DNA from: Acinetobacter phage vB_AbaM_ME3 | Direction: 5' to 3' (one strand) | DNA: 64,000 nt | Sequence record: KU935715.1 | Shown: in pieces, positions 1 through 64,000 of the stretch | Layout: every line of letters begins with the position of its first letter | How positions within the stretch are numbered: the first letter of the stretch is position 1 | Notes under the pieces: model-generated | The model's input: the letters and a program-made list of their open reading frames with translations, nothing else | The model's database searches: none | Told to the model about the DNA's origin: nothing | Made by a program: the position numbers and the translations under genes

Positions 1-95
1 GAGACTTATCTCTATAAACAATAGAATTAATAATAGATACTAACCACAATTCATAATCATGACTATCATCTAGAAATGTTTGAACTTGTTCTTCG

Positions 96-377
96 TTACT
101 CATCATTTATCCTATTAGCTAGATCAATAATGTGATGGGCTTTCATAGCTATGTTTAATCCAAAACTATCTATATGTTTTAAAAGTTCATATGATACAGC
201 TTTTCCATTAGATACCAAATTTACCTTGTTTTCTTGTAATTCTTTTGGAAGGTAATTAGTACTAATAGTTAGAAGAAGATTGGAAAGAATAAGAAGCTTT
301 TCAGTATCATTTAAAGATTCAAATAATGTTTCTTCAATAGTAGATATAGTGTGTATTACTTTATCTTCATTAATCAT
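96..377 (-). CDS. hypothetical protein
   Basis: ORF track, 93 aa; no recognisable motif. Confidence 0.45.
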   Translation of the reverse strand: MINEDKVIHTISTIEETLFESLNDTEKLLILSNLLLTISTNYLPKELQENKVNLVSNGKAVSYELLKHIDSFGLNIAMKAHHIIDLANRINDE

Positions 378-481
378 TATGGCCCTCTAAATCATCTGAA
401 ATATCTGTAGCTTTAGTAATATCGAAAATTCTACTTGCAATATTAACTCTAGCTTGATGTCTTTTATCAACTTCTCGCTTA

Positions 482-718
482 TCAAACTCTCCGCTTACAA
501 TAAACACAACTATAAAGAGAGTTATTAAAACTGTAACTATTTAACTTAAAACATTGCTGACATCTAATTGTAGTACTTTTAAGATCTTTTTCAGAATAAG
601 TTAAATATCTATCAGCAGAATACACTATCTTTTTTGCAGTATGACGAAATACAGTATTAATAAAGATGTCTACAAACTTAGTTTTATAACTAATTTGATT
701 AAATTTTTTATACTTCAT
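482..718 (-). CDS. hypothetical small protein with C-terminal CxxC...CxxC zinc-ribbon
   Basis: 78 aa; C-terminus CQQC...CVYC. Confidence 0.4.
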   Translation of the reverse strand: MKYKKFNQISYKTKFVDIFINTVFRHTAKKIVYSADRYLTYSEKDLKSTTIRCQQCFKLNSYSFNNSLYSCVYCKRRV

Positions 719-1423
719 TTATAAATTATCTCCAATTTTCTTATTTAATGTCATAAGAATATCAAAGTCTCTTAATAAACTAGAAGTTAAGTTATAAAAT
801 TCTAAAAGTTCTGCATAGCTTACAGAAGGATTACTATCTAATTCTTTACGAATTTCTTTTACAACTGGTTTAGATTCTTCCTTAGGAGCTTCTTCTTGTT
901 CTTCACAAATTAAATCCAATACTTTAGTAGTATCTTTAATAACTTCTGTATTAAGAGAATCTTTAATAGGAAGAGAAGTAACTTTAGATGTAGGTTCAGA
1001 AGAAGTAAATCCACTAACTGTAGTAGTATAACTAGTCAAAAAGGTTTTAAGCTTAGTCCATGTAGTTCTTTTTAAGGCTTCATTCTTTTCGTCAAACAAT
1101 TCATCTAAGTTATTAAGTAACCCAAGAATATAAATGCGTTTAGTATCGTTTTGATAATAACGAGAGAAAAACTTAAAAGGCTGTTCTCCAATTATTTGAC
1201 CAGTCTGAATAGAAATTTCTGTATATGTCTTGTTTAAACATATAACATAATTCTTAGAGCCTTCTTCTTTTAATAAGGCTAAATATTCTTCTTCTGTTCT
1301 AAATTGAATTTTAGAAATAGGAAATTTGGCTTTATCTAAAACAACAGTCAAAAATTTATTTAATAGTGTACTTGTTTCTATCTCTGAGTTGTAAACAACA
1401 TAAATATTAGAATCACCAACCAT
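719..1423 (-). CDS. hypothetical protein
   Basis: 234 aa ORF; start abuts stop of upstream gene. Confidence 0.5.
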   Translation of the reverse strand: MVGDSNIYVVYNSEIETSTLLNKFLTVVLDKAKFPISKIQFRTEEEYLALLKEEGSKNYVICLNKTYTEISIQTGQIIGEQPFKFFSRYYQNDTKRIYILGLLNNLDELFDEKNEALKRTTWTKLKTFLTSYTTTVSGFTSSEPTSKVTSLPIKDSLNTEVIKDTTKVLDLICEEQEEAPKEESKPVVKEIRKELDSNPSVSYAELLEFYNLTSSLLRDFDILMTLNKKIGDNL

Positions 1424-1778
1424 AAACTCTCTCCTTTGCTTTATTTAATAATACTTGTAAACCTTGTACTTCTGCCATAGAAAGAACAAGACTGAGATTT
1501 AAATCTCTTACTCCACTTTCCTCTAGTTTTAAAACTAAAGAATTAAGTTCACTAGTTTCATATTCCATACTAAAAGCTTTATAGCCTGTAGGAGTAGTAA
1601 ATTTAATTAAAGATGAAGTTTGTTTTGTATCATTAAACAATACTAAAAGTTGATCTATAGCATTTGCTGAAATCTTAAAACTAATTTTATTGTTTACCCA
1701 ATCATAGATATTATAAGTATCACGATTGTGAAGAACTGGAGCTGCTTCTACGTAAAGACATCCGTGTAGAACTTCCAT
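1413..1778 (-). CDS. hypothetical protein
   Basis: 121 aa ORF; 11-nt overlap with the downstream gene. Confidence 0.45.
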   Translation of the reverse strand: MEVLHGCLYVEAAPVLHNRDTYNIYDWVNNKISFKISANAIDQLLVLFNDTKQTSSLIKFTTPTGYKAFSMEYETSELNSLVLKLEESGVRDLNLSLVLSMAEVQGLQVLLNKAKERVYGW

Positions 1779-1891
1779 CAGCAGGATGAAGAGTAAAACG
1801 GAAAGAGGTATCTTTACTGTAATAAGTTGGTTGAGCTAACATATTATTTGAATAACCTTTTTATAAACTTTTTATAATCTATTTTATTTTC

Positions 1892-2443
1892 TTATTTTGA
1901 TAAAGCTGTACGAGACGAGCAATATTCAAACTTACGATTACGAATCGATTTAATGGAATCTTCAGTCCCTTTATAACGTTTTAACATATCACTATAAAGA
2001 GTTACATTATATCCTTTATCTAACAATTCAGTTAGAACAGTTTTATACATACCATGTAAGTCTACACCACAGATATGTATTTCATAGTCTTCTGGACGAA
2101 GAACAAAATCTAAATCTCGACCACTTAATTGTAATTTCGTACCATCTTCTTGAACTACAGATAGTTCATTAGTATGGTCAATAAGATTAGTACTATTTAA
2201 ACGTAAATTAACAATACGTTGATTACGAATACCATTAAATACATTAACATCTTTACGTTGATCTTTAGGACCAAGAACGTCAATATAACCAAAGAATTTA
2301 TCTTTGTTTTGATCAATAAGGGATTTAATACGAGAATCTAATTCATTAGTATGTTGGAGCTGTTTATGAGAATTAGTTGAAAAAAATGTATCAGCTACGC
2401 CAGAAACTAAGAGAATGATATTTTTGTTAGATTGTTGAGTCAT
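1892..2443 (-). CDS. hypothetical protein
   Basis: 183 aa ORF; no confident family assignment. Confidence 0.5.
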   Translation of the reverse strand: MTQQSNKNIILLVSGVADTFFSTNSHKQLQHTNELDSRIKSLIDQNKDKFFGYIDVLGPKDQRKDVNVFNGIRNQRIVNLRLNSTNLIDHTNELSVVQEDGTKLQLSGRDLDFVLRPEDYEIHICGVDLHGMYKTVLTELLDKGYNVTLYSDMLKRYKGTEDSIKSIRNRKFEYCSSRTALSK

Positions 2444-2688
2444 TACGAACTCCTTGATAATTGGGTTTAAAGGGAAAAAGATTTTTATTTATTACGAATT
2501 AGAACTTATTGATTGTCTTCTAATTCTTTTACACGAGCACGTAAAGCAGCAAGTTCTGCATTAGTAGCACTTAAGCTATTAATAAGAGAACGAATAAGAG
2601 CTGATTCTTTAGCTACACGTGGATCAAGAGTTGATTGAATATTATCAACTTTCACATTTAATTTACTTGGATTCATTATAAGTATTCC

Positions 2689-2982
2689 TTAGTTAGATTG
2701 ATTTTGTAGATGAGTATTAACTAATACTTCTAACGCAGTCAATCGATTATTAATATTATTAAAAAGAGAATCAACATAAACTCTCTGAGCTAAACTAAGA
2801 GGTTTATTTTCATCTAAAGTATTTTCTACTAAAGGTATTCCTAAATTAATTTTAAGATCTTTTAGTATATAATTTTTAATTGCTGATACATTTACATAAT
2901 TTTGATTTGAAGTATTATTAATTATTTCAAATTCTTCATTACCTGTAAGAGAATCAGTTTGGTTTAAATTATCTGTTGTCAT
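2689..2982 (-). CDS. small protein carrying a phage tail-fibre repeat (LENTLDENKPLS variant of the NTSDxDKPxS motif)
   Basis: 97 aa; motif shared with the N-termini of the fibre genes in this window. Confidence 0.5.
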   Translation of the reverse strand: MTTDNLNQTDSLTGNEEFEIINNTSNQNYVNVSAIKNYILKDLKINLGIPLVENTLDENKPLSLAQRVYVDSLFNNINNRLTALEVLVNTHLQNQSN

Positions 2983-3379
2983 CTTGACGTTTTTTCTTTA
3001 ATTCATTTATTTCAAGTATAAGCATTTGAATAGTATTATTTAAAACTTCAACTAATCCTTCTAAACCAGAAAATCTTTCTTCAAGAGGCCTAGGAAAAGA
3101 ATATGAAAATTCAGGAGGAGTTATAGAATTTGTTGTGTAATAATAATTAGGCGATCTTGTTGTTGTGACATAAGATTCTAAATCTCTTATTCTTGCACCT
3201 TGAGGTTCTGTGTCTAATATAGTACTAAATACACCGTCAAAATCAAAATCTCCAATACTTATACCATCAGTATTGTTTGAATTTATTGTCATTGGAATGA
3301 TTTCCTTATAATTAAATTTGGAGAGGATAGAGAGGCACGATCTCTCGAAAGAACTGGTCGGAATCCGTCTTTCCACCAT
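2969..3379 (-). CDS. hypothetical protein; true start probably internal Met near 3292
   Basis: 136 aa ORF; AAGGAAAT Shine-Dalgarno lies just before internal ATG (MTINSNN...); upstream part is a GC-rich structured leader. Confidence 0.45.
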   Translation of the reverse strand: MVERRIPTSSFERSCLSILSKFNYKEIIPMTINSNNTDGISIGDFDFDGVFSTILDTEPQGARIRDLESYVTTTRSPNYYYTTNSITPPEFSYSFPRPLEERFSGLEGLVEVLNNTIQMLILEINELKKKRQDDNR

Positions 3380-3417
3380 GTACCCTCTATATGCTTAAAC
3401 ATCTTGCATATAGAGTG

Positions 3418-3471
3418 AAATAAATTCTATTTATTAACTAAGTATTGTCAATTAATAAATAGAATTTATTT
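3418..3471. repeat. perfect 20-bp A/T-only inverted repeat (hairpin), 14-nt spacer
   Basis: aaataaattctatttattaa ... ttaataaatagaatttattt; intergenic, downstream of gene 3548..3880 on the minus strand. Confidence 0.7.
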
Positions 3472-3487
3472 GTTCGTAAAGAAGTTT

Positions 3488-3526
3488 TATAGGATTAGTG
3501 ATAAGACATTCTTATATAATCCTATA
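3488..3526. repeat. 10-bp inverted repeat hairpin (tataggatta ... taatcctata)
   Basis: seen directly in sequence; second hairpin in the same intergenic region. Confidence 0.6.
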
Positions 3527-3547
3527 AACAAAAAATGCTAATAACCC

Positions 3548-3880
3548 CTAAAGATTATTAGCAATAAAAGATTCTAATGCAGCTACTCTATTTTCAAGAG
3601 CAGATACATAAGTAGTAAGAGTAGATAGATGTGAATAAACACCATTGAAATTACTATCAATATAAAGCTTTTGAGCTTTAGATACAGGCTTATCAATATC
3701 ACTAGTGTTATTTAATCTATCTAAATTTAAATTAACTTTAATGTCTTTCAATACCCAAGCTTTTAGTGTATCAGTACGAACGTTTCCAATACCAACATTA
3801 CCTAAAGGGATTGCTTCTATTCCTGTTAAATTAAATATTTCTCTTGTGTTTAAAATATAGTCATTTGTATATGGAAGCAT
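3548..3880 (-). CDS. small protein carrying a phage tail-fibre repeat (NNTSDIDKPVSKAQ)
   Basis: 110 aa; paralogous motif to 2689..2982 and to fibre N-termini. Confidence 0.5.
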   Translation of the reverse strand: MLPYTNDYILNTREIFNLTGIEAIPLGNVGIGNVRTDTLKAWVLKDIKVNLNLDRLNNTSDIDKPVSKAQKLYIDSNFNGVYSHLSTLTTYVSALENRVAALESFIANNL

Positions 3881-3890
3881 AATTAAACTC

Positions 3891-4442
3891 TTAAAAGAGA
3901 ACTGATTCTACTTCAGAGATAGTATTTGCAGCATTAATTGCATCTCTAGCTAGTCTTCCTCTCCTGTGCAATGCAGTAACATGATTTCCTAAAGCTAAAG
4001 CTAGTTGTTGAATTTCTTCAACACTAAGTTCAACTACAGTATCATCTGCTAATGTCCAAGAGACAGGTTGATTAAAAAGATATGCTGCTAAGATTCTTCC
4101 TTGAGAAATATAGTCTGAGTCAAATGGTTTACCATTTAAGACAAATCCTCCAAATTCTTGCTTATTTCTCTCTAGTTTAATCTCTTCCCATTTGAGAGTT
4201 TTAACTTCACTTAAAGAACGAGAGTCCTTCCAAGTTCGACTAACATAATCAAATTTAAAGTAGTAAGCTGGAGGAGAACCAATAGGCATCCAATCAGTAC
4301 CTGTCCAATAATCAGTTGATCTTGGAGGAGGTAATAAAACTGTTGAATGATTTGGAGGAGTTTGACCTATAATTTCAAATGTAGTTCCAGTTAATGTTTT
4401 TATATACTGACCATATTGATTAATTAAATATTCAGTTTTCAT
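3891..4442 (-). CDS. putative tail fibre assembly/chaperone-like protein (paralogue A)
   Basis: 183 aa; shares W..W..IK.ER....GF...G..FDSD..SQ.RI......PVSWTL motif with the adjacent ORF; sits just 3' of a fibre gene. Confidence 0.45.
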   Translation of the reverse strand: MKTEYLINQYGQYIKTLTGTTFEIIGQTPPNHSTVLLPPPRSTDYWTGTDWMPIGSPPAYYFKFDYVSRTWKDSRSLSEVKTLKWEEIKLERNKQEFGGFVLNGKPFDSDYISQGRILAAYLFNQPVSWTLADDTVVELSVEEIQQLALALGNHVTALHRRGRLARDAINAANTISEVESVLF

Positions 4443-4447
4443 TATTT

Positions 4448-4993
4448 TTACAATTCAATTGAATTTACTTCTTCTATAGTTGTAGCAGAATCTAGTTTTT
4501 CTCTAGCTGTTCTACTTCTATCATGAATACTTGTAATATGAGTAGAAAGTACTATTTTTAAATTATTTAAATCCTCAACAGATAAATCAATAGTAGAATT
4601 ATTCTTCAAAGTCCAAGAGACAGGAATACCTAAGCTAATAGCATTAAGTATTCTTGTTTGAGAATTTAAATCGGAATCAAAAATACAGTCTTTGTATTCA
4701 AAGCCAGCATCTTCTAATTCTTGTCTTTGGTTTTTAAGTTCTTCCCACTTAGATTTTTTGAACATATCTAAAGTTCTAAAGTCTTCCCATTGTTTAGTTT
4801 CATAATTAAATTCAGAAAATTCATTAGGCTTATTTGGGATGGGGATAAAATTTTCCCCATCCCAATAACTATTAATATCAGTACAAAATTGATTAATAAT
4901 AATTTGATTTTCAATAAAACAATAAGAAGGTTGTTTAGGTCCAGAAGAAGTCATATAGACTCTTCCAGAAAGATCAACAATAGTATATGCCAT
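4448..4993 (-). CDS. putative tail fibre assembly/chaperone-like protein (paralogue B)
   Basis: 181 aa; tandem paralogue of 3891..4442. Confidence 0.45.
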   Translation of the reverse strand: MAYTIVDLSGRVYMTSSGPKQPSYCFIENQIIINQFCTDINSYWDGENFIPIPNKPNEFSEFNYETKQWEDFRTLDMFKKSKWEELKNQRQELEDAGFEYKDCIFDSDLNSQTRILNAISLGIPVSWTLKNNSTIDLSVEDLNNLKIVLSTHITSIHDRSRTAREKLDSATTIEEVNSIEL

Positions 4994-4995
4994 AA

Positions 4996-7900
4996 TTAAG
5001 CCTTAAATAAAATAATATCAGATTTTAAAGAGTTTGAATCTGTAGTTAAAAAGGTAAAAGAGTTTTCACCAAAAACTTTCCAAACATAACTCAAATAAGC
5101 ATCTCCAGATGGTGATATTTGTAATGAAATTTGATTTTGAACTACTCTAAGTAAATCTGAATCACGTAAGAATAGTAAAACATTATTATTTTGAGAGCTT
5201 TTAATAGCATATCCTGAAGGAGGGTCTACTAAATAATTAACACCATCTCTTAATCCTATACTACTCTCAGTTGTTATATATAGAGCTATACTGAGTTTAT
5301 TTGTAGTATTTGTTAAAGAAGAGAATCTTGATTCTGAGTTGGTTCCTAATTTGGCATAAGCTCTATAAAATTCACCATCAATAGTTCTGGTTTCATCGCC
5401 AGCTGTACCATTAATAGCAGGACGTCTAAAAGTAGTTAACACTAAACATTTATTAATTCTGCTAGGTTGCAGACTTCCAAACCAAACATTGCCATTTTGA
5501 GTTATACTGGCATACTGAGTGACAGAACCATTTTTCATTTGTAAAGTATCCACGGCTAAATCTTTAATATTAGCTGTATCAACTTTGATACTACCTAAAT
5601 TAGCACTAATTGCACTTAAATCAGTTACATCAATACTTTCAGCTTTAATACTTTTAGTTACAATGTTACCACCATCGATTCTAGTAATATTACCTTGAGA
5701 GAATTGAAATGGTTTAGTTTGACTAGCAGATACTTTTTCAAGCATAAACCCAGTCCAGTAAGTTGTAATACCAGTATTTACATTTCTAAGATAATAAGAC
5801 AAATATGGATTAGTTCCACCAGCTGTAAACTTAATATACACTTGTTTCCAACCATCGGAAGCAGATAATACTAGATTACCAGTTCCAGTTCCCGTACCAC
5901 CAGATGAAGTAGCTCCTTCTCTGATAACAGCAGCTAAATTAACTGAAGTTGCAGTAGAAGAAGTTGTTCTAACATAAGCACTAAGAATATACTGTTGTCC
6001 AGTATCTAACTTAAGCCATGCATTAGTAGTGTCACTAGATGGATGCAAATAATAATATGAGTTTGCAGAAGTAGAGACATGCTTAAAGCTATTAGGACCA
6101 AATAATGGATAGTCTTGACTCAATGTATTTGTAGCTCTTTCACCATAACCAGAAGGAAGTGTTGAGTAATTCGAGAAATTATCTAAACCTCCATAAATCA
6201 TATTACCAGAACTTAACAGAATTTGATCTGTAGTAACTGTATCTGATGCAATCTTACCACCATCAATACTACCTCCGCTTGCAACCCATGCTGTATCAAT
6301 AGCTTGAGTAATCAGAGTTCTCTTTTCATAGTAAGTAGCAAAATTAGTATTTAAAGTTGCACGTACTACATCAGAAGTAACATTAAGATTAGACAACAAA
6401 GGATTAACTTGATTAAACAAAGTTGTATAAGCTGTGTTATAAGCATCTTTAGTTGCAGTAGCAATTCCATAAGAATCAGCAGTAGCAGAAATTGTAGTTT
6501 TCTCTTTTAAGATATTATCCCAAATAAGTTTTAACTGTTTTTTCTCTACAGGTGTTAATTTACCATCCGCAGCAATATCATCCACAAGGGAGTTTGCATT
6601 AGCTAAGTTCATAACTACTGTAGGGTCAACTTCAACTACTTTAGCATTAGCTACCCAAGTTGTAGTAGATGTTCCACCATTATAGTAATTCAACCATCTA
6701 ACTGCTATATGAGTGGTAGTCGGTAACATTCTAGCATTTAATAGAACATTTTGACCTATACCTTTCATCATAGATGCCCCAGTTCCAGCAGGCATGATAT
6801 AAGCTGTTCTCTTAACCCAATCTAAATGAGCAGCATGACCACCAGACCAGAAATAAAAGTTAGTATTAACAGCTGAATTATCAGCTCCAGTATCATTTGA
6901 AATACCATGACACCCGATAACAACTCCAGCTTCATTATAACAATGAAGACCAAAATAATCAGTACCAGCAGTATTATTACTAGCTTTCATCCATATACTA
7001 ACTTCATATGCTTTAGAAGGGTCTACAACAAATTTATCTGATAATGCCATAACATCACCAGTTGTAGTGATAGTATGAACAGGTACTGTATAACCAAGGA
7101 AAGCTTGATTACTGACAGTACCAGCACTCCATCTATCAACATTACCACTTCTAGTTACGTTATTAACTAAATTACCAGTAGTATTATCAACATACTTGAT
7201 CAAATCTTCAGGAGCAGGAGACCAAGAAGTATTTCTATTACCAACTTCAAATTTAAAATTGGTTATAGTTAATACACCTTGGAATGCATCTAAACGAATT
7301 TGAACTAATGTAGCAGCAGATGAGCTAGTTACTCCAGACATTTTCCCAACATAAAAGCCAGAAGAATTTGAAGCAGATACTGTAACAGATGGAGCTCCAG
7401 CTGCCCAAGGTACATTAGATAACTGAGGAAGAAATCCTCCAGTTATAGTAGACCCAGATACAGACCAATTAAAACTTACAGTAAATTCATCATTACTATA
7501 TTTTTTACTTAGATTTCCAGCAGTATCATTTAAATAATAAGCTGTTAAACTTTGGTTACCTGTATTGTTACCTGTCAATGTAATAGCATTATCAGTATTA
7601 AGGGCTAAGTTAGTACCACCAACAGATACTTTATCAGTATAAGTCTTAGCACTATCTGCAATTGCCTTTAATAGTTCAGATCTTCTTAAATAATAAGTGG
7701 CAAACCAACTTTGGAACGTACCTCTGGTAATATTACTTGTACTACTCATGTTGCTTAATAATGGAGGAATATTTGCATTCAACGTATCATAAGCAGCACG
7801 ATAAGTAGAGATTGAAAGTCCATAATTAGAAGCTTGCGCTTCATAGTTAGCTTTCTCATTAGTAATTGAGTCCCATTCAGTTTTTAACCATTGTTTCTCT

Positions 7901-8556
7901 AATGGTGTTAACTTATTATCTGAAGATATATCAGATAAGACAGAATTAGCAGTATCAGCATCAGATTGAGCTTTTGCAATACTTTGTAAGAAAGTAGTTG
8001 GAACTAATGAAGCATTGTAAGCCATTGGTGAAATAGTTTGACCGCTTACTGTATAAGCTGTAGTTCTTAAAACAGGAGTTAAATTCTTTTGATGAGTAAT
8101 ATCATATTTTGTCCCACCTCTTAAATAAACATATTCAACAGAGCTATTGCTCATTTGATTAATATTCATTACAGGTGATTGACTACTTGTAGTCCAAGCG
8201 TAAACAACAGTTGTAAAAAATCTATTAACTACTTGAGCTCCCCAACCCGATGCACTAGATGACCATTCAACATTTAAAGAGAATGTTCCAGTGTTATGAG
8301 ACGCCCAAGGAGCAGTATACCTACTTAAAGGAACATAAATTTTAAAGTTATATTGACTAATACCTTGAGCAAGTGCAAAGGTAACTGGATAATAAGTGTT
8401 AGAATCTAAGCTGGATAAATCTATAGTAGTAGTTCTATCAGATTTTTGTTCATCTGAAATAGCCTTTAATAATTCAGAACGTCTAGCATAGTAAGTAGCG
8501 AACCAACTTTGGAATGTTGCTCTTACTACATTACTTGTAGTAGACATATTACTCAA
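4996..8556 (-). CDS. tail fibre protein (fibre 2), main ORF; gene likely extends to 8740 through a frameshift
   Basis: 1186 aa; three internal copies of the L(S/T)NxxxTSxxxRxTFQ(S/T)(W/N)FATYY..R..L..AI unit also found in the giant fibre; Ser/Thr/Gly/Asn-rich. Confidence 0.8.
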   Translation of the reverse strand: MSNMSTTSNVVRATFQSWFATYYARRSELLKAISDEQKSDRTTTIDLSSLDSNTYYPVTFALAQGISQYNFKIYVPLSRYTAPWASHNTGTFSLNVEWSSSASGWGAQVVNRFFTTVVYAWTTSSQSPVMNINQMSNSSVEYVYLRGGTKYDITHQKNLTPVLRTTAYTVSGQTISPMAYNASLVPTTFLQSIAKAQSDADTANSVLSDISSDNKLTPLEKQWLKTEWDSITNEKANYEAQASNYGLSISTYRAAYDTLNANIPPLLSNMSSTSNITRGTFQSWFATYYLRRSELLKAIADSAKTYTDKVSVGGTNLALNTDNAITLTGNNTGNQSLTAYYLNDTAGNLSKKYSNDEFTVSFNWSVSGSTITGGFLPQLSNVPWAAGAPSVTVSASNSSGFYVGKMSGVTSSSAATLVQIRLDAFQGVLTITNFKFEVGNRNTSWSPAPEDLIKYVDNTTGNLVNNVTRSGNVDRWSAGTVSNQAFLGYTVPVHTITTTGDVMALSDKFVVDPSKAYEVSIWMKASNNTAGTDYFGLHCYNEAGVVIGCHGISNDTGADNSAVNTNFYFWSGGHAAHLDWVKRTAYIMPAGTGASMMKGIGQNVLLNARMLPTTTHIAVRWLNYYNGGTSTTTWVANAKVVEVDPTVVMNLANANSLVDDIAADGKLTPVEKKQLKLIWDNILKEKTTISATADSYGIATATKDAYNTAYTTLFNQVNPLLSNLNVTSDVVRATLNTNFATYYEKRTLITQAIDTAWVASGGSIDGGKIASDTVTTDQILLSSGNMIYGGLDNFSNYSTLPSGYGERATNTLSQDYPLFGPNSFKHVSTSANSYYYLHPSSDTTNAWLKLDTGQQYILSAYVRTTSSTATSVNLAAVIREGATSSGGTGTGTGNLVLSASDGWKQVYIKFTAGGTNPYLSYYLRNVNTGITTYWTGFMLEKVSASQTKPFQFSQGNITRIDGGNIVTKSIKAESIDVTDLSAISANLGSIKVDTANIKDLAVDTLQMKNGSVTQYASITQNGNVWFGSLQPSRINKCLVLTTFRRPAINGTAGDETRTIDGEFYRAYAKLGTNSESRFSSLTNTTNKLSIALYITTESSIGLRDGVNYLVDPPSGYAIKSSQNNNVLLFLRDSDLLRVVQNQISLQISPSGDAYLSYVWKVFGENSFTFLTTDSNSLKSDIILFKA

Positions 8557-8740
8557 GAGAGTTGGAATGTTACTATTCAGTGTATTATAAGCTGCTGTAT
8601 AATTTGCAGCTGATACATTATAAGTACTTGCTTGTCCTTCATAATTCGCTTTTTCATTAACAATAGAATTCCCATTCTGTTTTCAAGAGTTGTTTTTCTA
8701 AAGGAGTAAGTTTCGAATCACTAGAAATATCTGACAGCAT
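8557..8740 (-). other. 5' segment of fibre 2 in a different frame (ATG at 8740); junction near 8672 has one extra nucleotide
   Basis: Translation MLSDISSDSKLTPLEKQLLKTEW then frame break; the +1 frame continues NSIVNEKANYEGQAS...SNMSTTSNVVRATFQSW, matching the internal repeat of the main ORF. Confidence 0.6.
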
Positions 8741-8782
8741 AGCATTTTAGCTTGAATTCAGCTTTTGAAGACTTTTGAGCAG

Positions 8783-11700
8783 TCAGAAATTGCTAGCATC
8801 AATATCTTCTAAAGCTGGTTTCCATTCAGTAGCTTTATTACCTCTTTCGTATTGAACTCTAGAGATATAATAAGTACCTGCTGCTGCTGCATAGAGTACA
8901 ATATTAGGATTAACTGTAGTCTTAGTTAAAGACACAGTATATCTTTTCCAAGTAGTACTTAAAGGAACTACTGAAGTTCCAGTATGACCTTCATTAGATA
9001 CATTCAAAGATATAGCAGCACTAGCCTTAGCCCAAAAGGATACTACTATAGGAATCCCAGTTTCTTTTAATAAATTATTAAGAGTTCTGTAAATACCTTG
9101 TCCAGATCCAGAAGTAACCATTCTCAAACATTTAGTAGCACCATTTGGAATAGTAGTATCTGTAAAGATATCTACAGTTGGTGTACCATTAGTTGTCCAA
9201 TCGTTTCTATTAACTTCAAAAGAAGAGTTAAATAAATAGTTTCTACTTCCAACTTCAATTGAATCAGTATAAGCATTAGCTCTTGCTACATTTGCATCTG
9301 CAATAGCTTTTAATAAAAGAGTTTTTTGATCATAATAATTCGAGAAGTTAGTCTGGAAAGTTGTTCTAACAATATCAGAAGTGGTATTTAAGTTAGTCAG
9401 TATAGGAGTAATGTACCCATTAAGAGTATCATATCTACTATTATATAAACTTGTAGAAACACCTAGAGTATCTGCTTGTTGAACAAGAGTTGGTTTTTCT
9501 TTAACAATTTCATCCCAAATAACTTTAGTATTCTTTTTCTCTACAGGAGTTAATTTATTATCAGCTGCAATGTCAGATAAGGTAGAATTAATTGAAACAA
9601 TTTTATTCTCTGTATCTGCAATAGCAGGAGACCAATCTGTAGCCTTATTACCAATTTCTAATTTAACAGCTTTTGCAAATAGTGCTGCCGCTGTACCACT
9701 AGTTGTAGACCCATTATTATCTATTCGTATATACCCAACTTGACTAGAAGCGTTCGTTTTAAACGTCCAAGTGATATATTGATAAGAAGTTGTTAAGTTT
9801 ATTTTAGTAAATTGGTAAGGTGTACTACCACCTAACCAATAAATATCCATAGTAGAGAAAGCGCCACTACATTTAAACCAACCAGAGACAGTATAAGTTG
9901 TATTAGGATTTAAAGAACCACCATCAATTAGATAGCTAGGTAAGTAAACTTCAGTCGTACCTGTAGTACTTACTGTTCTTTCATCTCCAGAAGATAATAA
10001 TAAATTAGTACCTCCAATAACAAGATCATCAACTTTTTTCTGGGCACCAGCTTGAGTCTCAAATAGATCCATATTCATTACATATGATCTATCTGTATAC
10101 ACAGTCATATCTGATTCCCATGCAATACTCCAACCACCTTGGAAGGAATCTGGAGGATTAGTATGAGTAATAGCAGCTCTGTCAACATATACAGCTGGAT
10201 AACTCCAACTACCTGTTTTTTCTATAATAATAACAACATTCTTATTTGCATCCAAAGCAAAAGAAACGTTAGTAATATTAATACCTTTAGCTGCAACTCT
10301 TTGGTTAGCAGGAAAAGGATTAGTTGTAGTATAAGCATAAAAACCTATATCAATTTGAAATTGAGCATCAGTATTAGCAGTATAATTATACCCAGTAATA
10401 GTTAAATCACACATATAAGCACTAAGCTTAATAGGTGTATGAATTACTAAAATATTAGAAGATCCACCATTTAATCGAGCAGATGCTACTTTAGTAAATA
10501 CTTTACCAATTCCACTATCTAGTCTTTCAATATTATTACTTGGTATTTTAGCTGCATACATTTCATCTACTTGACTACTTAAAGTAGTAGGTGTTGTAAA
10601 GCCACCATTACCAACTCCATTATTAACAATAATATCAATAACATGGGTACCAGCTGTTACACTAAATGAAACAGGACTAGTTGTATAGCTAGTTGCACTA
10701 AATATTAAGTTACCATCTAAATAAATAGCATGAGCATCATCACCAACAAAATTACCTAAATTAATAGTTTTTGTAGTATTTACTGTAAATATAGCTCTAT
10801 GATAGATTACTGAATTTAAATTAGTACTAGTCATCGTGCTTCCATCATTTGCATAATAGGAAGACGTTGTAGGGAACAGATTAATATAAGAATAATCAGG
10901 TACTACATTTATAGATAAATAAGGTTGAGTCTTACCAGCAACAAACACTGCCCATTGATTAGATTTAGAATAATCAAACTGATTTGGTAGCATATTACTA
11001 CCGACAGATTTATTAATATTTAAAATCTGATCATTTAACGTAGCACTAATTTCAGCAGGATTATAACCATTTTGGAAATTAGTACTAGAGCCAACAGTAA
11101 TAGCATCAGCTCTTATTTGAGAAGCTGTAATACTATTTGCAACAATTTGAGAACCATCAATTACAGTTGTAGTAGTGCCATAAAGTAACCATTCATAAAT
11201 GTGATTACCGACATTAACACTATTACCATTACCATAAAGTCTAAAGTATCTAGCTGTAACACCTGGATAGAAAGCATCTTCAGTAGAAACAGTTTGGTAT
11301 TTAACTCCAGCACCATCACCTGTAGAAGGATTGCTTGTACTCCAACCAGTATTAGTAGAATTACCTGCAAAATAATTCCAAGTCACACCATCAATAGAGT
11401 ACTTGATTTTATACCAATAATATCTTGCGTCTTGAGCATACCAATATGCAATACTTTGAGTAACTGCATAAACAGCGCCAAGATCAACTTCAATATAATC
11501 ACGTTCAGTACCACTATTTGAACTGTTTCCAGTACCAAAAGATACATAAACAGAACCAACTTTATAGTTACCATCATTAGGAACAGTTGAAGTAGATGTA
11601 CTACCATTTGAATTAATAGTATAAGTTCTACCAGCTGTTAAATTACCAGCTTTTGATGTACCACCTTCTAATACAATTTTATCTGTAGTTAACGAATTAA

Positions 11701-14700
11701 TCTGAGCAGATTTAATTGTAGCATTAGCAATAAGAACACTATCAATATAAGTACCAGCAGGAACAGGTGTTCCATTAATAGTACCTGGAGAAGTTAAAAC
11801 AATGAATGGTTTTTTATTAGATGTTGGAGAACCAATGTAGAATTGATTTGCCTCAACAGCAAAAGCTGAAGTAGGTGTTCCATTATTAGCATCTGCAATT
11901 AAACCGTAACCAGCAACCAAACCACCCGCATTAACTTTAACAGCATACTTAGCTAAAATTCCATCAGGGCCACTAATAGCTTCATTCACAACTTGAGTTT
12001 GAGCTTGAAGCTCTGTAGCACTCTTAACAAATGCAGTAGCCACTTCACCTTGCTGTAACATAACATCTGTTACAATGAAGTTAGGAGCATACCCAGTAGG
12101 TGAATAAATAATAATATTAATATGCTTTAAATCTGCAATAGTTGTAAAAGTAAAAGTAAGACGACTTGGACTAGTAGTATTAATCGCTAACGAAGTACTT
12201 AATTGACTATTAGAATTTGCAGAGTTAAGTCGATGAATAATAACATTTACATTCTTATTATTTGCATCTAAAGCTTGAGCATAAAACGAAAGAGTATACT
12301 TAGCATTAGATAATAATAATTCGTTACCAGCACTAGTTATAGTCTGAATAAGCCCTTTAAAAGCTGTAGTTGTATCAGTACTATTAACTAAACACCAAGT
12401 CTTGCCATTCGTATCTTTATAAGCTGAAATAGCTGTACCTGAATTATTTCTCCAACCGTATAAACCATTAGTAGTATTACTAAAATTACCATTAGTAATA
12501 ATATTGTCACTACCAATACTTGCAGAAAGAGTTTTAATCTCTTGAGCAATAGCTCCATCAACTCCAGCTTGAGTAAGATACTTAGAATCAATTTGAGCCA
12601 TAGTAGGCTTAGCGGCATCTAGATTCTTAATGTCTGATTTCCAAGGGGACCATCCAGTAGTACCTACCGAGAATCTAGTATGAGTATTTAAACTATCACC
12701 AGCTGTCCAAACTTGAATGATATAACCGCCACTACTGTCATTCCAAGGAATTGTAGTTTCTAATACACCATAACCTGTAATGCCACCAGGAGAACCTATA
12801 GCAGAACCAGTTTTAAATTCTTGTACTTTACGTCTAGGATAATTAGCCCAATACCAACTTGGAGGTTGGTTAACATCTCTAGTATCTGGTAGTTGTAAAG
12901 CTTGCGCAATGTTAGAAGCAGAAATAGTTTGAGCTCCAGCTGCAATAGCTGTATCTGCGTCAGCTTTAGTATAGTAATTATTCATTACAGTACCAAAAGA
13001 ACCTATCAGAACTTCATTTCTATTTGGAGCATACATTTTATCTACTAATGTACTCAATAACTTAGTAAATCTAAAACCACCAACACTGGCATTATTGTTA
13101 ACGAGCACATCAATAATATTCCAACCAGCAGTTAATGTAAATGTAGTATCTACAGTCTCCATTGCTGAACTTATACTTGATTTAATTAAAATTCCATTTA
13201 CATATAAGCCCCAAGCATCATCACCTTGCATTGGTCCAACATTGATAGTTTTTCCAACAGCTACATATACTCTAGTTCTATAAGCACCAATTTTTCCAGT
13301 TGGAAGCGAAAGAGTTCCATTACCTACCGCTGTAGATTCTGTAACGTATAGAGTTGATTCTATAGAATAAGTATTAATAATACTATAAGTAGGAGCAACT
13401 GCTACATAAGCTTCAGGTCTTACAAAGATAACACATAACCATTTATTAGCTTGAGCAAAATCAGGATTAACTGGAAGACGACCATTATAACCATCTACAG
13501 TAAAAGCAGATCTTAACTGTTCGTATCTAAATGCTTGAGCATCATCTTTAGTAGTTAAAGTATCCATCTGACTTTGATAGTCAGCTAGAGTAGACTTAAT
13601 TGCTGGAGGAACATCATCATAGTCTGTTAAATCATATGCCTCAATAGAAGCTAAATAAATTTCTAAAGGACTATCTGTTGTCGGGCTAGGAGTAGAGCCT
13701 GTTGATTTATTGAAATAAACATGACCAGTAGTACTAAACGTACCAGTTGCGCCACATTCAATTCTTCTAATATAAGTCTCATATCTTCCTGTACCTTTAT
13801 TATTCCCAATAAATACATTTCGAGAGTCATTTCCAATAGCATTAGAAGCTGGCAAAACAGTCCACCCTTCAGGAAACTTCATAATATATTTTACTAGAAA
13901 TACAGCATTAGCTCTTGAGTTAATATTTTGATAAAACCCTGCCCAACCTGGAGAACTCAATGTTGAACTTGAAATTTTCATTTCAAAACCAGATGTAGTA
14001 GGATTATCAGAACTCTTTGCTACTCTAGCAGGAACAGTTCCTGAATAACCATTTACACTATTTGTGCCTACTTTAAATGTAGGATCTGCATATAATAATT
14101 TGCCACTATTAAATGACCTAGCTAAATATCCAGCATCTGATACATCTTTAGTTAAAGTGGTTGTAGTTGATTCTAAGTTAGTTATCTTAGTAGCTTGACT
14201 ACCACTCATACCAACAGCAGTATTAATATTATCTATTGCTGTTGCTGTTGAATCTAATTGACTATCAATATCAATTGCAGCTTTAGACCAATCAGAAGGA
14301 ATATTACCTACTTCATATTGAGCTCTACTTACATAGAATGTACTTGCAGCAGAACCATAAATTCTTACTTGAGGTATACCCGCACTAATTACTTTAGTAG
14401 TGAAGAAGTATCTAGTCCATGTAGTACTTAACGTTGCTTCATATGTACTGATATCGTGATCACCAGGAAGTAATCTAACTTTAACTCCAGCTGTATCTGC
14501 TTTTAACCAAACACTAAATGTTATCTCTGTACCAGCAGGTACATTATAAGGTAACGGTCTAAGTATTCCGTGTAAAGTAGCAGTAGTTATAACTTTAAGA
14601 CATTTAGTTGCAGTGGTTGGAATAGTAGCATCATTAACTATTGTTAATGTAGGAGTACCATTTGATAACCAACCAGTTGTATTCACTTCAAAAGAGGAGT

Positions 14701-17700
14701 TAGGTATTAAGTTTGCACTACCTACTTGTAGTGTACTCTTAAAATCAGAAATCTTACCAGCAGTAGCTTGATCAGCTTGAGTCTTAGTATAATACGCATC
14801 AATAACTGTAGCATCTAATTTAGTTTGAACTTGAGCAACAGTAGCTACAGTATTATCTGTGTCATCAGCTGACAATAAGGCTCTTACATGGAAACCTTGA
14901 ACCTCACCTTTATACCCAGAAACTGTATGGTTAATAAAGAAGCCAGGAGAGAATTGAGGATAAATATCTTTTTGAGAAGTTAAATCAAAAATCATCTCAA
15001 CAAATTGCCAATTACCATCAGCAGTAACAACTCTACTTGCACTCGAATACTGAGATGTAGTTCTAATACCATTAGGTTTAATTAATAACCAGTTAAAGCC
15101 ACAACTACCACCACTACCAACTTCTCTTCTCATCCAAACAGAAAATTTATAAGCTCTATTATTAGGAAGAATAGTTCTAGAATAATTCCAACAGTTAGCT
15201 ACTGTAGTAGGTTTACTAAATACATAAGGACCTACTTTACCATCAGTAATAGTAGTAAAATAGTTTGTTAAATCATAGCCATAGTGAGATTGCCATTCAG
15301 AAACTAATTTCAAATTATAATCAGCTGTTAAAGAATCACTATCACGAACAACCTCAAGTTTAGAACTTAATTTAGTATCAATAGCTGCAATAGCTTCATT
15401 AGTACCAGTCTTCGTATAATAATTATTAAGGACAAGAGCATCTACTCTAGGACCTAAATTATCAACTAAAGATTTAGTATTCATTGCTGGATACATGTTA
15501 GTAACTTGACTTCCTAGGGAAGTAGCTACAGATACATTTTCATCTCCAGTACCTTCATTAACAAGTAAGTCAATACAATGCCAACCAGCACTTAAAGCAA
15601 AGGTAACAGCAGTACCACCAGAAGATCTAGGAACACTATCATAGACTTTAGTGTTATCTACATACATAGCAACAGAACAGTTATTAGTCATTGCACCTAA
15701 ATTGATAGTCTTAGCAGATGTAACATTTACAAATGTTCTATATGCAATAAAGACATTATCATGAGTACTTGAAACTAAACTTGTACTACTTCCAACATAA
15801 TTAGAAGTAATAACTGTATTCGCAATTAAATGTTTATATTCAGGAATTACAGTTTCAGCTTCACCACCACGTTTAGTATAAACAACTTTCAACCATTTAT
15901 TAGGTTCTTTATCATCATATTCAGTAGGTAATGTTAATTGAGGATAAACAGAACTTTCTACTGTTGTAATACGTTGATTAATAGCTGTATCTGCATTAGT
16001 TGTAGAAGTTGCTAATGTAGTAATTTTTCCATCTAAACTTCTATCAGCATCTGCAAATTCAGTACGAACATTAGTAAAGCTTTGAGCAGTTGCTAATTTA
16101 TCTGAAGCATAAGTACTTTGGAAAGTAGTTAAATCAGCTGAAGTTTTGTTAAGAACTTTAACTATAGCTGGAGTAGATTTATCAAACGAAGTAGCTCTAT
16201 TACCAAGTTGTAATTGAACTTGTTTAACTTCATACCAATCACCAGCAGCAAATGCTCCAGAAGGAACAGAAATAGCAAATAATTGATTAGTAGATCCAGT
16301 AGCACCTAAATTAGCTACAGTTAATGTTCCAGTGACAAATTGCCAATTAGGAGTAACTGTAAATAATCTATTAGCTATAGTGGCTCCATATGAATATGCA
16401 TACCAACCTAATTGTTTAGTTACATTAGATCTAACCCAGAATGAAACGGTTAATGAATCACCTATAGCAGGTTTAGCATCCGCTACTAAACAACTATGGA
16501 AATAAACTCGTGCTAACCCATTAGTCGCATTTGCACTTACAAACGTTCCTCTATAATATTCTTGATCTCTATCGATCCAAGAAATTGTAGTGTTACCCCA
16601 TTCTTGAGCTGCAACACCATTGCTTTCTAGTGACCAAAGATTTTGACCACCAATCGTCATATTCTCAAACGACGATTTTACAGTATTTAAGGTGTTAGCT
16701 TGAGTATCGAATGCAGTAGTGTTTGCAGATTGATAAGATTCAACTTTTGAATCAATAGCTCTAATTGTATTTACAAAACTAGAATCAAATGGAGTAGGTC
16801 TTGAGCCTTTCTCAATTTTAACATTTCTGATTTCATAAGTACCAACTAATCCAGCAAATCCAAAATGAATACTTGGAGTTGTATAATTAGCTGCAAAATC
16901 ACGAACATGATAAACTCTTCTCCACTTTCCAGCCTCTAGAGTTTCCCCTGTAAGAGGTGTAGTGGCAAGATAACCCATTTGAGTACCCCAGTAGACACTA
17001 GGACTACCAATAGTACCACCAGAAGTAATACGTATATCAAAAGATACACATACTTTATTTCCAGTAGTACATAACTCAAATAATCTAGGTAACTTAGTCA
17101 TATCCATAGTACCACTAACGTAGTTCGCAGCAGCATTAGTAGAGACAACTGTTAAAATAGTTTTATCTGAATTAATAGAAGATGTTAATCCTGCTTCTGC
17201 TGTTCCAGCTGCAAAGAATTTTCCTGGATCATCATAAAGATTATCACCACCTAAAATCATACTATTAAAGGAAGTTGTTAATTGACTTAAACTTTGAGCA
17301 GTTGCACTATTTGCATCTGTTGAAGTTTGTTGAGCTTGTGCAATCTTAGCATCAGTAGCTGTGACATTAGCTGCAAACATTGCATCAATGTCGTAAGGAC
17401 TCTGACTCCAATCTGTAGGCTTAACATTCAATTCTCCATCAAATAATACAGCCCAATGAACGGTAGCTGTAGTTGCAGCATCAGTTCCACTAGGAAATAG
17501 ATAGAAAGAGATATTACTACCAGCACCAGCTGATGTACGAGTAAACGTAATCATTCTGATTTGCTTGGTAGCATTAATTACTTGATTTGCAGCAACAGTC
17601 GATAAACCCTGACTGCCATTAACCCATGCTCCAACATATGAAGTTGTATCAGCACCACCTCTTAAATGAGAAGCACAGAATACTAAAGTATATTTTTCTC

Positions 17701-20700
17701 CAACAGTTAAAGCACCACCACCAATATTATAAGATCCGAAACCATAAGTAGTCCCAGCTCTAACAAGGGCGACATTAGAGGCTATTAATCTATTTTTACC
17801 ATTACTAGTTAGATTACTAAATTGAGTATTAATATTACTGAATTTAGTAGCAGTTGAAGAATCTAAATTAGTAACAACATCAGTTAAATCTTGAATCTTA
17901 CCTAAAGCGACAGTATGGTTATTAGTAGCTAATGTCTTAGCATCAGTAGCTACAGTTAAAGTAGCGGCATTTGCATCACTAGCAGCTTTACTAACAGTAT
18001 TAATCTTAGCATCAGTGGTAATAAACTGTTTACTAATTGATGTATCACTTGCCCAAGGACTTGGATTATTATTATCACCTATTCTAACTTCCAACATCAT
18101 TTGCTCTAAATAAATAATAGCACCTGATAACCCAGTAGGGTTAGAAATTAATAAAGGACAATACGTACCATCAGCCGTAATTTCTACAACTTGACTAAAA
18201 CGTTTTAACGACGTATTAAGAACATGTCTTACACGAGGAGAAGCCACTGTACCATAGATATTAAAATCAATTGGCATACTAGCTAAATTAGATTTAGCAT
18301 AGAAACTAAAGATATAAAAACCTTTAGTTAAGAATAAATTTCTAGTTGTGTAAGCTCCAGCTTCGTTAAAATAGACACCACTACCAACTGAAGTAGTCGG
18401 AGATAAGGTATATCTATTTACTGTTGGATTTTCATAACTAGGTTCAACAACAAAGGTAGTCCCTGAAGTCCAAGGAGGATTAGGAACACCAATAGGAGCA
18501 GATATACTTAAAGGTAATAAATTAACACCACCATTAGGCATAGTAGAAAACTTAGTATCAATAGTTCCAAATTTAGTTGCTGTTGAACTACTTAAATCTG
18601 ATACAGTTGAAGTTAATGTTGCAATAGATGAGTTAGATGCAGCAACATCACCTTTTAATTCAGTTCTGTAACTTTCTAAACGATCTGCTACAGCTTTAGT
18701 TGCATTTGCGGCTACAGTTTTAGCATCATTAATCTGAGCTTGAGAATTGATATAATCTTGCTTTGTATCCTGATAAGCAGGAGTCCAAACAGAACGCTTA
18801 GTTCCCAATTCAATTTGTACGTTACTAATTTTAACAATAGAAGTAAAATTATTACCATTAGCTTTAACAGTAATATTATAAGGACCAACTGTTGAAGAAG
18901 TAGAACAAATAAATGCAAAGTCAGCTACTTTGTTTACAGCATAAGGAAACCCTGCTAAACCATCTTTAACATTATCAACATACATTTCCTCTACTATAAT
19001 TCCATTATTAACTCCAATACTAACATCATTTAAAGTACCAGATTCAACTTTAACTTTAAAAGAGATAACAAATTTAGTATTAATTGGAAGAACAGTATTA
19101 ACAAAAGTATTAATAACTCCTGATGCGTTACTTGAACTCTTAAAGGAGTAAGCATACTCTTCAGGAATAGGAGTAAATAATGAAGGACTTCCAACACCTA
19201 AAGCATCTTTAAAGATCCATAAGTTAGGAGATGACATTAAGTTGTCTCTCTTAAACCCAGCCTTTAAAGTATTAATATCTGTAGATGTTGTTCCAGCTAA
19301 ATTAGTAATAGATTCTTGAAGATCAATAATTGCTCCAGATACCTCTGTATCTAAATCAGATACAGTTGTCTCTAGTGTGTTTAATCTAGAAGCTGATGAA
19401 GCAGCACTAGAAGAAGTAGCATCTAACTGAGATCCAAGACGAGCTTGTGATGCGCTAACAGGTAATAAACTATAAGGAGATAATGATTGACCTTCAGCCC
19501 ACTTAGAAGGGTTAGGATTTGTTCCATACTGTTGTTCTAACATCATACGTTCAATGAACATAGGACGACTAACTGTAGATCCAGCTGCATTTACAACAAA
19601 ACGAACAGTATATTTACCAGCAGTAGTAACATCAAAAACTTTAGAATATCTTGTAAGAGACGTAGCTAAAGTAATGGCTGTATTATCTAAAGCATTTACA
19701 ATATTACTTGCGTCTCTCATTAAATTTACAGAAATGCTTTGATTCGTAATAGACGAATATGCATAAAAACTAAGAATATATTTCCCAGGGTTTAAATCTG
19801 TAAATTCAGCTACAAAAGTGCTAGGAGAAGTGGCTAAAACAACATTAGCTGCTTGGTTAGGATCATACCTAATACCTTTTAGTCCTGTAACGATTGTACT
19901 GTCATATAAAGCAATAGTGTCTGTACTACCTGAAGGATAGAAATTACTTACATCTACAGGATTAGTAACTTTACTACTTAGTAAATTAATTCCAGAGTTA
20001 GGAACTGTAGTGAATTGAGTAGTAAGTCCAGAAATTTGATTAGCACTAGCTGTATCACCATCAGTAATTGCTTTAGTTAAATTAACAACAGTTGCGTCGA
20101 TCTTACTGTTTAATACCTTAGGCATTTCTTTATAGTCAGACCAATCAGTCGGCTTATTACCTAATTCAATCTTCCATCGACTAATGATTAAACCACCATT
20201 AATAGAGTCAGTATGAAACTGAATATTAGGTACAATATCAGTTGTTAAAGGAGTAGTTAAATTAATAACTTTATAGTATTGACACCAACCACCAGAAGAT
20301 AAATTTCCAATAACTCTATCAAAGTCTACATAATTGTAATTAGAAGCTAAGAATAATCTTGGTTTTCCTGTAGGTACTTTAGTAGTATCAACAGCTTTAG
20401 CCCAAAAACTAAATACAATAGAAATACCAGTAGTGTTTCTAAAATTATCAGTAGTAACTTTTAAATCAGTATCAGCACTCCAATAATTAGTTATATACGT
20501 ATAACCTAAAGTAGTAGCTGGATCTTGAATAGTAAGCTTTAAATACCCTTCAGGGGTAATTTCTCTTAATAACCTAGAATTACCTACAGTACCAACACGA
20601 AACTTATCTGTATAAGCTGCTAAATTAGCACTACCAATAGTAAAATTGTCAAATGTACTTTGTAATGTATTTAGTTGACTAACTGCATTACCTACAGCAG

Positions 20701-23700
20701 TTGTTCTATTAGTAGTTTCAGTAGCAATTAATCCTCTAACAGCAACATCATTATTTTCAATCGTTGTAGTAATAGATGTTAATTGAGAACCAAAAGCTTC
20801 ATCAGCATTAGCTCTAGCAGTAGCTTCATTAGTTACAGCAGCATTAACTTGATTAATAGCTTTTGTTGTTATCCAACTAGGTTTAGTATACGCTGAAGTA
20901 ACTGTTCCTTGTTGTAACTGAACATTACGAATTTCAAGTGTTTTACCAACTAAATCAGTAGCAGCTACATTGTTATCAGATGCTACATATCTAATACCTA
21001 ATAAACCATCATAAGAATCTGAAGGAGTTCCAGTATTTGTATTTATAAGATTGTTAAGTCTTACAGTAGTCCATTTATTAACTTCTACAGTTTGTAGAAA
21101 ATTAGCAATCGGATTTGCTTGTCCATAGATGTAAACAAAAACTCTAATCTTAGAGTATGCAGATTTAATTTCAAAAGAAACAGAATGTGGCTGTTCTAAA
21201 TTAATTTTAGACGGAAATTCAGTACTTTTTAAATTTCGCCATAAATTGCTAAAGATTCCACTAGATTGAGCAGTAATCGTTAATTTCTGATGTTGTAAAT
21301 CAGAAGTCATCATTTCTTTAGTAGCAGTACCGTAATCAGAACTACCTGAATTACTAAACCACCATAAATTATCTGTCCCTACTACATTACTTCCAAAAGA
21401 AGCTTGTAAAGAATTAACTTGATCAACTACAGTATCAATAGCTGTAGTTCTAGCTGTTCTCTCGTCTACAATTAAACCTTTTACTGCTACATCATTATCA
21501 TTGACTTTAGTAGTAAGAGCTTGAAATTGACTAGCAAAAGATGCCTCACTTGTTGTAATAGCTTTATTGATTTCAATAATAGAAGCTTCTAAATTACCAT
21601 TACTAGAGACCCAATCAGATGGAGCTGTACCAGTGCCTATTTGTTTTTCCACCATAATCATATCAACTAAGATATAATTATTGTCAGAGACAGCTTGATT
21701 ACCAGTATCACAATAAATTAAAAGATATCCACCTTCAGCTGGTACAGTATTAGGTACTGTAAGAACTGAAGAATATCTTACTTGGGTAGTCGTTAAAGCT
21801 ATTTCAGGACCGTTAATATACAAACCTGAGGATGCTCTAAAAGCAAATTTAAATTTAGTTCCAGCGATTCCTGCTTTAACATAAGCAGATACAATATAAC
21901 TGGTATTAGGTTTTAGTCTTAAATTATCATAAGTAGTTATAGTTTTAGCAAAAGCTAAATAACTGTTAGCTCCAGTCCCAGTCTTTTTAATCTTCCATTG
22001 TTTAGCAACAGAAGGATCTCTTAATGTACTAGGTTCTATTGTAGGAGTAACTGCATTAATTGTAATACTCTTAAGTCCTACAGGATCACTATATTCAGCA
22101 GCTAATAGGTTAACACCACTTCCACTAAAAGAACTCTGTAATAAACTTACAGACTGAGCTAAGGACTGGTCTGCATTGGATCTAGTTGTAGCCTCATTAC
22201 TAACTAAAGAAGACGTAATGCCTTTCTCTGTTTCAAAATCAGATCTTAACACTTCTAATAGTTGAGCATTACTTTCAATATCATTTGATAAAGCTTCTTT
22301 TTCAACTTGAATAATAGATCTAGTTTCAGTATCTAATGTTGTAAATTCAGTTCGAACTTGATCAATCTCTTGAGCTCTAGCCTGAGTCTCATCAGCAATA
22401 GCAGTCTGCAATGAAGAAATATTAGCATTACTGATAACTTCTCTATCTAATACATCGAAAGGAGATTCGATCCAATCAGTTGTCGCTATAGCATCTCCTC
22501 TCACTAACATCGCCCAATGTACAGTAGCTGTACCTGAAGTTGTAGCTTGAGGATAATAATAAAAATTAATTGTTGAAAAATTATTAGTTGTAGGAGTAAA
22601 AGTAGTCTTAAATACCTTCCTTACACTTCCTTTAGTAGTTGTACTAAAAGGAATAGCTACAGATGAACCTTGCCAACCTCTAATCTCAGCAGGAGCTGAA
22701 GGCTCAGAAGAAACATCATGAGTAATACATGCAATTAATGTATATTTCTCATTAATTACTATTGGCTCTCCAATAGTATATCCACCAATTAAATAAGTTC
22801 CAGCAGTACGAACTAGAGCTACATTTGACTTTTTAAGAAGGTTCTTACCAGCTGTATTTAAATTAGTAAAACTTGCATCTAATGTATTTAGTCGAGTAGT
22901 AATTGTTCCAACTTGAGAAGTTCTAATATCTCTTTCTTCAGCAATTAATCCTCTAACTTGAGTATCATTTGATGTAACAGTTGCACTAAGAGCTTCAACA
23001 GTACTAGCTGTAGCAGCACTTTGAGTTGCAGTAGCATCAGCTTTTTCAATAACACTAGCTAAATTAGTTTGCATAGTGCTTGAATCAGTTTCTAATGTAT
23101 CAACACGAGCATCCAGTGCTGTCATTGTAGAAGAATTGGCAATGCCATCTTCAATACGAGTAGTAATTTCTTCTCTTACGTTTGCAAGTGCTGCATCATT
23201 ACTTGTTTTATAATTAGTTATATTTTGAAGTAATTGATCATCACCAGAGATACGAGCAGTTGCTTCGTTAGTAATACCATTTTCTAACTCTGCAATTTTT
23301 CCTAATCTATCAATTTGTTCTAATGTAATGTCTCCAATAAGATCATTAACATTATTCATAACAGTTGTATTATTAGAATTTATTTGACTATTAACATAAT
23401 CAATCATCTCTTGAGTGACAGTTCCAGCATCAATACGGGCATTAAGGTCGTCAATCTTTTGAGATAAGATATTAATATCTTCAATAGCTAAATTATCAAT
23501 TTTAGCATTCAACTGTGTTACAGCAGTTCCTACTTTACTATCAATAGCAGCATTACGATCAATTACTTCCTGATTAAGATCAGCAATTAATTGATCAGTT
23601 TTACTTGTAATAACCCCTTCAATTCTAATAAACTCTGAATTGTAATAAGCTGCCTTAGCATCTACATCAGCTTGAACAGAGTCAATTAAAGTATTAGCAG

Positions 23701-29663: not shown

Positions 29664-30440
29664 TTATTCTGCTTTAAACGTTTTTAATTTTTGTTCTTTT
29701 TGAATAGTAGGTTTAGATTCTTCTACAGGAAGAAAAATAAACTCTTCTTTATCTTTAGAAAATACATCAGGAACTTCGTCTTCTGCTACTTTCACATCAA
29801 TACCAGCCTCTTTAAGAGTACTAATAACTGATGAAAGAGAATCAGCAGCTAATTTAGCTTTAGCTTCTTCAACTTCTGCACTATCAAATACAGGATCTTC
29901 TCCAAATTGTAAAGTCTTAACTTCACCACCACAGAAGATATCTACTTTAATAACAGATTGAATTACTTCAACTAAAGGAGCAGTCTTATCGTAAGTTAAA
30001 ATAGCTTGAGCGATAAGACCACCAGAACCAACAGTATGTATAGAATCTTCTTTTGGAAGGTCTACAAATAAGTCACGAGTATATTCACTATCATATAGTC
30101 TAACAATGTCATGATTTTTAAAGATAACCATAATTTCAATAGGATCATCTACTTCTTCAATGTCTTCAACAGTAAAGTTTTCATTATGATCAATGCCAGC
30201 ATGATCAACACTGACAAACCATCTTAAAAATCTAGAAAAGTACTTAACAGACCCTGCTAGTGCATACATTGCAAACTCAGTTGGAAAATCTAAATCTTCT
30301 TTATTAAGGGAACGCTCTCCACTTACGAGATCTTCATAAACCATTCCAATTTTAACAACATGTTCATTTCCAACAGTACCACCCATTGTAGCTAACGAAT
30401 CCGCTGCTAAAACACCATTATGGTAAACACATACTGTCAT
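29664..30440 (-). CDS. HslV/proteasome-beta-like Ntn-hydrolase peptidase with acidic C-terminal extension
   Basis: 258 aa; MT-VCVYHNGVLAADSLATMGGTV (Thr2 nucleophile context), ALAGSV, TVGSGGLIAQA all align to HslV landmarks. Confidence 0.65.
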   Translation of the reverse strand: MTVCVYHNGVLAADSLATMGGTVGNEHVVKIGMVYEDLVSGERSLNKEDLDFPTEFAMYALAGSVKYFSRFLRWFVSVDHAGIDHNENFTVEDIEEVDDPIEIMVIFKNHDIVRLYDSEYTRDLFVDLPKEDSIHTVGSGGLIAQAILTYDKTAPLVEVIQSVIKVDIFCGGEVKTLQFGEDPVFDSAEVEEAKAKLAADSLSSVISTLKEAGIDVKVAEDEVPDVFSKDKEEFIFLPVEESKPTIQKEQKLKTFKAE

Positions 30441-30453
30441 ATTATATCCTTAT

Positions 30454-30909
30454 TTAGGTTCTATAATATCTATGTAATGTATCATTGACAGACACTTTTC
30501 TATATTTCCAACCAGGATTAATTGATCTTGCATGGAAGAATACAGCTCCATTTACAGTATCAATTCTTTTACCTTGTTTCTCAGATAAGTATAAAGATTC
30601 AGCTAATTCTTTAATTCTATTAAAAGTTGACTGATCTTTAACACTTAAACCTCTACAATACCAAGGGAATTGACAAGCATGTTTTCGATCTGCTATCACT
30701 CCACATACAGTTTTAGGAAAGGCTTTATGTTGTGTTCTGTTAATAATCGCATTACCGATATTAATCATTTCATTAGAATCTCCACCTCTAGCTTCAAAAT
30801 ACATTGCTTTAGCTAGACATGAGATTTGTGCATTCTCAGCTTTTGCTTTAGTAGATAACACTACAAATGCAATAGTAAGAACTAAAAATGTGATTAACTT
30901 TTTAATCAT
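30454..30909 (-). CDS. SleB-type cell wall hydrolase with signal peptide (probable endolysin)
   Basis: 151 aa; N-terminal signal; AMYFEARGG...NRTQH...CQFPW characteristic of the SleB/Hydrolase_2 family. Confidence 0.7.
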   Translation of the reverse strand: MIKKLITFLVLTIAFVVLSTKAKAENAQISCLAKAMYFEARGGDSNEMINIGNAIINRTQHKAFPKTVCGVIADRKHACQFPWYCRGLSVKDQSTFNRIKELAESLYLSEKQGKRIDTVNGAVFFHARSINPGWKYRKVSVNDTLHRYYRT

Positions 30910-31009
30910 TTGGGGTTTCCTTAATAATCTTTTTGGGGTTATTTTAGAAACTCATTTGATATAGAAGTATTTATTATTATAATTATTAATCTAACTCATA
31001 TTAAATGAA

Positions 31010-31411
31010 TTAAAGTGTAGTTACTTCTGAAGTAATATCGTCAGACTGTGAGTTGAGAGCCTCAGCATAAATATCATTAGCTTCTTCTACAGCAGCTAAA
31101 GCAGTCTTATGAGCTTCTTCTACTGCACGTTGCATTAACTCTTGAGGAATGATTTTTAATTCTTCAATTAAGATTTTACATAATGCATCAAGTACAGCAT
31201 TCGCATACATACCTTGAACATTCAATTCATCAATATCGTTTGAATTGTGATACGCTTTTATAGCAAGGTTAGCAATTAACTTCTCTTGCTCTGGGTTTCC
31301 TTTAAAAGCTGCTTCAACATCAGCAATCATCATTTCTACAGCTCGTTCATCAGCTTCTAATTTAGCTTGGATTAAGTCTTGAATTGATGATTGGTGCTTT
31401 TGTTCAGTCAT
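31010..31411 (-). CDS. hypothetical acidic protein
   Basis: 133 aa. Confidence 0.45.
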   Translation of the reverse strand: MTEQKHQSSIQDLIQAKLEADERAVEMMIADVEAAFKGNPEQEKLIANLAIKAYHNSNDIDELNVQGMYANAVLDALCKILIEELKIIPQELMQRAVEEAHKTALAAVEEANDIYAEALNSQSDDITSEVTTL

Positions 31412-31486
31412 AATATTTCCATAATAGGATATTTTATTATTGTAAATGTACGAGGAGAGATAAAACTAAACGTCTTTTCTTCTCTC

Positions 31487-31786
31487 TTAATGTATTACAA
31501 AGTAGGCACCTAAAGATATAAGCATATATCCAATAGAAGCTACTAAGAATGTAAGCCCTGAACTAGAATAATAGTATTCTTTTAGTACAGAGATTAAACA
31601 TCCAAGCAATAACGCTTGGAATAAAGTAATGTCTTTCCAAATAAAAGGAGAGATCATATATAAAAAATAGGATAAAGCAAATAATGCTAAAATAGCATAA
31701 CCAATTCGATTTGTAATAGATTTAAATCTATCGCTTAAGGATGGTTTAATTACATTTCCATCTTTATCAATGTAAATCAATTTCAT
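31487..31786 (-). CDS. small membrane protein (3 predicted TM helices), holin candidate
   Basis: 99 aa; hydrophobic segments; near the endolysin. Confidence 0.4.
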   Translation of the reverse strand: MKLIYIDKDGNVIKPSLSDRFKSITNRIGYAILALFALSYFLYMISPFIWKDITLFQALLLGCLISVLKEYYYSSSGLTFLVASIGYMLISLGAYFVIH

Positions 31787-31922
31787 TTAATACTCAATTA
31801 ATAGGAAAGTCAGACTAGGTATCGAAACCTTAGAGGTTGCCCTCTAGCCACAATTATATTTGTGTTTAGTGCCTTTACATGCAATCTGACATAATAGAAT
31901 CAAAGTTGGAGGTAAGGAAGTT

Positions 31923-32096
31923 TTAATTAGTCTTAGATAACAATGTTTCTTTGTAAATTATACTAATTTCCTTGGCACAAGATTTACAACCTTTACAAAT
32001 GTTTAGTTTATTTTTAAGTTCATTTAAAGTTTGAACTGTATTACAAGCTCTTTTAATTTCTTTATCTGTAGTTGGATTACATAAGCATACATACAT
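31923..32096 (-). CDS. Bfd-like [2Fe-2S]-binding domain protein (57 aa), not in ORF track
   Basis: Translation MYVCLCNPTTDKEIKRACNTVQTLNELKNKLNICKGCKSC...; Cys4,Cys6 + CxxC spacing matches bacterioferritin-associated ferredoxin. Confidence 0.5.
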   Translation of the reverse strand: MYVCLCNPTTDKEIKRACNTVQTLNELKNKLNICKGCKSCAKEISIIYKETLLSKTN

Positions 32097-32102
32097 AAGC
32101 AA

Positions 32103-32492
32103 TTACCAATTTAATTCAAAGCCTGATACTTTATGCTTAATAGCATAATACCAAATTGATCTAAGGGCTTCTTGACGAGCTTTTTCTACATCAGTCGTCC
32201 AATGATAATGACTATCTTCCAAATCATTAATACGTTCACAAAGATCTACAAATTTAACTGTTTCATATTTGCTATATCCAAAATCCCAAATATCTAGTTG
32301 ACACGTAACAAACAGGTGAGTTTTAAAAGATTGAGGTAACCAATTATCTGAAGGTAAATGTGGCATTAAAGTTAAAAACAATTCTTCAGTAATAATTAAA
32401 TTTTTAAGATCTATGGAGTTAACATAAGTGATTAAATCGCTTTTAGATTTATCAACCTTACTAACTAATTCTTTTACTTTTTCTAAAACCAT
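32103..32492 (-). CDS. hypothetical protein (tandem paralogue 1)
   Basis: 129 aa; shares DIWDFGYSKYETV.F.D.C.RI...GF.L.W with 32500..32901. Confidence 0.45.
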   Translation of the reverse strand: MVLEKVKELVSKVDKSKSDLITYVNSIDLKNLIITEELFLTLMPHLPSDNWLPQSFKTHLFVTCQLDIWDFGYSKYETVKFVDLCERINDLEDSHYHWTTDVEKARQEALRSIWYYAIKHKVSGFELNW

Positions 32493-32499
32493 AATAAAA

Positions 32500-32901
32500 T
32501 TACCAATCTAGTTTAAAACCTAATAATTTATTTTTTAAAGACCATTGAATAACTGTATCAACAGCTTTGTTAAGAGCATCTTCTTCATCTTTGGTTTTAA
32601 ACCAGGTACAGAGAGATTCCAAATCTTCTTCATAATCGCAATCTAAAATACGAGAACAAATATCTGTAAAATATACAGTTTCGTATTTATAATAACCAAT
32701 ATCCCAAATATCTTTTCCAATCATGTTTTCTAACAGATCTAAAAACTCATTATCTATACTTGACGCAATTGGAAATACGCTTACAATTTTCTTAAATTCT
32801 TCATACGAACAACTTTTAAATTCAGTATTTTTTATATAATCTTGTAAAGCCTTTTCAGCTTGCTTAATATCGTTATGAAGTTTTAATAATTTTTCATCCA
32901 T
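32500..32901 (-). CDS. hypothetical protein (tandem paralogue 2)
   Basis: 133 aa; paralogue of 32103..32492. Confidence 0.45.
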   Translation of the reverse strand: MDEKLLKLHNDIKQAEKALQDYIKNTEFKSCSYEEFKKIVSVFPIASSIDNEFLDLLENMIGKDIWDIGYYKYETVYFTDICSRILDCDYEEDLESLCTWFKTKDEEDALNKAVDTVIQWSLKNKLLGFKLDW

Positions 32902-34141
32902 ATTCTTTTTCTACCTCTTCTGAAAGCTCTCTAAATCGTTTATCAGCCTTTCTTGTAATAGGGTATAGAGTAAAAGCTAAATCATTAATTCCAATCACTC
33001 TAAGCTTCTCTAGGCTTGATACACGAGATAAAGCTACATATCCTTGTCCTGGTTCAAAAGCTTTAGACAAATCAATTTCTGCTGATTCTAAAGTTAATCC
33101 TTGACTCTTATTAACAGTGAGAGCCCAAGCTAGTTTTAAAGGAACTTGATGATAAGATGCAACAACATTGCCTTGATCATCTACTTTTTCCCATAACATT
33201 CTTCCAACATCAATACTCAATCCAGAAGATAGTCTAACTCTTAAACCTCCATCAAGTCTTGTAACTATTCCCAAAGTACCATTAACAAAATTACCTTGAG
33301 GATCATTCTTAGTAAATAATACTTTAGCTCCAACTTTTAATGTTAGTACAGGAGGAGATAAAACATTCTCACATAAGAATTTAACATTAGCTTCAGATCC
33401 CGATGTTATAGCTTTGTATATTCTAGCTTTCCCTTCAATAAGATTAAGTTCTCGTTCATTAATATAGTCTACACTTGCATTATGTGTATAGAGTTGAGAG
33501 GGAAGATCATCTAAATCATTGTCTACTGTATTGATAATTTTATTCTTATGTTCTTGAGTAATAGTACCTTCTCGAATAGCATTAAGAATTTCTAATAGTT
33601 CCCCATTTTCTTGTCTATAAGTAGTAGTAAGATAACAAATCTTAAATTCTGCACTTACCCAAGCACTAGACATAAAACAAAGTCTTGCATTTATATCTTC
33701 AGGACCTACGGGAGGTAGTTGATTAAAATCACCAACTACTATAATTTGTACTCCTCCAAAAGGTCTAGGATCTCTTCTTAAGGATCTTAAGATAAAATCA
33801 ACAGATGATAATTGATCTTTATGAAGCATGGAGATTTCATCAATAATAAGGACTTCCAAAGCTTTAAGCTTAGCTGTCATCCCTCTTCGTTTTCTAATAT
33901 CCATTAAATCTGCATTAGAGATTCTAGATTTAATGCCCATACCAATATAGGAATGGATAGTAGAACCTCCTACAACAGTAGCAGCAATTCCAGAAGAAGC
34001 TGTAATAGCAACATTAGTTTCTTTTTGTCTGTGATATTCTAAAAATTGACGAATAGTATGAGATTTGCCACTACCAGCTTTTCCTGTTAGAAAAACATTA
34101 GCCCCACTCTTCATTACTTTAAGTGCTGTGTCTTGGTTCAT
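32894..34141 (-). CDS. Pif1/RecD-like SF1 DNA helicase
   Basis: 415 aa; Walker A GKAGSGKS, Walker B LIIDEISM, VGDFNQLPPV. Confidence 0.7.
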   Translation of the reverse strand: MNQDTALKVMKSGANVFLTGKAGSGKSHTIRQFLEYHRQKETNVAITASSGIAATVVGGSTIHSYIGMGIKSRISNADLMDIRKRRGMTAKLKALEVLIIDEISMLHKDQLSSVDFILRSLRRDPRPFGGVQIIVVGDFNQLPPVGPEDINARLCFMSSAWVSAEFKICYLTTTYRQENGELLEILNAIREGTITQEHKNKIINTVDNDLDDLPSQLYTHNASVDYINERELNLIEGKARIYKAITSGSEANVKFLCENVLSPPVLTLKVGAKVLFTKNDPQGNFVNGTLGIVTRLDGGLRVRLSSGLSIDVGRMLWEKVDDQGNVVASYHQVPLKLAWALTVNKSQGLTLESAEIDLSKAFEPGQGYVALSRVSSLEKLRVIGINDLAFTLYPITRKADKRFRELSEEVEKEYG

Positions 34142-34382
34142 ACCTTTCCTCTAACCTTCTTTTAGATATAACATCTGCTAATTCTTCAACATATCTGAGC
34201 ATTTTTTCAGGGTCTTGAATATGTTCAAAATCTAATTGAAGCCCATCTATGCCTTGTTCGTTTCTTTTTATCGTATCTTCTAATTCGTTATAAATTTGTT
34301 CAGCTTCTTTTTTATTATTTACATTTTTAAAGAAATAACTAATAGCAACATAGATAGGAGATGTAATCATACTAATTTCCAC
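34119..34382 (-). CDS. hypothetical protein
   Basis: 87 aa. Confidence 0.4.
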   Translation of the reverse strand: MEISMITSPIYVAISYFFKNVNNKKEAEQIYNELEDTIKRNEQGIDGLQLDFEHIQDPEKMLRYVEELADVISKRRLEERYEPRHST

Positions 34383-34702
34383 ATTAGCTTATATTCATGT
34401 TCAGGAGATAAACGAGGGTCTAAGTAAGGGATACTTTGAATATTGAAATAATACTCCGATGTTTCTTTTCCAAATTCAAAAAGTACATACACTAAACGAG
34501 GAGTTTTATCAGTTAGTACAATAAGATCAGGATCAGTTTTTCTTACAATATGTTTAGAATTTCCACCAGAAGTAAAATAATAATCATCTTCTGTTTCTCT
34601 AGTAACTGGATATTCTGTAGTATTATCAAGAATACACATATGGAAAGGATTATTTAAATCAGTGTATCTTGGGCAAGAGTTTTTAAATTTTAAACGTACC
34701 AT
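34367..34702 (-). CDS. hypothetical protein
   Basis: 111 aa. Confidence 0.45.
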   Translation of the reverse strand: MVRLKFKNSCPRYTDLNNPFHMCILDNTTEYPVTRETEDDYYFTSGGNSKHIVRKTDPDLIVLTDKTPRLVYVLFEFGKETSEYYFNIQSIPYLDPRLSPEHEYKLMWKLV

Positions 34703-34986
34703 TATTTAGTCTCTTCTTGTTTGCTATAATTTTTCTCAAAAATAGCTTTAGATCTAATATAAAAAATATCATCTACTTTAACTAAATAATCCCCTTCTTC
34801 CATTAATACTTTTTGATTAGGAAGATGAATACATAATTTAGGTGTAGAGAAAGTATCAACTGCTTTACTAATATGTCCAATAACAGGACCAGCAAAATCT
34901 CGTAAAGCTATTACATGTTCTGGATCACAAATAAATTGCATAGCCAAAACTTCTTTAGGGTTTTTAATATATTTTGTAGGGGTCAT
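34702..34986 (-). CDS. hypothetical protein
   Basis: 94 aa. Confidence 0.45.
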   Translation of the reverse strand: MTPTKYIKNPKEVLAMQFICDPEHVIALRDFAGPVIGHISKAVDTFSTPKLCIHLPNQKVLMEEGDYLVKVDDIFYIRSKAIFEKNYSKQEETK

Positions 34987-35567
34987 AGTTCACAATCAAA
35001 AGAAGAACAATTCGATGTAAAATGTGGAATGCGACTCATATGATCAATATCTGTGTTTCCTTCAATGATACATCTAAGCATTGATAGAAAAACACAATGA
35101 GAGATAATGATAACTTGATCATATTTTTGACTTTGTTTAATGCTATTTAACTCTTGTTTAAATAATAAAGCTCTTTGATAAACATCATTATAAGATTCAA
35201 CTCCACCATCTTTATACCACCACAATCCAAAAGACTTCTCTCTATAGTAATGTTTATTAACTTCTGCTAATTCATCATAATTAGATGCTAATAGTCTTTC
35301 ATGCAATAAGGGTTCAATGCGAGAAGTAATATTGTAAGAATCTTTTAAAGGTTCAATAATAATGTCTCTAGTTTTAATTGTTCTTTTATAAGGACTACAT
35401 AGTACAAGAATACGATCATAAGATTTAAGACTGTAGTCTAAACAAAAATCATTAGCTTGTTCTACACCTTTAGGTGTTATATCTATTTCATGATCTGGTA
35501 CTTGACTGTATAAGTCATTATTGATATTAGCATAAGATTCAGCATGTCTAATTAACATTACTTTCAT
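34983..35567 (-). CDS. histidine phosphatase superfamily (phosphoglycerate-mutase-like) protein
   Basis: 194 aa; N-terminal MLIRHAES catalytic-His context. Confidence 0.5.
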   Translation of the reverse strand: MKVMLIRHAESYANINNDLYSQVPDHEIDITPKGVEQANDFCLDYSLKSYDRILVLCSPYKRTIKTRDIIIEPLKDSYNITSRIEPLLHERLLASNYDELAEVNKHYYREKSFGLWWYKDGGVESYNDVYQRALLFKQELNSIKQSQKYDQVIIISHCVFLSMLRCIIEGNTDIDHMSRIPHFTSNCSSFDCEL

Positions 35568-35572
35568 AAATA

Positions 35573-36286
35573 TTATTCCAAATTAGTAAACCAGATATTA
35601 TCTAACTCTGGATTAGTGTCTAGTATACACACTTCTATATTAGTTTTATTTTCAGGATAAAATAATTGATATTCAGGAATAGATAAACATTCTCTATGTA
35701 ATGTACGCAAAGAAGACTCTAACCAAGAAAAATATGGCATGATATATTTATGAGTATAAGTACGATTAGTTAATGAGAAAAGATGAGGTTTACTTCCATT
35801 ATAAGACTTTAAAAAACAACCTCTAGCTTTCATTACATTAAAGCATTCAATAGGTAATTCAATATGTGTTTCTAAATATTGAAGTTTCATTGAATCTAAA
35901 TTCGCTTCATACCATTTCCAAGTAGTTTCAATTTTCTTTCTAATAACTTTTAAACCAACTGAAGCTAAAGCTGCACACACTCTCAACATTTTATCAGAAA
36001 CATCTTCTGATTTATCAATATACGTAACCATGTATTGAGAAGGTGTACTTATATTGAAAAACTTAATTGGGGTTAACTTCACACCTAGTTTATCAAAAAA
36101 GGAAGATTCTTTAAGTAACGCTAGTCCTAGAGGATATTCTTCAATAGTTATATGAACTTCATATAGAGGTGTTAGTTCACCATTGAATGGATTTAACAAA
36201 TGCATTATCTTGACACTCTGAGTAAAGAAGATTAGCACCAGCAGCACTAAAGTGACCACCACCTTTAACACTAATTTCTTTAGCAA
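35573..36286 (-). CDS. hypothetical protein
   Basis: 237 aa; overlaps start of the DHH gene by ~110 nt, true start may be internal. Confidence 0.4.
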   Translation of the reverse strand: MLKKLVLKVVVTLVLLVLIFFTQSVKIMHLLNPFNGELTPLYEVHITIEEYPLGLALLKESSFFDKLGVKLTPIKFFNISTPSQYMVTYIDKSEDVSDKMLRVCAALASVGLKVIRKKIETTWKWYEANLDSMKLQYLETHIELPIECFNVMKARGCFLKSYNGSKPHLFSLTNRTYTHKYIMPYFSWLESSLRTLHRECLSIPEYQLFYPENKTNIEVCILDTNPELDNIWFTNLE

Positions 36287-37085
36287 TTAAAGAAACATCC
36301 ACAAGATTTAAATCTTTTCTAGAACGTAAACTGAAACCTAAAACATCTTTATAGTAATTAAAGCATACAGCAAATCCTTTTTCATATTCAGGATTCTCTA
36401 ATACTTTACTAGCTACATCAGAAGCATATTGATAAGGGGCATTGATGATAGGAACATTCTTGTAAGGACCAAAATCGATCACTCTTAAATTAGAAGAAAT
36501 AATATGATCAACTATAGACTCATGCTGTTTTAATAAATGCGTACCATGTTGACACTTCATTAAGAAATGATCTTCGTCTTCAATACTATCTTTTAGTTCA
36601 AAGAAATAAGCTTCTTTAGTTTTAGGTATTGTGCTCAGATACATAGTATAAGCTTTAGTATTAGTGAAGTTAAAATTCCAAAGATCTCTATCTTCTACAT
36701 ATCTTACACATACAGGCATTCGTCTAGAAGGGAAAAAATGATTCCAAGTTAATCCTGCCCCACTATTAGTATTTTCAAAAGATACAGTACTTTCAATAAC
36801 ACCATCTTCAATTAAATCTTTAATTCCGTTTAACTGAGAAATATGATGGTCAATTAAAAGAATTTTATTTCCTCTAGAAAGAAGACTAAGCATTTCATCA
36901 CGTTTATAACAAAAATCTAAAAAGATAATTTCACTATTTTCTACGTCTAAAACAGGATCAGTATAATTACAAGCAAGATATTTATATGTAATTGTGTTGT
37001 TATTTACAACAGTATGATACATATGAATAGCAGCAGCCATTAAACCATCCATACAATTAGCATGGTATAACACAAAATTTTTCAT
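36177..37085 (-). CDS. DHH-family phosphoesterase (DHH + DHHA1 GGGH)
   Basis: 302 aa; LLIDHHIS and KGGGHFSAAGA motifs. Confidence 0.7.
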   Translation of the reverse strand: MKNFVLYHANCMDGLMAAAIHMYHTVVNNNTITYKYLACNYTDPVLDVENSEIIFLDFCYKRDEMLSLLSRGNKILLIDHHISQLNGIKDLIEDGVIESTVSFENTNSGAGLTWNHFFPSRRMPVCVRYVEDRDLWNFNFTNTKAYTMYLSTIPKTKEAYFFELKDSIEDEDHFLMKCQHGTHLLKQHESIVDHIISSNLRVIDFGPYKNVPIINAPYQYASDVASKVLENPEYEKGFAVCFNYYKDVLGFSLRSRKDLNLVDVSLIAKEISVKGGGHFSAAGANLLYSECQDNAFVKSIQW

Positions 37086-37405
37086 TGTATATCACTATAA
37101 TAATTTAGATTTTCTTCAAGTCTATCTAAAACTTTAGTTAAGAATTCAGAACAATCTAAGTTTAAATAAAAAGTAGAACGAGACTCCAAAGAAATAGCAT
37201 TAAAGATTAAGTCATCATAAAAGATATCCTTACCTCTTAAACTTTGAAAGTATACTAAAGCTTGTTCTAAGTCTTCATCATTGTATTGGGAAGTATTTTT
37301 AAAAAAGGTATTGAATGTAGAACGGAGAATTATAGAAGAGAGATTATTTGTCTGCATTAGGATACACCTCAATAAGTAGATTTGGTTTGTAAGCTTCATC
37401 TCCAA
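37082..37405 (-). CDS. hypothetical protein
   Basis: 107 aa. Confidence 0.4.
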   Translation of the reverse strand: MEMKLTNQIYLLRCILMQTNNLSSIILRSTFNTFFKNTSQYNDEDLEQALVYFQSLRGKDIFYDDLIFNAISLESRSTFYLNLDCSEFLTKVLDRLEENLNYYSDIQ

Positions 37406-38090
37406 TTAGTTCCCTATGGTACCCATAAGCATTAGAAATAAGTTGACAATTGTCTACAGTGATATGTGTATTATAATGAGTATGAGACCAGAACCAATAA
37501 TTAAACCCATCTAGGTTTAAATCATTAGTAAAGTATCCTGAATGTTTAGGATCTTTTAAATATGCGGGGTGACTACAGAGGGGAGAAGGAGGAAAGTGTG
37601 TAACGACTACAACATTGTCTTGATGACGATATTGATTGATATAATTATATTGTTTATTAAATAAAGTAATATAATCTTCAGGAGTTATAGTTTTCCCTTC
37701 ATTAGCTATGAAACGGAAATCAGGGAATCTACGGAAGGAGTCTTTTACAACATCTACTTCCCAATCTTCTAGTACATTACTTCTAAAATTAGTAAATAAC
37801 GTACCACCAACAAATGTAACACCTTTATAAATAAAAGGCTTATCTTCTTTTAAATAATTAATACCATGATCATCTAGTCGTTTGTAAACTAAACTGATAT
37901 CTTGATACCAGAGATCATGGTTTCCAGGAATAATAAGAACTTCTTTGTCTAAACTCTTACATAAGTTAACAAATACAATTAACTCTTCCATCCCATCACT
38001 AGCATCTCCACCATGAATAATTAAATCAGCTTCAGGATTAATATGATAGTACATACAATCATGAGTATCTGACATAAATTGAATTTTCAT
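37344..38090 (-). CDS. calcineurin-like metallophosphoesterase (Ser/Thr phosphatase family)
   Basis: 248 aa; IHGGDASDG, IIPGNHDLW, VVTHFPP motifs. Confidence 0.7.
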   Translation of the reverse strand: MKIQFMSDTHDCMYYHINPEADLIIHGGDASDGMEELIVFVNLCKSLDKEVLIIPGNHDLWYQDISLVYKRLDDHGINYLKEDKPFIYKGVTFVGGTLFTNFRSNVLEDWEVDVVKDSFRRFPDFRFIANEGKTITPEDYITLFNKQYNYINQYRHQDNVVVVTHFPPSPLCSHPAYLKDPKHSGYFTNDLNLDGFNYWFWSHTHYNTHITVDNCQLISNAYGYHRELIGDEAYKPNLLIEVYPNADK

Positions 38091-39739
38091 TAGAAAGGTA
38101 TATCTCTTGGATAAGGAGCAATATCATAATGGCTAGTTGTTAATTGTTTTAAAGACAACCACTCTTTAGTAACTTCTAAAAGTTCTTCATTAGATCTTAA
38201 AGGATGGTTATAAGCAAGTTTAGCTTGAATAACATCATTGCCTTTAGTAACTTCAATACAAGCTATAGGTTCATTAGATGTTTTATCATATACGCCTACG
38301 ATTGAAATCTCACCTGATACAGCTTTAGTATCATAAACAGCTACACAGATATGAAGTTTAGTTCCAAGATCTAATAACATTTGTGTATGCGTTGCAGGAA
38401 CAAATGAATAGTTTTCTGTCTCGTAAGCTAAAGCAAGTCTATCTTCTGTAAGAGGAATTTCTCTTAAATAATTAGCATCTCTAATGTTACGTTGCAATTG
38501 AGATAAACCATCATGTATTTCAGGAATAGATCTTTTTGGATTCATTACTTCTAAAAGAAGATGCTGTTGATCTTCTCTAAGAAGACTTGTTACTCTAAAA
38601 TAAAGAGAACTGATATCATTAAATATATAAGATCGCTTAAAATTAACAATCTTTTTTAGACTATATCCATATGATAGAAGAATCTGAATAACATCTACAC
38701 AACGAATGTCTATATTATGATTTGTTAATAATAATTCTAAATTATTGGGATCAAACAAGGAATCAATCTTTGCTTTCTTAAGTAAATGAAAAGCTTTAAT
38801 TCGATTATAATCTTGACTTAAGAATCGTTGTATTTGTTTATTAGAGGATCCAATAAATTTTTCTCTTAAAGCTCTAGTACCATATTTATCATAATGATAT
38901 TTAAGAGTAGAGTATTTAATATGAAGACTTTTAACAGGATTACCATTACCAATAACGACATTTAAATCCATCCAGAGAGGATTTCGTAAAGCTCTCATTC
39001 CAGGTCTAAACCCAGATTTTCTTAAAATAGGATAATTATATCTTACATTATTCTCTTCTAAAACATCTAAGAACGTATGGTATAGAGTAGTATCATGTCT
39101 AATTTCATTAGGTACTGCAAATAACTTAATATTATTTCTAGAAATTTTAATATTCCCATCTTCGAAGAAATAGAATAAATGGTAAGATTTACTCTTATTC
39201 GTTCTAATACCTATAGATCCAGTTTTCTTATTTAACCAACATTTCTCTAAAAACCTACTAACTCTAATATAGGTATCAGTTACTTTAACTTTATAATTAA
39301 AATAACTAGAGAAACACTTAACTATAGTTTTATACCGTTGACTTTCTATTACAGGTTGTCTTTCTTCAAGTTTATTAATACCATAACCAGTACTATTAGT
39401 TGTCATTGTAAACCGTTCAGTTATATCAGCAACAACATTAGATATAGAAGTTGAAACACCTATTTCACCATGACTATAACCAAGTAAGAGAAGCAAGTCA
39501 GTTTTTAAAATAGGCACAACATGAGAAGGAATTCCAGTTCTAGTAAATGGATTATGTTTCTCTGAATATTCAGCAAGTACAGAAATCCAATACTTTTCTG
39601 GTATATCTTCTAACAACTTTCTAGAATTAGAAGATAACAAATGTTTTGTATAAGGCTCGATTGGTCGTGCTTTTTCATAACCCTTTAAGGCAGCACGATT
39701 ATGATCTAATTTATTAGGCACTTGAAAGAGTCTACTCAT
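38090..39739 (-). CDS. large hypothetical protein downstream of the E1-like/small-protein pair
   Basis: 549 aa; no JAB HxH or UBC HPN motif seen by eye. Confidence 0.5.
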   Translation of the reverse strand: MSRLFQVPNKLDHNRAALKGYEKARPIEPYTKHLLSSNSRKLLEDIPEKYWISVLAEYSEKHNPFTRTGIPSHVVPILKTDLLLLLGYSHGEIGVSTSISNVVADITERFTMTTNSTGYGINKLEERQPVIESQRYKTIVKCFSSYFNYKVKVTDTYIRVSRFLEKCWLNKKTGSIGIRTNKSKSYHLFYFFEDGNIKISRNNIKLFAVPNEIRHDTTLYHTFLDVLEENNVRYNYPILRKSGFRPGMRALRNPLWMDLNVVIGNGNPVKSLHIKYSTLKYHYDKYGTRALREKFIGSSNKQIQRFLSQDYNRIKAFHLLKKAKIDSLFDPNNLELLLTNHNIDIRCVDVIQILLSYGYSLKKIVNFKRSYIFNDISSLYFRVTSLLREDQQHLLLEVMNPKRSIPEIHDGLSQLQRNIRDANYLREIPLTEDRLALAYETENYSFVPATHTQMLLDLGTKLHICVAVYDTKAVSGEISIVGVYDKTSNEPIACIEVTKGNDVIQAKLAYNHPLRSNEELLEVTKEWLSLKQLTTSHYDIAPYPRDIPF

Positions 39740-39745
39740 TAATGA

Positions 39746-39964
39746 TTACCCTAATACAATTATTTTAGTTAATCCTTCTTCATCTGGAATTTCTTTTATA
39801 GTTAAAATAGAACTAGACTTAGAAGGAAAGTCATCTTTATAAAAACCAATACCTAATTGAGATATTGGTTCTACTGTATCACTTTCAGTAACAAAACATA
39901 CTTCTGCTTGAGGAGTATGCTTTTTAATTTTATTTAATTGACGAATTAAATCACTTACATTCAT
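39746..39964 (-). CDS. 72-aa protein ending ...KIIVLG-stop; candidate ubiquitin-like/ThiS-like carrier
   Basis: Start ATG overlaps E1-like stop (TAATG); C-terminal Gly; small size. Confidence 0.45.
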   Translation of the reverse strand: MNVSDLIRQLNKIKKHTPQAEVCFVTESDTVEPISQLGIGFYKDDFPSKSSSILTIKEIPDEEGLTKIIVLG

Positions 39965-41046
39965 TACTTAACCAAGTTACTAATATGAGCAGCTTTACTT
40001 AATTCAAATAATTTCTGATGACTTTCACAGATATCATCAGGGAACTCACTACGAGATAAATCCCCAGCGAATAATACAGAAGCATGAGTTGGAAGTTCCT
40101 TCTCAATACTAACATTAATACCACAAGTAAATTTAATTTTACGATGAGTAATACAGTCAGCAATAGAAGTTTGATATAAGTTAGCTAAAATAGAAGCTGC
40201 CATATCATTACCATTAAACATTTGTTCTGGATTGTCAGCAGTACCTTCTGCATCAGCATCAGCACAAGAATGTACTTTTACTTCTTCCACATCATCAATA
40301 AACGATGGGTGATCCAAGGTATATAAATTTGTAAACACTGGATAAGATACATAACATTGACCGTTAAATAAGTTGATTCCTGCATTGAAATAAATCAAAC
40401 AAGTTTTCTTATAAATAACATAATCAATTTTACGTTTAAATACTTCATTATCTACAAGATTTACAATGATATCAGAAGATTGAATATAGTCATCAATATT
40501 AAAGAAAACATCCTGATCAAGAGGTTGCTCTAACTTAGATACTTTTTGATCATACTCTACAGAAGTACCATATAAAGGAATAGATACTACAGAGATACGA
40601 GGATAAAGATTATTATAACGTTCAGCAAGTACGTCAGATTTTTTCTGACCTACATCTTCATTAATGAAGTTTTGACGAATAATGTTTTTAGTTTCAACCT
40701 CATCATGATCCATGATAACAATTTCAAGATCATAAGCTTGTTCAGGACATTTAGTAAAAGCATCGTTATAAATCTTTAAAAGCTTAGGTAAGAACCAACT
40801 AGCAGTTCCTCCAGCTCCGAACATAACGACACGTGATTTACGATTTAATACATCCTTTAAAAGGTTTTTAGATACAGCTGAACGTAATTGAATCATTTCA
40901 ACAAAACCAACTGAAGCTGTTGCATCAGCTTGTAATTTGGTTTCGTCTTCATAACGATATTTAGTACGAATATCTAAGCTGTCATACCAGTTAAGAACAT
41001 TTTGATTGATTGACATTTGTTGTCTCGATAGTTGTATTGTCTTCAC
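39964..41046 (-). CDS. E1-like (ThiF/MoeB/HesA superfamily) adenylyltransferase
   Basis: 360 aa; nucleotide-binding RVVMFGAGGTASW (GxGGxxS) and IVIMDHDEVETKNIIRQNF matching the E1 D.D.VE.SNL.RQ motif; candidate Cys in VHSCADADAEG. Confidence 0.75.
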   Translation of the reverse strand: MKTIQLSRQQMSINQNVLNWYDSLDIRTKYRYEDETKLQADATASVGFVEMIQLRSAVSKNLLKDVLNRKSRVVMFGAGGTASWFLPKLLKIYNDAFTKCPEQAYDLEIVIMDHDEVETKNIIRQNFINEDVGQKKSDVLAERYNNLYPRISVVSIPLYGTSVEYDQKVSKLEQPLDQDVFFNIDDYIQSSDIIVNLVDNEVFKRKIDYVIYKKTCLIYFNAGINLFNGQCYVSYPVFTNLYTLDHPSFIDDVEEVKVHSCADADAEGTADNPEQMFNGNDMAASILANLYQTSIADCITHRKIKFTCGINVSIEKELPTHASVLFAGDLSRSEFPDDICESHQKLFELSKAAHISNLVK

Positions 41047-41641
41047 TTAATTTGACAATAGTTTTTGCAAATTCATCAGCGACTAGACGTTCTAGTTTTT
41101 CTGATAACTCATACATTTCTGGAACTTCTGCTCCTGACTCGTCTGCATATTTAATTACACAAGCAATAGCTTTGTCTACAAACTCAAGAGCAAGAGATTC
41201 TGAATACTTAACACCATAACGTACTTTATTGATTAAACCATAAATATCGTTAAATGGATTTTTTACTGAATAAAAGTTCGAAGAGTTGCTAGTAGTTGTT
41301 TTAGCTTTATTATTGGGATGTACCTTCCAGCCTTGAGCACTATAGTAGTCCTCATAATCACCTTCAGTCCAACCTGCATACCCACCAGTAGTTCCTGTTT
41401 TACCTGCACCATACATACCTGTGTACATAGGAGCAAACTCAGTGATATTAGCATAATCACTTTCTGGAACAGTGTAATCACTAGTAGCTGTAACACCTAG
41501 TTCATTTGAAAAAATATCTTCGATCTTAAGTTTAATTTCTTTACCATTAGATGCTGCCCGTACAACCATTTCAGGGAGTTCATTGTCAATTTTACCAATT
41601 ACCCCAAAGTAACGAGTTGCCGTTTCATCTTTAAGATCCAT
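40991..41641 (-). CDS. hypothetical protein with Gly/Thr-rich middle segment
   Basis: 216 aa; 3' end overlaps E1-like start by 56 nt. Confidence 0.45.
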   Translation of the reverse strand: MDLKDETATRYFGVIGKIDNELPEMVVRAASNGKEIKLKIEDIFSNELGVTATSDYTVPESDYANITEFAPMYTGMYGAGKTGTTGGYAGWTEGDYEDYYSAQGWKVHPNNKAKTTTSNSSNFYSVKNPFNDIYGLINKVRYGVKYSESLALEFVDKAIACVIKYADESGAEVPEMYELSEKLERLVADEFAKTIVKLSEDNTTIETTNVNQSKCS

Positions 41642-41788
41642 TATCTTTTAAGTAGTTCGTTAGACTACTTAGAGTAATCATTAATATTAACCTTATTATA
41701 ATAAATTTCAGTATAACCTCCAAAAATATTACCATTAAAATCTACTGATTTGTTAGATTTTTTAATATTTTGTTCGATTAAAAATAAA

Positions 41789-42232
41789 TCAGGCAATAAT
41801 CCGTTCAATAGTATCTCTTAAGTTTATTTCAACATCAGGATAAAATTTTCTCATTTCTTGTCTTAATTTATATAATCGTCTTTTTGGATTAATACTTAAA
41901 CCATATTTATAATAAATACTATTATTAATTTTTATTTCAAATTCGTATAAAAAGATAGTTTCTAAAGGTCTACGTTGAACTGTAGTTTTATTTAAAAATC
42001 CACTTTGGTTATTTCTAGAGCATGTAGGACAATTACTTCTAGATTGTAAATAGTCATTAGTGCGTGGTGTCCATGTGTTAGAACATTTTTTGCATTCTAA
42101 TTTTATAAATTTAGCATACTCTTGATAACTTCTAGTTAATAAAATGTATAAATCATCTTGGATAACTTTAGAAAGAATTGTAGAATATTTTAATAAATTA
42201 TAAAAATTAGATTTTTGAACTAATGCGTACAT
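41789..42232 (-). CDS. zinc-ribbon + GIY-YIG-like endonuclease segment (homing-endonuclease-like), possibly 3' half of a frameshifted gene
   Basis: CKKCSN...CPTC zinc ribbon; FLYEFEI...YYKYGLSINPKRRLYKLRQE resembles GIY...YIG...R...E. Confidence 0.45.
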   Translation of the reverse strand: MYALVQKSNFYNLLKYSTILSKVIQDDLYILLTRSYQEYAKFIKLECKKCSNTWTPRTNDYLQSRSNCPTCSRNNQSGFLNKTTVQRRPLETIFLYEFEIKINNSIYYKYGLSINPKRRLYKLRQEMRKFYPDVEINLRDTIERIIA

Positions 42233-42630
42233 GAACTAACTCCCTTAACAAAATCATGAAATAAGGGAAAATAAATATTACCACATGTCTTATGAACTAG
42301 AGCTAATGATATTTTAGTAGTAATTTTAGATAAATCTTGATAGATATATTCATACTCTGAAAAAGTTGTATCAATATAAAGTTTTAAATCCTTTTCTGAT
42401 TTAAAACGTCTTGATTTTTCATTACAAACGCCTGACGTAAGTTTACAATCATTACAGAATTTAGGCTTATTATAAATCAAATTAAACCAATTACTTATAA
42501 CTTCTTTTTGACAAGTATTACAAATTACTAGTATTTTAGATTTGACATTTTTATAAGGTTCTACTTCTCTAATAAATGAAAAACAATTTTCACTTTGAAT
42601 AATCATTTTATATTTTTGAATTTGAAACAA
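42220..42630 (-). CDS. zinc-finger protein, possibly 5' half of the same endonuclease gene
   Basis: 136 aa; CNTC...CNDC; 13-nt overlap with 41789..42232; immediately 3' of group I intron core. Confidence 0.4.
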   Translation of the reverse strand: MFQIQKYKMIIQSENCFSFIREVEPYKNVKSKILVICNTCQKEVISNWFNLIYNKPKFCNDCKLTSGVCNEKSRRFKSEKDLKLYIDTTFSEYEYIYQDLSKITTKISLALVHKTCGNIYFPLFHDFVKGVSSCTH

Positions 42631-42660
42631 ATCTACTCCTCTATATTTCTATAGATGTTG

Positions 42661-42915
42661 AGACTATATCTTCATCCTATTAAATAGGAGTTTTATGTTT
42701 CCCTTTAATCCGTTCGGAACCACTTGGCGGTAGACCTAAATTTAATTTAGGAATTACTAGTCGTTGAACCTTCCTCTATATTACTAGAGGCTTGGCTGCT
42801 GATTGTCCATTACAAAGAATATATTAATATATTCATCTTCTTTATTTTCAAACATTCACGCTCATCTTTACAGATCACGTTGTAGTTAAAGAAGCTTTAG
42901 GAGTTTCCAGCAATT
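42661..42915 (-). ncRNA. group I intron catalytic core (P, Q, P6, R, P8, S elements), IA2-like
   Basis: P AATTGCTGGAAAC (42915-42903), Q AATCAGCAGC (42804-42795), P6 hairpin CCTCTA/TAGAGG, R GTTCAACGACTAGT (42769-42756), S GAAGATATAGTCT (42673-42661); P/Q carry compensatory T/A changes preserving P4. Confidence 0.6.
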
Positions 42916-43383
42916 AATAAAATTTTGTCGACTACATTACTGTAGAAGGTGTCAATCTATTATTTAACACTACTGAAGAAAGCGCTCATATTGACGTGTG
43001 ACACCGTCATAATTGTTAACAAGAGTTTCTTTAATTATCTCTTTTCATTTCCTATCTAAAGTTTGGAAATAGTTCAGACTATCTAATCACCTTCAACAAC
43101 AAATATTTGCTTTGTTAAGGTGTTGGGCGCTCGTGGAGAGGTTATTGTTATCTTACTCACTCTCTAGTCGTTTAACGTTCTTGTCTCTTAATTAAGATAA
43201 GACAAGCTTCGCACAGTGTCGCCTACTAAGCTTCCACTGTTAGCTACAATATATAAATATAATAATGATACAGACTATTGGAATCTAACCAATTCATCCT
43301 AAGTTTACAAAGATGTTTCCCAACATTCTAAGCTCTTGGGGCGTTCACCTTTCACCAAGTCTGCATTACGAATTATCTCGGAT

Positions 43384-43461
43384 TGGTAGGCCTTATGGGA
43401 TTCTAACCCATGATCTCACAAGTTATGAGCTTGGTGCTTTAGAACGCTAAGCTAAAGGCCT
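43384..43461 (-). tRNA. tRNA-like element, anticodon CAT, non-canonical D- and T-loops
   Basis: Acceptor AGGCCTT/AAGGCCT + A + CCA, D-stem GCTT/AAGC, anticodon loop CTCATAA, T-arm ATGGG-TTAGAAT-CCCAT; lacks G18G19 and C56. Confidence 0.35.
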
Positions 43462-43477
43462 GTAATACCGAAAGAAT

Positions 43478-43562
43478 TGGCATCGCCTGGAGGAATCGAA
43501 CCTCTCACGTCCTTCCTGCTTTTTACGTACCAGCTTAGAAGGCTGGTGCAGGGGCAAGCGAC
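43478..43562 (-). tRNA. aberrant tRNA-like element, anticodon TCT, no recognisable D-arm
   Basis: 3' end AGAGG-TTCGATT-CCTCC-AGGCGAT-G-CCA; anticodon stem CCAGC/GCTGG, loop CTTCTAA; 5' acceptor GTCGCTT with two G-U pairs. Confidence 0.3.
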
Positions 43563-43666
43563 ACAGATGATTAATTTCATTTTGTAAATTTATATAAGTA
43601 ACACCCTCTTTTGATCGAGGTTCACCCAATTATTCGATTACCATTTCTGATAAAAGCCACTCACAT

Positions 43667-44101
43667 TTAATGGATATCCATAACTACAACTAAATCTGGA
43701 CTTGAATAAATCTCAGGAGTATTAGTATAGTTAATGGTTGCTGCGCTTACTTCTTGTTTAGGTACATGAATGAAGAAATCTTTTTTAATTTTATCCCAAA
43801 CAATAGCACAATAGACTTCAGATTTAATTGTCTTACTAATATTACGATAAAGAACAATTACTTGTTGTAATAATCCAGTAGGAATTTTTGGAATTTCAGA
43901 ATGATCAGGAGTAAAAGAAGTTTCACATTCTTTTGTCAAACCTAAAGCTTTGAAATCTTTTAATTCAGTAGGGATTACAAATGTACCAATAGGAGACTTA
44001 CGTTGCTGAAAAATACCATTAGCAAAGATTGCATTATGGATATTCTTACCTGATTCTGTATCAAATTTTTCAACAGCAAAAGAGTTAAATAAATCAAACA
44101 T
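43667..44101 (-). CDS. hypothetical protein
   Basis: 144 aa; stop is immediately upstream of the tRNA-like/intron region. Confidence 0.45.
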   Translation of the reverse strand: MFDLFNSFAVEKFDTESGKNIHNAIFANGIFQQRKSPIGTFVIPTELKDFKALGLTKECETSFTPDHSEIPKIPTGLLQQVIVLYRNISKTIKSEVYCAIVWDKIKKDFFIHVPKQEVSAATINYTNTPEIYSSPDLVVVMDIH

Positions 44102-44985
44102 TAGAAGTGTCTCCCAATATTAATAGCACCATCGCCACCATTAGGTTCAAAAATATCATCAAATTTGTAACCTAATACTGAACAGAAATAGTAAAGAGTA
44201 AAGATATTATGATACCAATCATGTTCACGCTCTGTAATAGAACGAATAAAGTAATTGATTGAATCTTCACTTTCTGCTAATACTTCTGTTAAAAATTCTT
44301 TAAAACCTTCACGATTTGAATTAACAAAAGAAGTTTTAACTTGATTACGAATACGTAAATCAGAGTTAAAATTAGAATTTAAGTAAGCATGAATAGTAGA
44401 TACTTGTTTATAACTATCTTTTGCTTTTAATAAATCACGATCAAAACTTCCATGCCAACAAACATTGTGATCAAAGTGATTACACAACATAGAAAGAAGT
44501 TGAGAATCATTACTTGGCATATTAATAATGTTAGTAGTAATAATTCCGTAGTTATGAGTTACATTACTAAATTCTGAATTATTTGTATTAACGATTAAGG
44601 CGCCATAATTTTTTAATTTAAAATTAGGGAAACGTACAAAATGATTTTCATCGCCATCTTCATCTTCTTCAGTAATATGGCAGATTCCGTATTTATTGCC
44701 TTCTTTGATATTTACACTACCACCAAATTGGAAAGTACCTGTAAAGGTTACTTCAGGAATCATGTATAAACGTTTTACTTGTCCATTCGCTACACATTCA
44801 CGAATTAAATAAGGACTAATAAAACCAGTATCAGCTTCTTTTAAACCATTAACAGAAGCTTTAGTAAAGAGTTCAGGAACAGATGCTACAGGAACACGTT
44901 TAATAACAGATTGACGTCGATCATTAGTTACACTAACCCGTGCATGTGGTTGTGAACTGTCTAACGTTACATTAATAATAGTCAT
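44101..44985 (-). CDS. hypothetical protein
   Basis: 294 aa; stop overlaps next start. Confidence 0.5.
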   Translation of the reverse strand: MTIINVTLDSSQPHARVSVTNDRRQSVIKRVPVASVPELFTKASVNGLKEADTGFISPYLIRECVANGQVKRLYMIPEVTFTGTFQFGGSVNIKEGNKYGICHITEEDEDGDENHFVRFPNFKLKNYGALIVNTNNSEFSNVTHNYGIITTNIINMPSNDSQLLSMLCNHFDHNVCWHGSFDRDLLKAKDSYKQVSTIHAYLNSNFNSDLRIRNQVKTSFVNSNREGFKEFLTEVLAESEDSINYFIRSITEREHDWYHNIFTLYYFCSVLGYKFDDIFEPNGGDGAINIGRHF

Positions 44986-45320
44986 AGATATTTCGATTTA
45001 ATTGTAGGAGTAGAACTTAAGACCATAGTGAATTTACTGATGTAAGCATCCATCATTGATGTATCAGGAGCTTGTCGTCTAGTACGAGAAGATGGAAAAC
45101 GATCAACAATATTTCGAATAGTTCGTTCATCAACATCTGCATATCCATTAAGAATGCTTTCAACAAATTCAGGAATATTTAAATCTGGTCTACGTAATAA
45201 GGAGAGAACGTCAGTAGGAAGTTCTTGTGGGACTGTCCCATCAACTTCATTAGGAAACGTTTCAAATAAGGCTTCATTAATTAACAATTGTATGTACCTC
45301 ACGTCTGCTGAAGTAATCAT
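44982..45320 (-). CDS. hypothetical protein (may be 3' part of a frameshifted gene with 45277..45717)
   Basis: 112 aa; 44-nt out-of-frame overlap with upstream ORF. Confidence 0.4.
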   Translation of the reverse strand: MITSADVRYIQLLINEALFETFPNEVDGTVPQELPTDVLSLLRRPDLNIPEFVESILNGYADVDERTIRNIVDRFPSSRTRRQAPDTSMMDAYISKFTMVLSSTPTIKSKYL

Positions 45321-45717
45321 TTTCTCTTACAATACGACTTAAACGTTCTAGAGAATTTCCACGTCTTAATGATACAGGAACACGAGAATCAGAGATGTCT
45401 TTAGTAAGAAGATCTTTAATAACATTAAGTGTCATTGTTAAATGAGATTTCACTGTCAGTTTATTAGGAGGAGAACAATCATACAGATCTTTCATCACGC
45501 TATAAATAAAAGGACTATATGATAGATACATATACATAGTAGCTACAGTATCAATATCAGAATAAGGGATATCAAAAGCAGCTAAGGTTTCTTGAAGGGG
45601 ATTTTCACTAGTTCTATGTGTATTTAAATGATGTTCAAAAGTAGAAGCTTGTCTACTATTAAAACGAGTAAATATTGTAGCTAGTAAATATTTTTCAAAC
45701 GATTTATCAATAATCAT
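45277..45717 (-). CDS. hypothetical protein
   Basis: 146 aa. Confidence 0.4.
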   Translation of the reverse strand: MIIDKSFEKYLLATIFTRFNSRQASTFEHHLNTHRTSENPLQETLAAFDIPYSDIDTVATMYMYLSYSPFIYSVMKDLYDCSPPNKLTVKSHLTMTLNVIKDLLTKDISDSRVPVSLRRGNSLERLSRIVRENDYFSRREVHTIVN

Positions 45718-45811
45718 TTTATGTATAACCAGAGAGAAGAAAAAACAAAATAGAAAAAGGAATATATACTAATTTAGTATATATTCCTTAAATACTTAAA
45801 CCTTAATAGGC

Positions 45812-46009
45812 TTACGCAGCTTTGTTACCATCTTTCAATTGGAAAGTAACTTCATCACCAGTCACAACAACTTCAGCTTTATCAAGCTCGTTGTACATTT
45901 GACGGAAGATCGCTAAGATCTCTTGTGGAGTTTTGTTTGGAACAGGTTGACGAGTGATACCAGCAGAAGCGTAAGTTACATAATAAGTAGTTGAAGTAGT
46001 CATGGACAT
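45812..46009 (-). CDS. hypothetical small protein
   Basis: 65 aa; locally GC-richer. Confidence 0.4.
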   Translation of the reverse strand: MSMTTSTTYYVTYASAGITRQPVPNKTPQEILAIFRQMYNELDKAEVVVTGDEVTFQLKDGNKAA

Positions 46010-46019
46010 TTCCTTTTAA

Positions 46020-47042
46020 TTAATTAAATAGAGAAAACTCATCTAACACAAGTTGATTAATTTGAGAAGGTGTTAGAGAGTATAAAGTTTTAGTTTCGTA
46101 TTTTTCTTTCAAAGCTTTCATAAATAAACCAAGTTCTTTAGTTTCAAGTTTAGTAATTTCTTGTACCACACGACCATTAAACTTTTGTTTAACAGCTTGG
46201 CTAATTCTAAACTCTTCTCTTAAGATATTTACTTTGTCTTCTAAGAAAGGAAATACAGTTTTTAAATGATCAAAATGATCATAGGGAAGTTTTAATGAGT
46301 CTTTCGATAAATCAGGACGGGAATCAATATACTCTAAGAACATATTATAAACCTTTCTCTTTTTATCTCGAACTCTATTAACATTATTCAAGTTTTCAAA
46401 TTTATACAAACCTGTATAAAAATAAGGACTAGATGTTAACCAATCGAACATCTGTATATAAGTGTCAAACCCTTTATTAAATTGTTTAACATCTAATTCT
46501 AATAAATTTAAAACATCTAAATAATTAGTTGATAACTCTACTTCACCAAGTAAGTTATCTTGTTGATCTAAAGGTCGTACTTCATATGTTAAACCATACA
46601 TACCATGTTTAACCTTAAAGACGCCTTTAGATAGCCTTCCAATTAGATTACCTAAATCATTCCAACTAAGATAATTCTGTGTGTACTCAATGTACTGATT
46701 TTGAACGAATATTAAATCTATTTGAAAGGTACCTAATAAGAAAGATATTACTGGTCCGTTACGGAGAGCAATAATATTTTGACTACGTAAGTGTAAAAGA
46801 GTTTCAGTGATGGTGTTATTATTTTCTAATTCTACGAGGATGTCTAAATCGCCATGTGATTCTTTTTCTCTTACTGAGTCTATACATCTATACTTCAAAC
46901 CATTAGCTTCTAACATACATTTAACTGCATATAAGACACTAGGGTAATCAGTAACATGTAATCTTTTTAAAACATTTTCAGGATCTTTACTCTGAATGTA
47001 GGACTTAAAAGCATTTCCACCCATAGTAAGGGCTCCTTTCAT
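46020..47042 (-). CDS. hypothetical protein, possible nucleotidyltransferase fold
   Basis: 340 aa; GGNAF ... HGDLDILVEL suggestive of a Pol-beta-type G[GS]...D.D signature but spacing atypical. Confidence 0.35.
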   Translation of the reverse strand: MKGALTMGGNAFKSYIQSKDPENVLKRLHVTDYPSVLYAVKCMLEANGLKYRCIDSVREKESHGDLDILVELENNNTITETLLHLRSQNIIALRNGPVISFLLGTFQIDLIFVQNQYIEYTQNYLSWNDLGNLIGRLSKGVFKVKHGMYGLTYEVRPLDQQDNLLGEVELSTNYLDVLNLLELDVKQFNKGFDTYIQMFDWLTSSPYFYTGLYKFENLNNVNRVRDKKRKVYNMFLEYIDSRPDLSKDSLKLPYDHFDHLKTVFPFLEDKVNILREEFRISQAVKQKFNGRVVQEITKLETKELGLFMKALKEKYETKTLYSLTPSQINQLVLDEFSLFN

Positions 47043-47064
47043 ATTTCTTATTAAATTCTATATC

Positions 47065-47832
47065 TTACATGATTTCGTGCTTAACAAAAGCTTTAACCCA
47101 GAGTTTACAATCTTCTGATCTAACAATATCTTCAAAGTCATCAAAATCAATAACTCCTACTTTACGTTGTAGTTCAGGACTCTTACTAATAACATTTAAT
47201 AAAAGAGGAAGACCAGATTCTCTGTTTAACACTTTTTGACGTAAATCACCACAAAGTACCATCTTACCACCACCTTGACGGGTTACAGTAGAGATAGCAA
47301 TAGTTGTAGACATATCTTCAGCTTCATCAAAGATTACAAAATCTCGATTAGTAAATGACATGCCTTTAATAAATTCAGGTGCAAAACATAATATCTGTTC
47401 ACGTTTAATCAGGTATTCAACTAGTGTTGGAGTTAACTGTTTATTGAGAGTATCAATAATAGGCATCAACCAATACTTAGTTTTTTCAACTACATCACCA
47501 GGAAGTAATCCAATAGATTCTTCATCTGAAGTAGGTGTTCTAATTAAGATGATACGATCTATTTGCTTAGCACGTAACATCATTGCAGCCATCATAGTAG
47601 GAATATAAGTTTTACTTGTACCAGCTAAACCTGTAGCAATAGTTAAATTGCAATTTTCAATCATATGCATATATTGACGTTGTTTAGGATTACGTGGTGT
47701 TAGAGTGATCTTACGTTCTTGTAAAAACTTCTCAGAAATTACAGGATCATATTCTTTCTCTTCTAAAACTTTTCTACTATATTGGCTACTGCCACGTTCT
47801 GAATTTTTACCTTTAGAGTATCTTTTACTCAT
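47065..47832 (-). CDS. phoH: PhoH-like ATPase
   Basis: 255 aa; Walker A GLAGTSKT, Walker B VIFDEAED. Confidence 0.7.
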   Translation of the reverse strand: MSKRYSKGKNSERGSSQYSRKVLEEKEYDPVISEKFLQERKITLTPRNPKQRQYMHMIENCNLTIATGLAGTSKTYIPTMMAAMMLRAKQIDRIILIRTPTSDEESIGLLPGDVVEKTKYWLMPIIDTLNKQLTPTLVEYLIKREQILCFAPEFIKGMSFTNRDFVIFDEAEDMSTTIAISTVTRQGGGKMVLCGDLRQKVLNRESGLPLLLNVISKSPELQRKVGVIDFDDFEDIVRSEDCKLWVKAFVKHEIM

Positions 47833-48144
47833 TATTTAAACCTCGTGATTAGATTTAATTTTAGTTGTTGTAAACACACTGTTAATATGTATAGAGTACT
47901 AACACACCATACATAACTCTTGAGGCTATATAGAATTTGATAAGGAATAATAAAATAAAGACAGACTACCATAAGGTTACTTAATCAATAGTATATAATA
48001 AGGGTTTGCTGAGGTAGTCTTTAAAAGAAGGGTCATACTACAATTTTTTCAAAAGGTTTTAAAATATATAAACTTAGAGTATATATGAGTTTTTCTAAAA
48101 TAAATTGAAATTTTTTGCTGTGTGTAGTATTTAAAATTTGATAA

Positions 48145-48387
48145 CTAATCTTCTTTATTCAAATTAGACTTAATAAAATCTAAGAATTCAGAAGGAGTAG
48201 TAATAAGAAGTAAATGTTCGCAAAGAAGTTTTAATGAGTCTTTGCGAAAAGCTTCAACAGATTGATCAGATCTTCTATTATATACTAATCCAGTCTTCTT
48301 AGACTCTAAAGGTCGTACTTCATAAGATGTATATGTAAGTTTAATCTGATCTTCTGTTATATCAATATTGATATTTTCGTAAAGCAT
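48145..48387 (-). CDS. hypothetical protein
   Basis: 80 aa. Confidence 0.4.
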   Translation of the reverse strand: MLYENINIDITEDQIKLTYTSYEVRPLESKKTGLVYNRRSDQSVEAFRKDSLKLLCEHLLLITTPSEFLDFIKSNLNKED

Positions 48388-48388
48388 T

Positions 48389-48787
48389 TTATTCAGCTGA
48401 GAAATGAGACGTCACTTGAGAACGAATTAAGTCTGCTAATTCATTTTGAGCAGGAGCTTTACGTACTTTAAGATCTGTTCCTAAAGCTCCTAAACGGATT
48501 TCAACTGCACGAGGACTACGTTTAACTTTTAAAGCCACATTACGGAAGATTAATTTCCGTTCATCAGGAGTACTTAAATTAAAAGCTCCTGAAGGGGCTA
48601 AAGCAACAGCTGCATTGAAAGCTGCTACAACTTCTGCATCTTCAGCAGCAGTCCAACGACGACTAGAACGGTTATGAACTAAACGTGAGATAGCATTTGA
48701 TGATGCTGATACATTCCGTAGATCAGTCCAAAGTTGACGAGCAACTGCTGAAGAAGGACGTTCATTTTCTAAGATTTGTAAATACAT
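48389..48787 (-). CDS. hypothetical Ala-rich protein, compositionally atypical
   Basis: 132 aa; W-containing RRWTAAEDAEVVAAF segment; GC visibly higher than neighbours. Confidence 0.45.
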   Translation of the reverse strand: MYLQILENERPSSAVARQLWTDLRNVSASSNAISRLVHNRSSRRWTAAEDAEVVAAFNAAVALAPSGAFNLSTPDERKLIFRNVALKVKRSPRAVEIRLGALGTDLKVRKAPAQNELADLIRSQVTSHFSAE

Positions 48788-48789
48788 AA

Positions 48790-49107
48790 TTAATAGATTT
48801 CCAATTTTGATGGGGAATAATTTTCTTCAACATAAGATAAACTAGAGGTTTTAATTCTTAACCTACATTTAGTTTCTTTATCAAAGATCCAGACAAAGCG
48901 AGTCCAACTATGAGTCTTTAATACTCGTAGAGTTAAAGAGGATTCATAAACAAATAATATATATCTTTCAGGGTAATCAATAATTGTTTCTTTTAAAGAA
49001 TAGTCTCTAGAAAAATAATCAATGATTTGTGGTTCAATAGTTGAACTTGAATATAATATATTAGAAGAGGTTAAGCTTCGTTTAAAGTTTGCTAATTGTT
49101 TCTGCAT
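48790..49107 (-). CDS. hypothetical protein
   Basis: 105 aa. Confidence 0.4.
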   Translation of the reverse strand: MQKQLANFKRSLTSSNILYSSSTIEPQIIDYFSRDYSLKETIIDYPERYILFVYESSLTLRVLKTHSWTRFVWIFDKETKCRLRIKTSSLSYVEENYSPSKLEIY

Positions 49108-49588
49108 TTATTTCAGGTTCAATTTGTGCACATAAAAGAGTTTTATAGGACAGATTCAATTCTTCTGTTAAATACTTAAATAAAGTAGAACCGATAGGTC
49201 TAAGTTTTAATAAGTCATTTAAATCATAACCTAATAAAACTAATACATTAGTTATTACATCAAAGCAATGTAATCTTTCATTTGTATTGATTCCCCACAA
49301 CCATGAAATATAAGCTAATAAATCATAAGGTTTATTTAATGATTTCTGTATAAAATTTTCAATCAACTGAACATCATAATCAATTAAATCTAGTTTGAAT
49401 AAATAACATTTCCTATTAGGATTTTCTTCTAGTACAGAGGAAATATTAAATCCATTTCGATATAAGTTAGTATCATAATTCAAACCATTAAAATGAATAG
49501 ATGCATGTGTTATATTTGATTGTGTTAAGAAAGCAACTGATTGGCTTGCTAAGCTACTTTCTTCTAATTGATAGAGAATTATATACAT
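49082..49588 (-). CDS. hypothetical protein
   Basis: 168 aa. Confidence 0.45.
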   Translation of the reverse strand: MYIILYQLEESSLASQSVAFLTQSNITHASIHFNGLNYDTNLYRNGFNISSVLEENPNRKCYLFKLDLIDYDVQLIENFIQKSLNKPYDLLAYISWLWGINTNERLHCFDVITNVLVLLGYDLNDLLKLRPIGSTLFKYLTEELNLSYKTLLCAQIEPEINAETISKL

Positions 49589-49650
49589 TAATAAGATTAA
49601 CCACTGATAGTTAATTTATGAGGTTTTATTTAAACCATCAGAATTGTTTT

Positions 49651-49851
49651 TTAAAATTCACTGAATGGTTCAGGATCTTCTTCATCTGTTGAAACTTGTT
49701 TAAAGTACTTACCATTGTACCAGCCTTCAACGTCTTTTAACTTATAAAAAGTTTCAAATACTTTTATATCTTTTGCAATAACTTCATATTCAACATTCTC
49801 TTTTATTTGAGAACATTCAAGTGAAACTCCAGCTTTAAGGATTACAATCAT
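49651..49851 (-). CDS. hypothetical small acidic protein
   Basis: 66 aa; stop overlaps upstream gene. Confidence 0.4.
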   Translation of the reverse strand: MIVILKAGVSLECSQIKENVEYEVIAKDIKVFETFYKLKDVEGWYNGKYFKQVSTDEEDPEPFSEF

Positions 49852-50222
49852 TTTAAATCATCCTGATTCTTTAATAGGTGGCATTTAATTTGAGATAGGC
49901 TTTCTTTAATATCTTCTTGTTCCTCATGAGTAAATTCATTTCTATTCTTAATTAAAGCAGCTAGGATATGACTAATGACAGAAGGTATGATAAAGAAAAT
50001 CCAAAAATGACCACAGACAATAGCTAAAATCTTTCCTGCGATAGTGTGAGGAGAGTAGTCACCATAACCAATAGTAAGAGATGTAACACAAGCCCAATAT
50101 AAAGAGTCTAGATATGAAACACCTTCCAATAAAGAAAACAGTAAAGATGCTATAACTAAACTTAATAGATAAGCAAGAAATACATATCTAATATTATTTG
50201 CAATTAATAGAAAATAAGCCAT
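49848..50222 (-). CDS. minimal 2-TM potassium channel (pore helix + TIGYGD selectivity filter)
   Basis: 124 aa; TM1, then YWACVTSLTIGYGDYSP, then TM2; matches KcsA/Kcv-type architecture. Confidence 0.75.
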   Translation of the reverse strand: MAYFLLIANNIRYVFLAYLLSLVIASLLFSLLEGVSYLDSLYWACVTSLTIGYGDYSPHTIAGKILAIVCGHFWIFFIIPSVISHILAALIKNRNEFTHEEQEDIKESLSQIKCHLLKNQDDLK

Positions 50223-50362
50223 GAAATTCTCAAATATAAATAATTAAGAAGATATATGTAGTCCCTAAGGCACGACATCCACTTGTTTAAATTAGAGAGA
50301 TCGTCACCTCTCCCAAGCCGCTCTACTACATTGGCGTATACATATATCTTATTAATTATTCA

Positions 50363-50794
50363 CTAAACAATAATATAAACACAGTCTTCATTTACATAAG
50401 GATGTAATAATCTAATTGTACGTTTAACTAATTTAGCATAGTTATCTTTTAACAACCCACCAGCACCAATATCAATAAAGACTCTAGTGATATTTGAAAC
50501 TCCAGGTTTTCCTCTAATAGAAGAGGAATCAGTACAATTAATAGAAAAGAAATATCCACCTGTACTTTTAGTAAACTCTCTAGCAGCTGGAATCTTATTA
50601 GCTACATATAAGTCTGTTGACGGATTAAAAATTTCTTTAACTTCAGTTGTAGTTCCAAAGCCACGAGGAACAGAATGAATTAACACTCGATGCTCTAATG
50701 CTTGATAAACATCTTTTGTATCAATATTATGTTGTAAATTATATTGATGTATTCTTGGAATTTGAATTCCTAGGAATTCTTTTAAGTGGTTCAT
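50363..50794 (-). CDS. hypothetical protein
   Basis: 143 aa. Confidence 0.45.
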   Translation of the reverse strand: MNHLKEFLGIQIPRIHQYNLQHNIDTKDVYQALEHRVLIHSVPRGFGTTTEVKEIFNPSTDLYVANKIPAAREFTKSTGGYFFSINCTDSSSIRGKPGVSNITRVFIDIGAGGLLKDNYAKLVKRTIRLLHPYVNEDCVYIIV

Positions 50795-51033
50795 TAGTAT
50801 CTCCTAATGTACAGCTCTTCAGCAATATTTTAAAATTGGATCCTAGATCATTCACCTTACAATATAGACAAATCTAGGAAAATCTATATCAGGGTGCTAA
50901 TGAGAGGGCTTGCAAGCAGTGGTCACATCTCTAGCTGCTTATACTCCGCAGAATATAAGTACCGCGACTCAACTGGTGATCAATGCGAGAAATTTATTAC
51001 ATTGTCATTATTCCAGGAGTAATCTTTTAAATT

Positions 51034-51261
51034 TTAAAATAATTCAATAATATTCTCAGATAAGAGTTTACTAAGATCTTCATCTAATGGTTTGATTGTT
51101 TTAGCTCTTTCTTTAAGTGATTTTAAAATTTCTGGATAAAGAGCAAATGAATCATTATAAATAGAGAAGAAATCAAAAGTTGGTTTAGATATTGTTTGAG
51201 TAGAATCTGGATAACATTTAATATAAGGAACTCTATACATAATTACCAATTCCAGCACCAA
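51034..51261 (-). CDS. hypothetical protein
   Basis: 75 aa. Confidence 0.4.
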   Translation of the reverse strand: MVLELVIMYRVPYIKCYPDSTQTISKPTFDFFSIYNDSFALYPEILKSLKERAKTIKPLDEDLSKLLSENIIELF

Positions 51262-51337
51262 GGCTTATGCATTGTTGTAGGTCCATGACAAACAGGACAA
51301 TATTTTATTTCTTCTGTTGTAAAGCCTAAAATCTTTT

Positions 51338-51709
51338 TCATGTTTGTAGAGTTTCCTCTAAAACCACTCTAATATATTTTTGTCTATAATGAGATTCTAT
51401 ACGAAATTCTAAAGGAACTGATACTTTAAATCCTTGAGGTATCACAACTGAGTCTTTAACAAAATTTAAGAAATCTACATCACTAGGAAATATTTGTCTA
51501 TATTTTAACTTAAGAGGAACAGATACAATCCAATAATTATGATTAGGATGTAATTTAATTTCATCAATTAGTTTCTGATTAATATAATCCTCTAATTCAT
51601 TCTTAAGCTTATTAAAATATTGTTTTTTATAGTCATCATAGGTTACATAACTAGTGTTTTCTATGACTTTAGATCTTAGTTCTTTAAGAGTTTCTAATGC
51701 AGTTTTCAT
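51338..51709 (-). CDS. hypothetical protein (start trimmed to Met at 51709; upstream part of the track ORF overlaps a tRNA)
   Basis: ORF-track 51338..51847 N-terminal 46 codons coincide with tRNA-Ser; internal MKTALETLKEL start. Confidence 0.45.
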   Translation of the reverse strand: MKTALETLKELRSKVIENTSYVTYDDYKKQYFNKLKNELEDYINQKLIDEIKLHPNHNYWIVSVPLKLKYRQIFPSDVDFLNFVKDSVVIPQGFKVSVPLEFRIESHYRQKYIRVVLEETLQT

Positions 51710-51726
51710 AGTATACTCGGAGAATA

Positions 51727-51819
51727 TGGCGGAAAAGGAGGAAGTCGAATCCTCAAGGCACTTATTCAGTACTCGACGCATTTCAAGTGCGCTGCCATCG
51801 CCAGTTGGCTTGCTTTTCC
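51727..51819 (-). tRNA. tRNA-Ser(TGA), type II with long variable arm, CCA encoded
   Basis: GGAAAAG acceptor pairs CTTTTCC; 3-bp D-stem with GG in loop; anticodon stem GCGCA/TGCGT, loop CTTGAAA; T-arm GAGGA-TTCGACT-TCCTC; G discriminator + CCA. Confidence 0.65.
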
Positions 51820-51827
51820 ATGTATTA

Positions 51828-51962
51828 TTTTTTCTTTTCGTTATCATTATTACAAGCTGCGTTGCTTAAAGAACTGCACTTACTTTTAGGACCATCGAAA
51901 AACAAAGCATTTGTAATAGTAGGAGTAATAGAAAGAATAATTATAAATATAACATTTTTCAT
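51828..51962 (-). CDS. possible 44-aa secreted peptide (signal-peptide-like N-terminus), not in ORF track
   Basis: MKNVIFIIILSITPTITNALFFDGPKSKCSSLSNAACNNDNEKKK; speculative. Confidence 0.25.
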
Positions 51963-52009
51963 GATATACCTTAATATGGTGTAATCAATAGTTACCTTAC
52001 ATACATAAT

Positions 52010-52336
52010 TTATTGCTTCTTAGGATCAAATTCAATACCATGTTCGATCCAAGCAGTATTCATAGTTTCGATTTGAACATCAGCATAATACTTATCTAAG
52101 TCATCTGTTTTCAATGTAACACATTGGACACCAGGTTTATATGTATCTGTATAATACATCTTATTGGTAACTGCAAAAATTCTAATCCAAGCATACCTTA
52201 TAGTTCTTCCATCTTTTGTTGGAGGAGCAGGTGGGTCAACTTGAATATCAGCTTTACTTTTCTTTATTTTAAAAAGAACAACTATAAGTAAAATATTAAG
52301 AGCAACAAGAAAACCAATAATATGATAAGGAGTCAT
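52010..52336 (-). CDS. membrane-anchored hypothetical protein
   Basis: 108 aa; N-terminal TM helix. Confidence 0.45.
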   Translation of the reverse strand: MTPYHIIGFLVALNILLIVVLFKIKKSKADIQVDPPAPPTKDGRTIRYAWIRIFAVTNKMYYTDTYKPGVQCVTLKTDDLDKYYADVQIETMNTAWIEHGIEFDPKKQ

Positions 52337-52346
52337 AGTAAAACCT

Positions 52347-52565
52347 TTAAGGAGTGTTCTTAGATTTTAATTCTTTAGATAATATTTTTGCTTTCTCTAA
52401 AGCTTCATGCAAACGTTTTCTAATATCTTCTCTAGTAAGATTTTCATTTACATTAAACAAGGTAGTACCAGAATTAGGAAAAGCTTGATTCCACTTATTT
52501 CCTAATTCAACTAAATCAATAATTTCAGGATTAAGGGTTTCTTCATTAAGATTATTTGAACTCAA
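52347..52565 (-). CDS. hypothetical protein
   Basis: 72 aa. Confidence 0.4.
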   Translation of the reverse strand: MSSNNLNEETLNPEIIDLVELGNKWNQAFPNSGTTLFNVNENLTREDIRKRLHEALEKAKILSKELKSKNTP

Positions 52566-52851
52566 TTTTAAAATTTCCTAATAACTTAGAAATTATTTTA
52601 CTTATTTCTGGAGTAATCCTTGTAGTTAAAACTCCAGATGCCAATGATCTAATAGTAACCATATTATCATTTTTAGCATTAATGGTAATATTTAGAAGTC
52701 TTGTATTACTAATTGATATGACTTTATAAGGAATAGCTTCTTGCATATCATATGGAAGTTCAGGGACTTCACATAGATATGAAGTTTTAATTGAGACATC
52801 ATAGTTATTAATATCAATTTTATTTAAATAATCAATTACATCTTGATTCAT
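52552..52851 (-). CDS. hypothetical protein
   Basis: 99 aa. Confidence 0.4.
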   Translation of the reverse strand: MNQDVIDYLNKIDINNYDVSIKTSYLCEVPELPYDMQEAIPYKVISISNTRLLNITINAKNDNMVTIRSLASGVLTTRITPEISKIISKLLGNFKIEFK

Positions 52852-52879
52852 TTCTGTTTATCCTACAATAAAGTCTAAT

Positions 52880-53080
52880 TTATAATGCACTTAAAGTGAT
52901 ATTAAACTCTGGTAAAGGTACAATTATTCTATAATGAATATAAACTATATATACATAATTTTTAATATCTGTATAAATCGCTGTAATTTCAATTCCTTTT
53001 GACTCTTCAAGCCAATCATTTAGCTCTGTTTCTAATAATGCTTTACAAGATGCTTCAAATATTTTAATTCGATCATTCAT
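52880..53080 (-). CDS. hypothetical protein
   Basis: 66 aa. Confidence 0.35.
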   Translation of the reverse strand: MNDRIKIFEASCKALLETELNDWLEESKGIEITAIYTDIKNYVYIVYIHYRIIVPLPEFNITLSAL

Positions 53081-53281
53081 TATCTAAGCCTTTATGTATA
53101 GCAGGGTTAGTTTTTCTTGAGTTATTATATCTCTATCTTATAATGAAGAGTTATATACAATCTGCCTGATTCGCAACTTTGCGACATATTTATAATATAA
53201 AATGTAGGATTAGCGATTAACCAACTATTTACATATTTTTCTAAATCCATTGCGTTTAAAGCAGAAAACATTTTTATTTGA

Positions 53282-53539
53282 TTAATCATTACTAGAATTT
53301 TTAATTATCTCAGGATTTAGTTTAGTTCTAATAAACTCAACAAGACGTGCATCTTGAGAATCAGAACATACATTACAAATATTATCTACTACAGCATAAC
53401 ATCCAGTTTTATTTTCTCTCTCATTATACTCTTCAACTGTTAATTCTTTAACACCAGTTGTTCTTCTTTTACTTATATCAACATATTTTAATATTGTATA
53501 TAAGTATTCACCTGTGCAATTTTCTACTTGACATTTCAT
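53282..53539 (-). CDS. hypothetical Cys-containing small protein
   Basis: 85 aa; CQVENC...CNVCSDS. Confidence 0.4.
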   Translation of the reverse strand: MKCQVENCTGEYLYTILKYVDISKRRTTGVKELTVEEYNERENKTGCYAVVDNICNVCSDSQDARLVEFIRTKLNPEIIKNSSND

Positions 53540-53865
53540 TTAGGACTTACACCAATAATAGTTTTAGTTGTAGGATTAACATATTTGTATTTAATACTAA
53601 ACAAGAAAGAATCACCTACAGATCTGCAACCACGATAACAAGCCCAAAAATCATTTGAATAGATTTTAAATGTACCTAATGAAGTTCCATAAGAGTCTAC
53701 TAAATCTACATTGTGAGTAGTACGATCTAATTTAGCAATAGTTAGATATTGATTTTTATAACAAATGGGATTAGTTTGAGAGCATTCAGGAGAATTTTCT
53801 TTATAAACACAAGCTGAACTAATTAATAAAAAGAAAGAGCATAAGAGAAGTTTAAAAAGATTCAT
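53536..53865 (-). CDS. putative lipoprotein
   Basis: 109 aa; signal peptide with lipobox ISSAC. Confidence 0.5.
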   Translation of the reverse strand: MNLFKLLLCSFFLLISSACVYKENSPECSQTNPICYKNQYLTIAKLDRTTHNVDLVDSYGTSLGTFKIYSNDFWACYRGCRSVGDSFLFSIKYKYVNPTTKTIIGVSPK

Positions 53866-53868
53866 ATC

Positions 53869-54345
53869 TTATCTAACTCTATTAAAGAAAGTAATAGAGC
53901 CTTCATGAGGTATTGCAACTATTTCTAAAATTGAATGAATAGGATAATCAAAAGTACCAGGAACAAATTCATTCAATTCTTCTTTTAAACTATCAATATC
54001 TAATACATCAGAAATATTTAAAAGTTCTAAAGTATACTGTAATACTTCATTTTTATATGAGTAATATTCATCATCTTGCCAATTATATCTAAGGTTAGAA
54101 TTTTTATATTTAGTTCCTAATTCTTGTAAGGCTTTTCCAAATGCTTCGAAGAGTTCTCTATAAGTTGTCTGAAGTTTATTATAGGGCTCTCCCCAACCTT
54201 CGAAAACTTTTTTATTAAAATCAATAATATTGGTTTCAGTTACATAGTCAGCATCATTTTGATCAGCTTTAATTGAAACTACATATTTAGTCATTGAAGA
54301 ATACCTATTAATTATTATAATTATAAAATCTGGGACATGGAGCAA
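53869..54345 (-). CDS. hypothetical protein
   Basis: 158 aa. Confidence 0.45.
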   Translation of the reverse strand: MLHVPDFIIIIINRYSSMTKYVVSIKADQNDADYVTETNIIDFNKKVFEGWGEPYNKLQTTYRELFEAFGKALQELGTKYKNSNLRYNWQDDEYYSYKNEVLQYTLELLNISDVLDIDSLKEELNEFVPGTFDYPIHSILEIVAIPHEGSITFFNRVR

Positions 54346-54593
54346 CCATTTTTATATAACTTATGCATCTGCATTTGATATCTAAATCAAAGTTATATAC
54401 AGCATGTCAGAACTGGCTGTTATTTTAAGAGGCACAACTATCTCTAATAATCTCACGTTATTATCACCGACCTTCTTTATGGTAAGATTATCCACTTAGC
54501 ACAGGCTTGCTAAGAAGCAGTAATACTTCAGGTCTATTACTCAACCCTGATACGTCTAGTGTATCACTCTATTCTCTTTTGCGACAGAGAAAT

Positions 54594-54908
54594 TTAGTTT
54601 GAAGTTTTCACTTCTAATTCTTTTTGATATGTTTCAACAGTCTTTTTAAAATTATCTTTACGAAGAACATCTTCTTTATTATTATAATCTGTATCTATAA
54701 ATGAACATAATTTTGTTGTTTTAATAACTGTATGATATCGTCTAGGTTCTTCTTCTCTTTTAATCTCTTTACAGATAACATCATCTGCATGTAAATTATA
54801 ATCATACTCTTTAGGATCAGAGGTACATGCAATTAAAAGAGAAGATAAACTTAAAATATAAATATACTTCATAATATTTACTCTAAAAAGAGATGGGATA
54901 GTTGTCAA
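54594..54908 (-). CDS. putative lipoprotein
   Basis: 104 aa; lipobox LIAC. Confidence 0.5.
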   Translation of the reverse strand: MTTIPSLFRVNIMKYIYILSLSSLLIACTSDPKEYDYNLHADDVICKEIKREEEPRRYHTVIKTTKLCSFIDTDYNNKEDVLRKDNFKKTVETYQKELEVKTSN

Positions 54909-54945
54909 ATTTAAAAAATTGCCTATCCCATCTATTAATTGAAAA

Positions 54946-55320
54946 TTAGTTAGTATTTACTACAGGTGTTTCAACAATATACCTGCCAACTCTTTCTTCT
55001 ATTTGAGTAATACTCTTATTGGGGCAAGTCCAAAAATTATCATTGTAGTAATTATACTTAACACAACCTATGCTATTTGTTGTTATTTTAATAGGCCCAT
55101 TTTTATATTTATTATAAAGTTTTTGTTTTTCTTCTTGTATTCTTTTTGGTTCATAATATTTCTTATCAATTTTAATTTCAATAGGAACTAATATGAGGAA
55201 ACTTAAACTTATAATGAAAGTCTTTTTAGCATTTTTTGAATCATTATCTATAATAAACAACAGTGAGAAGAACAATAATAAAAGAAATGTAAACAATGTT
55301 AAACAAACAATAAGTATCAC
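54946..55320 (-). CDS. N-terminally membrane-anchored small protein (paralogue of 56824..57132)
   Basis: 124 aa; shared KYK.GPI.I......C..Y.YY.D.FW.C...SI..IEE.V motif. Confidence 0.45.
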   Translation of the reverse strand: MILIVCLTLFTFLLLLFFSLLFIIDNDSKNAKKTFIISLSFLILVPIEIKIDKKYYEPKRIQEEKQKLYNKYKNGPIKITTNSIGCVKYNYYNDNFWTCPNKSITQIEERVGRYIVETPVVNTN

Positions 55321-55391
55321 AGTAGCAAACCTTCTTTATCAGGAAACAATTTTAGTATTAACCAACGAAAGAAATTTTGCATAATACTTCT

Positions 55392-55691
55392 CTATTGACG
55401 TTTAGTAGCTATGTAATCAACACCATCAATAGTAACAACAGTTTGGAGACGAGTTGTCTTACCTTCTGTTACAGATTGATTTGTAGATACTGTTGAATTA
55501 GGACATCGAATAATATTTAATTCGTGATCCATAGTGTCAGCTTGAAATTTATAAAGTTTACAATCTTCTAGCCCTTTAGTCATTGCAAGAGCTTTGCCCG
55601 CTACATATTCTTGACCTGGAGTTGTTGTATTGGGTTTATTACAAGCAGTTAATAATAAAGCTGTTACAGTAATAATAAATAGTTTATTCAT
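55392..55691 (-). CDS. putative lipoprotein
   Basis: 99 aa; lipobox LTAC. Confidence 0.5.
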   Translation of the reverse strand: MNKLFIITVTALLLTACNKPNTTTPGQEYVAGKALAMTKGLEDCKLYKFQADTMDHELNIIRCPNSTVSTNQSVTEGKTTRLQTVVTIDGVDYIATKRQ

Positions 55692-56214
55692 AAGATAAAA
55701 ATTCTTTTAAGGTTTTAGCGACATTTAAAGAAAGATGAGTACCAACTAGCTGTAAAGGACATACTTTATCTTCAATTATAATTTGACGGATATCAGTTGC
55801 ATTTAAAGTATAATGACTGTGATCAATTATTACTTGAGTTGAATTATAAAGATTTTGTAGTAAGTTATTACTTTGAGTAGTAGCCGAATCTTTATTAAAG
55901 CAAACATTACAAAGTGTTGAAGACCCTACAATAGATTTTAATTCATTTTCAATAAATACTTTCCAATCTAAGTCCTTTACAAAATCAGGCAAAGCAACAA
56001 AAGTGAATCGATGTATATCATCTTTAAATGCTTGATAAAACAAATACTTCCTTTGATCTACAGAAAAAGGATTCTTTTGTGTTTTTGATTCTTGAGAAGA
56101 TCCAAGAAATACAATTACATTTTCTGCTTGATTTAAAGCTTCTTTTATTAGTTGTTCATGAGCTAAATGTAATGGTTGGAATCTTCCTACAACAAAAGCA
56201 TACTTAAACATCAT
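55684..56214 (-). CDS. cytidylyltransferase-fold nucleotidyltransferase, likely NMN adenylyltransferase-like
   Basis: 176 aa; VVGRFQPLHLAHEQL ((H/T)xGH-type motif). Confidence 0.55.
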   Translation of the reverse strand: MMFKYAFVVGRFQPLHLAHEQLIKEALNQAENVIVFLGSSQESKTQKNPFSVDQRKYLFYQAFKDDIHRFTFVALPDFVKDLDWKVFIENELKSIVGSSTLCNVCFNKDSATTQSNNLLQNLYNSTQVIIDHSHYTLNATDIRQIIIEDKVCPLQLVGTHLSLNVAKTLKEFLSYE

Positions 56215-56512
56215 TAAATCTCTTTTTCAAAGATAGGTATAATTCGTAATCTTCTTTTTTCTTTTGTTCAAGCCTTTCACGAATTTTATCTTCTTCTTCA
56301 TAAATGAATTGAACTAGATCTACACTTCCACGCACAGAATCAAATGTAGTTTCAGATAAAGGAATATTATTTGAATTACAAAAATTAAATACATCTATGA
56401 CAGACATATTTGTTATAGAATGACGTTTTGTATCTATAACACGAGATGTAGTTACAACATTACTTCCATCTTTTAACTTAATAGTTACATGTTTGTAAAT
56501 ACCATAAAGCAT
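56204..56512 (-). CDS. hypothetical protein
   Basis: 102 aa. Confidence 0.4.
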   Translation of the reverse strand: MLYGIYKHVTIKLKDGSNVVTTSRVIDTKRHSITNMSVIDVFNFCNSNNIPLSETTFDSVRGSVDLVQFIYEEEDKIRERLEQKKKEDYELYLSLKKRFNDV

Positions 56513-56515
56513 AGA

Positions 56516-56824
56516 TTAAGAACCATTAAGAAATTGTCTAGTTAACTCTCGCTCTTGCAAGACAGTTATATAATTTTTAGCAATCATTACACCTTGAACA
56601 TATCCTAACCAACGATGTTTCTTCGTTATAGATTGTTCTTGATTTAATAGTAATTCCTTTAACATCCATAAGAGATGAACATCATTTGTTTCATCACCCT
56701 CTAAAGGACGAATAACTAACGAAGGTGACTCAGTTTTATAAACTTCTAAATTAAGAATAGTTATATAACGATTAATAATGTTTTCACATTGAAGTTTAAA
56801 TTCTTCTATTACACTTATTGACAT
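56516..56824 (-). CDS. hypothetical protein
   Basis: 102 aa. Confidence 0.4.
   Translation of the reverse strand: MSISVIEEFKLQCENIINRYITILNLEVYKTESPSLVIRPLEGDETNDVHLLWMLKELLLNQEQSITKKHRWLGYVQGVMIAKNYITVLQERELTRQFLNGS

Positions 56825-64000: not shown

Follow-up and report, generated by a model that had tools for sequence, protein, structure and literature searches.

A probable PRTRC-type E1/E2-like/JAB/Ubl cassette in the jumbo Acinetobacter phage vB_AbaM_ME3

The PRTRC system (ParB-Related, ThiF-Related Cassette; NCBIfam TIGR03734-TIGR03742) occurs on plasmids, ICEs and some temperate phages. Its canonical gene order on plasmids is ParB-E-C-F-B-A-ThiF, and protein B matches Prok-E2_D at E 2e-30. 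Biochemical work is lacking for the whole class, plasmid PRTRC included, and PRTRC has no known function (PMC13366799). The ubiquitination-like anti-phage systems Bil (BilABCD) and Bub/6E, and type II CBASS Cap2/Cap3, are host-encoded defence systems whose components correspond to those of the phage module described below: an E1, a JAB deconjugase, an E2 that carries a catalytic Cys, and a substrate ending in Gly or Ala. In the 6e operon type the Ubl has been reported as tandem repeats (PMC1779556).

The window analysed here is a stretch of 64,000 nucleotides of phage vB_AbaM_ME3 (KU935715.1). It contains what is probably a reduced, divergent, phage-borne E1/E2-like/JAB/Ubl cassette of PRTRC type, the counterpart of those on plasmids and ICEs. 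Judged from the sequence, the conjugation kit looks full: an E1, a candidate transfer enzyme, a protease and a small tag protein. A phage-borne, E1-based ubiquitin-like module had been proposed in the initial annotation, and this proposal is strengthened, as the same gene string holds a JAMM peptidase, a protein with an invariant Cys in the E2 position and a PRTRC_C-like small protein. The accompanying statement that no E2 or JAB partner was recognizable was wrong; a JAMM/JAB gene and the E2-position protein X are found upstream of the E1. Domain identities, gene order, intron structure and co-occurrence are directly established. Every module gene is on the minus strand, in the order 65-aa PRTRC_C-like protein, 146-aa ORF, Y, X, JAB (three exons), E1, 72-aa protein and PcfJ-like protein:

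45812..46009, minus strand: 65-aa PRTRC_C-like small protein (MSMTTSTTYYVTYASAGITRQPVPNKTPQEILAIFRQMYNELDKAEVVVTGDEVTFQLKDGNKAA), candidate ubiquitin-like modifier
45757..45789, minus strand: terminator-like hairpin, 15-bp stem and T run, 23 nt beyond the stop codon of the 65-aa ORF
45277..45717, minus strand: 146-aa ORF between the Ubl gene and Y, a conserved neighbour
44982..45320, minus strand: Y, 112 aa, ends ...KSKYL, overlaps the start of X
44101..44985, minus strand: X, 294 aa, invariant Cys176-Trp177, occupies the position of PRTRC protein B (Prok-E2_D)
39964..41016, minus strand: E1-like adenylyltransferase, 350 aa from ATG, Pfam ThiF, best NCBIfam match PRTRC_ThiF
39746..39964, minus strand: 72-aa ORF ending ...IIVLG, lineage-specific accessory protein, start overlaps the E1 stop
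38090..39739, minus strand: 549-aa PcfJ-like protein

The module is surrounded by early and DNA-metabolism genes (PhoH, PIF1, RecJ-like, phosphoesterases). Among 47 viral loci retrieved from IMG/VR with an E1 profile, the JAB-E1 pair is present in all 47, and an X/PRTRC_B-like gene stands in front of it in 40. The order X-JAB-E1 is also retained in the related loci L001, L008, L002 and L004, in Salmonella phage Arash and in Bacillus phage WH1. In relatives, a Thg1 gene and tRNA genes are found near the module.

The module resembles PRTRC in several respects. The E1 is closest to PRTRC_ThiF and the JAB to PRTRC_A, the E2-like, JAB and E1 genes follow in this order and overlap, the small protein is ~65-75 aa long and ends in G-x-K-G/A, and both have the E1 catalytic Cys in common. 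However, all ME3 scores are under the curated cutoffs (E1, 56.4 vs 144.75 bits; JAB, 57.6 vs 101.8 bits), the E1 has ~65 additional N-terminal and the JAB ~180 additional C-terminal residues, and X is highly divergent. The phage module also has its own small protein Y, with the PcfJ-like and 72-aa proteins added in the ME3 clade, its modifier is often a tandem poly-protein, and the carrier is a lytic jumbo phage. No homologues of PRTRC ParB, E or F were detected with the ME3 module.

The identification of the ORF at 39964..41046 as an E1/ThiF protein with both defining motifs (GAGGTASW and DHDEVETKNIIRQNF) is borne out by a Pfam ThiF match at E 4.8e-16 and 59.1 bits (cutoff 28.1). Its start, listed as a GTG at 41046, is probably the ATG at 41016 (MSINQN..., 350 aa), as in relatives; the gene start overlaps the JAB end by 26 nt. 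The Cys of HSCADADA, named earlier as the candidate catalytic residue, is invariant across 19 homologues, as are R124, Q125, K136, D199 and N200 (the Cys itself is C261), and it aligns with the Cys of 'SCS' in six plasmid PRTRC ThiF proteins. It also aligns with Cys184 of E. coli ThiF. Against the PDB, the E1-family profile matches MccB, ThiF, TcdA and UBA3 at 22-28 bits, in the nucleotide-binding motif only. These matches, and the tRNA and Thg1 genes of the relatives, would suit an E1 working outside protein tagging, in a ThiS/MoaD sulfur-carrier, MccB peptide or TcdA tRNA modification pathway. Such a role is very unlikely: no clustering with TcdA was found (17.7 bits, cutoff 304, vs 56.4 bits for PRTRC_ThiF), the ThiF and MoeB models score far under their cutoffs, no rhodanese, ThiG/MoaE or sulfurtransferase neighbours were found, and the partners with which the E1 is strictly associated are a protein in the E2 position and a JAMM peptidase.

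The JAB/JAMM gene is split into three pieces by two group I introns inside its HxHx7SxxD motif, and was overlooked at first because of this division. Its parts are as follows:

43670..44101, minus strand: JAB exon 1, 144 codons, ends ...VVMDIH, 74% identity to the intact L001 JAB over its residues 1-144
43002..43669, minus strand: group I intron 1 (candidate), 668 nt, group I core 43052..43271, boundaries set by intron-less alleles
43481..43563, minus strand: tRNA-like element in intron 1
43384..43461, minus strand: tRNA-Met(CAU) in intron 1
43267..43365, minus strand: tRNA-Leu(UAG)-like gene in intron 1
42966..43001, minus strand: JAB exon 2, 12 codons (SHVNMSAFFSSV), second His and Ser of the JAMM motif
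41639..42965, minus strand: group I intron 2, 1327 nt, ribozyme core 42639..42975, Rfam Intron_gpI
42220..42630, minus strand: intron 2 ORF, 136 aa, CxxC pairs, candidate homing endonuclease
41789..42232, minus strand: intron 2 ORF, 147 aa, CxxC pairs, overlaps the 136-aa ORF, candidate homing endonuclease
40991..41638, minus strand: JAB exon 3, begins DLKDE..., Asp of HxHx7SxxD, Gly-rich linker, helical C-terminal domain

Exon 1 contributes the first His and, within KSEVYCAIV, the Glu of the JAMM motif. Exon 3, earlier taken for a stand-alone '216-aa Gly-rich protein' in which no JAB motifs were seen, is the terminal exon of this gene. Spliced in silico, the JAB is in frame (1116 nt, 371 aa) and has the full E...HxHx7SxxD motif, which aligns with that of the JAMM deubiquitinase AMSH (IHSHVNMSAFFSSVDL / IHTHPTQTAFLSSVDL). 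Its best NCBIfam match is PRTRC_A at 57.6 bits and E 1.2e-15, vs E 0.0039 for exon 1 alone; the spliced protein matches Prok-JAB at E 6.7e-5.

Intron 2 scores 81 bits against Rfam Intron_gpI (gathering score 50). In its P1 helix GUGUU|AA pairs with UUGACAC, which places a U.G pair at the splice site, and the close relative L011 is without this intron, its exons 2 and 3 being contiguous. In the full Rfam match, the U.G pair at the 5' splice site, the ORF-bearing 3' extension, the presence/absence polymorphism in close relatives and the insertion in a catalytic motif it resembles the mobile introns of T4 td, nrdB and nrdD. Unlike in these, the intron 2 ORFs match no known homing-endonuclease family and gave solely weak treble-clef Zn-finger matches. 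Intron 1 also departs from the T4 type, with tRNA genes in place of an endonuclease ORF and a weak core score (29.2 bits, E 8e-6 in a local scan, under the gathering score of 50). It is a candidate group I intron for which splicing is predicted; to our knowledge there is no precedent for a group I intron with three tRNA-like genes.

The score and the tRNA-like genes of intron 1, together with the stop codon at which exon 1 ends, could indicate that the module is decaying in ME3 and that inserted DNA has left non-functional JAB fragments. This is extremely unlikely in view of the product spliced in silico: frame and catalytic residues are kept in all three exons, the joined sequence is identical to intron-less alleles across both junctions (the L024 allele is 90% identical overall), and exon 2 differs from that of L011 by five synonymous changes with the amino acids unchanged. 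Furthermore, at 81 bits intron 2 is a genuine group I intron, and the splice sites obey the rule of U at the exon end and G at the intron end.

X is a candidate E2-like carrier and counterpart of PRTRC_B. It is tied to protein B because the two are alike in position and are connected by intermediate phage sequences: X-position proteins of L034 and L062 match both the ME3-type X HMM and the PRTRC_B HMM (6e-8 / 3e-7 and 3e-11 / 5e-6, respectively), and that of L060 matches PRTRC_B alone (1e-11). A small ORF, Y in ME3, lies immediately 5' of X in all lineages and keeps its extreme C-terminus as [KRSDGT]-[YF]-[LIV]. The 146-aa ORF has no family match; its counterparts in the same position are 165 aa (L001 and L008), 167 aa (L006) and 146 aa (L023) long.

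The modifier is most likely encoded by another gene than the 72-aa ORF first selected, probably by the 65-aa ORF. A profile HMM of six PRTRC_C proteins from plasmids matches the 65-aa ORF at E 2.6e-5 in a set of 4137 ORFs, and an hhalign comparison of the ME3-type units with PRTRC_C yields E 5.5e-4 at a probability of 30%. The alignment runs end to end and includes the C-terminal G-x-K-[GAN]. Plasmid PRTRC_C ends in KG, RG or NG, at times followed by an extension; the ME3 protein ends in Ala-Ala, not Gly. Orthologues are found in every lineage with enough upstream flank, and a Ubl-type ORF lies within 5 kb in at least 12 of the 47 IMG/VR loci, a lower bound given the limited flank and HMM reach. 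The protein is a candidate conserved ubiquitin-like modifier of the module. In related phages the orthologue is a poly-protein in which 2 to 5 or more units follow one another in tandem (2 in L001 and L008, 2 in L069; in WH1 a period of 171 nt with at least 3.6 copies up to the locus edge), and the unit boundaries fall directly after K-A or K-G. Eukaryotic polyubiquitin likewise consists of head-to-tail repeats with boundaries right after a conserved C-terminal motif. However, the phage protein has no sequence relationship to ubiquitin, its processing is presumed, and the ME3 gene is a single unit with one extra Ala. No sequence relative of the 65-aa protein was found in the PDB. The hairpin behind its gene might act as a partial terminator that raises the Ubl:enzyme ratio.

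According to the initial annotation, the co-translated E1 would adenylate the C-terminal Gly of the 72-aa protein, a Ubl or peptide substrate. The TAATG overlap of the E1 stop with the start of this ORF, and its ending IIVLG-stop, are as described; in L006 the orthologue overlaps the E1 by 11 nt. All seven family members end in [IL][IV]LG, one with a trailing Lys that the JAB could remove. The protein is of PRTRC_C size, and a dN/dS of about 0.25 against close relatives indicates purifying selection; the ORF is a real gene. The overlap and the conserved Gly favour the pairing with the E1, which is nonetheless weakly supported, and the 72-aa protein as its substrate is doubtful. The family is sparse (1 of the 47 IMG/VR loci, and 4 matches among 1.84 billion representative proteins) and is absent within 8 kb of the E1 in the sister clades L001 and L008 and in L002 and L004, as well as near the E1 of Arash and WH1. 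The protein shows no similarity to PRTRC_C, ThiS or MoaD-type profiles. Its structure model (pLDDT 58) begins with a helix, lacks a flexible tail and has the Gly straight behind a hydrophobic strand, and the PRTRC_C-like candidate in the same gene string is better conserved. Most likely the 72-aa protein is an add-on of the ME3 lineage and not the conserved modifier; it may act as a regulator or serve as a second substrate.

The 549-aa protein, in which the initial annotation recognized no E2 or JAB motifs, is PcfJ-like (Pfam PcfJ, E 1.1e-12) and 34% identical to its L001 orthologue. Its gene adjoins the E1 in ME3-like clades only; in L002 and L004 the two are not adjacent. For the ORF at 29664..30440, called HslV-like at first, no Pfam, NCBIfam or PDB sequence match was found.

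With the 65-aa protein as modifier, we infer the following chemical steps and targets. The JAMM peptidase would trim the protein to expose ...G-N-K-A, one extra Ala being removed in ME3, and in relatives would cut the tandem poly-proteins between units. The E1 with ATP would adenylate the trimmed C-terminus, followed by transfer onto Cys261. The tag would then move to Cys176 of X, from where it would be attached to Lys residues in targets of the phage or the host, and the JAMM peptidase may also reverse the mark.

Alternatively, the enzymes might serve counter-defence without a phage tag, the JAMM peptidase stripping Ubl or CD-NTase conjugates of Bil, Bub or type II CBASS and the E1 sequestering or mis-activating host substrates. 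The intact, AMSH-like JAMM motif, the setting among early and DNA-metabolism genes and a weak local similarity of the E1 to 6A-MBL cap2_3 and, at 26.5 bits, to defence E1-E2 proteins in PADLOC are consistent with this. It is nevertheless quite unlikely: across lineages the enzymes are accompanied by a dedicated small protein, in many cases a poly-protein, and by a Cys protein in the E2 position, which fits a self-contained conjugation system, and plasmids carry the same cassette type. Membership of the ME3 module in Bil, Bub or CBASS is not established; it is virus-encoded, local similarity in PADLOC is at most 26.5 bits, and its E1 and E2-like proteins are separate, in contrast to the Cap2-type fusion. 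In many relatives mobile introns lie within the catalytic motifs of JAB or E1, which fits conserved genes in use. The E1 and X proteins of Arash were seen by mass spectrometry.

The ORF at 39964..41046 (minus strand), assigned to the E1/ThiF family in the initial annotation, belongs there: it passes the threshold of Pfam ThiF (PF00899; 59.1 bits, gathering threshold 28.1, E 4.8e-16) and carries the motifs and the cysteine of the family. The ATP loop (GAGGTAS), the segment DHDEVETKNIIRQ (DxDxVxxxNxxRQ), the lysine of KKS and the Mg-binding aspartate of LVDNE are kept in an alignment of 19 homologues and match E. coli ThiF. Cys261 (HSCADADA) is invariant in the 19 sequences and is aligned with the 'SCS' cysteine of six ThiF proteins from plasmid PRTRC (ParB-Related, ThiF-Related Cassette) loci and with the 'NCR' cysteine of E. 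coli ThiF, Cys184. Translation of E1 probably starts at the ATG at 41016. The best NCBIfam model is PRTRC_ThiF (TIGR03736; 56.4 bits, under the curated cutoff of 144.75), and scores to the TcdA, ThiF, MoeB and SAMP-E1 models are far lower. A clustering with the tRNA-modifying TcdA/CsdL type, considered at the outset as the contrary case, was not observed, the TcdA/CsdL equivalog model giving 17.7 bits where its cutoff is 304. MccB matches a profile of the E1 family with 26 bits, over the nucleotide-binding motif only. Among solved structures, the profile of the phage E1 best matches (28 bits) a protein of 264 aa in PDB entries 9EGB, 9EGC and 9EGD (7-14 chains per entry), named 'THIF-type NAD/FAD binding fold domain-containing protein', which may be a PRTRC-like E1; a literature search found no paper for the three entries.

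Directly upstream of E1, with an overlap of 26 nt, a JAMM peptidase gene (JAB) is predicted on the combined strength of a match to a related locus, an in-frame join of exons and an alignment with the deubiquitinase AMSH. The related locus, L001, is a 233-kb contig whose E1 is 66% identical to that of ME3 and whose gene order is 106 aa, 294 aa, a 376-aa protein with a weak Prok-JAB match, ThiF and PcfJ (in ME3 the 549-aa protein at 38090..39739, minus strand). Residues 1-144 of the 376-aa protein correspond to the 144-aa ORF of the window at 43667..44101 (74% identity), and the residues from 157 on correspond to an ORF that had been described as a 216-aa Gly-rich protein with no recognisable JAB motif. 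The 12 residues missing between the two form the core of the JAMM motif and are found in a 36-nt mini-exon at 43001..42966. Joining 44101..43670, 43001..42966 and 41638..40991 in silico gives an in-frame gene of 1116 nt that carries the full motif E...HxHx7SxxD (SEVYCAIV ... DIH/SHVNMSAFFSSV/D, with slashes at the exon junctions); the 216-aa protein is exon 3 of this gene. The product is 90% identical overall to the JAB of the related locus L024, and identical over both junctions. The JAB genes of L024 and of another relative, L023, are wholly intron-less, and that of a third, L011, which is without intron 2, reads uninterrupted as ...SHVNMSAFFSSVDLKDE.... In the alignment with AMSH, IHSHVNMSAFFSSVDL stands opposite IHTHPTQTAFLSSVDL and the upstream glutamate is also in register. 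The spliced product matches PRTRC_A (TIGR03735) with 57.6 bits and E 1.2e-15 over positions 73-191 of the 192 in the profile, under the cutoff of 101.8, as against E 0.0039 for exon 1 alone; Pfam Prok-JAB (PF14464) gives 23.2 bits, slightly below its cutoff of 25. Splicing of the exons is inferred from these comparisons of sequence. The public annotation is corrected in this respect, the JAB of ME3 having stood as three ORF fragments joined by no automatic call.

Intron 1 (43002..43669) and intron 2 (41639..42965) contain the following features.

41789..42630 (-), two ORFs of intron 2 (136 and 147 aa), overlapping by 13 nt in different frames, with paired CxxC in each
42639..42975 (-), group I intron core of intron 2 (Rfam RF00028, 81 bits against a gathering threshold of 50)
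43052..43271 (-), candidate group I intron core of intron 1 (Rfam RF00028, 29.2 bits, below the gathering threshold of 50)
43267..43365 (-), tRNA-Leu(UAG)-like gene of 99 nt, inside intron 1
43384..43461 (-), tRNA-Met(CAU) gene, 59.9 bits, inside intron 1
43481..43563 (-), tRNA-like element, 30 bits against the tRNA-Sec model, inside intron 1

The P1 helix of intron 2 pairs GUGUU/AA (slash at the splice site) with UUGACAC, so that the splice site falls at a canonical U.G pair; for intron 1, a 5-bp pairing of UCCAU with GUGGA is a by-eye proposal only. The last base of the exon is U, which P1 pairs with G, the last base of the intron is G, and related alleles are precisely without the intron. 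What makes intron 1 unusual is the presence of the tRNA-Met gene, the tRNA-Leu-like gene and the other tRNA-like element listed above. All three lie within 43002..43669, the stretch to be removed for joining exons 1 and 2, upstream of the weak group I core. Maturation of the tRNAs would cleave the intron RNA, so that the manner of splicing, and whether it occurs at all, come into question. Beginning at the tRNA-Met gene, intron 1 is near-identical in ME3 (42900..43560) and in L011 (1-620), which has other sequence in place of the first tRNA-like element, and the adjoining 36-nt exon shows five synonymous differences. A near-identical intron beside a diverged exon suggests that intron 1 has spread horizontally and recently. 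Exact-pattern searches for this intron in viral and metagenome contigs gave no match. The two ORFs of intron 2 may be one frameshifted gene and matched no known homing-endonuclease family. In seven loci from IMG/VR (L028, L031, L033, L038, L048, L051 and L064) JAB is present as two HMM-matching fragments 0.3-2.2 kb apart; insertions in JAB are therefore recurrent across lineages. The E1 gene is split in many relatives as well (L010, L012-L014, L023, L004/L005, L027, L028, L038-L040 and L042), inside the adenylation motif, after ...DHDxV and before ETKN..RQNF, with gaps of about 0.2-2.5 kb, and an ORF faintly matching LAGLIDADG lies in the gap of L010. In ME3 E1 is intact and JAB is split, and L023 shows the opposite.

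An alignment-based E1 scan of IMG/VR yielded 47 viral loci, mostly on contigs of 100-300 kb, in which all ORFs were subjected to local HMM searches. JAB is immediately upstream of E1 in every one of them (47/47), and in 40/47 a further protein, of X type (X being the 294-aa protein at 44101..44985, minus strand) or of PRTRC_B type, is found upstream of JAB. The same triad is present in Salmonella phage Arash (gp248c, gp247c, gp246c) and Bacillus phage WH1 (gp214, gp215, gp216). A single-sequence scan of IMG/VR found no relative, only the alignment-based scan succeeding, and none was found in a genome contig collection scanned with the E1 alignment. Among 50,697 phage records, megablast with the locus gave no match and tblastn gave 7 distant matches only. 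Arash gp246c and gp248c are labeled "structural protein" by the depositors. The study behind this label used it for proteins that lacked any other annotation and were detected in purified particles by mass spectrometry. Many metabolic enzymes were found in the same preparation, so that the detection shows expression and not a structural role.

X is 100% identical to UniProt A0A172Q0C7 of Acinetobacter phage vB_AbaM_ME3 and is probably a divergent E2-like protein. It contains an invariant Cys-Trp (Cys176 in ME3) after N-H-F-D and has no direct match in Pfam or NCBIfam. In a database of 2483 ORFs, the X-position proteins of at least 13 viral loci match both the HMM of ME3-type X and the HMM of plasmid PRTRC_B at E<=1e-3, and that of the viral locus L060 matches PRTRC_B only (1e-11). 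Comparison of X with PRTRC_B by hhalign aligned the N-x5-6-C-x-G motif only, at 1-2% probability. The AF2 model of X (pLDDT 65.6) consists of a helix, four strands, a loop and helices, is unreliable near the cysteine, and gave no UBC match. In PRTRC plasmids protein B, which is matched by Pfam Prok-E2_D with E 2e-30, lies directly upstream of A and ThiF, the same position as that of X in the phages. The adjacent ORF Y (44982..45320, minus strand; 112 aa in ME3, 60-136 aa across relatives), which has a counterpart upstream of X in most related loci, is poorly conserved except at its extreme C-terminus, where an aromatic-aliphatic pair is kept: ME3-like phages have [KRS]-Y-[LI], and many others have D-F-[IV] or F-[YF]-I after an acidic run. 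This end resembles a docking tail; plasmid PRTRC_E likewise has an acidic tail with aromatic residues at its end.

A candidate ubiquitin-like (Ubl) modifier was found when all ORFs of 35 aa or more were searched with an HMM of plasmid PRTRC_C proteins built here. The 65-aa ORF at 45812..46009 (minus strand) matches with E 2.6e-5 among 4137 ORFs. Protein C of the plasmids has 68-75 aa and ends in KG, RG or NG, at times with an extension. The phage protein aligns with it from end to end, its terminal DGNKAA standing opposite ...G-x-K-G, and it ends in ...GNKAA, not in Gly. Its pattern, read by eye and not predicted, is strand, strand, helix, strand, strand, tail. The related loci L023, L006, L001, L008, L002 and L004 have orthologues at this position, and homologues are found close to the triad in 12 IMG/VR loci as well as in Arash and WH1. 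A strong terminator-like hairpin follows the gene. Genes of this type contain two tandem units in L001, L008 and L069 and at least 3.6 units of 171 nt, up to the edge of the locus, in WH1 gp211; L046 and L061 have ORFs of 363-368 aa that match too. The boundaries between units fall immediately past K-A or K-G; head-to-tail units so bounded resemble polyubiquitin precursors and would give the JAMM peptidase an obvious job. In Arash (OQ632216.1, L017:107-307) a PRTRC_C-like ORF of 66 aa ending ...RRTGTKG is read in another frame than the deposited gp251c (locus positions 102..320), which is probably annotated in the wrong frame. In WH1 (vB_BceM_WH1 gp211, L016:1-671) units of 57 aa, each ending GTKG, carry the depositors' label 'virion structural protein'. 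If this label rests on virion proteomics, it would suggest that the Ubl is attached to, or packaged in, the particles. Two further annotations are corrected in this way, the frame of the Arash Ubl ORF and the filing of the WH1 poly-Ubl as a structural protein.

The reference for PRTRC was a set of five plasmids with the annotated order ParB, E, C, F, B, A, ThiF. The best NCBIfam models of E1 and JAB both come from this cassette, each matched under its curated cutoff. Neighboring ORFs of the phage locus gave no match to PRTRC_parB, E or F, and no phage locus was matched by the HMMs built here from PRTRC_E and PRTRC_F. Both PRTRC cassettes and bacterial Ubl systems belong to known kinds; the version without ParB, bearing a poly-Ubl and riddled with introns, which is widespread in lytic jumbo phages, is new and not described in the papers searched. 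No study of function, whether for PRTRC or for phage E1/JAB modules, came up in a literature search, and the function of the cassette is described as unstudied in a 2026 paper (PMC13366799).

The 72-aa ORF at 39746..39964 (minus strand) was the Ubl originally proposed for E1, from the overlap of its ATG with the E1 stop (TAATG) and from its end, ...IIVLG, both of which were seen again. It is a genuine and conserved small gene, and its terminal Gly is conserved; what speaks against the proposal is inconsistent co-occurrence with E1. The family has 4 matches among 1.84 billion representative proteins and occurs in the ME3-like and L006 clades and in L027; L001, L008, L002, L004, Arash, WH1 and 46/47 IMG/VR loci lack it. 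As to the beta-grasp fold proposed for it, the AF2 model is poor (pLDDT 58.2) and begins with a helix. Pfam, PHROGs, NCBIfam and PADLOC gave no match, and hhalign against a PRTRC_C-position protein gave a probability of 0.6%. The only PDB profile match, to an HSP90 motif, was dismissed as chance. It is unlikely that the 72-aa protein is a lineage-specific second substrate or regulator, a reading kept alive by the conservation of its last Gly and by the way its start overlaps the stop of E1.

Bacterial Ubl conjugation has lately been tied to anti-phage defense, in CBASS (Cap2/Cap3), Bil and Bub. The present loci suggest that the same chemistry is also virus-encoded, in a form related to the PRTRC of plasmids and ICEs. 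All that goes beyond the anatomy of the locus is inference, drawn by extending established E1, E2 and JAMM enzymology to the phage. In the mechanism proposed, JAB would trim or cut the small protein, E1 would adenylate its C-terminus and form a thioester on Cys261, and the tag would pass to Cys176 of X and from there to targets, the mark being reversible by JAB. The full proposal is tentative, and we lean somewhat against it: that many large lytic phages (ME3-like, Arash-like, WH1-like and dozens of uncultured contigs of 100-300 kb) possess their own complete ubiquitination-like machine of poly-Ubl precursor, JAMM enzyme for processing and deconjugation, E1 and divergent E2, which covalently tags host or virion proteins in infection as a viral counterpart of Bil, Bub and CBASS, with the 72-aa protein as a second modifier newly recruited in the ME3 lineage and JAB intron 1 as a group I intron with functional tRNA genes. 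If active, the module would offer a cultured phage-host system for testing the function of PRTRC-type cassettes, a possible strategy by which viruses tag proteins of the host or the virion, and an analogue, in a prokaryotic virus, of polyubiquitin processing.

The genes of the region are all on the minus strand, and a promoter scan found fewer sites than in shuffled sequence, which made it uninformative. The ORF at 29664..30440 (minus strand), earlier called HslV-like, matched nothing in Pfam, NCBIfam or PDB sequences, which leaves that name unsupported. Two other ORFs are listed here.

8783..25042 (-), ORF of 5419 aa, ME3_104, the 'massive protein' of the genome announcement
46020..47042 (-), ORF of 340 aa, 10 nt upstream of the 65-aa gene, containing 'SHGDLDILVE'

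The latter was taken by eye for a pol-beta-type nucleotidyltransferase, and this was rejected, with no match in Pfam, NCBIfam or PDB. The genome announcement describes ME3_104 as a protein of 5,419 aa and does not mention ThiF, JAB or introns (PMC5000817). It gives a G+C content of 40% (PMC5000817), as against about 30% in the window and 27-35% in every 2-kb block of it.

Follow-up and report, generated by a model that had tools for sequence, protein, structure and literature searches.

A JAB/MPN+ protease gene with two putative group I introns, one carrying tRNA genes, in Acinetobacter phage vB_AbaM_ME3

On the minus strand of a 64,000-nucleotide stretch of Acinetobacter phage vB_AbaM_ME3 DNA (KU935715.1; hereafter, the window), a group I intron core is found between endonuclease-like ORFs and tRNA-like elements, raising the question of which gene is interrupted and by how many introns. 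A preliminary description of the region named as possible hosts a tRNA, a degraded gene or, given an intron of about 2 kb, the flanking ORFs of 144 and 216 amino acids. Our analysis makes it very likely that the host is a JAB protease gene with two introns, spliced by group I ribozymes, the first carrying tRNA cargo and the second a dead endonuclease gene (Table 1).

The interrupted gene

The two flanking ORFs proved to be exons 1 and 3 of a single Prok-JAB/MPN+ gene; of the earlier guesses this one held, and the tRNA and the degraded gene fell away. A tRNA host was rejected because the surroundings of the splice sites are not tRNA-like and the protein junctions account for both introns. When the 144-aa and 216-aa sequences were concatenated and used as a query, full-length homologues of ~370 aa with PF14464 were retrieved, and precomputed PF14464 matches were present on homologues P0003 and P0006–P0011. 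The uninterrupted homologues are 371 aa long and 88% identical, with 12 residues more, SHVNMSAFFSSV. In P0001 the order is ...MDIH↓SHVNMSAFFSSV↓DLKDE... (arrows mark junctions here and below), and the 12 are exactly the residues absent between the two ORFs of the window; in P0001–P0003 the counterpart of exon 1 reads on into SHVNMS.... These residues are encoded by a micro-exon at 43001–42966, and there are therefore two introns, of 668 and 1327 nt, rather than one of 2 kb. By this comparison the gene is predicted to consist of three exons, split by two group I introns that lie 36 bases apart. The TAA "stop" after exon 1 (43669–43667) is formed by bases 1–3 of intron 1 and the ATG before exon 3 (41641–41639) by the last bases of intron 2, so gene callers give two ORFs.

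The predicted spliced CDS is 1116 nt long (371 codons) and aligns without gaps to the intron-less allele L001:1695–2810, with a dN/dS of 0.12 overall and 0.014 for exon 1. On the predicted product, the Pfam Prok-JAB match covers residues 124–173 and spans both junctions, with 23.2 bits (cut-off 25; E = 7e-5). Both introns split the catalytic HSHx7SxxD motif: of HxHx7SxxD, the micro-exon supplies the second His together with the spacer and the Ser, and the metal-binding motif HSHVNMSAFFSSVD is assembled only in the predicted spliced CDS. The ligated exon junctions in RNA are predicted to be GAUAUCCAU↓UCACAC and GUAGUGUU↓GAUCUU (as longer reads, GGAUAUCCAU↓UCACACGUC and UUCAGUAGUGUU↓GAUCUUAAAG), and the full-length protein, with a predicted mass of ~42 kDa, would contain the junction-spanning peptide ...MDIHSHVNMSAFFSSVDLK.... 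The JAB gene and a ThiF/E1-like gene form a conserved block.

Some genes of T4-like phages are split by endonuclease insertions into "genes in pieces", and the JAB gene might similarly give separate polypeptides that assemble, with no RNA splicing. The in-frame TAA that ends exon 1 and the ATG that precedes exon 3 would suit such an arrangement, and split ThiF genes look alike. However, the 12-residue middle piece bears catalytic residues and lacks a ribosome-binding context of its own, the break falls within the metal-binding motif, and the TAA and ATG lie within sequences that obey group I splice-site rules, with guides pairing with both exon ends (below). Assembly from unspliced pieces is thus very improbable, and we continue with the gene of three spliced exons.

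Table 1. Coordinates of the predicted exons, introns, ribozyme elements and cargo in the window.
Feature	Position	Strand	Evidence or description
JAB exon 1	43670..44101	-	144 codons, ...VVVMDIH at the end; final base U43670
Group I intron 1	43002..43669	-	668 nt; terminal G43002
Intron 1 P1/P10 guide GUGAGUGG	43664-43657	-	
Intron 1 P2, GAAA loop	43653-43638	-	
Intron 1 P3	43629-43623 + 43129-43123	-	UUGGGUG + CGCCCAA
Cassette closing stem, 9 bp	43596-43588 + 43258-43250	-	UAUAUAAAU + AUUUAUAUA; fold
tRNA cassette	43259..43587	-	329 nt; terminal loop of intron 1 peripheral hairpin
Aberrant tRNA-like unit, UCU, Arg-type	43478..43563	-	Rfam tRNA-Sec 30 bits, under its gathering score; fold
Canonical tRNA(CAU)	43384..43461	-	Rfam tRNA 59.9 bits (43387-43461; gathering score 29) + ARAGORN; CCA encoded
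Type-II tRNA-like unit, tRNA-Leu(UAG) by ARAGORN	43267..43365	-	ARAGORN call + fold
Intron 1 P4	43240-43235 + 43218-43213	-	ACAGUG/CACUGU
Intron 1 R-like	43176-43163	-	
Intron 1 S-like	43088-43076	-	
JAB exon 2, micro-exon	42966..43001	-	36 nt; encodes SHVNMSAFFSSV
Group I intron 2	41639..42965	-	1327 nt; Rfam match + protein-defined junctions
Intron 2 guide AGAUUGACAC	42958-42949	-	pairs with ligated exons
Intron 2 core P3-P9	42965-42639	-	Rfam RF00028
Intron 2 P, AATTGCTGGAAAC	42915-42903	-	
Intron 2 Q, AATCAGCAGC	42804-42795	-	
Intron 2 P6 hairpin	42790-42773	-	
Intron 2 R, GTTCAACGACTAGT	42769-42756	-	
Intron 2 S, GAAGATATAGTCT	42673-42661	-	
Intron 2 P9, GAAA hairpin	42655-42639	-	
Homing-endonuclease pseudogene	41665..42630	-	three frames: ORFs 42630-42220, 42232-41789, 41808-41665
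Intron 2 3'-terminal hairpin	41670-41650	-	before terminal G41639
JAB exon 3	40991..41638	-	first bases GAUCUU = DL...; Asp of SxxD encoded here

The two introns and their cargo

The whole Rfam model RF00028 (Intron_gpI; model positions 1–253) matched the core of intron 2 at 42639–42975 on the minus strand, with 81 bits (E = 5e-19; gathering score 50), bearing out the claim of a functional-looking core; its four strings (P, Q, R, S) all lie where the preliminary description had placed them. The P4-preserving covariation that it had pointed out is present in the Rfam alignment as a G–C to U–A double change, UGCUGG/UCAGCA against the consensus UGCGGg/uCCGCA. A guide sequence and a U·G pair at the 5′ splice site, the search for which had been suggested, were found for both introns. 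In intron 2, the splice sites read GUGUU↓AAAUAA..UUGACAC and ...GAUAAUG↓GAUCUU, with the U·G pair at the 5′ site and a G at the 3′ end, and the guide pairs with an unbroken run of 10 bases in the ligated exons (AGAUU↓GACAC with GUGUU↓GAUCU). P10 covaries with exon 3, being GAUCU/AGAUU in the window and GAUUUA/UAAAUU in the relative L003, whose homologous intron at the same site scores 76 bits. A blastn search of GenBank phages showed DNA similarity of the core to introns of AR9/PBS1 (Bacillus), Staphylococcus and Listeria phages; only this generic intron core was matched, and a related genome was not found.

The core is followed on its 3′ side by the endonuclease ORF, the layout that had been likened to T4 sunY (nrdD). 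The two overlapping zinc-ribbon ORFs described there exist, and together with a third ORF (41665–41808) they make up one endonuclease gene that two frameshifts have broken: in tblastn, an intact 282-aa ORF from L003 (L003:7141–7989) matched the window in three collinear HSPs, in frames +2/+1/+2 and at 49–53% identity, and two corrections, rather than the single one proposed earlier, are needed to join the frames. Its predicted architecture is a series of treble-clef zinc fingers followed by a C-terminal T5orf172-type nuclease domain. The endonuclease matched phrog_681 ("endonuclease"; E = 2e-19), and its ORFs matched Pfam DUF4379. A Pfam search of the window ORFs and the intact L003 ORF at E ≤ 0.1 returned zinc-finger families only, with no match to GIY-YIG, T5orf172 or MUG113. 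In a profile search, proteins aligned over positions ~110–270 of the endonuclease included P0131, P0093 and P0137, which score above the T5orf172 cut-off, and P0131, a remote homologue, matches MUG113 too. T5orf172 and MUG113 are Pfam families of the GIY-YIG clan. The earlier label "GIY-YIG-like" is thus supported broadly, through homologues and not by a direct Pfam nuclease match, and the protein probably belongs to the T5orf172 branch of the GIY-YIG superfamily in the broad sense. The PDB held no sequence match to it, an AlphaFold model (pLDDT 45) was too poor for use, and tblastn with the intact endonuclease found no match among GenBank phages. Intron 2 would be a classical mobile intron, with a subgroup-IA-like core and an endonuclease gene 3′ of P9; as that gene is dead, the intron presumably persists as a splicing-competent passenger.

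The region upstream of this core (42916–43666), previously described as a GC-richer non-coding stretch, is intron 1 with its tRNA cassette. The weaker R/S-like pair noted there was recovered within 1–3 nt, inside an Intron_gpI match at 43052–43271 that, at 29.2 bits (E = 6e-5), lies below the gathering score of 50, as do the tRNA-less homologues of intron 1 in L003 and L005 (44–45 bits; L005, 44.9 bits, E = 8e-10). The 5′ splice site, CCAU↓UAAAUGUGAGUGG, has a U·G pair, and the guide GUGA↓GUGG pairs without a break with the eight bases CCAU↓UCAC in the ligated exons. The RNAalifold consensus contains P1, P2, P3, P4, P5, P6, P7.1, P8 and P9, with 13 doubly changed pairs, P1 among them (exon CCAU/guide GUGG to GCAU/GUGC). 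P7, GACUA/UAGUC, is present and invariant; P3 is invariant among the few sequences and so gains no support from covariation. Two extra hairpins between the 5′ strand of P3 and P4 are atypical of group I introns. The Rfam placement of P3 in the window (GGCG/CGCC, with P4–P5 skipped) was rejected in favor of UUGGGUG/CGCCCAA for P3 and ACAGUG/CACUGU for P4, the pairings that Rfam gives for L005 and that RNAalifold gives too. An MFE fold of the full intron, cassette included, kept the same helices.

Instead of an endonuclease gene, intron 1 has the 329-nt tRNA cassette in the loop of a peripheral hairpin. The G+C content of the cassette is 42%, against 31% for the window; its place is taken by a 17-nt hairpin in L003 and L005, and it is 87–95% identical to the cargo of a ThiF-gene intron in L002. 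The tRNA-like elements noted earlier resolve into one canonical tRNA(CAU) flanked by two aberrant units. The former is either an elongator Met or an Ile2 tRNA; it has A1–U72 and is therefore not an initiator, and in its L002 orthologue two stems, the anticodon stem and the T stem, show compensatory changes. The UCU unit, which ARAGORN did not call, has an acceptor stem of 8 bp, no D arm, an anticodon stem of 6 bp with the loop CUUCUAA, a T stem of 4 bp and an encoded CCA; its matched core is identical in L002, and a canonical tRNA-Arg(UCU) occupies the same place in L001. The tRNA-Leu(UAG)-like unit has an oversized anticodon loop, gave no Rfam tRNA match and has lost its CCA in the window (UCA), and is 95% identical to L002 9535–9635, with compensatory changes in the acceptor stem. 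As two of the three units are non-canonical in these respects, the cassette of this phage may be in decay. A sigma-70 promoter scan found sites no more often than in shuffled sequence; on the minus strand, no site lay upstream of the cassette. DNA patterns of the cassette and the intron 1 core had no match in IMG/VR. A third tRNA in the window, tRNA-Ser at 51727–51819, was checked for a split host gene and showed no sign of one.

Introns and tRNA cargo in relatives

The relatives all come from Logan/ENA assemblies (their samples include SRR33452758, SRR28003059, ERR11479727 and ERZ28594535) and were reached via a protein index; an IMG/VR protein search for close relatives found none. The JAB gene has no intron in L001 and L002, intron 1 only in L006, L007 and L008, both introns in L003 and three in L005, where its very short exons include two of 18 nt. 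L007 is 98% identical to the window and yet lacks intron 2, exon 2 being fused directly to exon 3. A test for a twin-ribozyme intron gave no GIR1 match, and the two ribozymes, which relatives also have singly, are parted by the coding micro-exon.

These observations bear on whether the locus could after all be a single group I intron of ~2 kb in the JAB gene, with the upstream R/S-like pair and the tRNAs as debris in its 5′ part. Only one of the two matches reaches the Rfam gathering score, and the flanking ORFs are indeed the host gene, as such an intron would have it. But L007 and L008 have intron 1 only and L003 shares the micro-exon, which encodes precisely the 12 missing residues; a guide and U·G pair lie at 42966, and not at 43670 alone; and the upstream element has P1–P9 of its own, with covariation. 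A single intron, which would give a product of 359 codons without SHVNMSAFFSSV, is exceedingly improbable, and two introns account for the locus.

The window is the sole example of the cassette inside a JAB intron among the sequences found. The same cassette is present after P9.1 in the ThiF-gene intron of L001 and L002, a slot that holds a LAGLIDADG ORF in L003 and L013, one tRNA-Asn in L009–L012 and 12 tRNAs in L014–L018; all 12 in L014 score above the gathering score of the tRNA model. The ThiF-gene intron was missed entirely by the Rfam group I model. Scored against a group I structure with the P3/P7 pseudoknot, it had 92.5% of cells paired and 34 of 67 pairs changed on both sides; none of 500 shuffles was as good, and slid controls gave 34–44% paired and 3–10 pairs.

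It is unlikely that the JAB gene is dead, with intron 1 disabled by insertion of the cassette or by other decay and only the tRNA gene expressed in a graveyard of mobile elements. The intron 2 endonuclease is twice frameshifted, two cassette units are aberrant, intron 1 of the window reaches only 29 bits and a second case of a cassette in JAB intron 1 was not found, all of which would agree with decay. Against it, none of the three exons is damaged or out of frame, and they have the low dN/dS given above relative to the intron-less allele; all helices of intron 1 are kept, several through compensatory change; the 9-bp stem encloses the cassette and leaves the predicted core undisturbed; and in relatives much larger tRNA cargos, of 2.5 kb, are found in the intron of an intact and conserved ThiF gene, which is present on 24 contigs. 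Returning to a living gene with two introns, we consider the exon–intron boundaries, the ribozyme secondary structures with their covariation, the identities of the cargo and the presence/absence polymorphism in relatives to be established. Actual splicing, the maturation and use of the tRNAs and the order of these processes we infer from sequence. Each intron would be expected to self-splice by guanosine-initiated two-step transesterification, restoring the 371-codon ORF. Since the cassette is predicted to fold as an independent domain behind its stem, as endonuclease ORFs do, it should not prevent folding of the ribozyme. Host RNase P and 3′ processing would free the tRNA, with either the excised intron or the precursor as substrate; an RNase P cut within unspliced intron 1 would part exon 1 from exon 2 and may compete with splicing.

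Comparison with known systems and implications

The group I intron of phage T4 nrdD (sunY) contains the I-TevII ORF. Intron 2 resembles it in its subgroup-IA-type core, in having its endonuclease ORF in the 3′ periphery and its 3′ splice site ~1 kb past P9, and in interrupting a protein-coding phage gene at a conserved catalytic region. Unlike nrdD, the host encodes a JAB/MPN+ protease, the endonuclease is of zinc-finger plus T5orf172 type and frameshifted, and 36 nt upstream there is another intron. Staphylococcus phage Twort orf142 reportedly has three group I introns, as Landthaler and Shub are said to have described in 1999. Several, putatively self-splicing, group I introns per phage gene are a feature that our locus shares with orf142 and with Bastillevirinae phages (PMC11878797); it differs in that exons can be extremely short (36 nt in the window, two of 18 nt in L005) and in that one intron carries tRNA genes.

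Phage and bacterial group I introns are known as carriers of homing-endonuclease genes or, in IStrons, of IS elements. In the literature we searched, ordinary tRNA genes were nowhere described as cargo of such introns. Such cargo in phages thus appears to be unreported, with organellar ND5-717 as the nearest precedent. In hexacoral mitochondria, the P8 insertion of the corallimorpharian ND5-717 intron contains two rRNA genes, one tRNA gene and 12 OxPhos genes (PMC6545197), so that there, as here, a peripheral loop of a group I intron bears ordinary cellular genes and not a homing endonuclease. ND5-717 is, however, organellar, obligatory and fixed, has its cargo in P8 and is removed by back-splicing (PMC6545197), whereas the phage introns are optional, with tRNA-only cargo that alternates with endonuclease genes among strains; JAB intron 1 has it in a P2/P3-side hairpin, the ThiF intron after P9.1. 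In the T4 tRNA cluster, the free-standing GIY-YIG-family endonuclease SegB promotes preferential inheritance of the tRNA region (PMC2330249); both cases associate a phage tRNA cluster with homing machinery, but SegB lies among free-standing tRNA genes and the tRNA genes here lie within putative self-splicing introns of protein genes. IStrons, chimeras of a group I intron and an IS element (PMC4227781), likewise have a ribozyme that renders a non-endonuclease passenger harmless to the host gene; they differ in carrying a transposase gene rather than a tRNA cassette, and our introns show no sign of transposition ends.

The locus also exposes problems of annotation: JAB and ThiF are called as fragments, tRNA sequence has been translated as protein (P0199), and the Rfam group I model misses the whole ThiF-type intron family. 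Two or three introns within one 36-nt catalytic motif, with exons of 18–36 nt, are an extreme case of conserved sites being targeted by endonucleases. Provided that the tRNAs are expressed, compact phage genomes could park and mobilise tRNA arrays without breaking genes; the introns would be a natural case of RNase P/Z processing and ribozyme folding on one RNA, and cleavage would make the intron a bipartite, trans-associating ribozyme. We lean slightly towards a broader reading, in which this jumbo-phage lineage uses group I introns as tRNA carriers, with 1–12 tRNAs in the endonuclease slot, cargo moved between the ThiF intron and JAB intron 1, and tRNAs matured from intron RNA. If so, tRNA supply would be coupled to transcription and splicing of the E1/JAB module, and tRNA arrays could spread between phages by intron homing.

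The split JAB gene

Neither the 144-aa ORF (43667-44101) nor the 216-aa ORF (40991-41641) matched Pfam on its own. When the two were concatenated, the query returned proteins of ~370 aa spanning its entire length, several of which bore PF14464 Prok-JAB; one database protein, P0001 (371 aa), was 88% identical to the query. Across the junctions P0001 reads ...VVVMDIH-SHVNMSAFFSSV-DLKDETATRYFG..., while the 144-aa ORF stops at ...MDIH and the 216-aa ORF begins M-DLKDE; the twelve residues absent between them are encoded on the same strand, at 43001-42966. Splicing the three exons yields a 1116-nt ORF that aligned without gaps, at 87% nucleotide identity, to the uninterrupted gene at 1695-2810 of L001, one of the related loci (L001-L018) on other phage contigs. 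The two flanking ORFs, which the preliminary description had named among the possible host genes, are now seen to be the host gene from full-length homologues covering both, with two introns around a 36-nt exon in place of the single ~2-kb intron it had considered.

A Prok-JAB match of the spliced product spans the two junctions (E 7e-5; 23.2 bits, slightly below the cut-off of 25), and the catalytic motif H-S-H-x7-S-x-x-D is distributed across all three exons. The dN/dS against L001 was 0.12 (0.014 for exon 1), and the split JAB gene has therefore evolved under purifying selection.

Features of the split JAB gene, the tRNA cassette and the ThiF intron
Feature	Position	Strand	Description
JAB exon 1	44101-43670	-
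Intron 1	43669-43002	-	668 nt
First tRNA unit	43563-43478	-	tRNA-like; weak tRNA-Sec-like Rfam match 43563-43481
Middle tRNA unit	43461-43387	-	canonical tRNA(CAU), CCA encoded; permissive Rfam scan
Third tRNA unit	43365-43267	-	99-nt type-II tRNA-like, "tRNA-Leu(tag)"; ARAGORN
JAB exon 2	43001-42966	-	36 nt
Intron 2	42965-41639	-	1327 nt
JAB exon 3	41638-40991	-
JAB, L001 and L002			no introns
JAB, L007			intron 1 only; 98% identical to window over 684 nt; exon 2 fused directly to exon 3
JAB, L006 and L008			intron 1 only
JAB, L003			both introns
JAB, L005	6405-8003		three group I introns inside same 36 nt; two 18-nt micro-exons (SHVNMS, AFFSGV)
ThiF intron (at codon ...DEV-ETKN...), L001	3106-end		Arg/CAU/Leu-like cassette
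ThiF intron, L002	8950-9657		Arg/CAU/Leu-like cassette
ThiF intron, L003	8981-10281		LAGLIDADG ORF
ThiF intron, L013	37-1378		LAGLIDADG ORF
ThiF intron, L009-L012	1365-1734 (L009)		one tRNA-Asn
ThiF intron, L014-L018	3483-6003 (L014)		2.5 kb; twelve tRNA genes, all over Rfam gathering score

Ribozymes and endonuclease of the JAB introns

The Rfam group I intron model aligned to 42975-42639 (-) over its full length, with 81 bits (E 5e-19; gathering score 50), confirming by covariance-model scan the group I core of the preliminary description. The positions given there for the P, Q, R and S strings, for the P6 hairpin and for the GAAA-capped P9 hairpin are exact. Aligned to the Rfam model, P4 reads UGCUGG/UCAGCA versus the consensus UGCGGg/uCCGCA, and the G-C to U-A double change noted earlier is therefore real. 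The 5' exon end GUGUU pairs with the guide GACAC to give the conserved U·G pair, likewise marked in the Rfam consensus; the intron ends in ...GAUAAUG, and the start of exon 3, GAUCU, pairs with AGAUU, which lies directly 5' of the P1 strand. Ten contiguous bases of the ligated exons are thus paired with the guide AGAUUGACAC (42958-42949), which locates the internal guide and U·G 5' splice site that the preliminary description had proposed to seek. The homologous intron in L003 scored 76 bits (Rfam); its guide, UAAAUU...GACACC, matches exon 3 GAUUUA, so that a synonymous change in the exon is accompanied by covariation in P10. The hairpin right before the 3' splice site also shows compensatory change (AAGUAGU/ACUACUU at 41670-41650 versus UAGCUAA/UUAGCUA in L003). 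The core is similar to introns from AR9/PBS1, Staphylococcus and Listeria phages. Like that of T4 nrdD/sunY, intron 2 is a phage IA-type intron carrying an ORF on the 3' side of its core, a new member of a familiar class and the sunY-like arrangement first recognized.

In L003, intron 2 carries an intact 282-aa ORF (7141-7989) after P9. When this ORF was compared with the window by tblastn, three collinear segments were found, 49-53% identical, whose frames are +2, +1 and +2; the window ORFs 42630-42220, 42232-41789 and 41808-41665 are therefore pieces of a single gene that carries two frameshifts. The preliminary description had asked whether one frameshift would join the first two. The protein matched phrog_681 "endonuclease" (E 2e-19) and the treble-clef zinc-finger family DUF4379; no nuclease family of Pfam matched it directly. 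In an exhaustive HMMER search, remote homologues aligned over its C-terminal domain; several exceeded the Pfam T5orf172 cut-off and one also matched MUG113, both families of the GIY-YIG clan. Because the homologues, and not the protein itself, match these families, it is only through transitive homology that the earlier "GIY-YIG-like" label is supported. The quality of the AlphaFold model was insufficient for use.

In a permissive Rfam scan of 41500-43800, the group I model matched a second time, weakly, at 43271-43052 (-), with 29.2 bits (E 6e-5), under the gathering score; the second R/S pair of the preliminary description falls within it. Exon 1 ends in CCAU and intron 1 in GACGGUG, and the guide GUGA-GUGG (43664-43657) forms eight contiguous bp with the ligated-exon sequence CCAU-UCAC, the pair at the splice site being U·G. 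Same-site, tRNA-free homologues in L003 (6358-6669) and L005 (6405-6716) scored 44-45 bits (E 8e-10, local scan). An RNAalifold consensus of these two introns and window intron 1, its cassette swapped for a tetraloop, contained P1, P2, P3 (predicted as UUGGGUG/CGCCCAA), two further hairpins, P4, P5, P6, P7.1, P8 and P9. Thirteen pairs were doubly changed, four of them among the six of P2; the exon-guide pair in P1 (CCAU/GUGG versus GCAU/GUGC) is another. P7 (GACUA/UAGUC) was found, but is invariant. The two hairpins separating the P3 5' strand from P4 are unusual among group I introns.

tRNA genes as intron cargo

Where the window holds the cassette, the L003 and L005 homologues align with a 17-nt hairpin, GAAUACAAAUUGUAUUU. 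A 9-bp closing stem (UAUAUAAAU, 43596-43588, with AUUUAUAUA, 43258-43250) surrounds the 329 nt of the cassette, whose G+C content is 42% versus 31% for the window. When all 668 nt of the intron were folded, the MFE structure kept P2, P3, P4-P6, P8 and P9, and formed three cloverleaf-like domains within the loop of the closing stem. The main rival explanation, that the cassette killed intron 1 and left the window JAB a pseudogene, is disfavoured by the intact and selectively constrained exons and by the preserved intron 1 ribozyme; we prefer a JAB gene that is still spliced.

The tRNA-like elements noticed at the outset are real, and comprise a canonical tRNA(CAU) flanked by tRNA-Sec-like and "tRNA-Leu(tag)" calls. 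Relative to its L002 orthologue, the tRNA(CAU) shows compensatory changes in both the anticodon stem and the T stem, which argues for selection on its structure. In the fold of the first unit the acceptor stem has 8 bp, the anticodon stem 6 bp (loop CUUCUAA) and the T stem 4 bp; a D arm is absent and CCA is encoded. Its Rfam-matched core is identical in L002, though the surrounding sequence has diverged, and in L001 a normal tRNA-Arg(UCU) occupies this position; the unit may be a decayed tRNA or a functional mimic. Among the Arg codons of the long ORFs in the window, AGA accounts for 62%. In the third unit the anticodon loop is oversized (9-12 nt) and conserved in L002, and the acceptor stem is maintained through compensatory changes; in the window, one C of its CCA is lost. 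A free-standing tRNA-Ser(UGA) at 51727-51819 (-), whose sequence overlaps the beginning of a called 169-aa ORF, showed no sign of lying in an intron.

The ThiF/E1-like gene adjoining JAB is uninterrupted in the window (39964-41046). In L001 and L002 it is split after ...VIMDHDEV by an insertion (708 nt in L002) that contains the intron 1 cassette of the window at 87-95% identity. The insertion begins after U and ends in G, its guide AGUUUGGACCUC pairs with both exon ends, and its first ~280 nt are homologous to same-codon insertions in L003, L005, L006, L009, L013 and L014. Since Rfam RF00028 detected no group I core in these insertions, even at E<=10, a structure was drawn by hand (P1, P1a, P3-P9, P9.1 and a P3/P7 pseudoknot) and counted on a six-sequence alignment. 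Paired cells made up 92.5%, versus 34-44% with partners slid, and 34 of 67 pairs were changed on both sides, versus 3-10 in the slid controls, a count reached by 0 of 500 shuffles; doubly changed pairs numbered 4/7 in P1, 6/7 in P3 and 3/6 in P7. This covariation strongly supports the ThiF insertions as a group I intron family missed by the Rfam model.

The cargo of the ThiF intron always lies after P9.1 and varies by locus, a LAGLIDADG ORF alternating with tRNA genes. The L014 array encodes Arg, Pro, Tyr, Asn, Thr, Gln, Ile, Lys, Met, Ser, Glu and Asp, all on the gene strand; the ThiF fragment flanking the L014-L018 intron occurs on 24 contigs, one of ~249 kb. Many database "ThiF" proteins begin M-ETKN..., precisely at the 3' splice site. 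In one, P0199 (L009 1618-2553), the N-terminus (..SSIAQLVEQRTVNPCVGGSSPPWG..) is a tRNA-Asn gene read as protein and joined to ThiF exon 2, an annotation artefact that arose because the intron was unrecognized.

Distribution, precedents and proposed mechanism

All intron combinations occur in the JAB genes of the relatives examined. The third JAB intron of L005 (intron 2) has an unrelated HNH-type ORF within P6, replacing the zinc-finger/T5orf172 ORF after P9. Twort orf142 likewise has several introns within one phage gene. IStrons resemble the tRNA-bearing introns in their non-endonuclease cargo, for which the closest precedent is the hexacoral mitochondrial ND5-717 intron, with rRNA, tRNA and OxPhos genes inserted in P8 (PMC6545197). 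No reports of tRNA genes within phage or bacterial group I introns were found in the open-access literature searched.

The window belongs to a large phage, with which the nearest isolates share only ~35% protein identity (Xanthomonas phage X1, 200 kb), and the relatives are located on 130-250-kb contigs. Other window genes encode tail-fibre, Dda-like helicase, PhoH, thymidylate synthase and DHH proteins. A single 5419-aa ORF at 8783-25042 (-) is followed by a 1186-aa ORF at 4996-8556 (-), whose match is phrog_5499, a profile of length 5292 annotated 'host range and adsorption protein'; both are giant tail/adsorption proteins. The conserved block at 38090-44985 (-) comprises a 294-aa ORF, JAB, ThiF/E1-like, a 72-aa ORF and a PcfJ-like 549-aa ORF, in an order shared with L002, L009 and L013. 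It is an intron hotspot, and looks like a phage ubiquitin-like activation/deconjugation module.

Exon/intron boundaries, canonical splice-site and guide features, conserved covarying helices, the identity and placement of the cargo, and presence/absence polymorphism across the relatives are established. Intron 2 was probably once mobilized by its own endonuclease and would now be immobile. Host RNase P and 3' processing may free the tRNA(CAU) from the intron RNA, and whole arrays in the relatives; the closing stem and P3 would hold the ribozyme halves together even with the loop cut. Introns 1 and 2 would both self-splice, restoring the JAB mRNA.

Follow-up and report, generated by a model that had tools for sequence, protein, structure and literature searches.

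The window analyzed here is a 64,000-nt stretch of the genome of Acinetobacter phage vB_AbaM_ME3 (accession number KU935715.1), in which the list of open reading frames (ORFs) places an ATG-initiated frame of 124 amino acids on the minus strand at positions 49848 to 50222; the plus-strand translation of the same interval contains stops throughout. The ORF is a complete coding sequence (AND75308.1) for what is very probably a subunit of a K+ channel. The peptide quoted in an earlier note on this DNA, YWACVTSLTIGYGDYSP, corresponds to residues 42 to 58 of the protein. That note's order of transmembrane (TM) helix, pore helix, and TM helix holds, but it gave no strand and omitted two further helices, a short one at the N terminus and one of 25 residues, on the cytoplasmic side, at the C terminus. 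Immediately downstream, and also on the minus strand, lies a 66-aa ORF (49651 to 49851) whose ATG shares 4 nt with the channel stop codon. This second ORF is probably cotranscribed with the channel, is retained only in close ME3-like contigs, bears no similarity to the ORF at the same position in the related contig L002, and has no match in Pfam, PHROG, or PADLOC; it is not a conserved partner of the channel.

In the AF2 model of the channel (pLDDT of 90.3), helices span residues 2 to 9, 11 to 33, 37 to 48, 61 to 95, and 99 to 123, with a loop at residues 49 to 60, and Kyte-Doolittle analysis marks two hydrophobic spans (window centers of approximately 14 to 29 and 69 to 84). The short N-terminal helix (residues 2 to 9; 50196 to 50219, minus strand, as for all features that follow) likely serves as an interfacial, or “slide,” helix in this model. 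The outer helix, TM1 (residues 11 to 33; 50124 to 50192), coincides with a hydropathy peak and ends in E33, which is invariant across 71 sequences, and the pore helix (residues 37 to 48; 50079 to 50114), which aligns to that of NaK2K, bears the aromatic pair Y42-W43, with W43 conserved in at least 90%. The selectivity filter, T50-I51-G52-Y53-G54-D55 (50058 to 50075), can be read directly from the sequence, and the intact T-x-G-Y-G-D motif described in the earlier note is indeed present. The inner helix, TM2 (residues 61 to 95; 49938 to 50042), contains the signature G71-H72-F73-W74-I75-F76 together with P80, and the cytoplasmic helix (residues 99 to 123; 49854 to 49928) is preceded by the all-but-invariant F97 and has the motif FT(H/D)EEQE at its start. 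Hydrophobic residues I105, L109, I112, and L116 occupy heptad positions in this tail (spacing of 4-3-4), and the cytoplasmic helices of four subunits would probably build a four-helix bundle below the pore.

The reading of the gene product as a two-TM, pore-only K+ channel is borne out by sequence, profile, and fold. Pfam profile PF07885 (Ion_trans_2) matches at 53.8 bits, against a gathering cutoff of 22.5 (E = 1.8e-14), far above chance expectation, and PHROG 14690 matches the full length of the protein (E = 2.3e-57; residues 1 to 121 on profile positions 1 to 121 of 122); pore matches in NCBIfam all fall below threshold. A total of 277 K+ channel sequences in the PDB match at an E value of ≤1, phmmer recovers the NaK2K, MthK, TOK, K2P, and Kv pores, and 114 homologues are found at an E value of ≤1e-3. 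The protein has the T-x-G-(Y/F)-G-D signature with aromatic residues (Y42-W43) in the pore helix upstream, and both the AF2 model and Foldseek return a fold in which a re-entrant pore helix and then the filter loop stand between the two TM helices. The best Foldseek matches are NaK2K, the MthK pore (TMt of 0.81), and the KvLm pore (PDB 4h33; TMt of 0.84, root mean square deviation of 1.8 Å), with KcsA also among them, all four at a probability of 1.00. The ME3 gene is thus a real and well-conserved miniature potassium channel gene, whose product is predicted from its sequence and modeled fold to conduct K+. Databases label it differently: PHROG 14690 is annotated as a “cAMP-dependent Kef-type K+ transporter,” which is a misnomer. 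A Kef-type or cyclic-nucleotide-gated transporter, as the PHROG and RefSeq labels have it, is ruled out by the length of only 124 aa and the absence of the required domains, a Pfam search having detected Ion_trans_2 and a weak Ion_trans match and none of TrkA_N, Na_H_Exchanger, or cNMP_binding.

Among characterized channels, the best matches in both sequence and structure are the pores of NaK/NaK2K (Bacillus cereus), MthK, and KvLm (PDB 3ouf, 3ldc, and 4h33), at E values of about 5e-11, 28 to 32% identity, and TM-scores (target) of 0.66 to 0.84. The ME3 channel shares with them a short EG turret, the pore helix, and an N-terminal M0-like helix, but it lacks the RCK or voltage-sensor domains of this group. 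Its filter is of the K+ type, TIGYGD, unlike the TVGDGN of NaK; W74 stands where NaK has its hinge glycine (aligning with the hinge Gly in the ...IFIGI of NaK2K), and the invariant proline six residues on lies near, but not at, the position of the Kv PVP motif. No PDB sequence matches extend beyond TM2 residue 75 or into the tail, and the tail searched alone against the PDB gave only chance matches, for which reason a likeness to the neck and coiled coil of BacNav was dropped. What the protein has in common with KcsA of Streptomyces lividans is a two-TM pore followed by a C-terminal helix in the cytoplasm (both full-length 1f6g and KcsA pores are among the Foldseek matches), whereas identity is only 22 to 24%, the ME3 turret is much shorter, V46 occupies the position of KcsA E71 in our alignment, and no KcsA pH-sensor residues are evident.

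The KcsA/Kcv architecture ascribed to the protein in the earlier note needs dividing: the protein is closer to bacterial pores of the NaK/MthK/KvLm/KcsA type, and the likeness to chlorovirus Kcv is at the level of the fold only. Like Kcv and the Ectocarpus virus channel Kesv, the ME3 protein is a virus-encoded, pore-only K+ channel with a GY/FGD filter, and matches to algal virus proteins are found (EsV-1-223, E = 4.8e-3; the 82-aa M1HHY8, E = 1.2e-2), although at 26 to 28% identity these reflect fold-level likeness only. Kcv proteins are 82 to 94 aa long, have no cytosolic tail, and are housed in an internal virion membrane, whereas the ME3 protein, at 124 aa, continues after TM2 into a confidently predicted helix (residues 99 to 123) and falls outside the Kcv type in size and tail; moreover, Kcv and Kesv belong to viruses of eukaryotes, and the ME3 protein groups instead with sequences from bacteria and phages. 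The fold-level likeness to the algal virus channels is what favors a virion-delivered entry channel, which, as with PBCV-1 Kcv, would be placed in the host membrane upon infection, letting K+ out and reducing turgor so that the DNA can be ejected. ME3, however, is a tailed myovirus, and because the virions of such phages have no internal membrane, the particle would have nowhere to carry a two-TM tetramer. Its channel gene also lies far from the structural genes (a tail fiber PHROG match at 25641 to 27365 and a gene for a 5,419-aa protein), and its homologues are bacterial chromosomal genes, all of which makes delivery with the virion scarcely credible.

The channel gene itself is already known, as it was published in 2018 and has an existing PHROG (14690), and the novelty implied in the earlier note does not stand. 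A survey of viral transport genes (Greiner et al. 2018, Viruses 10:456, PMC6163359) lists AND75308.1 of ME3 as a potassium channel of 124 aa with two TM segments, along with a protein of Pseudomonas phage ventosus (ATW58311.1) that is 54% identical to it. Residues 21 to 73 are the same as the “Ap” row in Fig. S1B of that survey, except for one residue (T for L32), and the 5,419-aa ORF of the window is ME3_104. The survey lists the gene and notes a similarity to Rheinheimera, without a structure, subfamily signature, context, or functional test; added here are a defined subfamily signature, purifying selection, chromosomal bacterial relatives, and the finding that the gene moves alone, outside lysis or defense modules. 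A second group of phage K+ channels in that survey, from Vibrio schizoT4-like phages (phi-pp2, nt-1, and ValKK3; filter TTIGFGD; 149 to 228 aa), is a separate lineage, given its greater length and GFGD filter; these channels were not retrieved by tblastn with the ME3 channel at an E value of ≤1e-3, and PHROG 7872 is a secondary match of the ME3 protein (E = 5e-19). That phage-encoded K+ channels are rare, as the earlier note had it, agrees with a count of 33 among 50,697 phage records (numerous GenBank/RefSeq duplicates included in the 33) and with only 6 good loci in IMG/VR. Carriers are mostly large lytic phages (93 to 235 kb), and the channel occurs across unrelated phages of Proteobacteria and Actinobacteria. 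In the literature searched, we found no experiments on any phage K+ channel.

By sequence, the ME3 channel is a member of a distinct subfamily of proteins of approximately 115 to 190 aa encoded by large lytic phages and by the chromosomes of Rheinheimera and Undibacterium. Across 71 aligned homologues (relatives 35 to 95% identical), filter residues T50, G52, Y53, G54, and D55 never vary, and conservation of I51 is at least 90%; H72 and P80 are present in 71/71, as are E101 and Q102 in the tail, and F73, W74, F76, and F97 are each present in 70/71. Tail positions 105, 109, and 112 are hydrophobic in 97 to 100% of these sequences and position 116 in 72%, and the tryptophan in place of the hinge glycine is a feature of the subfamily. 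The H72, P80, F97, E101, and Q102 signature is retained from ME3-like phages to Rheinheimera. The bacterial relatives, annotated as “potassium channel family protein” (approximately 120 to 130 aa; Rheinheimera, Undibacterium, Shewanella jiangmenensis, Ramlibacter, Piscinibacterium, and others), are 39 to 51% identical to the ME3 channel and share its length, architecture, TSLTIGYGD, GHFWIF..IP, and F(T/S)xEEQ motifs, and heptad tail, but they are chromosomal genes in ordinary neighborhoods. The literature yielded no characterized member among them. For full-length homologues in Rheinheimera and Undibacterium, the neighbors are OEP, PfkB, GGDEF, and PhoD genes, and neither of the two loci examined lies in a defense island. 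The homologue search found none in Acinetobacter, so the host is not an evident donor.

Within ME3, the channel adjoins small genes of unknown function, PhoH, a gene matching a PHROG labeled DNA polymerase, and tRNAs, and its context is likewise metabolic or tRNA-rich in four other phages; it adjoins glutathionylspermidine synthase genes in Aeromonas phage LAh_8, is flanked by tRNA genes in Streptomyces phage BillNye, and in Mycobacterium phage Phabba lies between ribonucleotide reductase/polynucleotide kinase and PRPP synthetase/NAMPT genes. Scans for sigma-70 promoters and for terminators around the gene did no better than shuffled sequence, with no terminator found, and inspection of the intergenic regions by eye revealed no recurrent promoter. 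The gene context disfavors a part in lysis timing, by which K+ efflux or depolarization through the channel would trigger or tune a holin, or the protein would itself be holin-like. Depolarization does trigger holins, and the product is a small phage membrane protein, but the gene lies outside any lysis cassette: the nearest lysis-type gene, and the only endolysin-like one in the window, is an endolysin PHROG match 19 kb away (30454 to 30909), the neighbors have no lysis matches, and the channel has no holin family match in Pfam or PHROG. The metabolic and tRNA-rich surroundings in the other phages weigh against the idea as well. Because full-length homologues occupy ordinary bacterial chromosomal neighborhoods, the channel should not be intrinsically lethal, which speaks against a lethal hole, and we regard a lysis role as highly improbable.

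In an all-against-all comparison of ORFs from 11 channel-bearing phage loci, the channel alone was common to all, so a conserved partner gene was rejected and the channel presumably works without a dedicated partner. Its position shifts even within ME3-like phages, and its occurrence among phages is sporadic, a pattern that fits an accessory gene the phage can do without. Solitary movement of this kind, linking phages of Proteobacteria and of Actinobacteria that are otherwise unrelated, is typical of anti-defense cargo, and the ME3 genome paper, which describes the phage as a myovirus, reports that it also carries Ter-stress genes. Both observations are compatible with a counterdefense function, in which the channel would buffer the K+ loss or depolarization caused by membrane-targeting abortive-infection effectors or blunt a host ion or membrane sensor. 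Yet the channel has no homology to known defense or anti-defense families in PHROG or PADLOC (no PADLOC profile matched it or three of its neighbors at an E value of ≤0.1), the two chromosomal loci lie outside defense islands, and a nonselective lesion cannot be offset by a K+-selective pore; we consider counterdefense quite unlikely.

The channel is under purifying selection, with a dN/dS of 0.20 in comparison with a 95%-identical relative (L004), and all of the ME3-like contigs examined have it as an intact ORF. These results bear on whether the gene is neutral or decaying cargo, i.e., a captured bacterial gene without a role in infection or one whose product no longer conducts, as its sporadic occurrence, variable position, and unusual gate residues (W74 for the hinge glycine) might suggest. 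A dN/dS of this order, the integrity of the ORF, and the retention of filter and signature residues across relatives that are 35 to 95% identical all run counter to decay, and the unusual gate residues are not lesions because they are subfamily-wide and common to the bacterial members. Neutral cargo is accordingly a very unlikely account of the gene.

Taken as a whole, the best explanation, to which we assign a probability of roughly 0.6, is a K+-selective leak channel that serves control of host K+ and membrane potential. Four copies of the protein would assemble into a pore-only channel selective for K+; synthesized while the lytic jumbo phage ME3 infects the cell, the protein would be inserted into the Acinetobacter inner membrane. 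As it has no sensor domain, it would most likely pass K+ as a leak that is mostly constitutive or under weak regulation, drawing the membrane potential toward the K+ equilibrium potential (EK) and, in an energized cell, also admitting electrophoretic return of K+. Microbes deficient in K+ uptake are rescued by a pore-only K+ channel of viral or bacterial origin, since the negative membrane potential drives K+ in through the open channel. Infection by T4 and T5 perturbs host K+ conductance (cited in PMC6163359). With its channel, ME3 would be able to maintain the membrane potential and the K+ content of the cytoplasm, or to reset both, following the leakage of ions upon DNA entry and in the course of a long replication cycle; the gene would then be an auxiliary host-physiology gene. 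The specific role, a K+-selective inner-membrane leak that controls host K+ content and membrane potential in infection, we advance tentatively, at somewhat less than even odds; since the direction of net K+ flux is set by the external K+ level and by how far the infected cell is energized, uptake and efflux with depolarization look alike from sequence. If it conducts, the channel would be a compact, partner-free phage tool of 124 aa for manipulating bacterial ion balance, and it would offer a tractable entry to a question posed since 2018, namely, why some large phages carry K+ channels.

The same molecular device could serve superinfection exclusion, with a channel made early clamping the membrane near EK and thereby lowering the potential that later phages need for DNA entry. 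Chloroviruses have been proposed to limit multiple infection through Kcv-driven depolarization, and the ME3 gene sits within a nonstructural accessory block; against this, no known exclusion genes lie nearby, PADLOC gave no match, and EK is still strongly negative at low external K+, for which reason a purely K+-selective leak depolarizes little. We think exclusion unlikely as the function of the gene and prefer the K+ leak in the service of host K+ and membrane potential.

How such a leak would be gated is difficult to predict: with tryptophan replacing the hinge glycine and an invariant histidine in TM2, neither the open probability nor the gating stimulus follows from known channels. The hinge Trp, the His and Pro that never vary in TM2, and an F-T-x-E-E-Q ring, likewise invariant, at the cytoplasmic mouth suggest a bolder reading, rather unlikely in our judgment, that the subfamily gates by a mechanism undescribed for two-TM channels and serves large lytic phages, in at least two bacterial phyla, as a regulated membrane-potential valve, to the end of excluding competitors or blunting membrane-based abortive infection. 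Gating might then involve a proline-kink gate controlled, through the acidic ring, by pH, divalent cations, or polyamines.

The 140-nt gap upstream of the channel contains a conserved, covarying structured RNA-like element that is common to ME3 and Acinetobacter temperate phages. Rfam has no family for it, a metagenome scan found nothing, and blastn searches with both variants of the element against GenBank phages also found nothing. The upstream hairpin was considered as a riboswitch or leader of the channel and rejected, as the element is not tied to the gene: in two contigs (L002 and L003), the element occupies the syntenic site, 5.9 kb away from the channel; in another (L061), an extra ORF separates the two; and in Acinetobacter temperate phages, the element is located 3′ of a tRNA-Arg gene, with no channel nearby. 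It may be a more novel object in this stretch than the channel itself.

On the minus strand, the interval 49848..50222 carries an ATG-initiated open reading frame (ORF) of 124 aa (AND75308.1, MAYFLLIANNIRYVFLAYLLSLVIASLLFSLLEGVSYLDSLYWACVTSLTIGYGDYSPHTIAGKILAIVCGHFWIFFIIPSVISHILAALIKNRNEFTHEEQEDIKESLSQIKCHLLKNQDDLK); translated from the plus strand, the same interval is riddled with stops. An earlier note had read this interval as a minimal two-transmembrane (TM) K+ channel with a TIGYGD selectivity filter, a reading that is borne out, since Pfam, phmmer, AlphaFold2, and Foldseek all agree. The protein is a member of Pfam Ion_trans_2 (53.8 bits, cutoff of 22.5), and a phmmer search of the PDB returns the pores of NaK2K, MthK, TOK, K2P, and Kv channels with a best E value of 5e-12. 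The motif quoted in the note corresponds to residues 42 to 58, with the filter, as read from the sequence, at residues 50 to 55 (50058..50075, minus strand). The AlphaFold2 model, for which 71 homologues served as input, has a mean pLDDT of 90.3 and contains the TM helix (residues 11 to 33), pore helix (37 to 48), extended filter segment (49 to 60), and second TM helix (61 to 95) in the order that had been described, and adds to them a short N-terminal helix (2 to 9) and a cytoplasmic C-terminal helix of 25 residues (99 to 123). Foldseek groups this model with NaK2K, the MthK pore (TM-score of 0.81), and KcsA, and aligns it with the KvLm pore module (4h33) at a TM-score of 0.84 and an rmsd of 1.8 Å. 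From profiles and predicted fold, the resemblance to K+ channels goes beyond a chance motif; the filter is an intact four-site K+ filter, the pore-helix aromatics are conserved, and we put the probability that the gene encodes a K+ channel at about 0.9.

This observation and its molecular interpretation are correct for a gene already known: the finding is a rediscovery, because the gene is listed by Greiner et al. 2018 among phage K+ channel genes (vB_AbaM_ME3, 124 aa, 2 TMs; PMC6163359) and gives a full-length match to PHROG 14690 (E=2.3e-57). The ME3 row of their supplementary alignment, SLVIASLLFSL.EGVS-YLDSLYWACVTSLTIGYGDYSPHTIAGKILAIVCGHF, ends at residue 73 (PMC6163359) and equals channel residues 21 to 73 except for one residue (T against L32 in the window); at V23 and I61 it agrees with the window, against the T and V of the metagenomic relative P0001, which is 95% identical. 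Greiner et al. regard any function suggested for phage K+ channels as speculative (PMC6163359), and our literature search found no functional test of any of them. In PHROG 14690 and RefSeq, pore-only homologues of about 120 aa (those of phages LAh_8, BillNye, Phabba, and Myrna; loci L055, L056, and L057) are labeled “cAMP-dependent Kef-type K+ transporter,” a misnomer, since KTN/RCK, CPA2, and cyclic-nucleotide-binding domains are all absent from the channel in Pfam and NCBIfam searches. The label is spreading by error through PHROG and RefSeq annotation.

The channel is predicted to work as NaK2K, MthK, KvLm, and KcsA-type pores do, but differs from them in its hinge and its tail. In an alignment of 71 sequences, E33, T47, L49, T50, G52, Y53, G54, D55, H72, P80, E101, and Q102 are invariant, and conservation reaches 90% or more at Y18, S21, F29, W43, S48, I51, P58, T60, G63, F73, W74, F76, and F97. 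The HMMER alignment with NaK2K places W74 on the glycine of ...IFIGI, which is the gating hinge of NaK, and the subfamily therefore has no classical hinge; six residues after W74 stands an invariant proline, which a manual alignment puts just one position ahead of the leading Pro in the PVP motif of Kv channels. The tail opens with F97-T-(H/D)-E-E101-Q102-E and continues with hydrophobic positions 105, 109, and 112 (97 to 100% hydrophobic) and 116 (72%), whose 4-3-4 spacing is that of an a/d heptad; this pattern suggests a short four-helix bundle, but the tail alone has no significant relative in the PDB. Actinophage homologues have lost GHFW and kept P80 and the (F/W)TxxEQE motif. Similarity to the chlorovirus channel Kcv, as to Kesv, is at fold level only, Kcv being defined as without the cytosolic tail that the ME3 channel possesses; that this is a Kcv-like channel delivered by the virion is scarcely credible.

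The channel is rare and sporadic among phages, with tblastn finding it in 33 of 50,697 phage records: Pseudomonas ventosus/phiPsa-type phages (47 to 54% identity), Aeromonas phages LAh_6/8/9 (43%), Streptomyces phages BillNye/Wakanda (42 to 44%), Mycobacterium phages Myrna/Phabba (37 to 38%), and a few Firmicutes phages. The GFGD channels of Vibrio phages are separate, none being retrieved by tblastn with the ME3 channel. IMG/VR contributes just six further good loci and a large protein database 114 homologues; when 1.84 billion cluster representatives are searched with a profile, 62 clusters reach E<=1e-30, and among the best 150 matches many are full-length, tail included. Scanning one genome per species recovered about 34 full-length chromosomal homologues, in many species of Rheinheimera and in Undibacterium, Shewanella jiangmenensis, Ramlibacter, Piscinibacterium, and others, and none in Acinetobacter. 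The copies of Rheinheimera texasensis and Undibacterium have OEP, PfkB, GGDEF/EAL, PhoD, and methyltransferase genes as neighbors, which is an ordinary cellular context and not a prophage.

In ME3, the channel gene follows a gene for a 143-aa protein (phrog_20652, found elsewhere in Acinetobacter T4-like phages) and overlaps a downstream 66-aa ORF, after which come proteins of 168, 105, 132, and 80 aa without assigned function and, further downstream, PhoH and a 340-aa protein matching a PHROG labeled DNA polymerase. Four ME3-like contigs from metagenomes, with channels 75 to 95% identical, keep this order; in L002, a more distant ME3-like contig of 198 kb, the channel (68% identity) lies elsewhere relative to nine shared neighbor genes. 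Across 11 phage loci compared, the channel is the sole gene family common to all, and the ORFs directly downstream show no similarity to one another. In other phages, the channel adjoins glutathionylspermidine synthase genes in Aeromonas phage LAh_8, lies between tRNA genes in Streptomyces phage BillNye, between ribonucleotide reductase/PNK and PRPP synthetase/NAMPT genes in Mycobacterium phage Phabba, and amid small hypothetical genes in Pseudomonas phage ventosus. No lysis or structural gene stands beside it in the phage loci examined, and a role in tuning lysis timing is highly improbable; defense profiles find no match in the ME3 neighborhood, and counter-defense is distinctly unlikely. 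That the gene is neutral cargo is very unlikely, the ME3 copy and that of its 95% identical relative L004 giving a dN/dS of 0.20 (dS of 0.154, dN of 0.031). The channel is a self-sufficient accessory gene, maintained by selection and circulating among large lytic phages, with relatives in free-living bacteria.

As judged from the superfamily, the pore would be K+ selective and built from four subunits in the inner membrane of the host, and both termini would be cytoplasmic. Having no sensor domain, the channel would be expected to act as a K+ leak, its open probability presumably set by the Pro/Trp/His region of TM2 and the acidic tail. When open, a K+ channel pulls the membrane potential towards E_K, and clamping of this kind could exclude superinfecting phages, an explanation that we consider unlikely. 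In an energized cell with a potential more negative than E_K, an open channel lets K+ in, which is why K+ channels rescue K+-uptake mutants. Because of the metabolic and tRNA-rich context, the large phage carriers with long cycles, and the nonlethal chromosomal homologues, the role that we tentatively rate as likeliest, at somewhat less than even odds, is to maintain or reset K+ and membrane potential in the infected cell.

Just upstream of the channel gene, a gap of 140 nt (50223..50362) is 98% identical in ME3 and L004, which differ at 14% of synonymous sites in the adjoining gene, and folds into a long hairpin (dG of −42.5 kcal/mol, z = −3.3). Within it lies a structured RNA-like element of about 100 to 125 nt (50236..50358, minus-strand sense), present once in the window, with further copies in the compared loci L004 (7865-7987), L058 (2054-2177), L059 (2863-2984), L061 (1197-1314), L002 (12197-12300), and L062 (4207-4304) and in 13 more IMG/VR loci (L063-L075). 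Five ME3-like sequences, L002/L003, and 14 IMG/VR contigs share its features: an invariant core of about 45 nt (ACGCCAATGTAGTAGAGCGGCT ... AGTGG(A/T)TGTCGTGCCTTAGGGACT), an inner hairpin with a covarying stem, a covarying closing pair (U-A, G-C, A-U), and a conserved GACG loop, and an outer stem that is wholly different in sequence yet complementary in three lineages (GATATATGTA/TACATATATC, GACTGGATA/TATCCAGTC, and GAAGTGAA/TTCACTTC). Both sides have changed in 6 of the 12 outer-stem pairs, and 95% of cells are paired, versus at most 45% with partners slid one to three columns. The IMG/VR contigs bearing the element are Acinetobacter baumannii-type temperate phages, in which it comes after a tRNA-Arg(UCU) and a partial match to Pseudomonadales-1 RNA. 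No Rfam family matches at E<=10, and the element is a candidate new phage ncRNA family. It is absent from the other channel-bearing loci, and in L002 it lies at the ME3-syntenic site, 5.9 kb from the channel, which rules it out as a channel regulator; their adjacency in ME3 merely reflects where the channel gene happened to land. ME3 (~50800..50835) and L002 (12160..12190) also have in common the motif TATATTGTAAGGTGAATGATCTAGGAYCCAA, a candidate phage promoter or regulatory site, which lies upstream of the 143-aa gene in ME3 and directly upstream of the element in L002.

Every ORF longer than 100 aa in the window runs along the minus strand. Its GC content is about 30% (27 to 35% throughout), versus an overall 40% in the ME3 genome announcement (PMC5000817), so that the published value must be in error unless this third of the genome has an unusual composition. 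A group I intron (Rfam RF00028, 81 bits, full model; 42639..42975, minus strand) sits just downstream of a tRNA-Leu/tRNA-Met pair and is followed by two Cys-rich ORFs (42220..42630 and 41789..42232) that could be a homing endonuclease. ARAGORN calls a tRNA-Ser(UGA) at 51727..51819 (minus strand), inside a 169-aa ORF as listed mechanically (51338..51847); because the complete 124-position profile of PHROG 29568 covers just residues 47 to 169, the gene itself probably starts near Met47, and the tRNA is probably intergenic and genuine. Megablast of 20 kb of the window against GenBank phages gave a single match, 78 nt (43475..43552) adjoining the tRNA-Met, with 88.5% identity to a part of Acinetobacter phage vB_AbaM_B9 that carries no annotation; ARAGORN calls no tRNA there, and the stretch may correspond to the fourth tRNA, which has been reported for ME3, or to some other small RNA. 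The announcement of this jumbo phage also describes a “massive” 5,419-amino-acid protein, ME3_104, thymidylate synthases ME3_107/108, and the cell-wall hydrolase ME3_113 (PMC5000817); the ME3_104 ORF occupies 8783..25042 (minus strand), followed along the window by matches to thymidylate synthase (27753..28493) and endolysin (30454..30909) PHROGs. Preceding ME3_104 in transcription order is a 574-aa protein (25641..27365, minus strand) that matches a tail-collar-fiber PHROG (E=2.6e-185) and, at its N terminus, a “host range and adsorption protein” PHROG of 5,292 positions, and the two together look like a giant adhesin or fiber module.
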